Shown here piece after piece: positions 1 to 64,000 of a DNA stretch of 64,000 nt (positions are counted from its first letter, which is position 1; every line of letters starts with the position of its first letter). The notes below the pieces were generated by a model, which made no database searches, was not told the DNA's origin, and saw only the letters and a list, made by a program, of their open reading frames with translations. The stretch is taken from positions 20,469,045 to 20,533,044 of the forward strand of contig NC_092680.1 in NCBI RefSeq assembly GCF_964355755.1, written 5' to 3'. The DNA comes from Antedon mediterranea (taxonomy: Eukaryota > Animalia > Echinodermata). The translations under genes were made by a program, and so were the position numbers.

Positions 1-1141
1 ATGCTGTTTGTGTAAGAATGGCTGAACAAGATTATCGTACTGGACGAAAAAGATGGATTTTTAGCACAAAATCAAAATCTTTTTTAGCGTGCACCATGTA
101 ATAACCTCAAGAAAAATATCAAGCTATAAAAATATTGTTTCCATTTTATCTCGGTATCTTACTTAGTATATGGTAGAAGGTGTATGCAAGTTACACGTCA
201 CTGACAACAAATCTTTTAAAAAGTTACAACCAGCTAAGTTTATGAAATCACATAAAAATGTGGTATTTTGAGGGAAAAAATAAAGATTGAGGGCGCTGTT
301 CACACAAGTAAAAATACACTTTTTTGCCCGTATCTAATTAAGTTTTAGCCATAATAATTTGAAAATAGTCTTATTTGATAGATAATTAAATTTTCCTTAT
401 ATATAAAAAAAAACTTTATATTAAATACACATAATTCTGATAAATTCATGTGATGTGCTTAAAATCAGCAAATATAATACATTTTAATATTATAACAAAT
501 GCTAGTGATGTTAATAAATTACAAAGTTAGTGATCATAAATAAAATTCTTTTACATTTCTAACAACTGCTGTTATTATACAACATATAAATGTAAATTTT
601 TCGAACCATTTCACAAAAACAACCATTTTACGGCCAATAGTTTTTGAGATTATAGAAATGTGTACTACCAGTACAGGTCAAAGGTCAATAAAAATATTTT
701 GGGTCATTTTCTTGAAAAAGTTCTTATTAGACTGAATAGAAACATATACCTACAGATTAATTTGAGCCCTATTTAAAGTTTGTCCAACTGTTAGTTACGG
801 AGTTATATGATATGTAGGTCAAAGGTCAAATATGCCAAAAATCATACTTCCAGCCATTTTTGGACAAACTTTTCCATTAGAACGAATATTAATATGCATC
901 TCCCAAATAATTTGACACTAAAATTATTTCATTTAATCTACGTGTTGCAAAGATATGACCATTTTGTTTTCAATGGGTCAAAACATTCAAATTGAGGTCA
1001 GAGGTCAAAGATGAATTTTAGAAATTTGACAACATGGGTTTTTATAACCAGCATGATTCAAATATTCATAAAACATAATGTTTACACTTTCCCCATGATC
1101 TGCACACGAAGGCACTTTTTTTGACATAGGGATCTGGACTA
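1..1141. mobile_element. Right end of a putative non-autonomous Academ-like DNA transposon
   Basis: Ends in GGGATCTGGACTA (1129-1141), resembling the TAG...CTA termini of Academ elements. Body has repeated AAGGTCA motifs. The left end is outside the window, so TIR and TSD cannot be confirmed. Confidence 0.35.
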
Positions 1142-1161
1142 TTGGTACGCGTATACGATTC

Positions 1162-1861
1162 TACGGTGGCTGATTTCCGCCAAAGAAAAAAATTACTTTA
1201 TAATAATACGGCGTTATAACGCCCTTATTAGGGCGTTATAACGCCCTAATTTAGGGCGTTATAACGCCCTAAATATACAATCTGTTCACACGTACATGCG
1301 CAGTACCTCTCGGCGCATTCACAGATTTTAGAAAGTCACGTGGTACATTACTGGCCATCTTTGTGTCCAACTATTCCTATGTTGTGTATGGAGTCGAGTC
1401 ATGTGCTTAAAAAATGTATAACATTCACAAGGTTTTAAATATAAAAACAATCAATTTGTTTAAAGGTTTTTGTTAAGATAACGCAATCTTAAAGTTACTG
1501 CAAAGATGATTTTAAACAACAAAATGTAAAAACAATGCATTACTATAGAGAATCGCTGTACAAAATAAACGCGTAGAGCCAGCCAGAGCCGTTAAATTAA
1601 ATGGGTTAAAGCTATTTTTTTTTTTTTAAATCATCAAAAAATAATGTTATTATTGTTTTAACAAAAACCTTTAAACAAATTGATTCAATCCATTCAAAGT
1701 CGCAACTCTTTATGGCTCTGGGTTTGTTGATGTACTACGCATGTGCATGTACGTGTGAACGGATTGTATAATTAGGGCGTTATAACACGCCCTAATAAGG
1801 GCGTTATAACGCCGTATTATTATATAAAAAAAAAATTCTTTGGCGGAAATCAGCCACCGTA
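1162..1861. mobile_element. Non-autonomous IS3EU-like TIR element
   Basis: Termini TACGGTGGCTGATTTCCGCCAAAGAA...TTCTTTGGCGGAAATCAGCCACCGTA, long imperfect TIRs containing GGGCGTTATAACGCCC palindromes, and a perfect 6-bp TSD CGATTC (1156-1161 / 1862-1867). TAYGG..CCRTA ends with a 6-bp TSD fit IS3EU. Confidence 0.75.
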
Positions 1862-2018
1862 CGATTCATCGCCGACACAATCGGCAAAGTTGAACATGGT
1901 TGAACTTTGCCGATTTGACTGCGATGAATCGGGGACTCTTCCCGATTGCGTCGGCGACATCTGCGCGTGTAGCGATTTTAATGGAAACGCTGTAGCGATT
2001 TTAATGGAAACCAGGCTT
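1862..2018. mobile_element. Right part of an older Harbinger-like MITE interrupted by the IS3EU-like insertion
   Basis: Ends in TGGAAACCAGGCTT and contains an internal palindrome ATCGGCAAAGTT..AACTTTGCCGAT. Confidence 0.4.
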
Positions 2019-2560
2019 ACGCTAGCCGAAAATATTCACCTCACAAATCGATGTATCGCCGTCTCCATAAAGTAAATTCCATTACATCTAGCAGCTTAAA
2101 AATAATGTCTGTGACAACACACAAATTCAGTTTGTCGCCCCTGGAGTACAAAAAGAACCCAACTAATTTCTAAAATCTTATTGGCTCTTTTCCAAAAATG
2201 TTTGGACATGTAGTTCTCGATAAAATGCAAATAAATTCAGTTTACTTGTTACTTCAAGACTGCTCGCCGGCGTTTGAACATTTTTTCCTATCTTTTAACA
2301 CTAGCCGGTCTGAAAATAATTTCAAGTTTGTTATTAATTTCTGAAGTTAGGCCTGATACTAAAGCAAAGTTTATGGTCTCAAAATATATACCTACCAACA
2401 CCGAAAAATCCAGAATTGTAGGCGTTATCGTGCTAACTAACATACAAACAATACAAGTAGTATTTTTACTTGGCAACATTTTATTTTGCCAAGTTTAAAT
2501 AGACACATTTGGTGGTACTAAAAAACTAGTTATCAACTAATAATAGTCTCATTTGACTTA

Positions 2561-2718
2561 AGCGTGGTTCCCACTAGCGACGCAACGCAAGCTGGACGTA
2601 AAGCAACGCATGGCTTATTCGCTTGTGATTGCTAACTGTCTATAACTTTTCTTGTGATTGGTCAATTCACTTGCGTTGCGTTACGTCCTTGCGTTGCGTT
2701 GCTAGTGGGAACCACGCT
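2561..2718. mobile_element. PIF/Harbinger-type MITE
   Basis: TIR AGCGTGGTTCCCACTAGC / GCTAGTGGGAACCACGCT flanked by TTA/TAA. Diverged relatives lie at ~19438-19645 and ~44840-44986. Confidence 0.7.
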
Positions 2719-2979
2719 TAACAATGGAACAGCAACGTGAAAAACAAGCGGGTGGATTTTAAAAGAAATAGTATTTTTTAAACTACTCGTATATAAAAAT
2801 CCGGTACATTAAATCAAGTTATGTTTTAAAAATTACAAATCACAAATTATAAGCCTTTTGGACAAGTAGTTCTCGAGAAAATAAAATTTCAGTTTACTTG
2901 TTACTTTAAGACCTGCTCACTGGCTTTTGAAAATTATTTGTGAAGTTTTAAAAACAAATTTTCTTGAATTTCAATAGTC

Positions 2980-3412
2980 ATAGTGCGTATTAACGTTTAA
3001 CGTGAGGTGCGCGTGAAAAAATCTGCGCACTTAAAATTGCCTGAAACGTACTCTAATTTCTCGAAATAAATTTGACAATTTTGAAAATTGTAAGCGCGCG
3101 TACGCATGCGTTATATGCGCTATGCACGTAATTGTACTGCCAAATGAGGAAATATGAGCTCAAATCTACGAGTACCAAATTGTATTTAATTGTGATTCAT
3201 GCTTGTGAAGATATGATTAAATCGTGCGTAGACCACGTATCGTAATTCTTGATTGCGCACCGTGAAAAACATAACCACATCGAGTCCTGGTCATAAGGAA
3301 TATACTCTGAAAATTTGACTTAGCTAGATGAAACTGTGTCAAGACAAGGCCATATATAAGTTAGTGTTTACCGACCGACCAATCGACCGACATAGTGAGC
3401 TGTAGAGACTAA
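2980..3412. mobile_element. Helentron/HINE-like non-autonomous element (partial)
   Basis: Its end AAGGCCATAT..AAGTTAGTGTTTACCGACCGACCAATCGACCGACATAGTGAGCTGTAGAG..ACTAAAAA matches copies at ~14841-14946 and ~15058-15163. Those copies keep a terminal hairpin GTCGCGTTGTACGACGCGAC and an ACCG-type microsatellite. Confidence 0.45.
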
Positions 3413-3862
3413 AAACAATGCAGATACGTGGTACACAGTATTCCTAAGATCATCATTCCATAATATGTAAATCTGCGTGCAAATAGCATGACAACTCGCC
3501 TGAAACTTGGTTGGCCTGTTTGCGGGGCTACAGAGTTGCTGGTTTTCGATAATTCGAAATGCATTTTCAAGTAACAATACAGGATGATACAGACTGGTGA
3601 AAACTGGTGAAAGTTTGAAATCACAATAACCAAAGCTACGTTGTTAGCGTTTAGTTCACAGTTGTTTAATATAGGCTCAGAATGTTCATACTAAAACAAA
3701 TAGCGAAATAAGACAACCACAAATATAGGGTAATAGAATAATGCCGAAATAGGTCTTACCCAGTCGTCCAGCTGCTGTTTTCTTACGGTAGAATATTGGA
3801 TGAACTATCGCTAAGTATTGCTCGATCGTGAGTGTAACGAAGTTATATGTAAATGCTGCTGT
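3413..3862 (-). pseudogene. Truncated duplicate of the adjacent GPCR gene (TM3-TM7 part)
   Basis: Highly similar to 4531-5043. It has an internal deletion of ~60 nt (AATAGCATG|ACAACTCGCC) and a 2-nt deletion near 3687, and lacks both termini. Confidence 0.85.
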
Positions 3863-3949
3863 ATTCAGTATAAATATGGAATACAAGAAAGTGAAAAAAA
3901 AACTGACGCACCGAAAAAAAAAAGAGAAAAAAGAGAAAAAAAAAGTATA

Positions 3950-4185
3950 AATAAAAGATTTACCTAAAAAATGTAATTTAAAGAAAAAATATTTAAATTG
4001 TCTGTCAGACAATGTTTTTGGTTAAAATTAACCGTTTCGTTTGTCTTTTTATTTTATAAGTGAAACAATATATATATATTTTTTTTTACAGAAGTGAATA
4101 ACTGTATTAAAACTGCAAAATGACCTATTTTAAGTCTGAATTTATTATTCTTTATTTTTCATGTTTTTGGGGGACAATACATCTT
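3950..4185. mobile_element. Truncated Kolobok-like MITE
   Basis: Ends GGGGACAATACATCT-TAA. Same family as 14391-14735, 22057-22365, ~22985-23200 and 59471-59776. Confidence 0.55.
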
Positions 4186-4393
4186 AATATTTCGACATTT
4201 TTCGACCACATTTCCTTCGCAATTATGACCTCTTCTTTACTAAAAACGGATTCCTCCAGAGGCTCAATAAGAAGTGTACCTGCTAACAAAAGCGAGAAGC
4301 AGAAAATTGTGGCAAAAATGATCGCACGTCCATAGATACGGAACCTGGAGAGAGATTTCGTGTCCTGTGTTGAACTCGTGCAGCTGTAAGGAG

Positions 4394-5329
4394 CTATATA
4401 CTGACGACTTGAGTTCTTCCATTGGTACTGATCTTTGAAATGTCTTGTTTTATTTTACCAACTCCACGTTTGAATTCTTTATAACATGTACAGTAAATAA
4501 ACGGATTAATCATTAGATTGAGATTCAACAACAATGCAGATACGTGGTACACAGTATTCCTAAGATCATCATTCCATAATATGTAAATCTGCGTGCAAAT
4601 AGCATGTGGTGTTATTGTTAAAATGTATACGGTTGCTACTGAATAAAGTGTTTTTATCAAATTTAAATGGACAACTCGCCTGAAACTTGGTTGGCCTGTT
4701 TGCGGGGCTATTGAGTTGCTGGTTTTCGATAATTCGAAATACATTTTCAAGTAACAATACAGGATGATGCAGACTGGTACAGACTGGTGAAAGTTTGAAA
4801 TCACAATAACCAAAGCTACGTTGTTAGTTTTTAGTTCACATTTGTTTAATATAGGCTCAGAATCTTCATTTATTAAAACAAACAGCGAAATAAGACAACC
4901 ACAAATATAGGGTAATAGAATAATGCCGAAATAGGTCTTACCCAGTCGTCCAGCTGCTGTTTTCTTACGGTAGAATATTGGATGAACTATCGCTAAGTAT
5001 TGTTCGATCGTGAGTGTAACAAAGTTGTATGTAGATGCTGCTGCGAACATATAAAAGAAAAAATGAAGTTTACAATATTTAGTTCCTTTAATTATATCGG
5101 AACAAAAAAACAACAAGAACATCAAAGATCCCAAGAAATCAATCAGTGTCTGATTTACAATTAGTTTCACCGACAAAGACTTTTTGTAACTTCTGTTGTA
5201 GAGAAACACAGCCAAAGTTACCAAGTTTCCAACGACACCAAATGAAGCAACAATCCATCGCAAAATAACGAGAGGCATTGGATCTTGCCATTCTATGCTA
5301 GCCAACGTATCATTTTTAAATTCAGCCAT
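4394..5329 (-). CDS. Intronless rhodopsin-family (class A) orphan GPCR, 311 aa from ATG 5329
   Basis: MAEFKNDT (N-glycosylation site), TM1 GVVGNL, TM2 LIDF, TM3 TIEQYLAIVHP (DRY-like), TM5 ILYCY, TM6 ITPH, TM7 INPFIY and a helix-8 FKRG. Confidence 0.9.
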   Translation of the reverse strand: MAEFKNDTLASIEWQDPMPLVILRWIVASFGVVGNLVTLAVFLYNRSYKKSLSVKLIVNQTLIDFLGSLMFLLFFCSDIIKGTKYCKLHFFFYMFAAASTYNFVTLTIEQYLAIVHPIFYRKKTAAGRLGKTYFGIILLPYICGCLISLFVLINEDSEPILNKCELKTNNVALVIVISNFHQSVPVCIILYCYLKMYFELSKTSNSIAPQTGQPSFRRVVHLNLIKTLYSVATVYILTITPHAICTQIYILWNDDLRNTVYHVSALLLNLNLMINPFIYCTCYKEFKRGVGKIKQDISKISTNGRTQVVSI

Positions 5330-5975
5330 AGTGTCGGTTTGAATACGAAAACAAAAATATGTGCTATTTATGCGATTTGTATTAAATCGTGGCCTAACAA
5401 CGGTCGTTTTATACGTTTTTAAAGCATGCGTCAAAGAAATTACTCGTCACCAATTGGATTATATCAGTGTTGTATTAAAAATAAGCTCGAATACCTCCCT
5501 ATTTAAATATTACCAATTGTTGTAGAATGAGTTGTAAATAGTGACCTTTAGGTAAGACGAATTATAGTAGACAATATCTTAATGCATATGTACATTTTAT
5601 AGACATACGTGTACAGGTAAAGATTCAATTCAGCAAGATCTTATATAAATAAGCTTATGTAATTAAAGCCAGGTTATAAATTTGATTTCAATAATAATGG
5701 ACAGCCCATCTAATAGGACAAACTGGCAAAAGAACCTTGTCGGCTGCGTCTTTAATGAGTTCAAATATAACGAAGCATAATTATCGATCATATCACTCTT
5801 CCTTGATCACAAAATTATTGTTTCCTAAGATATTATGTTGAATGCATTGGCGTTACCAAATTAAAAACTCCCGTCAGACCTATTGTCTGACGGGAGTTTA
5901 TTTTGTATCTCCATTGAGATCCAGCCACTGATACCCACAGCATTGTCATTTTTTTCAGTAATTTGCCTTTGGATT

Positions 5976-6092
<117 letters not shown>

Positions 6093-6201
6093 GCAATTAG
6101 GCAATGAACATTAATTCTAAACCGCCCGGTGATATACTGAAATTTAATTAATTAATTTGAAACGATAAAGATGAGGAAATCTGTGAGAATGAGAAAAAGT
6201 C

Positions 6202-6272
6202 GCCCCAACCGAGACTCGAACTCGGACCGTCTGCTTGATATGCAGTTGCCCTAACCATTAGACCACTGAGGC
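6202..6272 (-). ncRNA. tRNA-like sequence, copy 1, in a tandem repeat element (tRNA-derived repeat or pseudo-tRNA)
   Basis: Reverse complement GCCTCAG TG GTCTAATGGTTAGGGC A ACTGC ATATCAA GCAGA CGGT CCGAG TTCGAGT CTCGG TTGGGGC folds as a cloverleaf. It has A and B boxes and is followed by a TTTTT terminator. Apparent anticodon ATC. Confidence 0.6.
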
Positions 6273-6540
6273 TTTCAAGGTATTGTTCTTTAACTCAATC
6301 GGATAACGACCCTTTAACATTCTCGTAAATTCCTTTCATGGTATTGTTCTTTAACTCGATCGGATAACGACCCTTTAACATTCTCGTAAATTCCTTTCAT
6401 GGTATTGTTCTTTAACTCGATCGGATAACGACCCTTTAACATTCTCGTAAATTCCAAACCGCCCGGTGATACACTGAAAATTATTTAATTAATTTTTCAA
6501 ACGATAAAGATGAGGAAATCTGTGAGAATGAGAAAAAGTC

Positions 6541-6611
6541 GCCCCAACCGAGACTCGAACTCGGACCGTCTGCTTGATATGCAGTTGCCCTAACCATTAG
6601 ACCATTGAGGC
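6541..6611 (-). ncRNA. tRNA-like sequence, copy 2
   Basis: Differs by one base from 6202-6272; 339-bp offset. Confidence 0.6.
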
Positions 6612-6878
6612 TTTTATGCTATTGTTCTTTAACTCGATCGGATAACGACCCTTTAACATTATATATATATATATATATATTACAATCGGTTCTATAAACA
6701 ATATAACTAAATTAAATACTACAGTTTAATTAGAATTAAAAACATCTTAAATTAAGATGTTTTAATTCCGATTGTATTGCAGTACCGGTATTTAATATAT
6801 TTTAATTGGAATTAAAACATATTAAATACTACATTACAATCGGAATTAAAACATGTTAAATACTACATTACAATTAAA

Positions 6879-7697
6879 TTACCTACACTCTATAATGTTG
6901 TGAAATATGTAGAAGAATGTTGGCAAATGCCTCTTTACCTGCCGACTTACAATCACACCGCTCCCACCACAACTGTTTTCGTCCAAATACTCTGGTAACC
7001 ACTCTCGCTTCCAGCCCCGCATTCTCTTCATCTTCAGCTTAGCCCGGTTCCAATACGACTCGATGATCTGGGTGTGCACACCAGTGGCTGGGTCGACGAA
7101 GTGCCTGCTGTGGTTCACCATCTGATGTTCTGGGTGTGCACAGCAGTGGCTGGGTCGACGAAGTGCCTGCTGTGGTTCACCATCTGATGTTCTGGGTGTG
7201 CACACCAGTGGCTGGGTCAACGAAGTGCCTGCTGTGGTTCACCATCTGATGTTCTGGGCGTGCACACCAGTGGCTGGGTCAACGAAGTGCCTGCTGTGGT
7301 TCACCATCTGATGTTCTGGGTGTGCACACCAGTGGCTGGGTCGACGAAGTGCCTGCTGTGGTTCACCATCTGATGTTCTGCGACGTCTTGTATGTCTTCA
7401 ACCTTAAATAAAAAATAAATTTAAAGTTATATAGCGCATAGTGCTCAAAGCATATGCGCTGCGAAAAAAAAAAGCAAGTTTTCGTTAAAAATGGAAAAAA
7501 AACAACATTTAAATACGCTTTCCATAAATCCGAATACACGATGGTGCCTAGCCTCACATGTTCCTGAATTATTGGTAGAAGAGTTGCAGCTGCCCGGTTC
7601 TCCACCACTTCCATATATCCCAAAGCAGGCTTGTACGATGTGTCGGCAAGTCCAAAAACCCAGAGTGTTTCAGCTTCCCTGCCCCGGCCATTCTACA
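6879..7697 (-). mobile_element. Merlin (IS1595/ISXO2-like) DDE transposase remnant, disrupted
   Basis: Translates as GRGREAETLWVFGL...VVENRAAATLLPIIQEHVRLGTIVYSDLWKAY ... [46 protein letters not shown], typical ISXO2/Merlin motifs. A possible N-terminal piece lies at 8960-9072 (ITWLQDKHILHRERRC). Confidence 0.85.
7070..7380. repeat. 62-bp tandem repeat x5 inside the Merlin transposase
   Basis: Unit GGGTGTGCACACCAGTGGCTGGGTCGACGAAGTGCCTGCTGTGGTTCACCATCTGATGTTCT starts at 7070, 7132, 7194, 7256 and 7318. Confidence 0.95.
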
Positions 7698-8605
7698 AGA
7701 AAAACTAAATTAATTAGACCGTACTCTAATAATATATATTATTAATCTATAATAAAAGAAGCATGTCTTAATTGTTATTTGCTGTTGTGTATTTACATAT
7801 GAATACATATTATTTTGAACAATCACAGTAATATGGTAAGGAGTACTATAAGAACATTTGTGTAGTAGTAGTAGTTTTAGTCACTTTAAAATGAAAATCC
7901 TTGAAACACCACTCAATGGGTATTGTTTTATATTAGGAAATATCATATTGTCTACATATAGGCCTACTCCCGAACATGGCCAATCCTTCCCGTAAGGGAG
8001 AGGGGGTGGGAGAGGGGGGCCGACAGAATCCCCTCACCCTTCCCATATGATCTCCAATCCCTATACCCCTCCCCACTGGCACCACAAATGTTGTAATATA
8101 TTGTTATAACAGTACAAATGTAAATAAACTGATTTATTAGACACCGTAGTCCTATGCATTAAGCATAGGATCGGACTGCGTTTTTTTAGAGATATAATCT
8201 AGATACTTAAACATTTGCCATTTTCTAATTAACAACACTTAAAATAATGTGTATTGTAGTTCAGATCTTCGAAACTGTAAAGAAATATATAAAGTATTGT
8301 AAAAATGGTTATAAAGTGGTAATTAGATCCATCATTTATGCTATTTTGTCCTTTTTTAGGCCTTTTCGCCTTTGGCGGCCATTTTGTTTAAAAAAACTAT
8401 TTTCCTTACCTGGATTTTTCTTGACTTTTAATAATATGTTCATATAGAGACCTTATAGAAATGCATTATGGTGAGATTTTTTAACCATATTTCATAGTTT
8501 TCCTGTACAAATTTGCATTTGCTGCATCTCCATGCTACAGTATCGATACCTAAAGAAGAGAGACATTACATTATACTAAGCAATTCCCTTTACAGACAAA
8601 TAAAA

Positions 8606-8890
8606 ATATATAAAATAAAACAGCTAAATAACATAGTTATATTAATTATCAAGAACAACCTATAGGATCACGAATCTAAATCAATAGTTAGATACATAAA
8701 ATAAAACAGCTGAATAACATAGTTATATTAATTATCAAGAATAACCTATAGGATCACGAATTTAAATCAATATTTTGATGCATAAAAATAAAACAGCTGA
8801 ATAACATAGTATTAATTATCAAGAATAACCTATAGGATCACGAATTTAAATCAATATTTTGATGCATAAAAATAAAACAGCTGAATAATA
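8606..8890. repeat. ~85-bp tandem repeat, about 3.5 copies
   Basis: Recurring AAAATAAAACAGCTGAATAACATAG...ACCTATAGGATCACGAAT unit. Confidence 0.85.
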
Positions 8891-9660
8891 AGAATAATAA
8901 CATAAGATGACGGAAGTTGATAAAGAAGTTTACTTACATGCTCTGTTTGCGATGTACATACAAATTTCTGGTGGCATCTTCTTTCGCGGTGCAAAATGTG
9001 TTTATCTTGCAACCAGGTTATGTAGGACATAGCCCCATCAAAGCGCAGATCTAATCCAATCATAGGTAACATAGCGAGACGATATAATAATTATAGTAAT
9101 AATAAATAATATATTTATACAGGATAAAACAATCAGATAACAGTGTATCTGTTTTACATTGCAATGATTTATTTAAAAACTTGTTGAAGAATGGTGATTT
9201 GAGGAAATTTGTGGCATATTTATATATTTCGTGGTGTATTATAGCTTTCGAATTAAACAATACAATAAGATAATAGTAATTGACATTTATAAGAGAGTTT
9301 TTATTTCATTGTTTTTTTCATCCACAAACGGATAGCCGCTTCACACGTACTGTGCTTTTGCGTACCGCAACACCTTATTCAAGATATGTTTTGAACATTG
9401 CGCATTTTCGCACAAAGGAACTTGTTGACAATGGTGATGATATGAGACATTGCAATCGGCGCAGTTTTAACGAAATGGTAAACACTTAAATAACAATGCT
9501 CTGCGCCGTATGTCTCTAGAAGCAGTAGTTTATTGTTATTTTGTTTTGAAAGAAATAAATGTTAGCTTGAATTGAATTGAACATGGCGTCCATTCTTTTA
9601 AGGAGTAGATGCGAAAATCTATTTATCTATATATCTATTTATCTATTTATCTATTTATCA

Positions 9661-9820
9661 CTGATGAAGGGCTAGTGTTGCCCGAACGCTCTGCTAACTT
9701 TTCTAGCTGTTTTACTTATCGTTTTGATTTAGCTTTTCGCTTTTTTTTTGTATCTCCATTGAGATCCAGCCACTGATACCCACAGCATTGTCATTTTTTT
9801 TTCAGTAATTTGCCTTTGGA
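9661..9820 (+). mobile_element. Short microsatellite-flanked element with a hammerhead-like core (Penelope-like fragment)
   Basis: CTGATGAAGGGCTAGTGTTGCCCGAA... The same element occurs at 5901-5975 (partial) and 40080-40228 (minus strand). Confidence 0.55.
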
Positions 9821-11330
9821 TCTATTTATCTATTCATTTATTTATTTATTTATCTATTTATTCAACCATATTTCAAGAGGGTGACCCAGCCAGCGGAAGC
9901 TAATTTTGAGGGGCCTCAACAATACGACATAAAAACAAGTTTAAAAAATATTACAATAGTTAAAATTCAATTCAAGAATAAATATAAAATGTCAATAGAA
10001 AGGCAAAAATGTAAAAAGGCCAGAAAGATAAAAATTTAAAAAGAGCTATTGTTAAGCATAAAATTTACTTTTACAATTTAAAAAAGTATTGCAATTTCTA
10101 ATTAAAACGTTCAAAGAGTTAAAATATGTATAGGTCCTTTATAATTAAAAGAATGTTTAAAAAGTTTACACTGAGGTCTTGGAAAAACGAGATCACCCCT
10201 GAAAAGTTGCCGGGTAGCCATTCTTCCATTGGTAGTAATACTGGCAAGCCCACGGCAGATGTTAGTTGGGGCGAGATTGTTAGAGGCTCGATAGATAAGT
10301 CCGATTTATGTTTTTCAGTTACGTTACGATCTTTTTACAATACGATAGAAGTTGAGTAGTGCAGAACACTCTTTATATTTATGTATGCAACAAGTGGCAG
10401 TCTCTGATTGGATGCTCACTTGCACACACGGTATCACTTGTTATGCAAATTAGCAGGATAGAATGTTCTACCACGAGTTTAGTAGGTTGCACAGTACTGG
10501 TCGTAGAGAATAGATGTGGGCTAAGAGAGTGTTGTTGTTGTACACCTTAGCTAAGGCACATTATTCAACAGAGTACGTAAATAAAGGTAGCGAATGCTAC
10601 ACGTTAAAACTGTGAACTCAAATAAGCCAAAGTGGGGAATTAAGGACCGTGAGAGTACTACTATCGTTATAATTGATTCATTCAATAAATGATTTTCTTT
10701 ATTCTTTATTCTTTATATCAAGAGTAATGGTAAACTATTTATGTATTGGTATAATTGTGTTCTACTTATGGAATCTTAAATATTAGAAAATGCATGTTTT
10801 ATGTTAGTATAGATGGTCGGAGGAGAAGCTGATCTCCGTATAAAGTTATTTGTAATACGATGTAGTGTAGAGGCACGTCGAAGATAAAGTCTTCTAATGA
10901 TCATTGCAGCACGGGAACACTGTGGAACATTTCATTGTGAGCGCCGAAATAGACAGTCAAGTGGACTGTTATTGTGCATTGAATATATCCGTGTGAAACG
11001 AACTGTATTTATTGAACTATTAAAATAATTTAACCATATTATTATTACTAGTTTGTGTTTGTGTCGGGCAGTAATATCGTGACAGCAAGACAGCCTGTTT
11101 GATAGTCAGCACGTTGAGAAACGGTAAGAGTAGAAATGGTGTTAAAAAGTTGCCGGGAAGGACGGGAACTTGAAGAATAGTTCGGAGAGCTCTATTTTGA
11201 AGTTTCTGAATATTAGAGATGTGACTGTACAAGTTTCATACAACGTATTGTCGCATGTGTTTGCAAAATATGCTCCATAGCTCAAAATTAATGTATTGTA
11301 GATGGAGAAGTATTCTATATATTTAAGCTA
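9821..11330 (-). mobile_element. Decayed CR1/L2-group LINE, 3' portion
   Basis: The minus strand gives SIYNTLILSYG... and, after a frameshift, NIQKLQNRALRTIL (post-RT LINE motif). A long 3' region ends in GCTGGGTCACCCTC...AATAAA followed by a (TAAA/TAGA)n tail. Confidence 0.5.
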
Positions 11331-12795
11331 TAATTTGAGTTTGCAATTTTTTTTTTTCTTTTTAATAGGCCTATGAATGAAATATTTCCGAAATAAAAGA
11401 CATCGAATAATAATAATCCAGGGCAAGAATAAATTATATCAATTTAATATAAACTGAATATCAAACAAAATATATTATAGTCACGGCGGTCGGATAACTA
11501 GTTCGAGCTTAATAATTGAGCCCAAAATAGATTGTATTCGCTAACTTTTGTTATTCGTGAGTTGCCGAATTAAAAAAAATTAGGTGGAATTTTGTTCGAC
11601 CACCCCTTTAGCCGCCATTTTAAATTTCAAATTTAACTAAACTTGGTCATCCATGGTATAATCGGAATGGGAATATAAATAAGACCATAGAGATAATTAT
11701 GATATAGATACAATTAAAAGTATATACAGGTGTATAATGTAATCAACAACATGTTTTATTTCTTTGTCCAAACACTCACTTCTTTATGACGTTTTTTCTT
11801 GGCCAATTACAATCGTATCATACATAATGTTTTAGTATACATGGATTGGTCTTCTACAATGGGTGGTTAGCCAGTATTGTTACCAACTCCATAGCCCAAC
11901 GTGTAGCACAGTTATACCTTAGCATAGAAATGCATTGTATGCCTACCTTAGTTACAAAAGTATATAGTACTACAATTAATGAGTGTCTTACTTACAACGA
12001 TCAATCTGTTTTGTGGCACCTCCATTGCCTAAAGGTTGATGTGATGTGAGGTGCAATAACTACGGGGATACACCTGAATAGTTTTATGCAGATTACCCTT
12101 TTCGTTCAGGTTAAAAACCCGTCACTTATACTTGCGACAGTATTATTTTACTATTGTGATTTTAACTTTTTGGATTTTTTTACTCGGGGTACCCGAGTAT
12201 AGTAGGCCTACTCTCTTATCTTCTCGTCTTCTTCTTCCATCTGGACACTATCGAGTAAAAAAGTGCGATTTATAAAGTACTACTCCTTCCTTATTAGTTG
12301 TAGTATTGAGCTTTGGCATGAATATACTACAGGGACATGTCCTCAAAGCTGCTATAGAGACGGATTTTTAAATTTCAAATTCATAGCATAATTAGATTAG
12401 AGCTATTGCTTTGAAAAAGTGTATGTATCTACCAGGGAAGAGTTAAATTACATTAAATTGTAATTTAACTCTTCCCTGGTATCTACAATATACCGCAATG
12501 AATGAATGGCAGTAGGCCTAACGTCAACCATTTACTTGTATCCTTTTAATGTTTTTAATAATTCAGTATTAACTAATGGAAATGCACTTAGTAGTAATTG
12601 CAAATCAAAATGACGCTTTCAACTACATAAATTACTAATAAAATCGAGAAGGCAACTGTTATACAGCAACGCAAGTCATAGAGGTGTGTTTAAAACGAAG
12701 GATGAACAGTGATTCTTAGATCTTCAAACGATTCGTGTCGGCTATAATCTGCAATTATAAATACATATTATATTTTCGAGGAATATCATTTAAGT

Positions 12796-13683
12796 ATGAA
12801 TACAAGTTCGGATACTAACTTAACAGACGTAAGACTTGATAAATCTCTTATTGTCACCGGTGCTGTTGTAAGTAGTATTGGTATCGTCGCAAACTTGTTA
12901 GTCATTTTTGTGTTTGTTTACAACAGAAGTTTTAAGAAGTCTTTTTCAATCAAGTTGTTACTTCATCAGTCTTTCATTGATCTTGTAGGTTCTATAGCGT
13001 TTACTGTTTTTGTTATCTATAACCCCAATTATGATTCCGAAACTTACTATTTATGCATATGTATAGTCTGGTATATATCAGTTACATCTTCATACAATCT
13101 GGTTGTGATAACAATTGAGCGATATATCGCTGTTGTGCATCCCTACATCTATCACCAGAACAAATCAAGAAGAAATATCTTGTACTATTTATGTTTTATT
13201 TTACAATACCTACCAGGATTAATCCCTGTTATTATCGATATTATTAAGACTGAAAAGGTTCCTAACTTACGTGAAAATGACATCATTTCTTTACTGATTA
13301 TTGCATTTCTCGGTTGGGTCTTACCTACCTCAACTATGACATACTGTTATGGATGTATATTATGGAAGCTATTTAGAAGATCAGCAGTTGGTAGTCCATT
13401 ATCACAGCCACAGCAAAGAAAAAACGATGGAAGAAAAACAAATCTTTTATCAACTCTTCTTGCTGTTACCGCAGTGTTTTATATAACATCTACGCCATGC
13501 TATATATGTTGTGCAGCTAATCATTTGTGTACATGCGTTGATCTTACTCTTTATGACATATCGTTGTTGTTATTTGCTTTAAATTTAACAATCAATCCGT
13601 TTATTTACACCATAACTTTCAATCAATTTCAGCAAGAACTTTTGAAGATCATAAATTGTATTATACATTTAGGCCTATTTTAA
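12796..13683 (+). CDS. Intronless class A orphan GPCR, 295 aa
   Basis: N-glycosylation sites NTS/NLT, TM1 GIVANL, TM2 FIDL, TIERYIAVVHP, TYCY, STPC, TINPFIY. Confidence 0.92.
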   Translation: MNTSSDTNLTDVRLDKSLIVTGAVVSSIGIVANLLVIFVFVYNRSFKKSFSIKLLLHQSFIDLVGSIAFTVFVIYNPNYDSETYYLCICIVWYISVTSSYNLVVITIERYIAVVHPYIYHQNKSRRNILYYLCFILQYLPGLIPVIIDIIKTEKVPNLRENDIISLLIIAFLGWVLPTSTMTYCYGCILWKLFRRSAVGSPLSQPQQRKNDGRKTNLLSTLLAVTAVFYITSTPCYICCAANHLCTCVDLTLYDISLLLFALNLTINPFIYTITFNQFQQELLKIINCIIHLGLF

Positions 13684-14390
13684 TCGCAAAAGAAAACTAT
13701 AGACTTATTAATTTATAGCAGAAAGAAAGACAAGAACTAGAATTCAACGCAGAAAGATGATTCAAACTAAATACGCATGTATCAACTATTTTAAATAAAA
13801 CCTCTTATGAAATTCAGTGTCATTGATTTGTACACATCTATAAACAAACCTTTAGCTTTTAAAACTATCTCAATTAATTAATTATTAATTTTATTAATAA
13901 TTTATACTTGCCTATCTATAACAATTTTGTTAAGTTGAAAAAAAATGTATATTTATTTATTGAATGGTCAACATTTCAATATCACGGTCTGTATTATATT
14001 ATTTAAGTTTTGTGTGGCTTTCATGCATGCAGCATTTGGCCTTCATCAAAGTCTCCCTGATCCTACATTGTTTGCTTTTAATGTTATGATATTTTTTTTC
14101 TTTCTGGATCAAATAAATGTTGTGTGTGTAATTTATAAAAATCAAATGTATTAAAGTATCTATACTAGTTGTTATGTTCTTAAGTAATTTGTTTGAAACT
14201 TTGCTGTCTAACTTGTGCCTTTAATTTTGAAATTGTTCGACCCTTCTGTTTGTAATTAATTTGTTATGGTTTTAGTCAATGTTTACAAATGTAAACAATA
14301 TTTCAATTCTAGTATTATAATGAATGATTGTATGTAGGCCTACAGTGGGAAAAATGTTTTTACTGTATGATTATTGACCATAATTTGAAA

Positions 14391-14735
14391 GATGTATTGT
14401 CCCCCAAAAACATGAAAAATGAAGATTAATTAAATCAGATTTTGAATAGGTTATTTTGTAGTTTTAATAAAGTTAATCACTTCCGTAGAAAAAACAACGA
14501 AAAAAATAATGTTTTCCCTTATAAAATGACAAAATAAATGGTTTTAAATTCAACCCAAAATCCATTGGCTGTCAGCCAATTTGACTATTTTTTGCTTTAA
14601 ATTACAGTTTTTTTCAGGTAAATAACATTTTTTTGGATCTAATATTTGGTCGAAGTGAATAACTATTATATGAAACTAAAATGGCTTATTCAAGAAAAAA
14701 ATTTAAATGATTATTTTTTCAAGGGGACAATACAA
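14391..14735. mobile_element. Kolobok-like MITE
   Basis: TIR (A)GATGTATTGTCCCC ... GGGGACAATACA. Family copies at 22057 and 59471 have adjacent TTAA. Confidence 0.6.
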
Positions 14736-14840
14736 CGTTAAGTAATTTGAAATGGTTAAATATGAATTATGCTTCATTAACAGCATTTGGTCTACTGTTA
14801 AATATTATTGATTAAGAGAGCAAAACCGGTATACAGCAGA

Positions 14841-15163
14841 AACAAGGCCATATACATAGCTGCAGTCGCGTGCTCAAGTTAGTGTTTACCGACCAACCGA
14901 CCGACATAATGAGCTGTAGAGTCGCGTTGTACGACGCGACTAAAAACTGATCTGGAACGAAGAACACTAATAAAAAAAACAAACTAAGAAGTATGATAAA
15001 TGACAATAATGTTCCGGGCGTATCTCGTATCCCATCATAAGTGCAAACTGAACAGAAATAAGGCCATATATATGGCTACAGTCGCGTGCTTGAAAGTTAG
15101 TGTTTACCGACCAACCGACCGACATAGTGAGCTGTAGAGTCGCGTTGCACGACGCGACTAAAA
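14841..15163. mobile_element. Two short Helentron/HINE-like copies
   Basis: Direct copies at ~14841-14946 and ~15058-15163, each with a GTCGCGTG subterminal motif, ACCG repeats and a terminal hairpin. Confidence 0.5.
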
Positions 15164-15602
15164 GATACCGAAGTAATTAGAATAACACAACAGTCGTTTA
15201 ATAATTTACCCGTATATGTGTGAAGTGTATTAAGTGAAATTAAATAATTTATTAGTACAGTATTGTTTTGTAATTGAAATACAAAGCATTATAGAGATTT
15301 ACAGCTTTTACTATTGTCAGTGGTTTTTAAATAAACTTAACGCCCACCAAGCTTAGATTAGAAAGAGATACAGAAAAGTGCGAGTCAAAAATAGAAGCAA
15401 CTTTAATATATAAAAGTGTCGGAACTTTATCGGTGAGGTCAGAAACAGAAATGAAGTACTTTCTTTTGATCCAGCAAAGTATCAGTAGGGCGGCTAAGTG
15501 AGAACAGTTTATTATTCTGATATGTGACAGAAATATTTCTTTTATCAAGTTGAGGTACAGCTTTCTACACCAAAACGTATCAACTTATATTTAGAGTTAA
15601 GG

Positions 15603-16457
15603 ATGAATTGTTCTTCAAACTCATCAGAAGGACTTGATAAATATATTATTGTCACCGGTGCTGTTGTAAGTAGTATTGGTATCTTGTCAAACTTGTTAGT
15701 CATTTTTGTGTTTGTTTATAACAGAAGTTTTAAGAAGTCTTTTTCAATCAAGTTGTTACTTCATCAGTCGGTCATTGATCTTGTAGGTTCTATAGCGTTT
15801 ACTGTTTTTGTTGGTTGTAATCCTCGGTATAACTCTGAAACTCTGTTAACAATTATATTCTGGTATATAACAGTAACATCTTCATACAATCTGGTTGTAA
15901 TAACAATGGAACGATACATTGCCGTCGTACATCCGTATGTTTATCGTCGACACAAATCATTAAAGAAAAGGGTGCTGTATATTTCTTTTATAATTCCATA
16001 CCTACCGGGATTAATCGGTGTTATTGTGGATATTATCGAAATTGATAAGTATGTAAAAGTCACTAAAGTGGACACATTGTCTCTTCTGATTTCAACATTT
16101 CTTGGTTGGTTCTTACCTACCACAACTATTACATACTGTTACGGACGTATATTATGGAAGCTATTCAGAAGATCGGCAGTTGGTAGTCCATCATCACCAC
16201 ACCACAATGATCGTAGTAGAAAAACACATCTTTTATCAACTCTTCTTGTGGTTATCGCAGTATTTTATATAACAGTCACGCCATGCTATACATGTTTACT
16301 AATTGATCACTTATGTTCATGTATTCATCATATTATTTCTGAAATATTGTTTCTGTTATTTGCTTTTAATTTAACAATAAATCCATTTATTTACGCCATG
16401 GCTTTCAGTGAATTTCAGCAACGATTTTTTAAGATCATTCACTGTATTGCAAATTAA
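15603..16457 (+). CDS. Intronless class A orphan GPCR, 284 aa, tandem paralog of 12796-13683
   Basis: GILSNL, VIDL, TMERYIAVVHP, TYCY, VTPC, TINPFIY; collinear with the upstream paralog. Confidence 0.92.
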   Translation: MNCSSNSSEGLDKYIIVTGAVVSSIGILSNLLVIFVFVYNRSFKKSFSIKLLLHQSVIDLVGSIAFTVFVGCNPRYNSETLLTIIFWYITVTSSYNLVVITMERYIAVVHPYVYRRHKSLKKRVLYISFIIPYLPGLIGVIVDIIEIDKYVKVTKVDTLSLLISTFLGWFLPTTTITYCYGRILWKLFRRSAVGSPSSPHHNDRSRKTHLLSTLLVVIAVFYITVTPCYTCLLIDHLCSCIHHIISEILFLLFAFNLTINPFIYAMAFSEFQQRFFKIIHCIAN

Positions 16458-17232
16458 TTTGTAGGAGAGAAACCAACCAGTGATAACAACCGAAAACAAT
16501 AACATTAAAATATTTGATCTATAAAAGGAGTTAAATCAAAACATATTTTTATGTTAAGTTGTTTTTTATTCTGAAAGATGTAAATTATGTCTACTGCTGA
16601 TTAATAACTAGATCATAAAGAAAATTAAATTAATATTATTTTGATTGAATAATTATTGAATAATATACATGAACCTAATGGAAACAGGTCTAAGCCTAGT
16701 TTGTAATGGGTTTCAATATTCATAGTTATGTATTCATAACTTAAATATAAAATAATAGAAGAAATTCTATTTATTATTTTATTTATTTATTTATTTGTTA
16801 TTCAAATTCGACTGGATAGCGACTCTCGGCAGAACAACACTAAGTTCTCGATTGTACTATTGCGCAACATAAATTGATTATCACCCTTGTATTCATATTA
16901 TTATATATGTTATACTGTACCAGGTTATACCAAGTTATGATAAAAGTTTTGTGCTTTTTTGCTTGTCTCATTACTTTTATTACAATACTTCATTTCAACA
17001 TAAAGAATCTGAATTCATCTGAACATTTGTACATTTATTATGTTAATTTGCTTATGATCTTGTAGGCTTACCTTGATTATTATAGAAAGATTTTGTGGTT
17101 TAACATTGTCTTTTTATTTTTTATTTTATATGCATCCAACAGCGAGCACAAACTTGCCAATTACAGGATGGATAAACTATTAATTATAACTTATTGTGCT
17201 TATAAATATTAAGTCTCATTTAAGGTTTGCAG

Positions 17233-17373
17233 AGTGGAGTTGAAAGAGTGGTGAGTAACAACCTGGCACTAGATTAAGCATGTTAACCACCAAGCTAAGG
17301 CTACGTGGAGTTGAAAGAGTGGTGAGTAACAACCTGGCACTAGATTAAGCATGTTAACCACCAAGCTAAGGCT
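17233..17373. repeat. Tandem duplication of ~70 bp
   Basis: GTGGAGTTGAAAGAGTGGTGAGTAACAACCTGGCACTAGATTAAGCATGTTAACCACCAAGCTAAGGCT occurs twice. Confidence 0.9.
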
Positions 17374-18252
17374 CCATTAGTTTCTTTTGTCAGTATAAAA
17401 TGAAGTTTAAAAGGTTATCCAGTTATCTTAAGCTCTGTCTACACTATCAAACTAGTTTGAAAAAAAAAAGTGTGATGTACCCAAATATGGTTGTGATATG
17501 CCCAAATATGGTAGTGTTATGAAATCATCATATCTATATTTGGGCACATCACATAAAGTTTGATGTGTAGACAGAGTTGTATACAATTGTTTTAATAAAA
17601 AATGTTTTAATTTTTTTTCTCATTAATTAAATAAATAAAAAATCAATTGGTGTATAATATTCTTACGATGTTGATCTTATAATAATCATGTTAAATTTGA
17701 GTTTTTGTCATTTTGAAGTGACAATAATGCATTAATGAAATATTATATCTTTCTTATACGAAATATAATCTTTACTTTTCTTAATTGATTAAACTATACA
17801 TAGTGTGTGTGCTGATTCTTACAGGCTGGGAGGAATGTTATCACTACGAAACATGACATTTATAACATTTCAAAAAGATTATCTGCATGCTAAACTTGGT
17901 TAGATCTGCATTGCTTACCATCTAGCTAAAACATAGCAGAGTATTGGGAATACAAAGGAGTGCGTCTATCGTCACCGTGTATACTGAATTATAGAAATGA
18001 ATTTCATCACAACAAAACCTAAATAATAGGAAGACACTTAAACAGCATTCAAGGGTTGTGATTTAGTTTTCCAACGGTAACATTGTGTGTAGAATAATCA
18101 CACATCAACAACAAATGATTCATTGTTCTGGCCACATCAATGTTTGTTATCAAAACTTAAACCTAAAATATATTTCAGATATATTGATGCCATTTTGTTT
18201 GTTTGTAATATCTGATTTCACTTGAAAGGTTTGAAGCCATAACTGCTTTGTT

Positions 18253-21200
18253 TCATGGTATTGCAGTGCTCTGTTTTGATTGGCTGAAAGCTTCATACAC
18301 GTTTGCGGCAAAGTCCTTCACACATTCCATTAACAATAGTTCCTACAAAAATTATTTTCATGTCCATTTATACCTGCACAAAGTGATTAGGGATGTCCCC
18401 ACAGATGAAATGGATCAGTCTATTTATGTTGCATTATGGACTTACCTGCACAAAGTAATTAGGGCTGTCCCCACAGATAAAATGGATCTGTCCATTTATG
18501 TTGCATTATGGACTTACCTGCACAAAGTAATTAGGGCTGTCCCCACAGATAAAATCGATCTGTCCATTTATGATGCATTATGGACTTACCTGCACAAAGT
18601 GGTTAGGGCTGTCCCCACAGATGAAATGGATCTGTCCATTCATGATCGGTATCAATTTGGCAAGTGGTAGATTTGTATCACAAGGACTAAAATAAGAATG
18701 TAGAAAACAAAAACGAAATCAGAATCAAATTTTCATATAAATTTAATCTATGACAGTGATCTTTAAACTATGTAAAAGCTCTTCAAAGTCTAATCTGATG
18801 CTTATAGTGTTAATAATGTTTAGTGTCACATAAATGTATATATAATAGATTTTTTCTGTATGTCTGTCCTGCATGGCATTAATTTATTTCACAAACCATA
18901 AGATACGGTGACAACCACATTTACCTTTGCTTCACTAAAACATCAAAATAAGGTTTGAAATGATTGTATTTGGAAACTTATGACTATATTGTAACTATAA
19001 TTTGACTAATACCTTATTGATAATACGTCGAAAGGTTTTTGCTCTGGTTTAGGTTTGAAACTACAGGCAATGTTATCCATGAGACGTGTGAAGGCAGTGT
19101 CCAAACATGCATTCAACACGAGGCAAAAATCAGCACTGAACAGAAAGAGAATATATAAATTAATTTTGCTATTTAATTAATTTGTTTTCTAAATGAAGAA
19201 ATTACAAGTAAGATATATGTCCAGTAAGCATCAGGGAATAATGAAAAACACACAAGGCTGCAATACCACACAAGAAAATATTGTAAGCAAGAACATGAAA
19301 AGAAACAACCAAACAGACAAGTACTAACAAACTAATTATCATGAAACTGCTTCACACCATGTTAAGTCCATGATTCACTCAATATTTTGTATTTTTTTGC
19401 TTTCCTAAAATCAGAAAATTTAAATTAAATATTACTAAAGCGCGGTTGATACTAGAATGCGACGCAGCGACGTATCGACAAAAGTGCTGTATTATGTAAT
19501 TACAAGTGCGAACCGACGACACAACAGTTCTGCAAACATCGTAGGTTTGATTTCACACAAGCAGGGGCAAACACAATAACTGGAAGAGCATTTTCTTACG
19601 TTACGCAGGTTGCGTTATGTTGCGTCGCTAGTGAAAACCAAGCTTTAGTTCTTGGTAAAAACATGAACCATGCTGCGCATATATTTTTTGGACACAATAA
19701 ATATTTTGTGACAAATTGCTGACCTTTCAATCATATCTCTTGTTTCCTGTGATAACCTGTGAAGCATGGATTCATTTTGTGGTAAACAGCATGCCTCTTC
19801 TATATTCTCTATTTGGTCATCTAGTGTTACATCATCTAACTTAAGTTCATTATCTGTTAAACCATGCTCATCCTCGGGAGGAAGAAAATATTTTGCCAAA
19901 CTTGTAGTACTGTTACCAAAATCTGGGAGAAAAGAACGAATTTGTGAACACCTTTAATCTTGAGTCAATGACATTTAAACAAATTACGAGGCTATGATCA
20001 TATACAATTAGGTTATGATCACATACAATTAGGTTATAATCACACACAATTAGGCTATGATCACATATAATTAGGTTATAATCACACACAATTAGGCTAT
20101 GATCATATACAATTAGGTTATAATCACACACAATTAGGTTATAATCACACACAATTAGGTTATGATCACACACAATTAGACTACGATCATATACAATTAG
20201 GTTATAATCACACACAATTAGGTTATAATCACACACAATTAGGTTATAATCACACACAATTAGGTTATAATCACACACAATTAGGCTATGATCATATACA
20301 ATTAGGTTATAATCACACACAATTAGGTTATAATCACACACAATTAGGCTATGATCATATACAATTAGGTTATAATCACACACAATTAGGTTATAATCAC
20401 ACACAATTAGGTTATAATCACACACAATTAGGCTATGATCACATATAATTAGGTTATAATCACACACAATTAGGCTATGATCATATACAATTAGGTTATA
20501 ATCACACACAATTAGGTTATAATCACACACAATTAGGTTATGATCACACACAATTAGACTACGATCATATACAATTAGGTTATAATCACACACAATTAGG
20601 TTATAATCACACACAATTAGGTTATAATCACACACAATTAGGTTATAATCACACACAATTAGGCTATGATCATATACAATTAGGTTATAATCACACACAA
20701 TTAGGTTATAATCACACACAATTAGGTTATAATCACACACAATTAGGTTATAATCACACACAATTAAGTTATAATCACACACAATTAGGCTATGATCACA
20801 TACAATTAGGTTATAATCACACACAATTAGGCTATGATCATATACAATTAGGCTATGATCACACACAATTAGGCTACATACCATCTGTATCCCAAATTTC
20901 AAGCTTCCTTCGAATTTTACCCACAATGCACTCAACATCCTGCAACTGTAGATTCTCTTTTAATGACATTCTGTATAAAAAAAGAAAGCAATGTGATTAC
21001 TGAAGAACAAAGAGCACGAACATTTCGACCAAACATATTTTTAAATAAATCCTAAAAAATGATAATGTTGAATTTTGTTATTGTTTCTTTTGCCTATCTG
21101 AATATTGAGGTGTTTCTTTAATAGTAGACTAAACATTTTGGCAAATTTAAGCCTAATGCAGGTCAAATTAGCAATTGAAATGACAGGTACCTATCTCTTG

Positions 21201-24200
21201 TATGTTAACAACAGTAAAAATGATGAGATAGATTTTGCTAAGCACACTTAACGATGGCTGTACGGCAAGCGCACGTTGCGATATCATAAATCTCGCAATT
21301 GTTCTGAAATCATAATATGTACATCCTTAATGCGTTGTCAAAATAGGTAAAGTTGTCCTTTAAGTGTAGTAAATCAATGCGTACATTTAGAAGAGCTCAT
21401 TTTCTTAATTCACTTAATTCTAAGCTTACTTTGCAATACATTGCTCAACTGCTTGCTGAGTGGCAGCAACAATGTCTTGTATACCTGAAAATGGAAACAA
21501 AGTGTAAAGCTCTGTCTACACTATCTAACTAGTTTGACAAAAAAGTGAGATGTGCCCAAATATGGTAGTGATAATGTGACATTGTGCCTAAAGCTCTATC
21601 TACACTATCAAACTAGTTTGACAAATGCCCAAATATGGTAGTGATATGACATTATCATGTCCATATATGGGCATATCACATTTTGTTTTAAAAAAAAGTT
21701 TGATAGTGTAGATAGAACTTTGTAGGAAGCATCGATATATATAACAACATACAGTAAACAGTTTTGCAGAGAAACCTCATTATTTATTCATATGTTATCA
21801 ATAATTTAGTTAAGGATGTCTACTAATTTTTATAATAATTTGCATTACAGACTTACAGACAGTTGAATATTCTACTTACCCTTTCCCATCAAATATTGAA
21901 TGGTTGCCAAGTATTGTTTTTGGATTTCAGGAGTTGCCTGCGATTGGCTCGCTGTCTGTGGTTATAAAAACAAAGTTTCCCTTTTAATAATGTAATACAA
22001 AGTGCATTTACATGGACTTTTTTTCTCATTTGAGTTATTAATCTTGTTATAATTAAAGATATATTGTTCCCCTAAAAAATGTTTGTTCACATTTTTTTAA
22101 ATATGCCATTTTAATGACAGGTAATAGTTATTAACTTTAACCAAACTTGGGTCCAAAACAAATTATTGACCTAAAAAAAATGTAATTTAAAGCCAAAACT
22201 ACTTAGATTTTCTGTCAGACAATAGTTATTTGTTAAAATTAACTGTTTCCTTTGTCTTTTTATAAGTGAAATATTTTTTTTTTTTTTTTTTTACAGAAGT
22301 GAATAACTTTATTATAACTGTAAAATGGCATATTTAAATCTGACTTTTTAGTGGAAAATACATCTTCTTATCTAATTATTTCTGGTAAATTTTTCAATTT
22401 AGACAAATTAATAAATTGGAATGATAATTTTCTCTCAAATGATATATCATTTTTAGGGTAAAATTAATCATATCTTTTTAATATCTCCCATTAGGACTTA
22501 TAAATTGAACAAGGAAGGAACTTACAGTGCCATTGTTACCATGGAAACTATCCAGGTACATATATCCACCTAGAACATTCAATTGAACTCTTAGAAATAC
22601 AATCACCATGCACAGACTATACACAGCAGCGACTGGACGACTGAAGCCTACAAAGACAAATAGGTTACAAAGTAAAATACATTTATATGTACGGTACACT
22701 GTAGTCTGGGTTCCAGACGGAGGTAAAAGATAAATATTTTGGCACATATGGCGTTTCATACGTACACTGCACTATTTGGTGTAACATAACATTCAGAAAT
22801 ATGTTATACATTTTTTATTTGAAATGGTAAATCGTAAAATCTTTTATCTTATTAATAAATTTGAATCCTCGAAATACTGTTTAAATATATTATATATCTT
22901 AAAGTACAAAGTGAATACAGTACACCCATTATCTTATCTATCAAGTAATATAGCATTTACATATTATTTTAATTTATGTTTTAATGTATTGTCCCCCAAA
23001 ATCATGAAAAATGAAGAATAAAAAAATCAGACTTCGAATAGCAGCTTTAATAAAGTTAATCACTTTCATAGAAAAAAAATGCAAAAAAAACAATGTTTTC
23101 ACTCATAAAAAGACAAAATAAACAGTTCATTTCAACAAAAAATAACAATTGGCTGGCAGCCAATCTGAATATTTTTTGCTTTAAATTATAGTTTTTGAAG
23201 GTAAAAAATGTTGACTTTTATTTGACTTACTTATTATCTTGAATTGTTCCCATATTTCAAGTTTATTAGCCGGTCTAAAAAAAAATATTAAAAATATAAT
23301 ATGGGTAGGTAATTAAAACGTTGTTGTAATGTAAGTATCATTTTACTACAATCGATTCATGGATCAACAAAAACATTCTCTGCTATAATAAAAACAAACC
23401 TGTTTTTCAATTGTTGTGTTAGATCGTCTGAATCAAGCATCTTATGTAATGATTGTCTGATTGTAGGAAGCATCGACAGAACTAAAAATTAAATATGAAA
23501 ATAAAAACAAAACAAATTTAGTGAAATAATGATTTGATGACGTTTTTGTCAATTTCCTAGTGTATAACACTCCTTGAAAAAAAAAAGTTTCCATGAGTGT
23601 AAAAATAAATAAAATATTATTATTATGGGGCTTTTATTTATTTGAGTCAAAATAATTCTATGGGCAGGTATTTATTTTGAGTGGGGAGGGGTGGGAAGTT
23701 TATTCAAAGCGGGACATATTTCAAAAAAATAAATATGGTATGTACTGTAGACAGTATCTTGATTAATTTTATTTATAAAAAACATAATACGTAATAAATA
23801 CCTGTCATATTGCAGGTCCGTTGATTACTGTCAAAGTGATGCTGTCTCCTGGCAAATGCCAAACACTCTGCAGCCTCACGTTCTTGCCATTCCTTCAATC
23901 GCTGTTGACCATACTTCCACAAAAATACGGATGCTTATTTAAATAGAAAAACAAAATCAAAGTAATAATAAATTATAATTATTGATGCAAAAAAAGACCG
24001 GGTAATATTTAATAATGTTCAGCGCTTAGAGGTTTCACAACATTAGGCGCTATATAAATCCAGGATATTATTATTAATATTGTCATCTGTCTCGGCTAAA
24101 CATAGTTATAGATAGGCCTACAACATTTTGTTAGTTGGCCAATTAAATTACTAGCTTGAAAGGCTAGTGTAACTTACTTGGCTAACTAAACAGTAGGCCT

Positions 24201-25264
24201 AGGCGTCTACTACTTAGGCCTCTACGCCTAGTTAGGCCCACTAGTCTAGAGGAGGCCTACCTAAAAAGTAAGTAAAACTGTTATGCGCGATTTGAACGAT
24301 TTGCGCAATTTGAAATTGCGCAAAAAAATCCTTGCGCAATTTGAAATTGCGCAAAGAATTCTTGCGCAATTTAAAATTGCGCAAGGATTTTTTTGCGCAA
24401 TTTCAAATTGCGCAATCAACTTGCGCAATTTCAAATTGCGCAAGAAAATCTTTGCGCAATTTTAAATTGCGCTGCACAATTTGTAAATTGCGCAAGATAG
24501 TTCTTGCGCAATATGACACCTTTGCGCAATTTGAAAACGAACTGTAAATTTTCCCATACATGGCTAGGCTAGGCCTAGGCAGAGGAGTTTAAAATTTAGA
24601 ATAAGACCATTTCAATGAAGATAATGTTAATACTCACTTTTTAAGTTTTTAATATTAGTTTAAGCTAGGCCATGTAACCTAGTCAGTATCAGTAGTCCAG
24701 ACCCTAGCTAGGCTAGAGTAGTATAGCCGGCCGCCCGCGCCGCGCCCGCCTGGTGGAATACCACCGCTTCGTTTTCCTTCGTCGGTTCTTCGACGGTATG
24801 CTAACTTATAACAATATTTGCACTACTAAAATAAGGAAATGCGATATTTATCTTTAATTTTGAATCATTCTTAGAAATTACTATAAAAATATGGGTGTGC
24901 ATGATTTCACAATCTGTCGAAAAACCTTGCGCAATTTGCAGATTACTTGCGCAATTTAATACGTTGCTTGCGCAATTTGAAACACATGTTTCAATTCAAA
25001 TTGCGCAAGGATTTTTTTTGCGCAATTTCAAATTGCGCAAATCGTTCAAATTGCGCATAACAAAACCACCACCACACTGACTCTACTAGTACTACTGCAG
25101 TGCACAGCATGCAGTGCATGAACTAAAAATAAGTCAGTAAAGTAGGCCTAGCCTAGCAGTAGCAGCTAGCTAGGCCTAGCTAGCTAAATACCTGCTGACA
25201 AAACACCAACAAACACAAATTTTCGTCTGTGCCTTCTAAAGAAATCTTTTAAGTAAGTGAACAT
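18253..25264 (-). CDS. PEX3: Peroxisomal biogenesis factor 3 (about 12 coding exons)
   Basis: Exons, internal coordinates approximate: 25264-25192 [25 protein letters not shown]; 23933-23802 [39 protein letters not shown]; 23481-23400 [10 protein letters not shown]; 23274-23231 [14 protein letters not shown]; 22647-22525 [32 protein letters not shown]; 21954-21880; 21484-21430; 20970-20882; 19922-19724 ..QETRDMIE; 19135-19013 [22 protein letters not shown]; 18686-18590 [15 protein letters not shown]; 18342-18253 [19 protein letters not shown]..stop. Matches recalled human PEX3 throughout; GT-AG junctions. Confidence 0.95.
18372..18640. repeat. 72-bp tandem repeat x4 spanning a PEX3 exon end and splice donor
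   Basis: ACCTGCACAAAG recurs at 18372, 18444, 18516 and 18588. Confidence 0.95.
19981..20876. repeat. 21-bp minisatellite (~42 units) filling a PEX3 intron
   Basis: Unit CAATTAGGTTATAATCACACA and variants; starts just after the GTATGT donor at 20881 (minus strand). Confidence 0.97.
24012..24078 (+). mobile_element. L2-type SINE/LINE 3' tail fragment
   Basis: CAGCGCTTAGAGG...GGCGCTATATAAAT..(ATT)n. Near-identical copy at ~39131-39200 and a related tail at ~28833-28895. Confidence 0.55.
24279..25062. mobile_element. Non-autonomous Ginger-like foldback element in PEX3 intron 1
   Basis: TGTTATGCGC..TTTGAACGATTTGCGCAATTTGAAATTGCGC / GCGCAATTTCAAATTGCGCAAATCGTTCAAATTGCGCATAACA. TGT...ACA termini with a 4-bp TSD AAAC (24275-24278 / 25063-25066). 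Confidence 0.7.
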
Positions 25265-25500
25265 TTTGAACCATCTTTTTAAAGTTTATAATGCATTATA
25301 GCAAAGTTGGACACATTATACACGCTGTTTTTCCTTTTTGACCTTTCACCTGTCAGAGAGAGGTCATTCAAGCAAGTGTCAGTCATGTGATGATTTATTT
25401 TTCACAAGAAAAACACACACAATACACACTCTTCATCAGCAGCGGATTAGTTCTGTTTGGCGAGATTGTGACTAGCCTAGCATCTACTAGGTAGGGCCAA
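25265..25500. promoter_or_regulatory. Putative bidirectional promoter for PEX3 and the syntaxin gene
   Basis: Immediately upstream of the PEX3 ATG. The syntaxin ATG is preceded by a splice acceptor (TTTTTTCAG at ~28089), which requires a non-coding first exon; candidate donors lie near 25491-25575. E-box-like GTCATGTGA at ~25382. Confidence 0.45.
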
Positions 25501-25893
25501 GGTACACTGAGTTGGTGATATAAAGTTTCGAACTAAACCGATAATTGTATAACTTTAGTTCTGTAGGCCTAGGTAAATATTTAGTTGGCTAGCTAGCTGA
25601 AAGCGACCAGCCAATCTAAAAACTATAAACGGCCCGCCACAAACGGGACATCCGCCGCCATCACGAAGGCTACGTACCTGTGTGGGCCTACCTAGGCTAG
25701 AAAAATATATTAGGCCTACGGCAATTGTAATTATATAATTATTCTATTAAATAAAATACAAAGGAAGGTAGTAAAACATTTATTCATGACAAATCCATGT
25801 TTTCATAGATTTTCAAAGATTGCTAACTTTACAATCACCATAATAATAGTTAGTAGTACTACTGTAGGGTAGGCCTAGCTAGGCCTACTAGGC

Positions 25894-27902
25894 GGGATCC
25901 AGTCAAGTCGCCCCATCGCAAAGTCGCCCCATACAAAGTCGCCCCATACAAAGTCGCCCCATCGCAAAGTCGCCCCAAAACAAAGTCGCCCCGGCACAGT
26001 CGCCCCATCGCAAAGTCGCCCCATTACAAAGTCGCCCCATCGCAAATTCGCCCCATCGCAAAGTCGCCCCATCGCAAAGTCGCCCCATCGCAAAGTCGCC
26101 CACGGTTTTAATCATATTGGTTGCGTTTGATATCGATTGCGTTGTTACTTTGGTCGCGCTAATGTCGTATAGGCCTACAGTATAATGTTTATCCTATCAT
26201 AATTTGTGTTTTAATTTTTATTTTACAGGTTTTAATGGAGTGATGTGCTTTTTAAAAATCATTAAAAAAATAGTCCCTTGTTTGAAAGTTCTAAAAAGAT
26301 TATCCCTGATTTATATATAGTTTCGAAAATGTTAATTTAATATGATTTTAAAATTAGTTACCAGAGCCACAATTACGAATCTTTCTTCAACCTACGCGTG
26401 GATACCAGCTAATTTTTTAGGATAATATAATAAATGTATAAATGTGTAGTAGCCTAGGCCTTCCTATAGATTTACAGTAGTTAAAACAATAACAGTGTTG
26501 TAAGACAATGAGTGTTATAGGCTACTTATTGATCATTTTGCATTTATTGACAAGTTAGGCTATGTGTCTTAATTTTATAATGACTTTTCAAAATAAAGAA
26601 ATAAAAAAAAAAGGATTTCATCGCCAATATGATTGTTTTACATGCAGGTATTTTAGTAAAATTAAAACGCTACATTTTGACCATGGAAAAACCATCGTAC
26701 AGTATCGTGTGCGTGTTTTTTAAAAAGGGGAATCCCCGACGGTCAGCACAGAAAGACGGCGCAGCTCCGATTGGTTTCAGAGAATGTTTCAGATGGCGAG
26801 TCGCCTTTTATTCAACAGCACAATGATCATTTTACTGAAGAAATTCTTTTCAACCCTTTTGGTTAGGCCTAGAACATTCTAATTATCATGCCTAATAAAT
26901 ATCCTCATATCGGGTATTTATTTAATTTTAAATTAAACAAGACCGTGAAGAGGCACGGAATAATACGTACGTACACGGACGTACGACGAATACACACACG
27001 CACGTCATCATTTACAACATATAGTGGTGATATGATGCAATTTTATAATGGATATAATGATGGGATTGCCTTTCCAGGCTTACAATCAATGTTTATTACG
27101 TAATACTATGTATATAATAGTAAACTGAATGTTTATAAATAAATTGTTTTACGTAATTTGTTGCATATAAAATAAAAGACACAGACGTAGCCTACGTTTC
27201 CTATAAAATATTTCACATTTAAATAATTATGTACTGTTAAATGACATTAATATGCTGGATAATATTATAATCTTAAACTATGTTTACAAATTATTAATAT
27301 AGGCCTAATAATAATAATACATATTCATCGACCAAAGTAAAAATAATCTAGATCGTATAACATCATTTTATCGCGACCAAATTTAAACGCGACCGATTTC
27401 GAACGCGACTGATATCATCGTAAAACTCCGGCGGGGTTTCCCCATCTTCAGATGGTGCGTTGTAGCGCGGCAACGGCGGAGTAATTACGGGGGTTTCCCC
27501 CTGGTAAGCTAGCACGAGTGCGACCGCGGAGTGATTAGTCGGGGGCTTCCTCTCTGATATGGGGGTGCGTGCCGATCGTGTGACCTGAGACTACATGATG
27601 GAGGGGCTTCCCCTTTTTATGCCTACACGTTCCGTGTTATTTTGTGTATCATTGCGACATTTTACGCACTTGTAAACTATTTTTTGACGTTTTGGGGCGA
27701 CTTTGCGATAGGGCGACTTTGTGATGGGGCGACTTTGCGATGGTGCGACTTTGCGTTGGGGCGACTTTGCGATGGGGCGACTTTGCGATGGGGCGACTGT
27801 GTCGGGGCGACTTTGTTTTGGGGCGACTTTGCGATGGGGCGACTGTGTAATGGGCGACTTTGTATGGGGCGACTTTGCGATGGGGCGACTTGACTAGCAT
27901 CC
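25894..27902. mobile_element. Non-autonomous MULE/Foldback-like element with tandem-repeat TIRs
   Basis: Left arm (AAAGTCGCCCCATCGC)n at 25894-26101; right arm is its reverse complement at 27693-27902. TSD (C)TACTAGGC of 8-9 bp (25885-25893 / 27902-27910). Confidence 0.85.
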
Positions 27903-28091
27903 TACTAGGCTAGGCCTAGTTCATTCCATTCCATATTCCAAATATGGTAGTGATATGCCCAAATATGGTGTGATGATATGACAACATCATCATGTCCATA
28001 TATGGGCCCATCACATTTTTTCGTCACATAATAAAGTTTTACAGTGTAGTAGACAAAGCTTAAGGAGTAACAATGCTTCTTTTTTTCAGAA

Positions 28092-31000
28092 ATGTCGAGG
28101 CAAGGCGATTTTGGTTATGGTGCTTTTGGGGGAAGTAGAAACCAGTTTAGTGAAGATGGTACAGTACAGTTAACCTTTTTGAAATATGTACAGGATTTTG
28201 ATGAATTATATAATTATTTAATTATTATGATAGTAAATTTTCTCTTGCCTTGAGTTGGTATCATGTTTAAAAAAAAAGGCCAATAGTACAGTAAATCAAC
28301 AAAGTTAGTCTTTTTGAATTTTTTTTAATGAAAGTTTTACTTTTATAATTATAATTATGTAGGTGGAAGCGAATTTGCATCAATTGTAAAACAAGTCAGC
28401 GATGGGATTTTCAAAATTAATAATAGTGGTAAGTAGTTTTAAATAAATCATTTTTATTTTATTTTTTTTCTGCTTTGCATGACATCATAGACTTGCCCCA
28501 AGTCTGTAGTTATTTCGAGGCTTTTCGATGTTGTCTGAAATACAGTTTCAAGCTTAAGTAGTATACGTATGGAATACCATAATATGTGCCAAAATATTCA
28601 TCTATTTACTAATATTAAGTCAAAACTTCGTCTGGAACCCAGACTACATGACATCACTGAAAATGTGTGAGATTTTGTTTCCGTACTATAGTCAACTCTC
28701 CCAATCCCAGACACCCTTGGGCTGACGGTAAACGGAAGCAGTGAGGTGGGTTCGATTGGTCTCCTTTTTTTTTCCGTTTTGCAAAATTTTGTTTTGTTTT
28801 AGTTTCATGGTTGCATTTCTCATGGTTTTCACAAGCGCCTTGAGCACTTTGTGGATATGTGCGCTCTATAAATCTTATTATTATTATTATTATATTACGG
28901 TACATCAGTAGTGACAGCGTTCATAAAACCACTGGAGTACTGTAGTGGAATTTTACTACAACATATTTCATGCATTAAATATATATAAAACATAATTTGG
29001 TGAAGAATATTTGCTTTTTTATTGGACACCATTCAATTTTTTATACAATTATTTCTCTTACTATATAAAATCCTAAACTGTATTATTTAAAACTGATTCT
29101 ACAATATATAGATCTGTATTATTATAGAAAACAAAGAATGTACAAACTATTAAATAATGTTTATAGTGTAAATAATACAAAGCAGACTGCAGGTCTTAAT
29201 CTACCAGCATAGTTTATCAAAATATGGTTTGCCACTGTACCAATCCAATATGTGCTGACAAATACTTTATTACTATGTTATATTACTGGTATTTATCACT
29301 ACACAGTGGCAAATCCAGGATTTTGAAATAGGGAGGGGGTGGTGGGATGGGGGCTAAAATGGGGAAATGAAGGGCTGACCTTAATTTGATATCCTATCTT
29401 TTACATTACAATTTAGGAAATCTATGGGCGGGTGGTGTGCATAGAATCATTTAAGTTTAATTGGAATAAATATTTTGTTTAAACTTTAGAGTTATTTAAG
29501 AATTTTTGATATCATTTGATGGTTAAAATGATTTTTCATTACATTTATTTTTGCCTCAAATACATAAAAATAATACAATATATTACATGAACAAGGAACA
29601 AGACAAAAATTAGAAACACAAATTCAAGCAGGCAGAGACAGGATGCTCAAAAAGCTAATTACTATCTAGTAGTAGATCTCCTATTGCACTCATATTTAAT
29701 TTCTTATATTTTTTAGTATCACAACTTGAAAAATCAGTTCGTCAAATTGGAACTCCTGATGATTCTTTGGCAGTCAGAGATCGAATGTAAACATTTTTTT
29801 AAACTTTATATTATAATACTGACTTTTTTTATGTTCACCCCACACCCATATTTTGAATATTTATTTAAAGAACATCTTTCATGTGGGAAAATCGCTAACA
29901 TCATCTAAAGCTGATTTTCCACTAGAGAAATTTGTTCATATGATTTGAAAGCACCAGCTTATATACATAAATATTTATGTTTCAATCTTCCAAATTCCTC
30001 CCTACAAATGCATTATTATAAGCTGGCTCTTTCGATTCGCGCAAACAAACTCGCCTAGTCGAAAATCGGCTTTAGCCCACCTTTAATTAAGATGGGACCT
30101 TCAACCTCTACCATCCAACTTATTAAACAGAGAACCCCCCTATCCACCCACAACACATAATGAGAGTATTTAAATAATTAAAGTACTTTAATAATTGCAA
30201 TAATGTTTGCATTTTGAAGAGAATGTATGTATACTGTATATAAATGAAAGTTGTTTTTGTTTTACAGACAAAATACTCTTGTAGGGACAAAGACAGTTGT
30301 AACAAAAACAACTGTAAATTTAAGTAATCTTAAGAAAATATCAACAACAGCTTCAAAGGTAAGAACAATATGCACTACCAGACCTACCAACTCTCCAATT
30401 AATTTTAGGAATCTGCCGATATCTTTTGACATCTCCTGCTCTCCCACTAAAATACAATTTATTCCATTTTTTTGAAAAACAAAAAGAACAACCCCATAAT
30501 GTATAAACAATTTTCTACTACAACTACTAGGCTCTAAATAGACCATTTTTGGCCTTTATTCCAATATTTTAATTTTTTTAATAGCACCCTCTATGGTTTC
30601 ATATATCTTTCAAAATGTTATAGCACCCTCTATAGTTTAAAAATCATTTTATAAGTCCTCCCAATATTTCATTTTTTTAAGTTTGTAGGTCTGCATTTCA
30701 TAATTTAAATATTTCAAAACTGAAGTATTTCAATTAATAAAAAAGAAAATAATAATGTTTAATACTTTTTTTTTCTTTCAATTGACCATAAAAGGATGCG
30801 AAGGTATCATTTATAATAGTTTTTAAGTATTTTTTAATGTGCTTATTGAGTGTTGAAAAATTGAAACTAAAGCTCTGTCTACACTACAAAAAAAATGTAA
30901 TGTTCCCAAATATGGTAGTGATATGCTCAAATATGGTAGTGATATGACATCATGTCCATATATGGGCACATCACATAACGTTTGATAGTGTAGGGAGAGC

Positions 31001-34000
31001 TTGCTGCATGTTAACAATTTCATCTGTACTATTATTTTAACTCACTGGATTTACTTTCAATTGAGATGTCTTATTTTTAGTTAGTAAATTTAATTTAACC
31101 CTCCATTGTCTGTACGGTAATTAATATAATATCTTTTTTTTTACACTAAAAACAAAATAATAACTTTACCATTTTATCTAATGGTGCAAACACTATTAAT
31201 TTGTATCTAATTTAATTGAATTACTAATTACAGATAAAAATGTCTCTGTATTGCAGTATTTTTAATTGAATTATTTTATTTTGTTGATTTTTATGTATTT
31301 TTCACAGTTGGTGATTTTAATTAATGTCAATTAACACTTTATGTTTTAATAATTAAGTGAAATGTGTGCACATTTTATTCCACATATCCAATGCTTAGAA
31401 TAGAAGCTGTTCTAACATATTTTTACAGTGTCTACACAAAGTACCCACTAAACTATACCTTGGACGAATTGCCAGGGGAAGGGGATGGGTGCATATTTTT
31501 GTTTAACTTGGTTAATTTCAGGTTGTAAGGCTCTGTCTACACTATAAAATTAGTTTGACAAAAAAATTTGATGTGCTCAATTATGGTGGTGATATGCCCA
31601 AATATGGTAGTGATATGACATCATCATGTCCATATGAGCACATCACATTTTTTTGGTCACATAAAGTGTAGACAAAGCTTCAATCAACCAAGCCACTATG
31701 CCTCATGTTCGATTGATAAAAACAAGCATTTATCGTTTCTTTCAGCCTCAACGGTTACAATGTGACAGACTTGCAAATGATTTTTCCGAAACAGTTAAAC
31801 GATATGGAGAAGTTCAAAAGGTTAGTACAGTAAATAGTTAATGTAAATAATTATTCAAACAAAAAAGTAAACAAATTCTCAAAAAGAGAAAATTATTTTT
31901 GCTTAAAAATGTAGATATCAAAATATAAAAAAAAAATTAACATTCATATTATCAATCAAATTATATTTTACAAATAAATATAGTATTATGTAAACAGCAT
32001 TGACTCTTAAAAATAAATAAATCTAGGTGATCTATTAAAGATAAAATTATTTTTAATAAATAAAGAACTGACCAACATGCCTTAATTTGAAATATGTAGT
32101 GAGTACATTGAGAACACTTACAAATTCAATTCTCAGGTGGGACTCGAACCTACGTCCTCCAGAATACTAGCCTGGTGTTCATACTTCATATTTAAATTTG
32201 ATCCTAATGCAGCCGTTTTCTGCCAACGCAAGAAATTTCATTTCTGTCATGACAATTAATGAAGAAAAAATAATAATACACTGGATATAAAAAAAAAACA
32301 CATTGTTAAATCTGGAATTATAAGCAAGGTTATCTTTGTTTTATGATGACGGTATGACTCATTTAAAATTGCTTTTTAAATAAATATTCACACTTCTTTT
32401 TATTATTGTAATAATAGAGTAATTTAACATGTGTAGTTCAAAGCTTTAATTGAAATTTAAAATGCACATAAATTTGAATAAAAACAACTTTGAGAATGGA
32501 ATATTGTTGGTGGAATATTGTTGGTTGAATAGATGGAAAAACAAGATTAAAATTGGTTGAATTTGATTCAATAAATGAAAAAGAAATTCTTAATATGAAA
32601 ATCTGAAAAATGGAGCACATGGTTATATGATATTTATTTCAACTTTGTAAATCTACACTATCAAACTAGTGCCCAAATATGGTAGTGATATGCCCAAATA
32701 TAGTAGTGATGACATGTCCATATACTGTAGGCATTTTTTTTTGTCACATCAAATTTGAAAGTGTAGACAGAGTTTTACACAACCAAGTGTGTCCTTGCCA
32801 TCTGATTGGTTGATTTCATATGCCATGCATTATTTTCTCCCATACAACAAAGAGGTACTATTGCTCAGTTTTTTGTAAGCATTTTGAGAATTTTGTTTGA
32901 CGTGGTTGGCTGGTGAATAATGAGTGATCCAAATCAAACTTGTAGTGTGTGCTGGCTATAACTGCTCCGTACTCATCTGCTAAAACTAAGCCGCATCCTT
33001 TTATCAGGCCTAGCCTTTGACATATGGTTTAAGATGTAAACAGTGAGTAAATTTACTTTAGAACAGTAGGTGTGTTATAAAACAAATAATGAATGTTTTG
33101 TATCGATTTAATGTAAAAAATTAGTATTTTTATTTGTTGAAAGGCCATCTCAACCGACAATGTTTTAACAAATATTTTGCAAATTCAGCTCAAAAACATT
33201 CATTATTTGTATAACTATGATACGATTGTAGGTGTTTAATTAATTATTAGTTTGCAGTTATTATATATTTCATGTTTTTTTTTTGTCTTCAGAAAATCAT
33301 GGCCAAAATGAGGTCCTGTCCAACACTTCCAAAACCTAACATTGTAAGTCATAGCAATACTTTTTTTTTCATTTAATTAATCACTATCCTTCTTAAAGGT
33401 AGCCATCCTGTTTACAAGACAAACATTTATTAAGATATATTTAAAAGAAAATATACACAAGTTAAACTGGATGGTGGTTCTATAAAATATTTATAATAAT
33501 TTATGCCAGTTGATTTGTTTGTGCATTGTACATATTTGTCAACTAATAACATTGCTAATTTAAATTCTGACCTGTTCTCAGAAGGAATAAAATGGTGCCA
33601 CTACAAAAAGCTCCATAGATTTAAGTATAACATTTTGGGGCATATAAAATGATGGCTTATATTAAATATGGTATTTTTATTATATATTTTTTGTATTTTT
33701 ATTTAGCCTGAAGAATATTCAGATGAGAATTCATCATTAATGGCCGATAACCGACGACAAGAACAACATGCACAGCTTCAACAACAAGAAGCAATCATAG
33801 ATTTTGACAATGCAATAATTGAAGAAAGAGAAGAACGTATCCGCCAAATTGAGGTATGTAGCTGACCATTTACTGCATGGTTGCAAGTTATATACAGGCC
33901 AATTAAATTTATATTTATATGAACTAGATGTGAATATTCATAGTGGAAAAGTCTTCTCAGACAAAAATTTTAACTATAGGCCTAGTATAAAGAACACAGA

Positions 34001-35121
34001 AAATGATCAAAATGCATCCAAAACCCAACAAATTGGATTGCACTTTGACCCTAATCCACAAGATTTTTCCACTTAGCACATCACTGCCAAAAATATTTAT
34101 CTGCTACCTAGAATTTTTGTTTACACTATCGAACTTGTATGACAAAAAAAATGTGTGATATGCCCTAATATGGTAGTTATATGACATCATCATGTCCATA
34201 ATGGGCACATCACATTTTGTTGACACATAAAGTTTGATAGTGTAGACAGCGCTTAAGACTTTTAAATACTTTTTTATCTTGGAAACAATCATTACAATTT
34301 TTAATTTGTTTCCCAGGGTGCAATGCTAGATGTGAATGAAATTTTCCGAGATTTAAGTGCTATTGTGTCTGAACAAGGAGAGATGATTGGTACGTACCTT
34401 TTGTGAAATTTACATAAATAAATTAGGACTTATTTTAGGAATATATATATTATGTTATTCACACACAGGCCTATACACATACTTGCTAAAAATTGCACAG
34501 AGTGGCAAACATGTGTGATATGTGCGATGTTTAAACATAATGAAAGAGATTATATTAAAGTGTTATTTTGTTTTCTACCTAGACTCCATAGAAGCAAATG
34601 TTGACCATGCTGATACCAATGTAGAGTCTGGAAATGAACAACTAATCACTGCTAGTAAATACCAGGTATGTGTAGAGTAGTTTCGTTTCACCACCATAGG
34701 AACATACTGTAGGGCCACTGTTGTGGTTTCTGTAACAAAGTGATTGAACTGGTAGGGTAGTTTGCCCAACTCAGTGGTAAACGACAAGGACTGAAATGCA
34801 CCAGAACACTGAGGTAACCCACTACTCTTTCCAAAAGATGCACTGGGTTCTAGCCAGATGTGTACATTGGACCTTCATTTCTTCTAAAAGACTTAAACAG
34901 GCTAAATTTATAACCAGGTCATACAATGTCACACAAAAGGTCAATTTAGAATAAAATGATTCTGTATTACTGTATATTGGTTCCAGCACACCATACTGTT
35001 TAATTCAAATATCTTCTTTTTTTTACAGAAAAAGGCCAGGAAGAAAATGTGTTGTATATTCATTATCCTAATTGTGGTTGCTGGTATTTTGGCGTTGATA
35101 CTTTATTTAAGTTTAAAATAA
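28092..35121 (+). CDS. Syntaxin-7/12-like endosomal Qa-SNARE (10 coding exons)
   Basis: Exons, approximate starts: 28092 MSRQGDFGYG; 28363 EFASIVKQVSDGIFKINNS; 29718 VSQLEKSVRQIGTPDDSLAVRDRI; 30268; 31746 QRLQCDRLANDFSETVKRYGEVQK; 33293; 33707 ..IIEEREERIRQIE; 34317 GAMLDVNEIFRDLSAIVSEQGEMI; 34583 DSIEANVDHADTNVESGNEQLITASKYQ; 35029-35121 KKARKKMCCIFIILIVVAGILALILYLSLK*. Habc, SNARE and C-terminal TM are present; STX7, STX12 and TSNARE1 cannot be distinguished by eye. Confidence 0.92.
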
Positions 35122-37686
35122 TATTTGAATGTTATTTGAAGATCAACTCCAGGTGTAAAATTGTTACTATTTATTACAATTACGACCACATTCCTTTGTA
35201 CACATTTATAAATTGAAATCTTTTGAACACCAGTTTAAGAATTTAATATTATTCCGATGTGAGTGTGTTAATGATGGCCACTTTTACCAATGCAAATGTT
35301 TATTTTTATGAAAATTTCTCAAATTCGTATACAGTTCTAGACCAAATTATAAACATATAAATGTTATCAATAGCTACGATCCATGTTCTGCTTCACTGCA
35401 CATCGAATAAAAAGCATTGTGTTTTTATTAATGTGGTCAAGATTACTATATTTTATATTAACAATATTAAACCTGGAATTTCTCTTTAGTGAGAAGCTGT
35501 TAATAATTATTAATATACGAAGTCAATAGGTGTATTATATATGCTTGCGGGATTATGCAAACATGATTTGAAGAGGGCGCTTTATTACGTTTCGTCACTT
35601 AGGGAGATATTATATGTAAGATTTTATGTTTTGTAATTTTGTATCTAGATAAATTTATTATATGAAGCAAAGTGGGATACTTTTATAAAGGATTTAGTAA
35701 TAATGAATAAAAATCATTTAAATATGGAGTTTTTTGTTGGTACTTGAATGAATCTCACATCAGGCATAATAATGATACTGTGATTGATAAAATAAATGAA
35801 TTTTAAAGCACAAAACAAATTTTACACTTAAGAAAAAAATAAAATTGCTTGTTTAGTATCTCAATTCAAACTATGTGGCTTTCATTTTTTCGGAGTAAAG
35901 AGATATTTTAAATATGTATCTTAGATAATTGTAAAACCGGTTTTAATTGATTTTCCTCGGACCGATGAGGCATACAGTATATCAACCTTGTCAAAAGCAT
36001 GGTTATTGTGTATTTTCAGTATACAGTACATCAGTCTAATGTACATGTATGTATAGAGATAGTATGAGGAAAAACTTGTGGAAATAGAGGGAAACAAGAT
36101 AGCATATAGACACTTCTAAATATGTTTATGTGAAGCATTGTTAATATTTACCAATCAGTTTTTTTTAAACTTTAACAGTTTAAATGATTTCAAAGTTTAC
36201 CTCAACATTTACATTGGTCATGTGATCTTTGATGAATAACACCTTGTAATAAGTTTTTTTTTTTGTTCAAAATGTGTTTATATAATGTGAAAACAACATT
36301 AGTCTCAAACAAATATTTATAAAATATTTTTCTGTTGCAAATTCAATCAGTATAATTTTATAATGTAAGAAAGTGTTTATGTGTAAATTGTGTAAAAATG
36401 TGAAATGGACAAAATTATACCCTACTACAGTATACGACCTAATGGCCAATTTACACAGATGAGCGGTAACGGTAATAAAAACATATAGAATCTATGTTAT
36501 TCCTATGATCATCTACACAAAGCACGGAGTGGACGGGCGGTTTCTTCTGAGGATAGAGATTCTACGTGAAGCAAGGTAGTACGTGGGTTCCGCTTACCGC
36601 CCTTCTGTGCAAATTTTCCTTAACACTTTCCCCAATGTTTTAAATATATTTAATTGTATACATTATACTATACTTTTATAATTTTAATTCTTCAAGGAAT
36701 AAAATAAAGCTAACAATCATTAATTTGTTTTTTTATTTATAAAATAGTTCATTGTATGTTCTGACATTACAGTAGTAGGCCTAGCTACTGCTTGGACTGT
36801 ACAAGATTTTATGATTAATAAAAAAGACATGCGTTTCTGGTGCACATTACATATTCTCCACGGTTATTTTTTTAAACAAAAAAACAGATTCGTTTGTTGA
36901 AATGGAAGAAATTAATGCATGACATGTGAAATGAAATTAACCAATCAAATGACAAGGATACGCTTTAGTTTCATGCACTAATGGTTCATGTATGTTGACA
37001 GCAGCAAACAAATTCAATGAACTCTCTATACATATTACATAATATTAGTATACAACTGTATATAAAAATATTAGAATAAAATTCATCAATTATTGTTAAA
37101 TTAATAAAAACACCGTATTAAAATTATGCCTGGAATATTTGACGTAACTAAATATAGCAACCACCCTAACCTACAAATCACAGTTTGTGAATTCTTTGCA
37201 TAAAAAGCACCTATAATCTGGTAAGGTTAGTTTTTACTTTAAAAGTAGCACAGAGTATGTGTCCAGTTATATTCCAGTTCATTGCATAAAGCAAACTTTA
37301 TGCGACAAAAAAATGAGATGTGCTCATATATTGACATGATGATGTCATATCACTACCATATTTTGGCATATTACTACCATATTTGGGCACATCACATTTG
37401 AAGTTTGATAGTGTGGACAGAGCAGAGCTTAAGGCATGTTTACACAGAGCAGCGTCCAAGCCATTTACAATCTGATATTTCTATGGTTAGAACTAAACCT
37501 GATCACTTTCTTATACACATTTTGCTTTTATTGACATGTCTTCTCATCAATGTGAAGTCAGCATTGTGCACAGCCTAGACCGAATCGCATTCATACATAT
37601 GTAAGTATGGCTGTATGGCCATCAGCAGGTTTATCCACTCATCTATGGCCACATTTCTTCTGATTCCCATCACCATATTTGGACAT

Positions 37687-40600
37687 TCATCCTGTTCCGC
37701 TTCGTTTGCCTCCTCTTTTTTTTACGAGTCCACTCGCTGACCGCCTTATTTTCCTCCTTTCAGCATGATGGGCTTCCGAATCCAGTCTATGTTGTTTATT
37801 TACTTTCTGAAAAAGTGAAAATAGAAAAATAGAGAAACTTTCGAAAAACAGACACTGTCTAACACTATCAAACTTTATGTGAAAAAAAAATGTGTGTGCC
37901 CATATATGGACATGGTGATGTCATATCATATTTAAGCATATCATTACCCTGTTTGGGAATATCACTCTTTTTTGTCAAACTAGTTGATAGTGTAGACAGA
38001 ACTTTAGTTCCACAAGAGTTTCTCGCACGATGAGTTTTGTCTCTCTGTTGTCATTCATTCTGGTGTCCTGCTCCATAAATCTCATAAATCCATAATTCTA
38101 TCTATATGATATATAATATTCATTCATATAATTTACCTTTTTTAAATGAAAGGTGACCTGCTTAGTGCCTAGAGCATTGCCTGTTGAAACAACCACACCT
38201 TGTCGTTTTTCTTCTTCTATTCTCTCAGCAAGACTTGTTCTGTAATTGTACATAGCACACAATTAATTTTATCAAATAAATTTAATTCAATTTAACTAGT
38301 ATATCTGTCAAGCTATGGTATGTAAAATAAAATGTCATCTCAATATTTGAACACTGTTGTTATCTTTGTATAATACACTATAGGTTAAAATAAATGTACT
38401 GCAATAGCCAATATGTTACATAATGTACTGTTTATATCTCTGATCCACTTTTAAAATCAGTTCTGTGATAATAAAACTGATATCGCACACATAAAGCTCT
38501 GTCTACACTGTCAAACTTTATTTGACAAAAATATGTGCCCATATATGGACATGATGATGTCATATCACTACCATATTTGGGTATATCACTACCATATTTG
38601 GGTATATTACTACCATATTTGGGAACATCACACTTTTTTTGTCAAATTAGTTTGATAGTGTTTGTAGACAGAGCTTAAAAGTAAATAATATCAACATCTA
38701 ATGAAAGCAACTTCAAAATCTAACACTCTTGTTTTGAACGTTACCAACATTTAAAATATCAATTCCACCTACTTTGCCTTTAGTTTTCTCTGTCTGTCGA
38801 CGCCTTTTGCTTGGAATTCTTCTCCTTGTTTGATTTCATAAAATTTTGGTTCTGATTTGTCTTTGGCCGCCATTTTCCTTTCCATCTGAATTAATTTATG
38901 TTGTTTTCTGACTTCTTGTTGCCAACTGCGATCGTCGTCATCAGAACTTGAATCTTCGTAATCATCCTCCTCGTCACTTGGACGACCTTCTTGTTCCTGA
39001 AAGAAAGAACATACTATCTAAATTAGAATACAACTTGTTATAACAATATATATACAACTTTGCGCTGATTACTAGTTGCATTATGGGAGTATGTTTCCAT
39101 ACGTGTTTGATCCAAAAAAATGACTGGGGTAATAATGTTCAGCGCTTAGAGGTTTCACAACATTAGGCGCTGTATAAATCCAGGATATTATTATTATTAT
39201 ATTGATGATTTTTAAATTCTATTTCATGGAGTGAGTGTAGAATCTGCATTAGCCTATTCTTACTTCTGCTTATTTTTCATGACTGGAAATTATTATTATT
39301 GTTATTATTATAAACGCAATACCTCTAGCAATAAGACTTCCATTTTTTTATGAACGTGAAATGAAGTACGTGAATATGTGTACGTGAATGAAGGTTTAAT
39401 TTTAAACTATATCAGTCAAAAACTTTTTGCAAATAAATTTTTAAAAACTGTATGACAATCAATATATTATGGTATATATTATCATAACACATTCAAATTA
39501 CCATTTTATTCACAAGACACTCAAATCAATTTTGAATTGTTTTTAATACATTTAAGGCAATGTTTTTTTACACAGTTTATCAGCTCTGACAACACTATCA
39601 TACTTGATGTGACAAAAACATGTGATGTGCCCTTATATGGACATGATGATGTCATATCATTACAATATTTGGGGTACATCACACTATTTTTGTCAAACTA
39701 GTTTGATAGTGTACACAGAGAGCATCATGATGTACTCCTACAACATACCTGTGATTGTACTTCTTGAAATTGTTGTTCCAATTCCATTTTGCGAGCTTTC
39801 TTTATTCGTTGTTTATCTTGATGCGCCAGCAACGGATTAAGAAGCCTGAATTCTTCGCTTTCTTTGTCAACTTGGAAGTTTGAATCTTTAAACATTGCGG
39901 AGAAACGATCGTCTGTGAGGAGATTCTTCTGTGCGTCAACCTGCAAATGTACAAAAACATTATGTTTGTAAATTTTACTTTTAATTTTCATTGTAAAAAG
40001 GTGGCAAAACTATGTGTGAGTTTTGCTCTATTTTGGTTATTCTTTCCATTTAAATTATATCTTATTATATATATATAAATCCAAAGGCAAATTACTGAAA
40101 AAAATGACAATGCTGTGGGTATCAGTGGCTGGATCTCAATGGAGATACAAAAAAAAAAAAGCGAAAAGCTAAATCAAAAAGTAAACAGGCAGAACAGTTA
40201 GCAGAGCTTTCGGGCAACACTAGCCCTTATATATATATATTCTAAAAAGAGAGATGAAATAAAACTGAAAGAAAAACAAATACTGCAAATGATCAACCAA
40301 CGCTTATTTATCAAAGTTTAATCTAAAGCCTTTTCTTTTTTCAAATTGCTTAAACATAAGCCATCATATTCAACACAGGTAAAACTTGCTATTTGTAATA
40401 TACTGTACACACATTAGTAGCATTAAATACTTGAAAACCAATAAAATACCTACCTTTGCCTTGGCTTTCTTATTATTTGGAATAATTTCTTCTTGTTCTA
40501 AAATCTTTGCTGCAAGGTCACGATTCACTTTTGGTAATTTCTGAAAATTAACACAAAAAATTAACAAATTATAGACCAAAACATCATAATTAAATTATAT

Positions 40601-43600
40601 TAATTAAAAAAATATAAAAGTTCATAATTTTCAACTTTCACATTAAATTCATACATGTCGGAGCTCTCCTCAGATTAGCAATTATACTATTAAATATAGA
40701 CAAGTCAGACCTCCCCTTAAATTCGCAACCTTTATCAGTTTTTCATTTTATGATTACCAAAAATCTAGAAACTAAAAAAACCTTAACTCACGTTTATTCT
40801 CACTCTGTTCTTGCGTGCCTCGTCGATCTTTGCACGTATCTTGTTACGTCTATATTCCTCGTAAGCGAACGGATCAGCTATTGCACGTGCCTTGTGATAT
40901 AATCGAATATCCATAAAGTAACCGTGCATGTATGCACGTAAGAGGTTAGAACCAATGAGATTTGACAAGCCTACAACAAAGAAACAAGTTATACATCTTT
41001 ACATATGATGCCAACTGCTATATAAATACATTGCTTCATTAAAAGCTGTAATAGAGGGTAAAGCCAAAGAGTATGGGTATAAAATCAAAACAAAACATTG
41101 AGGGCACTTATCTTGCTAAATTCCCTGCATATTATAAGTTTAATTTATCAAAAAGAAATTTTGTTGTCAAAATTTACCCCACTTTATATGTGAGACTGTA
41201 TTTTAGGAGTGAGGGAAACTATATCTCCCTCTTAAAATGACGCCATCTTACCTAAACTGTCAAGATCATTGCGGGTCACAAACTTGTAATCATCATAAAC
41301 TGTGTTCATTGTGGTTTCTTCAAGTTCTTCCGTTAGATTATCGAGGAAGGAACACCACCGAGGGGCTGGGCCAAGAGACTAAAGTAAACAAGAACAAACA
41401 AAACATGATTTTGAATGCTAAAAAAAAAAAAACGCAAATAAAAATTGACAGCACTTCTATGAAAAAAAATCAAAATGAGAGTTTCCAGTTTTTTATGGAG
41501 TTTGGTTTTGAAAATTACTATTTATATAATAATCAGAAATAATTGTTCTTACTGGTACAAAGTACGTAAGCATGGTTGGGGCCTCATTGGCCATCAAAAC
41601 TAATCCAGAGTTGGGGACCAAACACATGTCATTAATGTCATTCTCTGTTTCTATAGATGTGAATGGTTTACCCTGCAACAAACAAAATAATATACGGTTA
41701 TTTATAAGTAGTAGTTTATTGTAGAAAGTGTTCTCAATATGGTATTGAAGCATCAATGCAACATGTCAAAGAGCAGAAGTGTGGTTTTAGAATAGAATTT
41801 TCAATAATAATATTATTCATTCTTAAGCTCTATCTACACTATCAAACCTTATGTGACAAAAAAATGTGATATTCTTATATGGACATGATGTCATATCACT
41901 ACCATATTTGGGCACATCACACATTTTTTGTTTGATAGTGTAGACAGAGGTTTACATATACACAGTGGTTGTACATTCAATGTCCGAGTGGTCATTAGGT
42001 TTGTTTTCCTTCTGATTTTGGTAAGGTACGATAATTTTTAAAATTCAAATTTTCAGATTGTAATTGTCTGTCTGGTTTTTAATTAATACATTGCTAAACT
42101 AGAGGGTACTCCGAGAGTACCCACCTCCGCCTACTATAAAATTCCCTTACATAAAATGTCCCCAAAAAATATATATATATATATATATATATTTTATTAG
42201 TTCTAAGTGTAAATAAGCTAACTGCACACTAAAAAGTTGTGGATGAGAGTTTGGTGTAATGGTTATGTATCCAGCCTCTCACAGTTCAAGTCCCGCTGAG
42301 TTTTTTTTTATTATTATTAATTTATTTCTTTTTTTTGTGGACCTTTTTCTTTGACACCGACCCTTCAAAGTTTAACCACAATTATATGGTGAGTCATTGA
42401 TCATTGTAGCTAAGTTTGGTGAGAATCGGAAAAAAATGTGGTCTCTAGGCAGTAAAATAGTTTTTTGTTAGTTGTGACCTTGACCTATGACCTTTTCCCC
42501 TCAAATTCGAACGCGTCCGAGCTTTTGGGGCATAGATCATTGTGGCAAATTTGACAAAGACAATTACCGTGTTACGATTCCACATTTTGACGACCTTCTT
42601 ATCAGCTGATAGCACCAACTCCATAGAGTCTTGGAAGGTTATGGATTTGATTGGTAGCCCATATTGATGGTCCTTGATGTACAGCGGTTTAGTTGCCCTT
42701 ATGTCATACATTAATACTTGCCCAGTGCTTGTACCCACTGCCATGTGCAAGCCATCTTGGAACTTGAGACATGTAACTGAGGGTATCCGATGAACACTAG
42801 AACATTACAAATTTAACATTAAAATTAGTATTGGCCAGACATAGCATTGAACATTAAAGTAATCTGTAATCAAAACTTAAGCTCTGTCTACACTATCAAA
42901 CTTTATGTGACAAAAAAATGTGATGTTCCCATATACATTATGGACATACTGATGTCATATCATTACCACATTTGGGCATATCACTACCATATTTGGGCAC
43001 ATCACACTTTTTTTCAAACTATTTTGATAGTGTAGAAAGAGCTATAAAATAACATCTAAATTAAAACACCTACTCAGAATCAGATTCTGTAACACTGCTG
43101 AGGGCACAGTCTAGAATACCAACACGACCTCTGACCCTAGGATCCCAGCATTCAACTCGTCCTTCAGCTGTACCAACTGCCAATAGATGGTGGGCTGGAT
43201 TGACTTCACAAGCGTTTATCCCACTGACAAAAGGGTAAAACAAATGGATAGCAATACAACTTTCAAATTTTTTTCAAGTGCTGGTAGGCCCTACTTTATT
43301 TGTTGTTGCTTATATGCAATTTATATTTTATTATGATATTTACACATCATGTTTAAAAAGCTGGAAAATAAAGTAGATTAACAATATGTTCAATGCTATA
43401 ATTAAAACCTTTAAACCCATAAAGTAATTCTATGTCAAATTATTTTGAGTATCTACTGTACTATGTAAAATGTCCAGAAATAAATATAGAACTTCAGTAG
43501 CTTATAAAAAATTCCAAAATGTGAACAAAATCCTGAGATATTGAGAAACATTTTGGGTTGATTTAATGTGGAATTACGGTCACCTTCCTTTCATTTTAAC

Positions 43601-46327
43601 TCACCTTGCTTCTGTGACCCATGAACTTAAAAAACGACCTTGCTCTAGGTTAATTCTGAAAATTTCTGAGCTAATCACATAAATAAAAGAATATGTAAAT
43701 AATTATAAAGCATAATACATGTGTATAAGATATTGCAATATGATTGCATATTTCAACATATTCAATTAAATTTTTTATTCATCCCGAATGCAAACGACAG
43801 AAATAATAAATAGTAATAATCCATTTAAAATACAAAAATTTAATCACATTTAAATGTAACATCAAATCTTCATCTTTTCATTTATAATACTACATATATA
43901 TATGTTATGATCACATTTCTACTGTAGTAAAATAAGCAACAATTGAATACACCAATGAGAAAATCTTATTAAAAATGTTTAATGAATATTCATAAAATCT
44001 TACCTCGCTCCAACAAGAAACAGATCACAAGACGGTTTGTGGTACACCATATCTCGTCCAAACTTTGGTATTCGTAGTTGATGATATTTGCCATAACGTG
44101 CGTGAAATTCTACGCAACGATTGCACTGTAGAAAAACCATCTAGTTGAAGAGAAATGTTAACAAATTGGATAGGATTAACAAAAATCACAATATTATAAT
44201 AAAATAAATAAAATCAATCTGGACCTAAATAAACTTGAAACTATCTTTACCTTTGAGTAATCTTCAGACAAAGTAACAAACTTGATCACTATATATTAAA
44301 AATAATATTATTTTAATAAATGAAATACAATGATGTAGCAAACAAAATGATCTTTTCTAAAAATCATCAGTAAAAACAAAAAAGATAAGATATGATATGC
44401 CCATATATAGACATGATGATGTCATATCACCACCATATTTGGGCATATCACTACCATATTTAAATAAATATTTTTATGTCAAACTAGTTTGATAGTGTAG
44501 ACAGAGCTTTAGAACGTAAATTATACAAAAATAAATTTAACAAAACATTATTGAGAATTAGACGCTACCTTCTGCGTCCATACAACGTTCAAATTTCATG
44601 GAGAGTTGTGACATGTCGTAGCACCGCACACGTGGCTTATACGTTCCAGTTACAAGTACGTACTGGCCATCCGGCGTCATCTGTATACCTGTACTTACGG
44701 TAGGCATAGTAAAGTCTTGTATTAACTCAATGCGTTTTCTAATATCTAAATATAAAATTTAATGATTAATAAAACCATCTGAATGTTCTTGTTGTGTCAA
44801 TTTAAAAGAATGTTAAAGAAATTCATGAATTATATCTTTAAAGCTTTTATCCCACTTTGATGCAATGCAATGGTATAGACACAATGCAAGTGAGTTGACC
44901 ATTCACAAATGACCATGTCGTGATTGGTCAAATTACGTATGTCGTGCTTACGTCCTTGTGTTGCATCCAAGTGGGAAGCAAGCTTTAGGCCATATTTCAT
45001 TCACATGAAAAAATTGATCGATGACCATTTCATTTGATTTCTTGTGGACAATTTTTAGTGTGTGTGTGTATAGAGCAGCTTATACCATAACAAATACCAC
45101 TCTTTAGATTTAGTTTTTAATTGTGACACAGCAGGGGTTTACATTTTATTTGTAATACTTCTGAATTTAGGAACTTGGTGCATTTACTCACCTCCATCAG
45201 ATTTCAGGAGAGCCCTTTTCTTTCTATCTGAAAGCCACTAAAAAAAATGTTCAAAAATTACATACAATTTATAGTCACAGAGTCATATTTAATAATTAAA
45301 TAATATGTGTCACTTGCTTGCTTGTAACTTGGCAGTCCGAAATAATTATTTAACATTTTATTTAGATTACGGTATACATACATTTATAGGCCTCCTAGGC
45401 CAGCCTAGGCCTACATGATTTAGGCCTAGTTCCAAACTCCTTAAAAAAAGCTTTGGGCCGAATCGTCCAGCATTCAGCTGTAGTAAGTAAAGTACTACTA
45501 TCTAGCTAGCGTACTACCTACAGTAATTACTAGGCCTAGCTAGGCTAGGATAGGGGGAACAGACGATCGGGACCACGGACGATCGTCATACCAGTTGGGC
45601 CCGATCGTCCAGTGTTTTCAGAACCACGTTGGGCCCGATAGTCTTACCAGTTGGTCCCGATCGTCTTAGCATTGGGCCCGATAGTCTTTTGTGTTATATA
45701 AAATAATGTGCCATCATCATTTTTCATTCCTAGTGCTAGTGTCGTGCTTTTCTTGCGTAATCAAGATTTTAATTAAAAAGGTTAATTAGATTTTTTCTGA
45801 TTCTATCATAATTTTCCCCTAATTAAGTCTTAAGACTACTGCTTTTAAGAATTTCTTACCAATACTTTCGATTTATGAATAAATGTGATTGATTTTGATT
45901 GTTGTTATTGTGTAGTTTGTATTCACTATTCGCATAGTTATCTTTTAAAATTTTCCAAGAATGTTTTGGGCCCGATCATCTTGAATGAAGTGGGCCTGAT
46001 CGTCTGGGCCCGATCATCCGTGAAGTGGTCCAGATCGTCTGATAACCAAAATAGGTAGTGTAGTGGGCCTGGCCCTCTCTACTCTACTACTACTAGGCTA
46101 GGCCTAATACTGTACTAGTATCAGGGCCTGGCCTAGCCTAACTAGCTAGCTAGCTAGGCCTCCTAGCTAGAGTACTACTACTACTACTAGGCTAGACTAG
46201 GCAGGCCCAGTCGATTTCTTGTGTATTAGTATTTAATTAAAATATACAGGCTTTTAAATACCTCTGGTAAAGATTTACCAACACTAAGATTGTAAATTTT
46301 AACATCATTTGCATTTGAAACCTGCAT
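37687..46327 (-). CDS. NOL10: Nucleolar protein 10 (ENP2 homolog; WD40 + NUC153), multi-exon
   Basis: Exon 1 46327-46262 [22 protein letters not shown]; then [12 protein letters not shown]; [35 protein letters not shown]; [20 protein letters not shown]; [27 protein letters not shown]; [20 protein letters not shown]; [24 protein letters not shown]; LPKVNRDLA; [30 protein letters not shown]; last exon ..[18 protein letters not shown] at 37687. Confidence 0.96.
38495..38675. mobile_element. Representative of the dominant Harbinger-type MITE family (~16-17 copies in window)
   Basis: TIR AGCTCTGTCTACACT..AAAC / GTTTGATAGTG..TAGACAGAGCT with TAA TSD; internal CCCAAATATGGTAGTGATATG repeats. Other copies near 17431, 21508, 21592, 27940, 30871, 31530, 32650, 34120, 37290, 37853, 39582, 41826, 42880, 44385, 47490 and 58560. 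Confidence 0.85.
42098..42560. mobile_element. Helentron/HINE-like fragment(s) in a NOL10 intron
   Basis: Starts ACTAGAGGGTACTCCGAGAGTACCC (hairpin) and contains TGACCTTGACCTATGACCTTT motifs. Confidence 0.4.
45553..46047. mobile_element. Degenerate foldback/MULE-like MITE in NOL10 intron 1
   Basis: CAGACGATCGGGACCAC ... GTGGTCCAGATCGTCTG inverted ends; repeated GGGCCCGATCGTC units. Confidence 0.6.
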
Positions 46328-46493
46328 TTTTAACCAAAAACACGACCGAACATGTGTGTCTTGTTTCTTCTTGAAACATAATACTGTAGAGGGCGCTATG
46401 TAAGAATTTCTTGTACAAAATCAATCAGCCGTGAAAAAAACCTCAAAACCAATCAACCGTATCCAAATGTCACCGGCCGCCGTGGACTATTGA
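46328..46493. promoter_or_regulatory. Compact bidirectional promoter/5'UTRs between NOL10 and the HAD-CHDH gene
   Basis: Only 166 bp separate the divergent ATGs (46327 on -, 46494 on +). Contains CCAATC and a CTCF-like GTAGAGGGCGCTA. Confidence 0.65.
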
Positions 46494-49400
46494 ATGGTCC
46501 TTCTACGAGGTACGTAAAACACAACTTGGTGGATTGGTTGATGGTGGTACCTGGTAACAAATAATTATTCTTAAAAAATCGTTTGCTGGGGTAAAGTGTC
46601 TGAAATGCTTGAAGCTTTTCTGATCAACCACTCTTAGATATAGCCTAGGAGTAGGTCTAGCTACAGTTTAGTTAGTCAAGAAAGTTGGTCTAGGTAGCCG
46701 GCCTAGGCCTACTAGGAGGCCTAGCCTAGTAGGCTAGGCCTAGGCCTGGCCCTAGTAGGCTAGCTGGCTAGTCCTAGCTAGCTTAGGCCCCTAACCTCTT
46801 TTTATTTAATATGTATGGAGTTTTAGACTACCTAGGCCTATACCTAGCTCGAGAAGAGGCTCGGCCTAGCTAAGAAGGCCTATTATACTGTAGGCCTAGC
46901 TAGTAGTATTAAGGTGTGTGTGTGCCAAACTAGATTTCCGTCCCTCCACCTAAAACATCATTTGTAAGCCTAATATTAGTATTACTAGCCTATTATTTAT
47001 TGTTTTTTAGATTTACCACTCATTACATATTTATAAAAGATGTTACGGGTCCTAACGAAGGCTAGCAAAGCAGGTAAAATTGTTTTAAAATCTTTTTTCA
47101 TAATAAAAAATAAACACACACTCACAACATGTAACATTGAGTCTTGTATATAAAATATTAACCTGTGTGAGATTGCATTAGTTTTTTGTTGTTGAGTTAA
47201 AGTGTTTGATTTATTTATTGCGTTTGAGGAATATTCTGGCAACAATAGAAAAAATCCCAGGGATTGGAAACATTCTCAGATCGTAGATTTCTTATTTTTC
47301 TATGGTGGACTGAGTGAAAGGTACTCTCATATTAATAATAATCTTTTTTGAGATGAACGTAGAGGATTCTCTGTTTCCTGTTAAGTCAAAGGGCCATGGT
47401 CTGTAAGTCAAGTGCATCCTGTTCAAGATACTGATGGCTAATTAGGGTCATGCATAAATTCATTATTTCAGCTACAACACTCTAATACTATGTCTACACT
47501 ATCAAACTAGTTTAACAAAAAAAAACTGTGATGTGCCCAAATATGGTAGTGATATACTCAAATATGGGAGTGATTTGACATTATCATGTCCATATATGGG
47601 CACATCACATGTTTTTCACATAAAGTTTGATAGTGTAGACAGAGTATTAGTGTACATTATCTTCCAGTTCAGACCTACAGTGTTATGATGAATTCTGTAT
47701 GTTTGAACAAAAGATTAGTGGAAGCCTCTTACAACAATACCTTTTAGTTCATTTCTTTTATATTTATGCAAATTGTCAAGGATAACCATAAGCTATTAAT
47801 TCACTGTCTTAAAGTTTGGAATCTTGTTTTAAAATATACTGTATATATATAATGAACACAAGAACTAGATAAAGATAAAAAAGGTATAATGAACACAAGA
47901 CTTACATACTGTAAACAAAGTCTTATAGAAAGTGGAGTGGAGTTTTTTTAACACCCCGGTCAGTGACTTGTAATAAAAGCATACAGTATATCAAGTTTTT
48001 GCTAAGTGCTACTATGACACTAAGTCTGTAAATGTGAGCTTGTTTATTATCCAAACCAAAAATTTTGATTTGCATGTCCACTATGTCGACTGTATGACAT
48101 TCAAACATTCATCTGTGAACTGCTCAGATTCCAAATGGAAAAGTCCTTATAATCTTCAGCCAGCATAATTACACTGTTGCCTTAAAGTCTTATTTCTAGT
48201 TCATTTAATTTGATTGACTAATTTACTAAGCTATACTACTACTGTAGCACTAAACACCATATAATTTTATGTTTGGACACCGTCTCAATGATGATTAAAG
48301 AACTACAGTACTCTATATGAACTACTTTATTAAGATATTATTTACTGTATATCATGGAGTACTCCATGCTGTATATTTATTAAACAAATTGATTCTGTGT
48401 TTATTATAAAATGTTTAATTATAGTAAATAAACTACATTTATATATATATATCCCAATTAGACATTTTTCAAGAATAAATCAAAAATAAAAAGTTAGGCT
48501 TTTTTAAACAGAATTTTTAGTGTATTGTATTATTGTTCAGTAAGGAAGGACACCAAAAAATTGTCCTAATTATTTTATTGATTCCCTGGAAATCTATATT
48601 CCTGGGTAGGTCTAGGCCAAGCATATTTCTTACTGTACATTGTATTAAGCGCAAATTGCAAGGCGTGGCCAGCCCCATGAGTCTCGTTTGCTGATTTTAA
48701 TCAAACTAATGATTTGCACTAATGTCCTGATCATGTAAACCGTGACAAATAAAAAAGTAATCTTTTATAATCTAATGTTGGCATATTGTTACTGCAAGAG
48801 TGTGATTACACTTAAAATATACAATGACAATGCACATTTGTATTGATATGAATGTAACCTTTAGAAAGTTTACACTTGTTTTCAATGATTTTAAAATAAT
48901 TGTTAAATATTAATATATTTCTGTCAAAGGTCTAAAAGCAACATGTTTACCCAGCCTAAGGTCAAGTCATAGGTCAAGATGTCGTCTGCTACTTCAACAG
49001 ACTGCTATCAGATGTCTGAGTACAAGGCAGCCTAACCAAAAAAAACCAAAACTGATCATATTTGACAAGGATGGCACTCTCATCTGTTGTCACTCTATCT
49101 GGACACCATGGGTCAAAGACACAACAGACAGGTACTGTGTGTTTATATCTTATTTTTATCTTATCTTACCTTTAGTAAAAAACAGGGTTGACAAGCCAGA
49201 CAGTAGGATTTGATTAGGAGAGGCTTTTGTCGAGACTCTGTGCTACACTTGAGTATTTCAATGGAAATGAAGTTGCTCAATTATCCACCCAAGACCCATA
49301 TCTCTATACATTCACTAGAACATCTGACTACAAGAGTTGTTGGGGTTTCAGTTGTAATTATAATTGTTCATTTTCAGAGTTTGGAGAGGTTTCCAATGAC

Positions 49401-52400
49401 ATAAAATAAGCACCCCTCATTCAAAAAATCAACTGCGCTTTACAAATTCAAAAGCATTTATAACCCACCTTACTGACACACAATTATAATTGTTTATTTA
49501 TTGAGATAATGCTAATTATTATTTATTTTCATTAATATTTAATTTCTTAAAACAAACACATGTGCATTTAATAATTTCTGTCAGACTGAAATTATTTAAT
49601 ATTCATCATCAAATATCAATATTACATTTTAATGCATAAATACAGATGTTTTGCTTTCATATATTTTTTTGATAGTTTATTTTAGCATTGTCTCCTATTT
49701 CAGATAAATTGAAAGAAACAAGATATTAAAGCATTTGATTTATTATTTTTTGAACTTGTTATTTTGGAGAATGAAAATTTCTTTTCTTGCACTTCCATTT
49801 TTCCTTCCTCAATTTAACTTTTATTTTAAATGTACAGTTCATATTATAATGTTTATTTCTGGTGTTCTAGATTTATAAAGAAAACAGGCCTTAATCTGGA
49901 AGAAAAAATACATCATTTGCTAAGTTATGATCCAAAAGAGGACAGACTCCTGCCAGGTCTTTTGGCGGAAAGTACGTCACAGATCATCAAAAGACAACTC
50001 TGCCAGCTTCTCCAAGACGAAGGCATCAGCGTCGATCGTAGCTTAGAAATTGTTGAAGATTGCTACAAAGAGATGGGCACAATAGACGCAAATGTGTTAG
50101 TCTCGCACGGAGATGTAAACAAGTTAATGACCGAGATTAAGGAACAAGAGATCAAAATAGCAGTGTGTACGGCAGATACAAGAGCAGGGACCATAAACAC
50201 TCTCAAAGTGATAGATGTTGAACATCTGGTTGACATGGTTGTTTGTTCAGATGATCCTGGACTGCTCCCCAAGCCTAATGCAGATGCTGCCTTTGCTATT
50301 TGTGAGAAGTTAGGCGTGGAACCAGAGAGGACCGTTATGGTTGGAGACACAATGACGGACATCAACTTTGGCATCAATGCTGGCCTCGGAAATATTGTTG
50401 GTAAGAAACAATTTTATTTTACTTTAGAAATATTTAAATTTATAAATAAGATTGACACACTCTATACATACAGTACAAATAGATTATGAAAGGAAAAATA
50501 TCTTTTGAAAAATTATATTGATAACGTCCATTTGTATATCGCCATTCCAACGATCATTGCTCATGGCGCTGTGGACTTAAAATTTACACTCTTGAACATG
50601 CTTCTTCTCTAATAAGGGCCACGTCACGTTCTCTCATCTGTCTACGACACATGAGTAATCCCCTACTTGTTTTAAAAGATGTACCGTACAGGTTCTTTAA
50701 AGTGCACACACAAGCATTTTTTGTACACTGGACTTAATAGTTTTTTAGTCCTTATCTGAGAATATTTCAAGTTCTACCTCAAGAACTATGAAGTGAGTGA
50801 GTGAGCCTTTAACCCTTGCCGATATTATAGCTATAGATTACTGTTCTTGTCTTAACTGCTCATCCACTCACTAATTCAACTTAATAAATTTTTCCTTTCT
50901 GTTATAGGTGTTCTGAGTGGCGTTTCAACGAAGAAAGATTTGCACAAATCTGCAGATTATGTCATTGATGATATTCAAGGTCTTACAAGCCTGTTCCTCA
51001 ACCGCAGTTCTCAATTACCAAATAAGCCACAGCGTCATGGCGTTTTTAATACGCCGGCTCGTTCATTTTCAACAACTTCAAATCGTTCTCAGGAATACTC
51101 TCACGTGATTGTAGGAGCAGGGTCAGCAGGTTGTATTCTTGCGAACCGTCTAACCGAAGATCAATCTAACAATGTCATGTTGCTAGAGGCTGGGCCTAAA
51201 GACTACACTTGGAAGATCCACATGCCTGCTGCGTTAGTTTACCCTCTGTGTGATGATAAGTATAACTGGTTTTACCACACTGTCCCTCAAACACATATGA
51301 ATAGTAGAAAGATGTACCAACCCCGTGGTAGAGTCTGGGGTGGGTCATCGTCCCTGAATGCAATGTGTTATGTCAGAGGTCATGCTTTAGACTACGATGG
51401 CTGGGAAAAGGCCGGAGCTGAAGGTTGGTCCTACGCCGATTGTTTGCCGTACTTTAAGAAAGCTCAGTGCCATGAGTCAGGTGAAAGTGAATATCGAGGG
51501 GGAAGCGGACCGCTGAATGTGTCGCGCGGTAAAACAAATAATCCACTATTTAACGTTTTTCTAGAGGCAGGGCAACAAGCAGGGTACCCTCGTACTCAGG
51601 ATTATAATGGATATCAATTCGAAGGATTTGATTTTATGGATTTTACAATTCACAAAGGCATTCGTTGGAGTACAGCAAATGCGTATTTGCGACCTGCTCT
51701 GAAAAGGTCAAACTTAAAGGTCACTAGTAAAACACTTACGACAAGGGTTCTATTTGACGGAACTAAAGCTGTTGGTGTGGAGTACAAACAGGGTGGGGAG
51801 ATTAAAACTGTACGAGCAGATAAAGTTATTTTAAGTTGTGGGTCGATAAACACGCCACAGCTGTTGATGTTGTCTGGAGTGGGAAATGCAGATGAATTGA
51901 AGAAACATGACATTCCAGTTGTTAACCATCTACCAGGAGTTGGACAAAACCTGCAAGACCATTTAGAAGTTTATGTTCAGATGGCTTGCTCACAGCCAGT
52001 CTCCCTTTATAAAGCACAGTGGAAATTTCCTCACAACATGATTAAGATTGGCCTCCAGTGGTTTCTCCTCCAAACTGGTTTAGGAGCGACTTCTCATCTA
52101 GAAGCGGTTGCATTCATCCGAAGCCGTGCTGGTGTAGAATATCCAGATATCCAGTTCCACTTCCTGCCATCCTCTGTCAAAGATCATGGCCGGGTAAATC
52201 CTGAACAACATTCTTTTCAAGTACACGTTGGAGCGCAAAGACCAGAAAGTCGCGGGACAATCGCGCTCCAATCCAAAAACCCTAAAGACCATCCGTTAAT
52301 AGATCCAAATTATCTGTCGACAGAAAACGATCGATGGGAAATGAGAGAATGCATCAAACTTGCACGAGAAATTTTTGAACAAGATGCGTTTGCAGCATAT

Positions 52401-52742
52401 CGTGGGAAAGAGATTTTACCCGGGGTAGATATGCAATCGGATGAACAACTAGATGCGTTTGTAAGAGAACATGGAGAGACTGCATACCATCCGTCTTGCT
52501 CTGCCAAAATGGGCAGTGAAAAAGATCCAATGGCTGTTGTTAATAAAAGAACTGAGGTATTTGGAATGGAGAACCTGTACATTGTGGATGCCTCAATAAT
52601 GCCAAATGTGACCACTGGCAATCTGAATGCACCTGTTACCATGATGGCTGAGAAGGCAGCTGATATTTTTCGTGGTCGAGAAAAACTCGCTCCATCAGAT
52701 GCCCCAGTTTACAAACCATCGAGTATAGAAACGCAACGTTGA
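46494..52742 (+). CDS. CHDH: Fusion: mitochondrial presequence + HAD-superfamily (class IA) phosphatase + choline dehydrogenase (GMC oxidoreductase); 860 aa, 4 exons
   Basis: Exons 46494-46509, 48930-49131, 49871-50400 and 50908-52742 total 2583 nt; all junctions are GT-AG and phase-compatible. HAD motifs: LIIFDKDGTL, VCTAD, PKPN, VMVGDTMTD, ..GVLSGV..ADYVIDDI. CHDH motifs: VIVGAGSAGC, IHMPAAL, PRGRVWGGSSSLNAM, VGQNLQDHLE, YHPSC, GNLNAPVTMMAEKAAD. Exon 1 is the least certain part. Confidence 0.88.
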
Positions 52743-53262
52743 TCAAAACACCTTTTAAATCTGCATATCTCAGTGTATTCCAATGTGGACACTTGTATGT
52801 GTTTGTTGCTGCAAGTTCAGGGCACTTTAACATGAATTTTCCATTATTACAAACTTTTTTAACTTGATTGATATCATTGTTGATTGTTGATTGATGTCAT
52901 TATTTTTATTCAATTGAAATACAGAATCTATTATTTTCAAGTCAATTTAAATTCAAAAGCAAGTAACGGAAAAAAAATAACAATGCTGTGGATAATTTAA
53001 ACATTAAGTTAAACAGTAAGATAATATATTTTATAATAACAATATAATATTTAAGAAAAATAATATAAAGCAATATAATACTGTAGTTAAGCAAGTAAAC
53101 TAAATTTCATTAAGTGAGTTATTGGTTTACTTATCGTTTAATTAGCCAAAATAATTTTTTTTAATTCATCAAAATTTAACAATAAAATTTATCAATTTGC
53201 CAAATAGTGTTATTTTATAGATTAAAGTACTCTGTTTGATTATTGGATTAAACTTTTGAGTT

Positions 53263-53375
53263 GTTTTCTATTACGTACTATATTAGTACGATATGTGATT
53301 TGTTTTTCTATTACGTACTATATTAGTACGATATGTGATTTTTTTTTCTATTACGTACTATATTAGTATGTGATT
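53263..53375. repeat. ~40-bp tandem repeat x3
   Basis: TTTTCTATTACGTACTATATTAGTACGATATGTGATT repeated. Confidence 0.9.
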
Positions 53376-53778
53376 TTGTTTATAATACAGTATTTTAAAT
53401 AATAATGAGAACTGTGTAATAAATGAACGGCGGATCGGGTGTAGTGTTCTGTCCTGTTTCTTTTGTTGTAGGCTTTACTCATGGGTACTGATCAACAGAT
53501 AGTGCATAATCAACTTCTCAGAACGGACTCGATATCATAACTGTAGTATATCGTATGTCTCCAATATAGTTTCATGTTTTCCGTATAGAACCAGTGTTGG
53601 AGTTCTCGATTATCGCAAGCGTACAATTTTATTGCATAATGGGTTTATTTTTAAAGTCGAAAATGTATTGTGATTTATTTGTTCATGTTAGAGTTGGGTT
53701 TGACACTCAATCAATGGAGGCCAAAGGTGTTAGCTAGTAACCACGCACATCAGAACCCCCACCACCCCCTTATCCTCC

Positions 53779-55390
53779 TAGCTGCTGAATATTGTGAAAA
53801 ATAGAACTGCTTGGTCCCCGGAAATTTCACTTATACTTTGAAATATGCCATCGTGAGTGTTTCCAAATTGCGAGCCAGTGAGGAATACAATGCCTGTACA
53901 CAGTAATCCATGCGAAAAACATGAGGGTAATTCAACAGATCAAAATTAATAAATACAAACAGCGCGAACCACACACAAAAGCCTAATTAATAAGTTTAAT
54001 ATTTGCACAATTCATAAAACAATTACACTAATCACCCAGATGCGACTTCAAAGTGTTAGGTGGGTTTTTTCCCTATTTAAAAACTCTGCTTCATACACCA
54101 TAAGTTCATATTTTATAATGTTGATCTGTTTAATTACCCTCATGTTTCGCATGAATTTTCATTTCATATTTCAAAGTATAAGTGCAATTTCCGGGGACCA
54201 AGCAGCTCTATTTTTTCACAATTTTCTTCGATTAGCTAAAATTTTTTTTTTAAATCCACAGAGTTTCGAACCCAACTTGCGCTTAGAGTATTAGCGGAAA
54301 CCTAGCAGCTCTATTTTTCAAAATTGTCTTTGCTCAGCCTAAAGTATGGTGGTTACGTACTGAAGATTCTTATATATTTTCTTTCAAAATATATGTATCA
54401 TTTCCGGGGATCTTGCAGCTCTATTTTAAACACTACAGTTTTGGTACAGGGACGGCCATGCGTTGTTATGTTACGTTACGCCACAAAAGTATATGACAAA
54501 CTAAACAGCTGACAATAGCCTATTTATACGCGCGTATTTATACGTAATTCATCGTCATTATGCTTCATCAGGCTATTCATGAACATCATCTTGAGGGAAA
54601 AAATATATCTCACTTCCAAAATAAAAGAAAACGATATTTATTTTCCTTTAAAAAAAAGATATGTAGAGATTTGAACCGAAGACATAGCTGAAAGTAGGCC
54701 TACTCAAGACAGAGCATTTCCCATTACGCCACAAATTACATGATTAAACATCTGGAAATAGTCTTGCTTCATTATACGTAATTCATTGTCATAAATAGGC
54801 ATATTAACCTTGTTAAAACCTAGATGACCAGTTAGCTCCGTCGACTGAGCGTCGTGTTAGTAACACGGATATCGTGGGTTCGATTCTCACGCAGGTCGGT
54901 GGAATAGAGGTAAAGATATGCGAGCAACTGACGTGTTTGGGGTTGTTCACAGAATTATACGTCCCCCTTTCCACCACACATTATGAGGCAGCACTAGCAA
55001 TGCATCTGATGATGATGTGGTGGAAATGACCCCAAGGCTGTGGCAGGGCCTTAGTGGCTGAGGCAGGGAGAGCACACCTTTCTGTTTTTCTCTGTGGCTT
55101 AAAACTGTTTCGATCTCGTAATTTTTTGTTTAGCGCCCTCAATTTAAAAAAACCCTTGTTATAAAAATTAGGGACAAAAATAGACCGTTTTGTAAAGATG
55201 CCGATGTCGAAGTCCTGCATGAAATGAATTAATATTTCGTACTAATTTCAAGTAATAATGATTTCAATTTTCTGGGATTTTCTAGCAGCTCTATTTTTTA
55301 ATTCTTAGCTCCGCCTAAACCATGGTGGGCTAATAAGAGATAATATACGGTGCAATTTTCTGCAGTGGAACCTATATAATAGCAGCTAGT
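53779..55390. mobile_element. Foldback-type element with long internal inverted repeat
   Basis: 53792-53850 TTGTGAAAAATAGAACTGCTTGGTCCCCGGAAATTTCACTTATACTTTGAAATATG is inverted at 54165-54221, with an inner inverted repeat at ~53910-53943 / 54121-54153. The motif GCAGCTCTATTTT recurs at ~54305, ~54415 and ~55285. Outer ends are CTAGCTGCT..AGCAGCTAG. Confidence 0.5.
54826..55100 (+). mobile_element. tRNA-derived SINE (head 54826-54897 resembles tRNA-Ile/Thr)
   Basis: GACCAGTTAGCTC..GAGCGTCGTGTTAGTAACACGG..GTGGGTTCGATTCTCAC has A and B boxes, an imperfect acceptor stem and no T-run terminator, and is followed by a GC-richer body. Confidence 0.6.
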
Positions 55391-56984
55391 TAAAGGAGGG
55401 AGGGAGGTTAGTTCCGCATTTACAATGTTTGCACCCTCACGGTCGCAGACAGACCAGACTACGTCTGGTAATATCTATAAAAATCGTATTGTAATTGTTT
55501 AAATTTATATAGTATATACACATTATAGTATAGTTAAACAAGTCAATTGGTTCTTTCCTATACAACGCGCTCTTGTGGAAGCGAACGTGTCTCGAGTGGT
55601 CCTCACTATGTATTGTATGATGCCCTAGTCCTCTTCTTTCTCGGAGCTTTTGATGCTGGAGGAGAGAATAAATCAAATTAAAATAATGAAATACATCAAT
55701 TTATTTATATTCATATATCGCTTAGAAATCAATATATTCAGGTCACAAACAAAAAGGTGAGAAGTACGTAACCTCTTGGGAAATTTGTCACGTAAACCGA
55801 TGAGGGAGAACACTGAAAACACGTATATAGTATTACAAACAATCAAATACACTGTAAAGTGTCAAACATACGCTGTCCAAGAAACAAACCGTAAATGATG
55901 ACGTGCTTCCCGCGCGTATAAGTTGATAGAGGCGCGCCTACGCACAATTATTTAGTCATAATTGTAAGTTAAAAACATTTTGAGTTCAATCATGAAGGAA
56001 TCGATGTATACCTCCATGATGTAACGTTAAAAAGAATTGACAGAAAACCCAGCCGGAGTTGGTCTTCATTATATCTTAAGACATTAAACCGGTGGCCCAG
56101 CGTTTGCACAAGTTGCCTATTAAAAAAGAGTGGGTATCTCCCAAGTTATGGTAGTAATTGTCATCACTGATTTTGTTTGTACAATTAGTAAAACAAAAAC
56201 TTGAAAATATATATTTTCTTTGTATAGAAACTTCAATGATGGCTCTCTGACAATGCGCAACACCACACCCGTGACGTCACTGTTATTGTTTCAAAGCCAA
56301 TCTCTCAACTTTTCCTGCAAAAATAGGTCCTCTAATAATAGATATAAAAACAAAAAAATGTTTAAACTAGGTATGATGATGATAATGATAAAGTCTTTCA
56401 TACAACCGTTCGTTCGGGGACCGTTGAACTGTGAAAAATTGCAGAATTCAGATTTACGACAAGTTTTTTTGATCTATCATCCTAGATATTTGCCTCTAAC
56501 TATTATTATACAAATTCCGTTCCTTGTACTTTAGATTGCTGAATTTAAAAAAATCACATCATTTAATTAGGAATAACCATTCACCTTATTTTAAATGATT
56601 TAGACTAAAGTGTTCATTGGCGTTATATATGCAAATACGAATCATTTCAAAATGCTCATATGTTATATTCTTAATTTTAGCATTTATTTTGAGTACGGTA
56701 GTCATGATGGCATTGACAGCGTTGTTATCTGTCTGCAGGCATTACTAATCATGGCCGTTAATTTTTAATCTATTTGCACTTAAGTAAACTCGTCATGTGT
56801 TAAAATTGAGCTTTCTATTTCCGTCATTCGCCTAAACGAAGCTGTTGAGTACAAGCGTCATTCATAATGACTTATTCGCGTAGTAGTTGCATGCGCGTCT
56901 CTGTCACGTTAATTCAGATCGCACACCTAGTATTCTGTCACTGTGAATAGACACGCCCCACTCTTTCTTGTTCTGCTTCTTCAG

Positions 56985-57160
56985 GATTTGACAGTCCACT
57001 GCAGGACATATCCTTCCTCCAAAGCTCTCCATTGTTTCTCTCCTTTTTGCTATAAAGATCAACCAATTGTTGATTTCCTCGGGTCATCTCTCCGTCAAAT
57101 TCTGGATTTGCCACCTCTTTTCCTTATTTCTTGTCCTTGGTTGCCTTAGCCCTGCTTGTC
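56985..57160 (-). mobile_element. Decayed RTE-clade LINE C-terminal fragment
   Basis: The minus strand encodes WRALEEGYVLQWT, resembling the end of RTE ORFs, preceded by a frameshifted QPRT..KR..RDD segment. Confidence 0.45.
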
Positions 57161-59470
57161 CATCCATGTATGTATACATTATACCTCCATGGCCCATCAT
57201 TGTCCTGAAGTATTGCACTCTTTTATTGCACGTAATAAAACCTCCTAACTCAAGAATTCGCATGTATAAAACTTCAATCTAAAAAGAAAATTATAATCCC
57301 GTGACGTGAAACTAACGTCGTTTTTTATTTGGCCTAATCAACTGGGATTATGTATTTCTTTTATTCCCAATAGTTCTTATAGTTAATATCATTTCGAAAA
57401 TCCTAATTAATGACAAAGATCTTATCACGACAAAATATTCATCATAATAAGTCATAACTATTATTTAGTAACTATATCCGTAATGGATACAATCTAATGT
57501 TAGGTGATCTGTTAAGATTAACTCTTTCGTTTCTCACGATAGGTCTACGGACTTAACATAAATGTATAAGTAATTAATATACACGTTTATTTGTATTTGA
57601 TTAAGTTCAGTTACAAGGCACAGGCAAGAAAAAAAAAGGCAGTGACGTGTCAATAAGGGGGAGAAGCCAAACATGTGAATAGATAGCTAGGCCTACCTAA
57701 AATAAAGCAGCTTCTCCCTATTATGCTAATAGTAAAGGATGTTTTTACTTTACGGTTACTTTATTTCTTTATCTTAAATATTGTTTTACTGGACCGCATC
57801 GAATGCTGATAGTTACATCACAATACTTCTACAGTAAAAGGTCACGTGGCTACACAATGAACCTAAGAAAGGATGACAATTAAATTAGAAACATTATCTG
57901 CTATTCGATTCCGTACGATACAAAATTTTTCAATTTTTATTTAATTTCATAAAATATATATAGACCTGGTATATGATCCGTTAGTGAGATATGAGTGGCG
58001 AGCGAACAGGAGATCAGGGACTTACATTCTTATGCTTATAATCTTTTTGCGACAGGTTAAAACTTGTTAAATCCGCTTACAGAACCAAAAGGTTAAAATA
58101 AAATAAAATCAATCAGTCCAAAACATCGAATTGTACTACTAGGCCTAACATTATGTTTAATTGAGTAATCTGTTGAACCAAAGGCCTAACATAAAGAGTG
58201 AATTCGCCTAACACAAGTAAAACAAACATAGAGTCGGAAATCTTCACTGTATAGTCTCTACACTAACCTACCAGATTTATATACAATGAGTGTAATTTCC
58301 CTTCGTTTGATTGTTGTTACTTGTACAAGAATAATTTGTCTATCAGACAAACCTATAAATAGGTGATGGTGTGCTACTAAAATTACTGTGGACACTAGCC
58401 GTCATTTGTGTGTCTACTTATCAAAGCATGTCGTCGTATGTCAAATACATTCTGTAAATGAATTAGACCATGATGCTGCAAAATAAAACCATAAACAAAA
58501 TAATCGTTTCTACCGTAGACGTGCGCTTGTATTTCTGTAGGTTTCTGTGCGACACTAAAGTTCTGTCTACACTATCAAACTAGTTTAACTAGTTCAAACT
58601 AGTTCAAACTAGTTCAAACTAGTTTAACATAAAAGTGTGATGTGCACAAATATGGTAGTTATATGACATCATCGTGTCCATATAATATGGACACGATGAT
58701 GTCATATTACTACCATATTTCGGCATAATCACTACCATATTAATTTGTGCACATCACACTTTTTTTATCTGCGCATCACATGTTTTTGGAAAGTTTGATA
58801 GTTTAGGCAGATTCTTTATTCCGCCACAAACAATCTACATCCTGATGTTGTTCCCCCTTAATGATTGGTCAAATGTCAATGAATGAAGCAAGTCACAAGT
58901 GTCAATTGAAGAAATACAGTTTATGAACTTCATGTGCTCTGGCCTCTTCCGTTTAGCATATTTTAAATTTTTTTTTAATCAAAGGAATATTAATAATTTA
59001 TTTTAATACTTCTTTGTCAATAATGTTAACGTTATATTTGAAAGAAGAAACAAATATTACTTACTTACTTACTATTTTCAGTACCGGTAGGTCTACACTG
59101 AGAATAATTAATACATAATTCGTAAGTAAATCTCTCAGAAGAGATTCGAACCCATAACCTCCAGATCACGGAGTTCATCTATACATCTGACCATTGGTCT
59201 GATTTAATTAACTTTACAGTAAACCATCCCAGTAGTTACTATTATTAACTATAAATTAGTTGTATTGTTTTTTTAAATAACGAAATCCTTCATAATGAAG
59301 CACCAGTTCATGTTTCATGTTTCAACTAGTTTCAATGTAACTAATTAATCTCCTTGCGAATATAATAATTATGACCTTGTACTCTGCAAGAAAGAACAGC
59401 TTTTTCCCCTCCAAAAAACATTTTGAGTATGTGTGATTGATAGTCTAAAACTGAAATATTTATGATTAAA

Positions 59471-59776
59471 AGATGTATTATCCTCCAAAAACATGAAACA
59501 TGAAGATTACCGTATTTAAATCAGACTCTTTGAATAGGCCATCTTGTAGTTTTAACCCAGTGAATCACTTCCGTAGAAAAAAAGACCCTGAAAAAGTAAT
59601 GTTTTCACTTATAAATTGACAAAATAAACGGCTAAATTCAACCAAAAACTTTTAATTAAAATTTGATTAGCAAAATACATTTTTTTAAATCTAATTTTGT
59701 TCAAGTGAATAACTATTGACATTCAAGTGGCATATTCAACAACAACAAAAACAATTTTCAGGGAGACAATATATCT
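59471..59776. mobile_element. Kolobok-like MITE
   Basis: AGATGTATTATCCTCC ... GGGAGACAATATATCT followed by TTAA; TTAA also lies just upstream. Confidence 0.6.
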
Positions 59777-61823
59777 TTAAATAAAAGAAAAGCTATATTA
59801 ATGTTTAGATTATATTTATGTTTTACCTCTTCATTGAAATATTATATACAAGATTTTGTGTATAATGTATACATATAATAACAGTTTGGGTGAGGTCTAT
59901 AAGTCAACCGCCTTGGAACAACAATTCTTAAAAAGCTGAGCGTTCAATTATACTGCTTTCAAGATTGGGAAAAATACACCCAAAACATCCGTACGGCACT
60001 CGTGACAAAACGAAATCAACTAATTTGTAAGAACACACTTTGCCTAGTATGCACAGACTAATGAATACATTTATTATAATATAATAATAATAATACAATA
60101 ATTATTCTAAAAACAATAAATGCAAGTTTAGGTAAACATGAGATAAAGAATATTATAAGATACATCAATGTTTGACTATCTACTATTACTCAATAACACT
60201 ATTTCATTTAATTATCCCTTTCGTTACGAGTACTTAATACGAATAAATGAACGCTTGACTGATTCCAAATTGATTGTTAAGCTATTTACATTTGATATTG
60301 GCAAGTCTAATTGGGTTCTGCGCCGTTAAGTATTGCAGCAATCCGAGAAATTCGACACCACTTTGCAAGAAAAAGTCGTTGAAAGCTTGTAATACGCATA
60401 CAAATGACACAGTCAGTACCATCCTCATGAATAAACAACAACTTCTGTTACTGTTTTGCAACAAATTCACAGTGAAAATGTAGAGAAACTATCGTGGGAA
60501 TATTGTAAATATTTGTTAAGTGTATTGTTTTGTTAGCTATCTATTTGATAATAGGATGTTCACACTTGGTGTATTCGATTAGCACCATCGCTACAAATAA
60601 AGTAGTATTACGGTTTAATAATACAATAATAGAAAACAAAATCGCAATCTATTTAATCACACACATACATGTCAACAACGTGCTAAGAACCATTAAGGAA
60701 CCAATAAACTCAAATAATATAAGCGAAAATTGTTATTATTCCAGTGAACTTAAAACAAAGAACGTACAAAAGTTAGAAAAGCTATCGAAAAAAAAAACCG
60801 TAAAAGCAGCTCAAATAAAATACTTCAACAATTTCTAAAAAAATGTTTTTTTTATTTAGTTTAAATATATTTTAGCAAAATTGTTACTATTCCATTGAAC
60901 TTAAAAAACAAAGTTGGAAAAGCTTTTGAAAAAATCCGCAGCTGATAAACTACTTAAAACATTTTTTAAAAAATGATTTTTTTTTTAGTCAGTTGAAATT
61001 TATTTTAGCATAAAATTAGTTAGATAAATAATTATCTATTTAGAGTGTACGTCTAATAACGTAGTTTAAAAATCAAACTGAATACTCATAGGGTCTACAA
61101 CTATCTAATAATGAAGGTAGCAATATTTGTTATTTAGCAACATTGAGGAATTTAGAAATGTTCTTCCTCACGCCAAAAATGTGAAACTTGGTATTACATT
61201 CGTTGATGAGACGTTTTTGATCCTGTAATTTGGCCTACATGTTTTTAATACTCACCGAAACTTTTATTTTATTATTCAAATATAAGATTACATTTATAAA
61301 TGTGTAAAAGGAAAGAGATTTAATGGTTCTACATGATGCAAGCACTTGTAATAATACTATTCAATCAAATATTTCAGCAAAAGTCAAAATCCAGCATTGA
61401 ATAGACACTGTTCACACATTATAGTTATTAAAGTCATCATCATCACCGCTATTGCAGCATCGCATAAGGAAACACATATTTAAATGACAGAACATACCTG
61501 GAATCCTTATTAGCTGCGTTATTCTATTTAATTAAAGATATGATCATCGCAATGTTGCCGCTATTCGAGTTCGTGCGAGTATAACCATTCCTATTCGCTG
61601 ATACTTCGTACCGCCTACAAATCCATGGTACACACGCCATCACTACCCGGCGGATCATTCTTAAATTGTAAGACGACAAAACAGACTCTTGGAGCTAGTT
61701 AACAAACAGTATTGTAATTAATGATACTTTAATAGGATAATTAGGCCCTATTCGAGTTCTAAAACATTGATTAGCGTAAATCTAAACCTTTGGTTTTCAT
61801 TTTTGGTTCAACAACAAAAAATC

Positions 61824-61833
61824 ATGGATAGCG
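61824..61833 (+). CDS. Possible short first coding exon (MDS-) of a gene extending beyond the window
   Basis: AAAAATC-ATG-GAT-AGC-G|GTAAGT has a good start context and a consensus donor. No downstream exon was identified. Confidence 0.25.
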
Positions 61834-62552
61834 GTAAGTTTTATTTTGATTTTCTTTTTATATTTGAAATTTATAAGAATATATCACATTTTTGCATGTT
61901 CATAACTCGTATCGACTTGATGTCGCAGGTATCTTATTCAACTGTAACTGTTTCGTTTCACTGAAATCCCATTTGTTATTTCATTTTTTTTTATTATTAT
62001 ATTGTGTCATCTGTGAATAGGATGACATTTTTATCATTGGACAAAATGTATTTGCGTATAATATCAATATTATGTTGCTTCAATTGTAATAAGGATTGTG
62101 GATAATGATTTGTCCTAGAATAAGTTTTATAAACCGCCGTTCGAGACTATGATGACGTGAGCATAAAGCTACCTAAAGAATAATGAATCAAAATAATTTG
62201 TAATTCATTTTTTCTGTTTATTTTGTATATTTCTTTATATATTGTTCACTTTCTCAGATGGCCAAATTTAAAAACCTTGCAGTTTCTGTTGAGTATACTT
62301 TTTCTTCTCTCAAATATTGATATTACTTTCCAGTATCGTGGGGATGTTAACAAATTTTATCTTTATTTTACAATATATGTTATAAAATATGCCTATACAC
62401 TGTAAAAATAGTGTTTAGATCTTAAACATGTATTTTTTACCCGCTTTTTTCCACACATTTATCCTGAAACGTGTTTAGATATTAACATGTTTAGGAATAC
62501 ATTAGCGTGTTTTAGTTTTGTGTACTTTAATAAGCGAGGTTTATACCAAAAA

Positions 62553-62940
62553 AAGAATTAATATAGGTAAATATGCAGACAATTTTTTTCAAAGCTAATT
62601 CCTCAAAGGCAGGAAATTATTCAGAAATTAATATAGTTAAATATGAAATTAAGCTGACAATTTTTTTCAAAGCCTTCTCAAAGGCTGGAAATTATTCAGA
62701 AATTAATATAGGTAAATATAAATTTAGGCAGAACATTCTTTTTCAAAGCTTCCTTAAAGGCTGGAAATTATTCAGAAATTAATATAGGTAAATATTCAAT
62801 TAGGCAGACAACTTTGTTCAAAGCTAATTACTTAAAGGCTGGAAATTATTAGGAAATTAATATAGGTAAATATAAAATTAGGCAGAACATTTTTTTCAAA
62901 GATAATTCATTAAAGGCTGAAAATTATTCAGAAATTATTC
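62553..62940. repeat. ~65-70-bp tandem repeat x6
   Basis: Recurring GAAATTAATATAGGTAAATAT..GGCAGA..TTTTCAAAGCT..AAAGGCTGGAAATTATTCA. Confidence 0.9.
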
Positions 62941-63724
62941 AAATGCAATAGGAATCAGTGCTATTATTACAATATTAATTCCGATTGTTACGATATGATA
63001 AACAAGTTGGTATTTGCATTAAATGACGTGTAATTGATCAGAAGGGTATGCTCACATGCTATGCTCATCCAATCTGTCACATTTTTTAGTCACGTTAGCT
63101 TTCTTAAAATCCGGTTTTAGAAAACAATTTCGGTAATAGAAAATACGTTTCATTGTAATTAAACAATAATATGTATATTTAATGAATATAGCAGTGGTAT
63201 TGAATAAGAGAAGATTGATATTATGACGACACAGTTTTTATAAAGATAAGAAGACGATGAATCATGCTAAAAAAGAGAAAGTCAAACAATGTTTACACAA
63301 AATTGGAGTAGGCCCTACTAAGAAAAAGACTGTTTAAATATTTTGCGATAAAAGATGTCAATGCCACTACGGAATAGATATTGCATGTCATGAGGGAACA
63401 GCAAAGATGTCGGGAATAGGGAGGACGAGAGCAAAAGAAGAAGAAGAAAGGAGAAGGTGTACAATGACAACGTCGATGCTACGGGTTAGACCATATGAAC
63501 AGAGGAATAATGACGATAAGAAAAGTGCACTGATGACGATAAATATAGTGAAAGTTTGGATGATCATCAAATAATACGAATAATGATGACGATGACACTG
63601 AGTACAAAATGATAATTACGATGCATGTCAAGAAGATATAACAATGTTTATTTGCTCTCAAGTGCTCAAATTAGACACACACGAACCACGGTCCCGAGTT
63701 AATAACCTTTACTCGGCGAAACGT

Positions 63725-64000
63725 GACAGATTCTTCCCTGGTTTACCGGAGTATTCGTGTTCTACACTATAGGGCCTACCGAAAAGACGACAGATTCTTC
63801 CCTGGTTTACCGGAGTATTCGTGTTCTACACTATAACTACCGAAAAGACGACAGATTCTTCCCTGGTTTACCGGAGTATTCGTGTTTTACACTATATAAC
63901 TACCGAAAGAAGAGTGACAGATGCTTCTCTGGTTTACCGGAGTATTCGTGTTTTACACTATATAACTACCGAAAGAAGAGTGACAGATGCTTCTCTGGTT
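63725..64000. repeat. ~62-65-bp tandem repeat continuing off the window end
   Basis: Unit GACAGATTCTTCCCTGGTTTACCGGAGTATTCGTGTTCTACACTATAACTACCGAAA, more than 4 copies. Confidence 0.92.

What the first reader, a model, noticed from the sequence alone, without database searches (positions are those of the whole stretch)
46494..52742. HAD phosphatase fused in-frame to choline dehydrogenase: candidate mitochondrial phosphocholine-to-betaine bifunctional gene
Seen in sequence: the 219-aa and 600-aa ORFs of the track join into one spliced gene. The last part of the HAD domain (GVLSGVSTKKDLHKSADYVIDDI) is in the same exon and frame as the whole CHDH. That exon has no Met before the FAD-binding GAGSAG, so CHDH cannot start independently there. 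All four HAD motifs (DKDGT, T, K, GDxxxD) and the GMC His/Asn pair (YHP, GNLN) are intact. Established: vertebrate CHDH and bacterial BetA are stand-alone enzymes oxidising choline to betaine aldehyde; glycine betaine is a major osmolyte of marine invertebrates; known phosphocholine phosphatases (PHOSPHO1, Pseudomonas PchP) are HAD enzymes. Inference: the fusion suggests this orphan HAD releases choline from phosphocholine or a related ester for CHDH. I know of no characterisation of this architecture, but cannot exclude that it is present in databases.
Basis: partly seen in the sequence, partly recalled or inferred. Interest (0 to 1): 0.9.

Follow-up and report, generated by a model that had tools for sequence, protein, structure and literature searches.

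The report
Phosphatase–choline dehydrogenase tandem mitochondrial precursor
A feather-star gene encodes an uncharacterised phosphatase and the betaine-making enzyme choline dehydrogenase as one protein, a fusion shared by ten animal phyla, whose linker keeps a conserved motif predicted to let mitochondria cut it into two enzymes, the first of which likely frees choline from phosphocholine for the second.

Summary
The fusion is real. One spliced 2,917-nt contig joins all coding exons, and the corrected reading frame equals RefSeq XP_071965137.1 of Antedon mediterranea, 866 aa. HAD plus choline dehydrogenase occurs in 55 of 61 long homologues, from ten animal phyla and two protists. It is in databases, but I found no paper on it.

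The linker is variable and predicted disordered, yet carries R-x-[FY]-S-[TS], the mitochondrial processing peptidase (MPP) motif, in 47 of 54 proteins (shuffles 0.5; other windows 0 of 789). The product is therefore probably a tandem precursor cut into two enzymes, like yeast Arg5,6 and mammalian ACAD10, not a channelling bifunctional enzyme.

Bacterial homologues of the HAD often sit with choline or betaine genes (35 of 80 loci), including both BetA and the unrelated GbsB choline dehydrogenase, and one betA-betI/choXWV cluster. This supports a phosphocholine-type substrate from a family unrelated to PHOSPHO1. Cleavage and substrate are untested. This scan noted the same reading earlier in an octopus-like genome (e1-9564858).

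The parts
46537..46590 (+). Non-coding first exon (5' end as far as the contig reaches)
   Evidence: Contig positions 1-53 of run X1; GT..AG intron to 47010
47011..47073 (+). Exon 2; ATG at 47040; first 11 codons of the presequence-like N-terminus
   Evidence: the product equals P0001
48930..49131 (+). Exon 3: rest of the presequence-like stretch (residues 1-56 hold no D/E and 13 R/K; RCLST at 49010-49024), HAD motif I DKDGT (49064-49078), conserved W69 and W72 (49100-49111)
49871..50400 (+). Exon 4: HAD cap and core; T179 (50169), K213 (50271), motif IV D238-D242 (50346-50360)
50908..52971 (+). Exon 5: HAD tail, linker, whole CHDH, stop at 52740-52742, and 3' UTR as far as the contig reaches
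51018..51083 (+). Linker, residues 293-314, pLDDT under 50, inside a 40-residue stretch without D/E (278-317)
51060..51074 (+). RSFST (R307-T311): predicted internal MPP site, cut between S308 and F309
   Evidence: Strict motif in 47 of 54 fused homologues; consensus as given in PMC8734313
51096..52739 (+). Choline dehydrogenase (GMC) domain; GAGSAG at 51114; H783 at 52488; N827 at 52620
   Evidence: TIGR01810 751 bits (cut-off 732) and NF002550 833 bits (cut-off 605); best PDB match is BetA 9lq0
46494..46509 (+).

Best explanation
The gene is spliced into one mRNA encoding presequence-like leader, HAD phosphatase, linker and choline dehydrogenase as an 866-residue protein, which is likely imported into mitochondria and predicted to be cut by the mitochondrial processing peptidase at the linker motif RSFST into two enzymes, the HAD likely removing phosphate from phosphocholine (or a close N-methylated ethanolamine phosphate) so that the dehydrogenase would oxidise the freed choline towards glycine betaine. 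Shown: the spliced fusion, intact catalytic motifs, CHDH family membership, conservation of the fusion and of the linker motif, and the bacterial neighbourhoods. Inferred: import, cleavage (about 0.8), substrate (about 0.65) and pathway order. Expected pieces are about 30 kDa (residues 42-308) and 62 kDa (310-866) from a 97-kDa precursor. The fusion would then serve co-expression and co-targeting, not substrate channelling.
For: Spliced contig across all coding junctions. HAD and GMC domains together in 55 of 61 long homologues, from ten animal phyla plus Rhodelphis and Thecamoeba. R-x-[FY]-S-[TS] in the 60 residues before the GMC domain in 47 of 54 proteins; shuffles mean 0.54, maximum 5; 0 of 789 other windows; 0 of 26 HAD1-HAD2 linkers. 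The strict motif occurs in 11 of 12 phylum-level groups and the loose one in 12 of 12. Its distance to GxGxxG varies from 17 to 51 residues and its flanks are variable. The last 35 linker residues are 10% R, 28% S+T and 2.7% D+E, like the N-termini. The linker is disordered in the model. The cut site of Arg5,6 is an RSY motif and mature ACAD10 starts at R634-x-Y/S637 (PMC8734313 passages; PMC11342911 section 6). Bacterial homologues: 35 of 80 loci have choline/betaine markers within 7 kb. The neighbouring GbsB-type gene is the genome's top copy in 4 of 4 genomes and the neighbouring BetA in 1 of 1 (these genomes were chosen for having the neighbour). The neighbouring ProW/ChoW-type permease is the only one at E<=1e-30 in 5 of 5. 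L132 has the HAD directly behind choXWV, opposite betI-betA, with betA, betI, choX and choW over their curated cut-offs. The Litoditis homologue of C. elegans F45E1.4 rises at high salinity in mRNA and protein (PMC9025465 Table 2 row).
Against: Neither cleavage nor activity is shown, and TargetP/MitoFates could not be run. 7 of 54 linkers lack the strict motif and 3 lack the loose one; 32 of the 54 are molluscs, so rows are not independent. 45 of 80 bacterial loci show no marker; nearly all 80 are Chloroflexota and many share one operon. DMGDH-like genes (3-5 per genome) and MttB genes (4-8 per genome) are multi-copy, weaker markers. More distant homologues lie in unrelated settings: beside waaA/lpxK in rhizobia, beside an aminotransferase in Staphylococcus, between a diacylglycerol kinase and gabT in Bacillus. 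Others lie in Ugp-like ABC plus phosphoesterase operons that fit glycerol 3-phosphate equally well. I know of no mitochondrial phosphocholine carrier (own knowledge; the SLC25A48 papers seen in listing concern choline). Transcript support is one contig from one study whose kind is only guessed as RNA.
Confidence: 0.55

Rival explanations
1. The protein stays one chain after presequence removal and works as a bifunctional phosphatase/dehydrogenase for osmolyte synthesis, like Acinetobacter MtlD. The linker motif is a leftover of CHDH's former presequence and is not cut.
For: One reading frame and one transcript. MtlD is a solved HAD-dehydrogenase fusion whose HAD has the same fold class (Z 21.1, rmsd 3.9, 215 aligned). 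PMC8734313 reports that internal cleavage needs a strong N-terminal presequence, which I could not score.
Against: A neutral leftover would not persist in 47 of 54 proteins across 11 groups while its flanks and spacing vary. The motif is often present twice. Nematodes, Nematostella, Clavelina and Albugo have the HAD as a separate protein, so a covalent link is dispensable.
Confidence: 0.15
2. The precursor is cut as in the best explanation, but the HAD acts on another phosphoester (glycerol 3-phosphate, phosphoethanolamine, a damage metabolite) or has a regulatory role. The fusion then only shares targeting and osmotic regulation.
For: C1-cap HADs are often promiscuous (own knowledge). The structural neighbours are assorted small-molecule phosphatases at 14-26% identity. 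Ugp-like operons with a DeoR/GlpR regulator or a phosphoesterase exist. The second HAD of molluscs lacks the second Asp (His in 7 of 10 second domains), like the regulatory HAD of ACAD10.
Against: Two unrelated choline dehydrogenases (BetA and GbsB type), a BetI/choXWV cluster and the eukaryotic fusion all point to choline. All catalytic residues of the Antedon HAD are intact.
Confidence: 0.22
3. The linker is a real N-terminal presequence of a CHDH-only isoform, made from a downstream start or by skipping the HAD exons. The long form is minor.
For: Exon 2 and exon 5 are both phase 1, and skipping gives an open 622-aa frame. Shorter isoform models exist for scallops and Mytilus.
Against: No Met between residues 240 and 346 here. 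A Met lies 8-45 residues before the motif in 23 of 47 homologues, against 42% expected by chance. The one spliced contig runs through all HAD exons, though contigs drop rare variants.
Confidence: 0.06
4. The fusion is an annotation or assembly artefact joining two neighbouring genes.
For: Gene models do sometimes join neighbours; P0133 joins this HAD to a histidine phosphatase in one coral model.
Against: The HAD tail and CHDH share one exon. A spliced contig exists, other runs match the window's DNA, and 55 homologues share the architecture.
Confidence: 0.01

Closest known systems
Yeast Arg5,6 and other MPP-cut tandem precursors (Atp25, Etp1, Rsm22-Cox11, rice RPS14; PMC8734313, passages)
   Same: N-terminal presequence, two enzymes in one precursor, an internal R-2 motif with an aromatic residue at +1 at the junction, conserved across homologues; in bacteria the parts are separate, clustered genes.
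   Different: Other enzymes. Cleavage is shown for Arg5,6 and only predicted here. This case spans ten animal phyla.
Mammalian ACAD10 (PMC11342911, passages and section 6)
   Same: An animal mitochondrial protein with an N-terminal HAD and a C-terminal flavoenzyme, cut in a disordered linker at MPP consensus sites (one is R-x-Y/S). No stable complex or channelling was found.
   Different: The ACAD10 HAD lacks the full DxD and seems regulatory, the cut lies between kinase and ACAD, and the pathway is 4-hydroxy fatty acids. The HAD here has all four motifs. I did not compare the two HAD sequences.
Vertebrate CHDH and bacterial BetA (TIGR01810, NF002550; PDB 9lq0)
   Same: The C-terminal 550 residues pass both curated cut-offs and match BetA best in sequence and fold.
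   Different: BetA is stand-alone; vertebrate CHDH is too (recalled, not tested here). Here CHDH follows a HAD and an internal presequence-like linker.
PHOSPHO1 (PF06888) and Pseudomonas PchP phosphocholine phosphatases
   Same: HAD superfamily (recalled); the proposed reaction is the same.
   Different: No PF06888 match; this HAD is a separate C1-cap family with a DKDGT...W..W signature and a presequence-like leader. PchP was not compared.
Acinetobacter MtlD (PDB 7ocn)
   Same: HAD phosphatase fused to a dehydrogenase in compatible-solute synthesis (role recalled); HAD fold match Z 21.1.
   Different: Bacterial, one chain, NAD(P)-dependent dehydrogenase, other solute.

Membership tests
Choline dehydrogenase (BetA/CHDH) | Score over the curated family cut-off | tested here: met
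   TIGR01810 751.4 vs 732.1; NF002550 832.8 vs 605
Choline dehydrogenase (BetA/CHDH) | FAD-binding GxGxxG and GMC His/Asn pair (roles recalled) | tested here: met
   GAGSAG at 325, H783, N827
Choline dehydrogenase (BetA/CHDH) | Oxidises choline to betaine aldehyde | not testable with these tools
   Needs an assay
C1-cap HAD phosphatase | Motifs I-IV (DxD, T/S, K, GDxxxD) | tested here: met
   D57, D59, T179, K213, D238, D242; nearly invariant in about 60 eukaryotic and 22 bacterial rows
C1-cap HAD phosphatase | Rossmannoid core with a helical cap after motif I | tested here: met
   Helices 65-143 in the P0001 model. The model of homologue P0012 (pLDDT 91) matches 4ex7 at Z 25.2, rmsd 2.2, 209 aligned.
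Named NCBIfam HAD equivalogs (PGP, PpaX, PhnX, PhnX-like and others) | Score over the curated cut-off | tested here: not met
   Best HAD score 64 bits against cut-offs of 170-225. Only the generic HAD-IA-v1 subfamily cut-off is passed.
PHOSPHO1-type phosphatase (PF06888) | Pfam Put_Phosphatase match | tested here: not met
   No match at E<=0.001 for P0001 or P0067
Pseudomonas PchP | Sequence or fold membership | not tested
   No PchP sequence was at hand; not among the rows shown, which excludes nothing
Phosphocholine phosphatase (function) | Hydrolyses phosphocholine | not testable with these tools
   Gene-context support only
MPP-cut tandem mitochondrial precursor | N-terminal presequence | tested here: inconclusive
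   Residues 1-56 have no D/E, 13 R/K and RCLST; 44 homologue N-termini are alike in make-up; no predictor was available
MPP-cut tandem mitochondrial precursor | Internal R-2 motif with an aromatic +1 residue in a disordered junction | tested here: met
   RSFST at 307-311 inside residues 293-314, pLDDT under 50
MPP-cut tandem mitochondrial precursor | Junction signal conserved across fused homologues | tested here: met
   47 of 54 strict, 51 of 54 loose; shuffles 0.54 and 1.99; other windows 0 and 3 of 789
MPP-cut tandem mitochondrial precursor | iMTS-L (TargetP) peak at the junction | not testable with these tools
MPP-cut tandem mitochondrial precursor | Cleavage by MPP shown | not testable with these tools
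   Needs an import or purified-MPP assay
Uncut bifunctional HAD-dehydrogenase (MtlD-like) | Both domains stay on one mature chain | not testable with these tools
   The conserved MPP motif argues against it

The most novel reading that the evidence does not exclude
The ancestral bilaterian, and perhaps an earlier eukaryote, made choline dehydrogenase as an MPP-cut polyprotein with a so far unrecognised mitochondrial phosphocholine phosphatase. Vertebrates kept only the dehydrogenase; nematodes, cnidarians and tunicates keep the phosphatase as a separate gene (C. elegans F45E1.4). This would define a new phosphocholine phosphatase family from bacteria to animals and imply a mitochondrial phosphocholine pool, with an unknown carrier or source, feeding betaine synthesis.
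Probability: 0.4. Interest if true: 0.82.

Novelty: new variant of a known kind. Interest (0 to 1): 0.66.

Why it matters
Glycine betaine is a widespread osmolyte, and most marine invertebrate genomes surveyed encode a route to it (PMC7240134, passages). Where the choline comes from is less clear. If the reading holds, it gives an orphan HAD family (including C. elegans F45E1.4 and many bacterial 'HAD family hydrolase' genes) a testable function, and adds a step upstream of CHDH inside mitochondria. It would also be a widely conserved animal case of internal MPP processing; in the papers I read this is shown in fungi and, for ACAD10, in mammals. It changes how the roughly 900- and 1,200-residue 'CHDH-like' proteins of oysters, mussels and other farmed species should be read. 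The tests are simple: one western blot, one point mutant, one substrate screen.

Tried and rejected
No whole genome is held for the window, so a second, stand-alone CHDH in this animal could not be sought. No listed run is on record as RNA; X1 is a guess, and is used only for what its contig bridges. In one search the table of joints was filled by a repeat at 47490-47640, so rare splice forms could not be seen. The first scan of bacterial genomes with the eukaryotic alignment found no relative; the prokaryote-type alignment did. The Atlas gave only generic HAD clusters. A Foldseek search with the full model returned GMC enzymes in all rows shown; HAD-only searches gave assorted C1 phosphatases with none standing out, so structure did not name the substrate. 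The trees (quick, SH-aLRT only) are too poorly resolved at depth to count fusions and fissions, and they hold no vertebrate CHDH. In one search, six 'linkers' were mis-cut because the second HAD is degenerate; redid the count on a fixed 60-residue window and dropped P0184, a partial model whose linker is deleted. Many short 'stand-alone' hits are cut-off pieces of fusions and were not counted as split genes. Paper searches for the fusion or the family found no description: (Creative Commons PMC and bioRxiv only; no supplements read). No complex prediction was run, since binding of the two parts is not claimed.


Full report
Observation. Pfam finds a HAD in the 219-aa frame and a GMC oxidoreductase in the long frame. 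The HAD tail and the whole dehydrogenase lie in one exon. Five public runs hold the stretch and four were laid on it. Three of them, from one sample, give long intron-containing contigs that match the window. The fourth (X1, another study, kind guessed as RNA) gives one 2,917-nt contig that lacks four introns and joins 46537-46590, 47011-47073, 48930-49131, 49871-50400 and 50908-52971. It differs from the window at nine letters and an indel in the last exon, as another individual would. With the ATG at 47040 the frame translates exactly to P0001, which is RefSeq XP_071965137.1, 'choline dehydrogenase, mitochondrial-like' of Antedon mediterranea.

The two domains. The C-terminal part passes the curated cut-offs for BetA/choline dehydrogenase, and its best solved relative is BetA 9lq0. 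The HAD has all four catalytic motifs and a helical C1 cap. It passes no named NCBIfam HAD equivalog and does not match the PHOSPHO1 family PF06888. It belongs to an uncharacterised family with a DKDGT...W..W signature.

Distribution. A profile search among proteins of 687-2,000 residues gave 61 hits, 55 with both HAD and GMC domains. Named ones come from crinoids, hemichordates, amphioxus, a copepod, a nematomorph, an acoel, a flatworm, an annelid, nemerteans and many molluscs. Two more are Rhodelphis marinus and Thecamoeba quadrilineata; both are transcriptomes of predators, so prey contamination is possible, but the Rhodelphis CHDH groups with a bacterial BetA and not with animals. Most spiralian proteins carry two HADs; the second has His for the second Asp in 7 of 10 rows, all molluscs. 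Separate HAD genes occur in nematodes (C. elegans F45E1.4), Nematostella, Clavelina and Albugo; the C. elegans and Clavelina proteins have presequence-like leaders. No vertebrate, insect or sea-urchin name appeared among the 61 long hits or the 120 of 656 short hits listed; this word-based search does not show absence. The trees recover crinoids with hemichordates, and the mollusc groups, but cannot count fusion and fission events.

The linker. It varies in length and sequence and is predicted disordered (residues 293-314). Its last 35 residues are rich in R, S and T and poor in D and E, like the N-terminal leaders. In the 60 residues before the GMC domain, R-x-[FY]-S-[TS] occurs in 47 of 54 proteins (P0184 dropped); shuffles give 0.54 on average and at most 5, and 0 of 789 other windows of the same proteins have it. 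None of 26 HAD1-HAD2 linkers has it. It is found in 11 of 12 phylum-level groups, 17-51 residues before GxGxxG, often twice. PMC8734313 (passages) gives the MPP consensus as Arg at -2 and an aromatic residue at +1, shows Arg5,6 cut at such an internal site, and lists other tandem precursors. PMC11342911 (passages and section 6) shows mammalian ACAD10 cut at such sites in a disordered linker, with no stable complex of the parts. An internal start is not the general explanation: Antedon has no Met there, and Met occurs in 23 of 47 linkers against 42% by chance. I infer a tandem precursor cut after import. This was not tested, and no targeting predictor was available.

The substrate. A profile search of 1.84 billion representatives gave close prokaryote-type homologues. 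With these, 534 genome stretches were confirmed and the best 80 loci kept, nearly all Chloroflexota. After my own gene calling and clustering and annotation of cluster representatives, 35 of 80 loci carry a choline/betaine marker within 7 kb: DMGDH/GcvT-like 16, OpuAC plus ProW/ChoW-type ABC 12, MttB 7, GbsB-type choline dehydrogenase 4, BHMT-like 2, BetA 1. The binding protein of a further ABC transporter (SBP_bac_6) lies in 38 loci, mostly just upstream. Controls: the neighbouring GbsB or BetA gene is the top copy of its genome in 5 of 5, and the permease is the only one in 5 of 5; these genomes were picked for having the neighbour. DMGDH-like and MttB genes are multi-copy. In a sample of 401 Pseudomonadota genomes 45 had a homologue. 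Of 20 examined over 12 kb, one has betA-betI opposite choXWV-HAD, nine have an MttB gene, and four lie beside lpxK. Of 21 plasmid hits nine were opened: two have PhnS2-like ABC transporters, two Ugp-like ABC plus phosphoesterase, one MttB, four unrelated genes. So the family is repeatedly, not always, tied to choline, through two unrelated dehydrogenases in bacteria and a fusion in eukaryotes. Phosphocholine is the simplest substrate. Phosphorylated N-methylethanolamines are a close alternative, since an MttB enzyme that demethylates phosphocholine is known (PMC12155760 passages). The Litoditis homologue of F45E1.4 rises 1.8-2.2-fold in mRNA and 2.2-2.9-fold in protein at high salinity (PMC9025465 Table 2 row), which fits but does not prove an osmolyte role. 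How phosphocholine would reach the matrix is unexplained.

Comparison and novelty. The protein works like Arg5,6 or ACAD10 if it is cut, and like MtlD if it is not. It is a member of the CHDH family and of the C1 HAD phosphatases, and not of PHOSPHO1. Seven searches of the open library found no description of the fusion or of the HAD family. An oyster CDH paper and a survey of betaine genes in marine eukaryotes do not mention it in the passages seen; subscription papers and supplements were not seen. PMC10132767 and PMC12478193 (passages) name no such HAD. I had written that reading down before seeing it, but it is not independent support, and its statement that the design is unknown in animals is contradicted by ACAD10.

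Verdict. A real, conserved and uncharacterised fusion; most likely a cleaved tandem mitochondrial precursor whose HAD likely feeds choline to CHDH. New variant of a known kind; interest 0.66.

Noticed in passing
window 42445-46327 (-): NOL10-like gene transcribed away from this gene; its ATG at 46327 is 210 bases from the contig's 5' end at 46537, a likely bidirectional promoter.
   Followed up: partly
window 3686-5446 (-), 12748-13683 (+), 15528-16457 (+): Three single-exon rhodopsin-family 7TM receptor genes, plus a partial repeat of the first at 3686-4021.
   Followed up: partly
window 47490-47640; also near 17472, 30907, 31569, 32670, 37346, 38562, 42956: A very high-copy short element with an internal 21-bp repeat lies in the intron after exon 2 and recurs through the window; its ends look complementary, so it may be a MITE.
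   Followed up: no
window 19989-20873: 21-bp minisatellite, 42 copies, open in several frames; probably not coding.
   Followed up: no
window 50908-52742: The whole CHDH coding part is one 1.8-kb exon, while the HAD part has introns; a retroposed origin of this part was not tested.
   Followed up: no
P0003, P0004, P0007, P0158 and other molluscs: The second HAD has D-L/F-H-G-T in motif I, a likely non-catalytic copy; nemertean and annelid second HADs keep DKDGT.
   Followed up: partly
L006:5533-7720, L074:4729-6382, L076:5854-7571, P0205: A CehA/McbA-type or similar PHP-like metallohydrolase lies directly before the HAD, in L006 within a Ugp-like ABC operon, and P0205 appears to fuse the two: a possible phosphodiesterase-plus-phosphatase module for glycerophosphodiesters.
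   Followed up: partly
L012-L080 (38 loci), L123: An uncharacterised SBP_bac_6 ABC transporter sits upstream of the HAD in Chloroflexota and one proteobacterium: a candidate phosphocholine importer.
   Followed up: partly
P0269, P0321, P0332: Prokaryote-type members of this HAD family fused to an MFS transporter or to RNase H.
   Followed up: no

Follow-up and report, generated by a model that had tools for sequence, protein, structure and literature searches.

Is the product of the Antedon mediterranea choline dehydrogenase gene in the window (the whole 64,000-nucleotide stretch analysed, to which all positions refer) a single enzyme, or is it a mitochondrial precursor that MPP cuts into two? 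The gene comprises four exons on the + strand, the joined translation of which is identical to P0001, an 866-amino-acid protein named choline dehydrogenase at source:

47040..47073, + strand, exon 1 in the deposited model, where the predicted mitochondrial presequence begins; with exons 2–4 it gives P0001 exactly
48930..49131, + strand, exon 2, which completes the predicted presequence and holds the N-terminal MPP-like site and HAD motif I; AG/GT ends, in spliced contigs of two studies
49871..50400, + strand, exon 3, HAD cap and core with motifs II–IV (CTAD, PKP and GDTMTD); Pfam HAD_2 E 6e-19, Hydrolase E 4e-17
50908..52742, + strand, exon 4, C-terminal end of the HAD, linker and entire choline dehydrogenase, through the stop codon; a single open frame, which contigs from two studies show joined to exon 3 by splicing
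46494..46509, + strand, start chosen in the initial annotation (MVLLR); absent from P0001

The fusion of the HAD and GMC domains is real at both the DNA and the transcript level, given that the two share an exon and that contigs join exons 2, 3 and 4. The exon at 50908–52742 carries the HAD's last strand and helix together with the linker and the complete GMC domain, and hence the fusion is not an artefact of the gene model. Moreover, in each of two studies, one contig spans exons 2, 3 and 4; these spliced contigs come from two of the four sequencing runs examined, none of which is recorded as RNA, and rare variants drop out of contigs. Two complete enzyme domains are, therefore, found in one open frame and one transcript, as is required of a tandem precursor. 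The assignment of the first coding exon is based on the deposited model, the start of which is similar to that of the Anneissia ortholog P0002, together with contig depth arithmetic: an exon of ~62 bases ending at 47073 predicts a depth of 60.5 × 62/244 = 15.4, equal to that observed, from which we infer a first exon of this size. The ATG at 46494 is probably not the main start codon; the initial residues MVLLR proposed previously are missing from P0001, which starts at 47040, whereas the R-x-[F/L]-S-T motif that the N-terminus was said to share with the linker is indeed present, as IRCLSTR, in exon 2.

According to the Pfam and NCBIfam matches, the protein consists of a presequence-like N-terminus, a HAD domain, a linker and a GMC domain, in that order. 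The two catalytic parts are identified by the following features:

49064..49078, + strand, HAD motif I, DKDGT (complete DxD); DKDGT in 17/17 single-HAD proteins and 39/41 first HADs
51093..52739, + strand, GMC oxidoreductase, choline dehydrogenase (CHDH/BetA); Pfam GMC_oxred_N and GMC_oxred_C, TIGR01810 betA 751 bits (cut-off 732)

All four HAD catalytic motifs are intact (DKDGT, CTAD, PKP and GDTMTD), with both motif I aspartates in place. The GMC part additionally scores 833 against PRK02106 (threshold 605), its best Foldseek match is BetA (9lq0; E 7e-56), and it shares 62–70% identity with the standalone CHDHs of echinoderms and vertebrates, with which it clusters in the tree; from this family membership, we infer that it would oxidize choline to betaine aldehyde. 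The masses calculated for the HAD, the dehydrogenase and the uncut chain are 29.6, 62.5 (or 61.6) and 92.1 kDa, respectively, and replace the figures of ~25, ~60 and ~90 kDa suggested earlier.

The proposal that the chain is divided was prompted by the segment between the two domains, and the relevant features are:

50973..51092, + strand, end of the last HAD helix and interdomain linker (disorder predicted at ~51006–51083); translation, and pLDDT <50 at residues 289–314
49010..49024, + strand, N-terminal R-C-L-S-T motif (R39), predicted presequence cut; residues 1–46 have pLDDT <50, with a helix at 26–39
51060..51074, + strand, internal R-S-F-S-T motif (R307), at which MPP is predicted to cut between 51065 and 51066; fits the published RX(F/Y/I/L)(S/A)(S/T), and in 73/81 linkers
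51066..51089, + strand, octapeptide F309–S316 with an R-10 (MIP) pattern; motif from PMC8835746, and removal would leave Q317 as the mature start, with the first GMC strand beginning two residues later

The description of the linker given in the initial annotation is exact: 50973–51092 encodes 40 residues with no Asp or Glu, five Arg plus Lys and 11 Ser plus Thr, and contains ARSFSTT. The lack of acidic residues was nevertheless rejected as evidence in itself, as acid-free runs of at least 40 residues occur in 41% of 20,000 shuffles of the protein (p ~0.41). Two such runs of 44 residues lie inside the GMC domain, and the entire linker is acid-free in just 5 of 55 orthologs. The motif is more telling: R-x-[FLYI]-[SA] has only two matches in the whole protein, namely, the N-terminal IRCLSTR and ARSFSTT of the linker. 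After a cut at the latter, the new N-terminus could be trimmed either by ICP55, removing F309 alone, or by MIP, removing the octapeptide, and we regard these as equally possible. The R-10 pattern of MIP substrates (PMC8835746) is seen at 30/46 strict sites (defined below), but also in 29/55 HAD domains and 36/55 GMC bodies; since it discriminates so weakly on its own, the MIP step is just a possibility.

Conservation of the motif was assessed in two sets of linkers, in both of which molluscs predominate. The first comprised the 55 of 68 related proteins in which a complete HAD end is followed by a GMC start, the remaining 13 being dropped (10 lacked a GMC domain, the HAD of one was truncated, one was fused in the reverse order, and in one fusion the pattern missed the GMC start); the second comprised 26 fusions from 261 proteins found later. 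Two of the three patterns used were fixed independently of the linkers: the published MPP plus ICP55 consensus, RX(F/Y/I/L)(S/A)(S/T) (PMC8847149), and the R-x-[FL]-S-T of the initial annotation. The consensus is present in 50/55 and 23/26 HAD–GMC linkers, respectively (shuffle means 1.9 and 1.0; maxima 7 and 6 in 1000), and missing from only 8 of the 81. The check proposed with the narrower pattern, that it should recur in the linkers of orthologs, gave a positive outcome, with 33/55 and 19/26 matches against shuffle means of 0.33 and 0.22. A strict form, R-x-[FY]-S-[TS], which was picked after inspecting the linkers, occurs in 46/55 (shuffle mean 0.61, maximum 4) and in 23/26 of the second set. 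Of the 13 named groups, 12 include linkers with this form and the acoel has the looser one only; after thinning to <80% GMC identity it is retained in 18/23 linkers, with R-x-[FL]-S-T in 11/23.

The controls confine this signal to one place. The consensus is found in 0/37 of the HAD1–HAD2 linkers of the same proteins, 3/55 HAD domains and 0/55 GMC bodies, and at the N-termini of 7/45 fusions and 12/57 standalone CHDHs (the latter being named proteins hand-picked from 88 without a HAD match, excluding unnamed, partial and HAD-remnant models). The motif is, thus, conserved far beyond chance, and at the HAD–GMC junction only. The surrounding sequence is free to vary: linkers range from 20 to 115 residues in length, the distance from the site to the GMC start is 8–42 residues, and once the motif is masked, only 2 of 54 linkers can be aligned to that of Antedon. 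Positions outside the motif definition fit as well: at first sites, Asp and Glu are absent between −4 and +5, and Ser or Thr occupies +4 in 65% of them; additionally, 23/81 linkers carry two or three sites. Retention of the motif within otherwise free linker sequence suggests selection on the motif itself, and the site looks to be a selected feature rather than a relic.

The same linker had been described as a second presequence, a label that its amphipathicity does not support. Over the 30 residues upstream of the Antedon site, the hydrophobic moment is 0.30 versus 0.67 at the N-terminus (ortholog medians 0.46 versus 0.67). The net charge of this stretch is +4 (ortholog median +3, versus −3 in HAD–HAD linkers), and pre-site residues are richer in Pro and Gly than N-termini. 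The first 30 residues of the protein, by comparison, have a net charge of +8, no acidic residues and a moment of 0.67, and are followed by RCLST at R39. The AlphaFold model contains two confident domains (mean pLDDT 86), with pLDDT <50 confined to residues 1–46 and 289–314; the predicted presequence includes a helix, whereas 289–314 is coil, with no helix and no docking of the linker, and the site is, therefore, predicted to be unstructured and accessible. The pTM of 0.67 is about the value expected for the GMC domain alone (550 of 866 residues), suggesting that the HAD and GMC domains have no fixed mutual orientation. As it is charged yet weakly amphipathic and predicted to be coil, the linker is more aptly described as an internal determinant of cleavage than as a second import presequence.

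There are precedents for a precursor that is split after import. MPP-split tandem precursors include Arg5,6 of Saccharomyces cerevisiae, Atp25, Rsm22-Cox11 and Etp1 of Schizosaccharomyces pombe, and rice RPS14 (Friedl et al. 2020, PMC8734313). The Antedon protein resembles the Arg5,6 type in its predicted succession of presequence, enzyme, internal MPP site and second enzyme, and in the persistence of this layout over long evolutionary distances. It differs in that the fungal and plant proteins have an iMTS-L profile at the junction, which, according to Friedl et al., internal cleavage appears to need, whereas the Antedon junction is positive but weakly amphipathic; moreover, the fusion has been repeatedly undone. 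The initial annotation named fungal precedents only, Arg5,6 and Rsm22-Cox11; there is also a mammalian example, ACAD10, the cutting of which has been shown in mouse tissue and human cells, at two MPP consensus sites within a disordered linker (Paquay et al. 2024, PMC11342911).

ACAD10 offers the closest parallel: an animal mitochondrial precursor with an N-terminal HAD, a C-terminal flavoenzyme-type domain (there an ACAD) and MPP consensus sequences in a disordered linker, it has more than one cut site and yields two products that act in consecutive pathway steps (PMC11342911). The differences are nonetheless substantial. In ACAD10, the cut separates the kinase from the ACAD, such that the HAD stays on the kinase, whereas the Antedon HAD would be released alone; its HAD lacks a full DxD and is described in that report as having negligible phosphatase activity, whereas the DxD of the Antedon HAD is complete; the Antedon partner is a GMC enzyme; and cleavage has been demonstrated for ACAD10, whereas for Antedon it is predicted. 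Even for ACAD10 the identity of the protease is uncertain, because single R-to-A mutants are still cut, and triple and quadruple Arg mutants are still partly cut (PMC11342911). Standalone CHDH/BetA proteins, by contrast, have ~600 residues and no HAD; that of Apostichopus is described as a 600-residue protein with GMC domains only (PMC10559093). CHDH is absent from the main text of a study of human ICP55 motifs (PMC13672106), and searches of the literature, mostly of non-subscription papers, listed no report of a HAD–CHDH fusion or its processing. The Antedon protein is a probable member of the MPP-split tandem precursors. The mechanism is already known from fungal Arg5,6 and mammalian ACAD10, and the HAD–CHDH case would not be a first in animals; still, few such precursors have been recognized, and in the literature found, ACAD10 is the only animal protein for which cleavage into two enzymes has been mapped.

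On the strength of the conserved site, we consider it likely that MPP cuts the precursor into a HAD protein of ~30 kDa and a dehydrogenase of ~62 kDa. The single chain would be imported into mitochondria via its presequence and, in the manner proposed for Arg5,6, would be cut by MPP before it folds, at R39 and at R307-S308|F309. ICP55 would then take one residue, or MIP eight, off the new N-terminus, and the two proteins, having been made one-to-one, would be released. If this is true, then an MPP-split precursor has been conserved across ~10 invertebrate phyla, and annotation or recombinant work that treats proteins of 870–1200 residues as one enzyme may in fact concern a precursor.

The site could also be accounted for in other ways. 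Were the protein a single bifunctional chain, the motif would be the leftover of an old CHDH presequence, cut rarely or never; indeed, the linker occupies the position of a presequence, it is without amphipathic character, and a similar R-C-F-S is seen in some vertebrate CHDH presequences. A neutral leftover would not, however, be expected in 73/81 linkers whose residues are otherwise unalignable, nor should decay have made it commoner in linkers than in true CHDH presequences (12/57), or left it doubled or tripled in 23/81 cases. This reading, which was offered as the alternative in the initial annotation, is consequently disfavoured and appears unlikely. An R-x-x-S/T sequence is similar to the motifs of basophilic kinases, a likeness that would fit retention of the motif as a phosphorylation site; a docking peptide, or the site of a matrix protease other than MPP, might also be envisaged, the last in keeping with the partial cutting of the ACAD10 Arg mutants (PMC11342911). 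Yet the aromatic residue at +1 followed by Ser and Thr is the MPP/ICP55 consensus, the site shifts between 8 and 42 residues from the GMC domain and precedes the HAD instead in a reverse-order fusion, and the model does not dock the linker; together, these make a function of this kind distinctly unlikely.

It is also conceivable that the linker serves as a true N-terminal presequence, but of a CHDH-only isoform produced from a shorter transcript or an internal start. There are relatives whose gene models have a short or missing HAD (P0247, P0255, P0225 and P0244), and 17/73 linkers have a Met 10 or more residues ahead of the last site. The Antedon protein, on the other hand, has no Met between residues 240 and 346, and none lies upstream of the site in 56/73 linkers; the contigs of both studies run through exons 2, 3 and 4 (albeit that rare variants drop out), and so poor an amphipathic helix would make a poor import signal. 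We regard such an isoform as highly improbable. Cleavage of the full-length chain by MPP, thus, remains the preferred interpretation, and its signature, a motif preserved within an unalignable linker, provides a test that is applicable proteome-wide for finding further precursors.

The distribution of the fusion is broad: it is seen in crinoids, hemichordates, amphioxus, molluscs, nemerteans, an annelid, a free-living flatworm, copepods, a nematomorph and an acoel, with two HADs in most of the lophotrochozoan examples. In the sample, standalone CHDHs are found in starfish, urchins, sea cucumbers, a tunicate and vertebrates, and coral and brachiopod CHDHs are likewise standalone. In a quick GMC tree of 67 hand-chosen rows, the deep nodes of which are provisional, the standalone enzymes of starfish, urchin, brittle star and sea cucumber fall inside a starred clade with the fused hemichordate and crinoid enzymes; being nested among fused proteins, they point to loss of the HAD. 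Likewise, in the HAD tree, the standalone HADs of nematodes, which have an N-terminal extension of their own, and the HAD–HAD proteins of trematodes are nested among fused animal HADs, implying fission. The fusion looks to be ancestral among the bilaterians sampled, and to have been undone several times. A fusion from Rhodelphis (P0055) was set aside for dating purposes, as it nests among animal HADs and may reflect contamination or transfer.

The domains also occur in the opposite order. In a GMC–HAD fusion (P0068 and its cluster members P0335 and P0340), R-C-F-S is located at the junction, 16 residues before HAD motif I; both domains are distantly related and lie outside the animal groups, and the three proteins represent one independent origin, not three. 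Fused, split and reverse-order versions exist in nature, and with these one could ask why a fusion should be retained by cells only to be cut.

As to the function of the HAD, the usual resources give little direction. DKDGT is present in 124/149 representatives of the HAD-IA DKDGT group, and no characterized member of this group was found in NCBIfam, the PDB or the ESM Atlas: the HAD scores above the cut-off of none of the function-specific NCBIfam models, a sequence search of the PDB finds distant HADs only (best E 1e-25 over about half of the profile), and the ESM Atlas returns generic HAD clusters only. PhnX (phosphonoacetaldehyde hydrolase) was considered and rejected (TIGR01422, 36 bits versus a cut-off of 220). 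Bacterial gene context was more informative. Among the best 80 of 545 bacterial loci, nearly all from Chloroflexota, an ABC transporter precedes the HAD gene in 45, and a choline, betaine or methylamine-type gene lies within ~5 kb in 34. Neighbours in these 80 loci include GcvT/dimethylglycine dehydrogenase-like (16), OpuAC betaine-binding (11), corrinoid (7) and MttB (4) proteins, a GbsB-like dehydrogenase (3) and betA (1), although synteny shared between the loci inflates these observed counts. Five of these bacterial genomes contain 41 GcvT and 6 OpuAC matches in 20.2 Mb, corresponding to chance expectations of ~1.5 and 0.2 per 80 loci, respectively.

The gene context, taken with two independent fusions to enzymes of the choline dehydrogenase type, speaks for a choline-supplying phosphatase, with phosphocholine as the simplest source, and we tentatively suggest that this may be the role of the HAD. 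The released proteins would then catalyse consecutive steps towards betaine, with the HAD freeing choline from phosphocholine and the dehydrogenase taking it on. A substrate for an uncharacterized HAD family would thereby be indicated, and marine invertebrates, molluscs among them, might have one more step in their synthesis of betaine. In its most extended and rather doubtful form, the argument would be that a hitherto undescribed mitochondrial route from phosphocholine via choline to betaine exists in most invertebrate lineages as an MPP-split two-enzyme polyprotein at least as old as the early bilaterians, that the cut-site design evolved again in the reverse order, and that the phosphatase half was dropped in vertebrates, tunicates and the non-crinoid echinoderms. 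In orthologs with two HADs, the DxD of the second is mostly gone (DLHGT in 26/41), and, by analogy with the role proposed for the HAD of ACAD10, a regulatory function for this second HAD is plausible.

The design in which an R-S-F-S-T-type predicted cut motif joins a HAD domain to a GMC (choline dehydrogenase) domain appears to have arisen independently in a eukaryote: sequence comparison shows that three of the collected homologs, P0068, P0335 and P0340, have the opposite domain order, GMC followed by HAD, with an R-C-F-S motif at the junction, and that both of their domains are only distantly related to those of the HAD-GMC fusion. In the orthologs with two HAD domains preceding the GMC domain, the cut motif is absent from the HAD1-HAD2 linker; moreover, the second aspartate of motif I is mostly gone from the second HAD, which reads DLHGT in 26 of the 41. 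Judged from these sequences, the second HAD could be a pseudo-enzyme that stays joined to the active one.

Two Branchiostoma CHDH models, P0247 and P0255, have the presequence-like start and the linker motif without the HAD, and P0247 retains a short remnant of the HAD tail. The missing domain reflects either real, ongoing HAD loss, or exon skipping, or a gene-model error. A HAD-CHDH fusion with the linker motif, P0055, comes from the dataset of a non-animal, Rhodelphis marinus; its HAD is placed inside the animal sequences in the tree, and the fusion may, therefore, be due to an old origin, transfer or contamination.

Two of the loci that carry a gene of this HAD family show the following neighbours:

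L068 (Acidiferrobacteraceae), 3160-5726: divergent betA, adjoining the HAD gene
L079, 852-5756: phnW and phnA adjoining the HAD gene, together with a phosphonate LysR regulator

The latter arrangement hints that certain family members act near aminoethylphosphonate breakdown. In P0085, P0149, P0175 and P0067, the HAD family is fused to an MFS transporter, to RNase H-like domains or to a metallo-beta-lactamase fold.

Further features of the window are as follows:

4397-5446, minus strand: rhodopsin-family GPCR long open frame
12748-13680, plus strand: rhodopsin-family GPCR long open frame
15528-16454, plus strand: rhodopsin-family GPCR long open frame
19989-20873: tandem array, 42 copies of a 21-base unit
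42448-44758, minus strand: NOL10-like WD40 gene exons; this gene and the CHDH gene are divergently oriented
47490-47645: short, very high-copy repeat in intron 1 of the CHDH gene

The three GPCR frames form a local cluster, and the tandem array produces long spurious open frames. The intron 1 repeat, at which contig depth is thousands of times the background, is probably a small transposon; by eye, pieces resembling it lie near 42880-43040 and 44390-44500.
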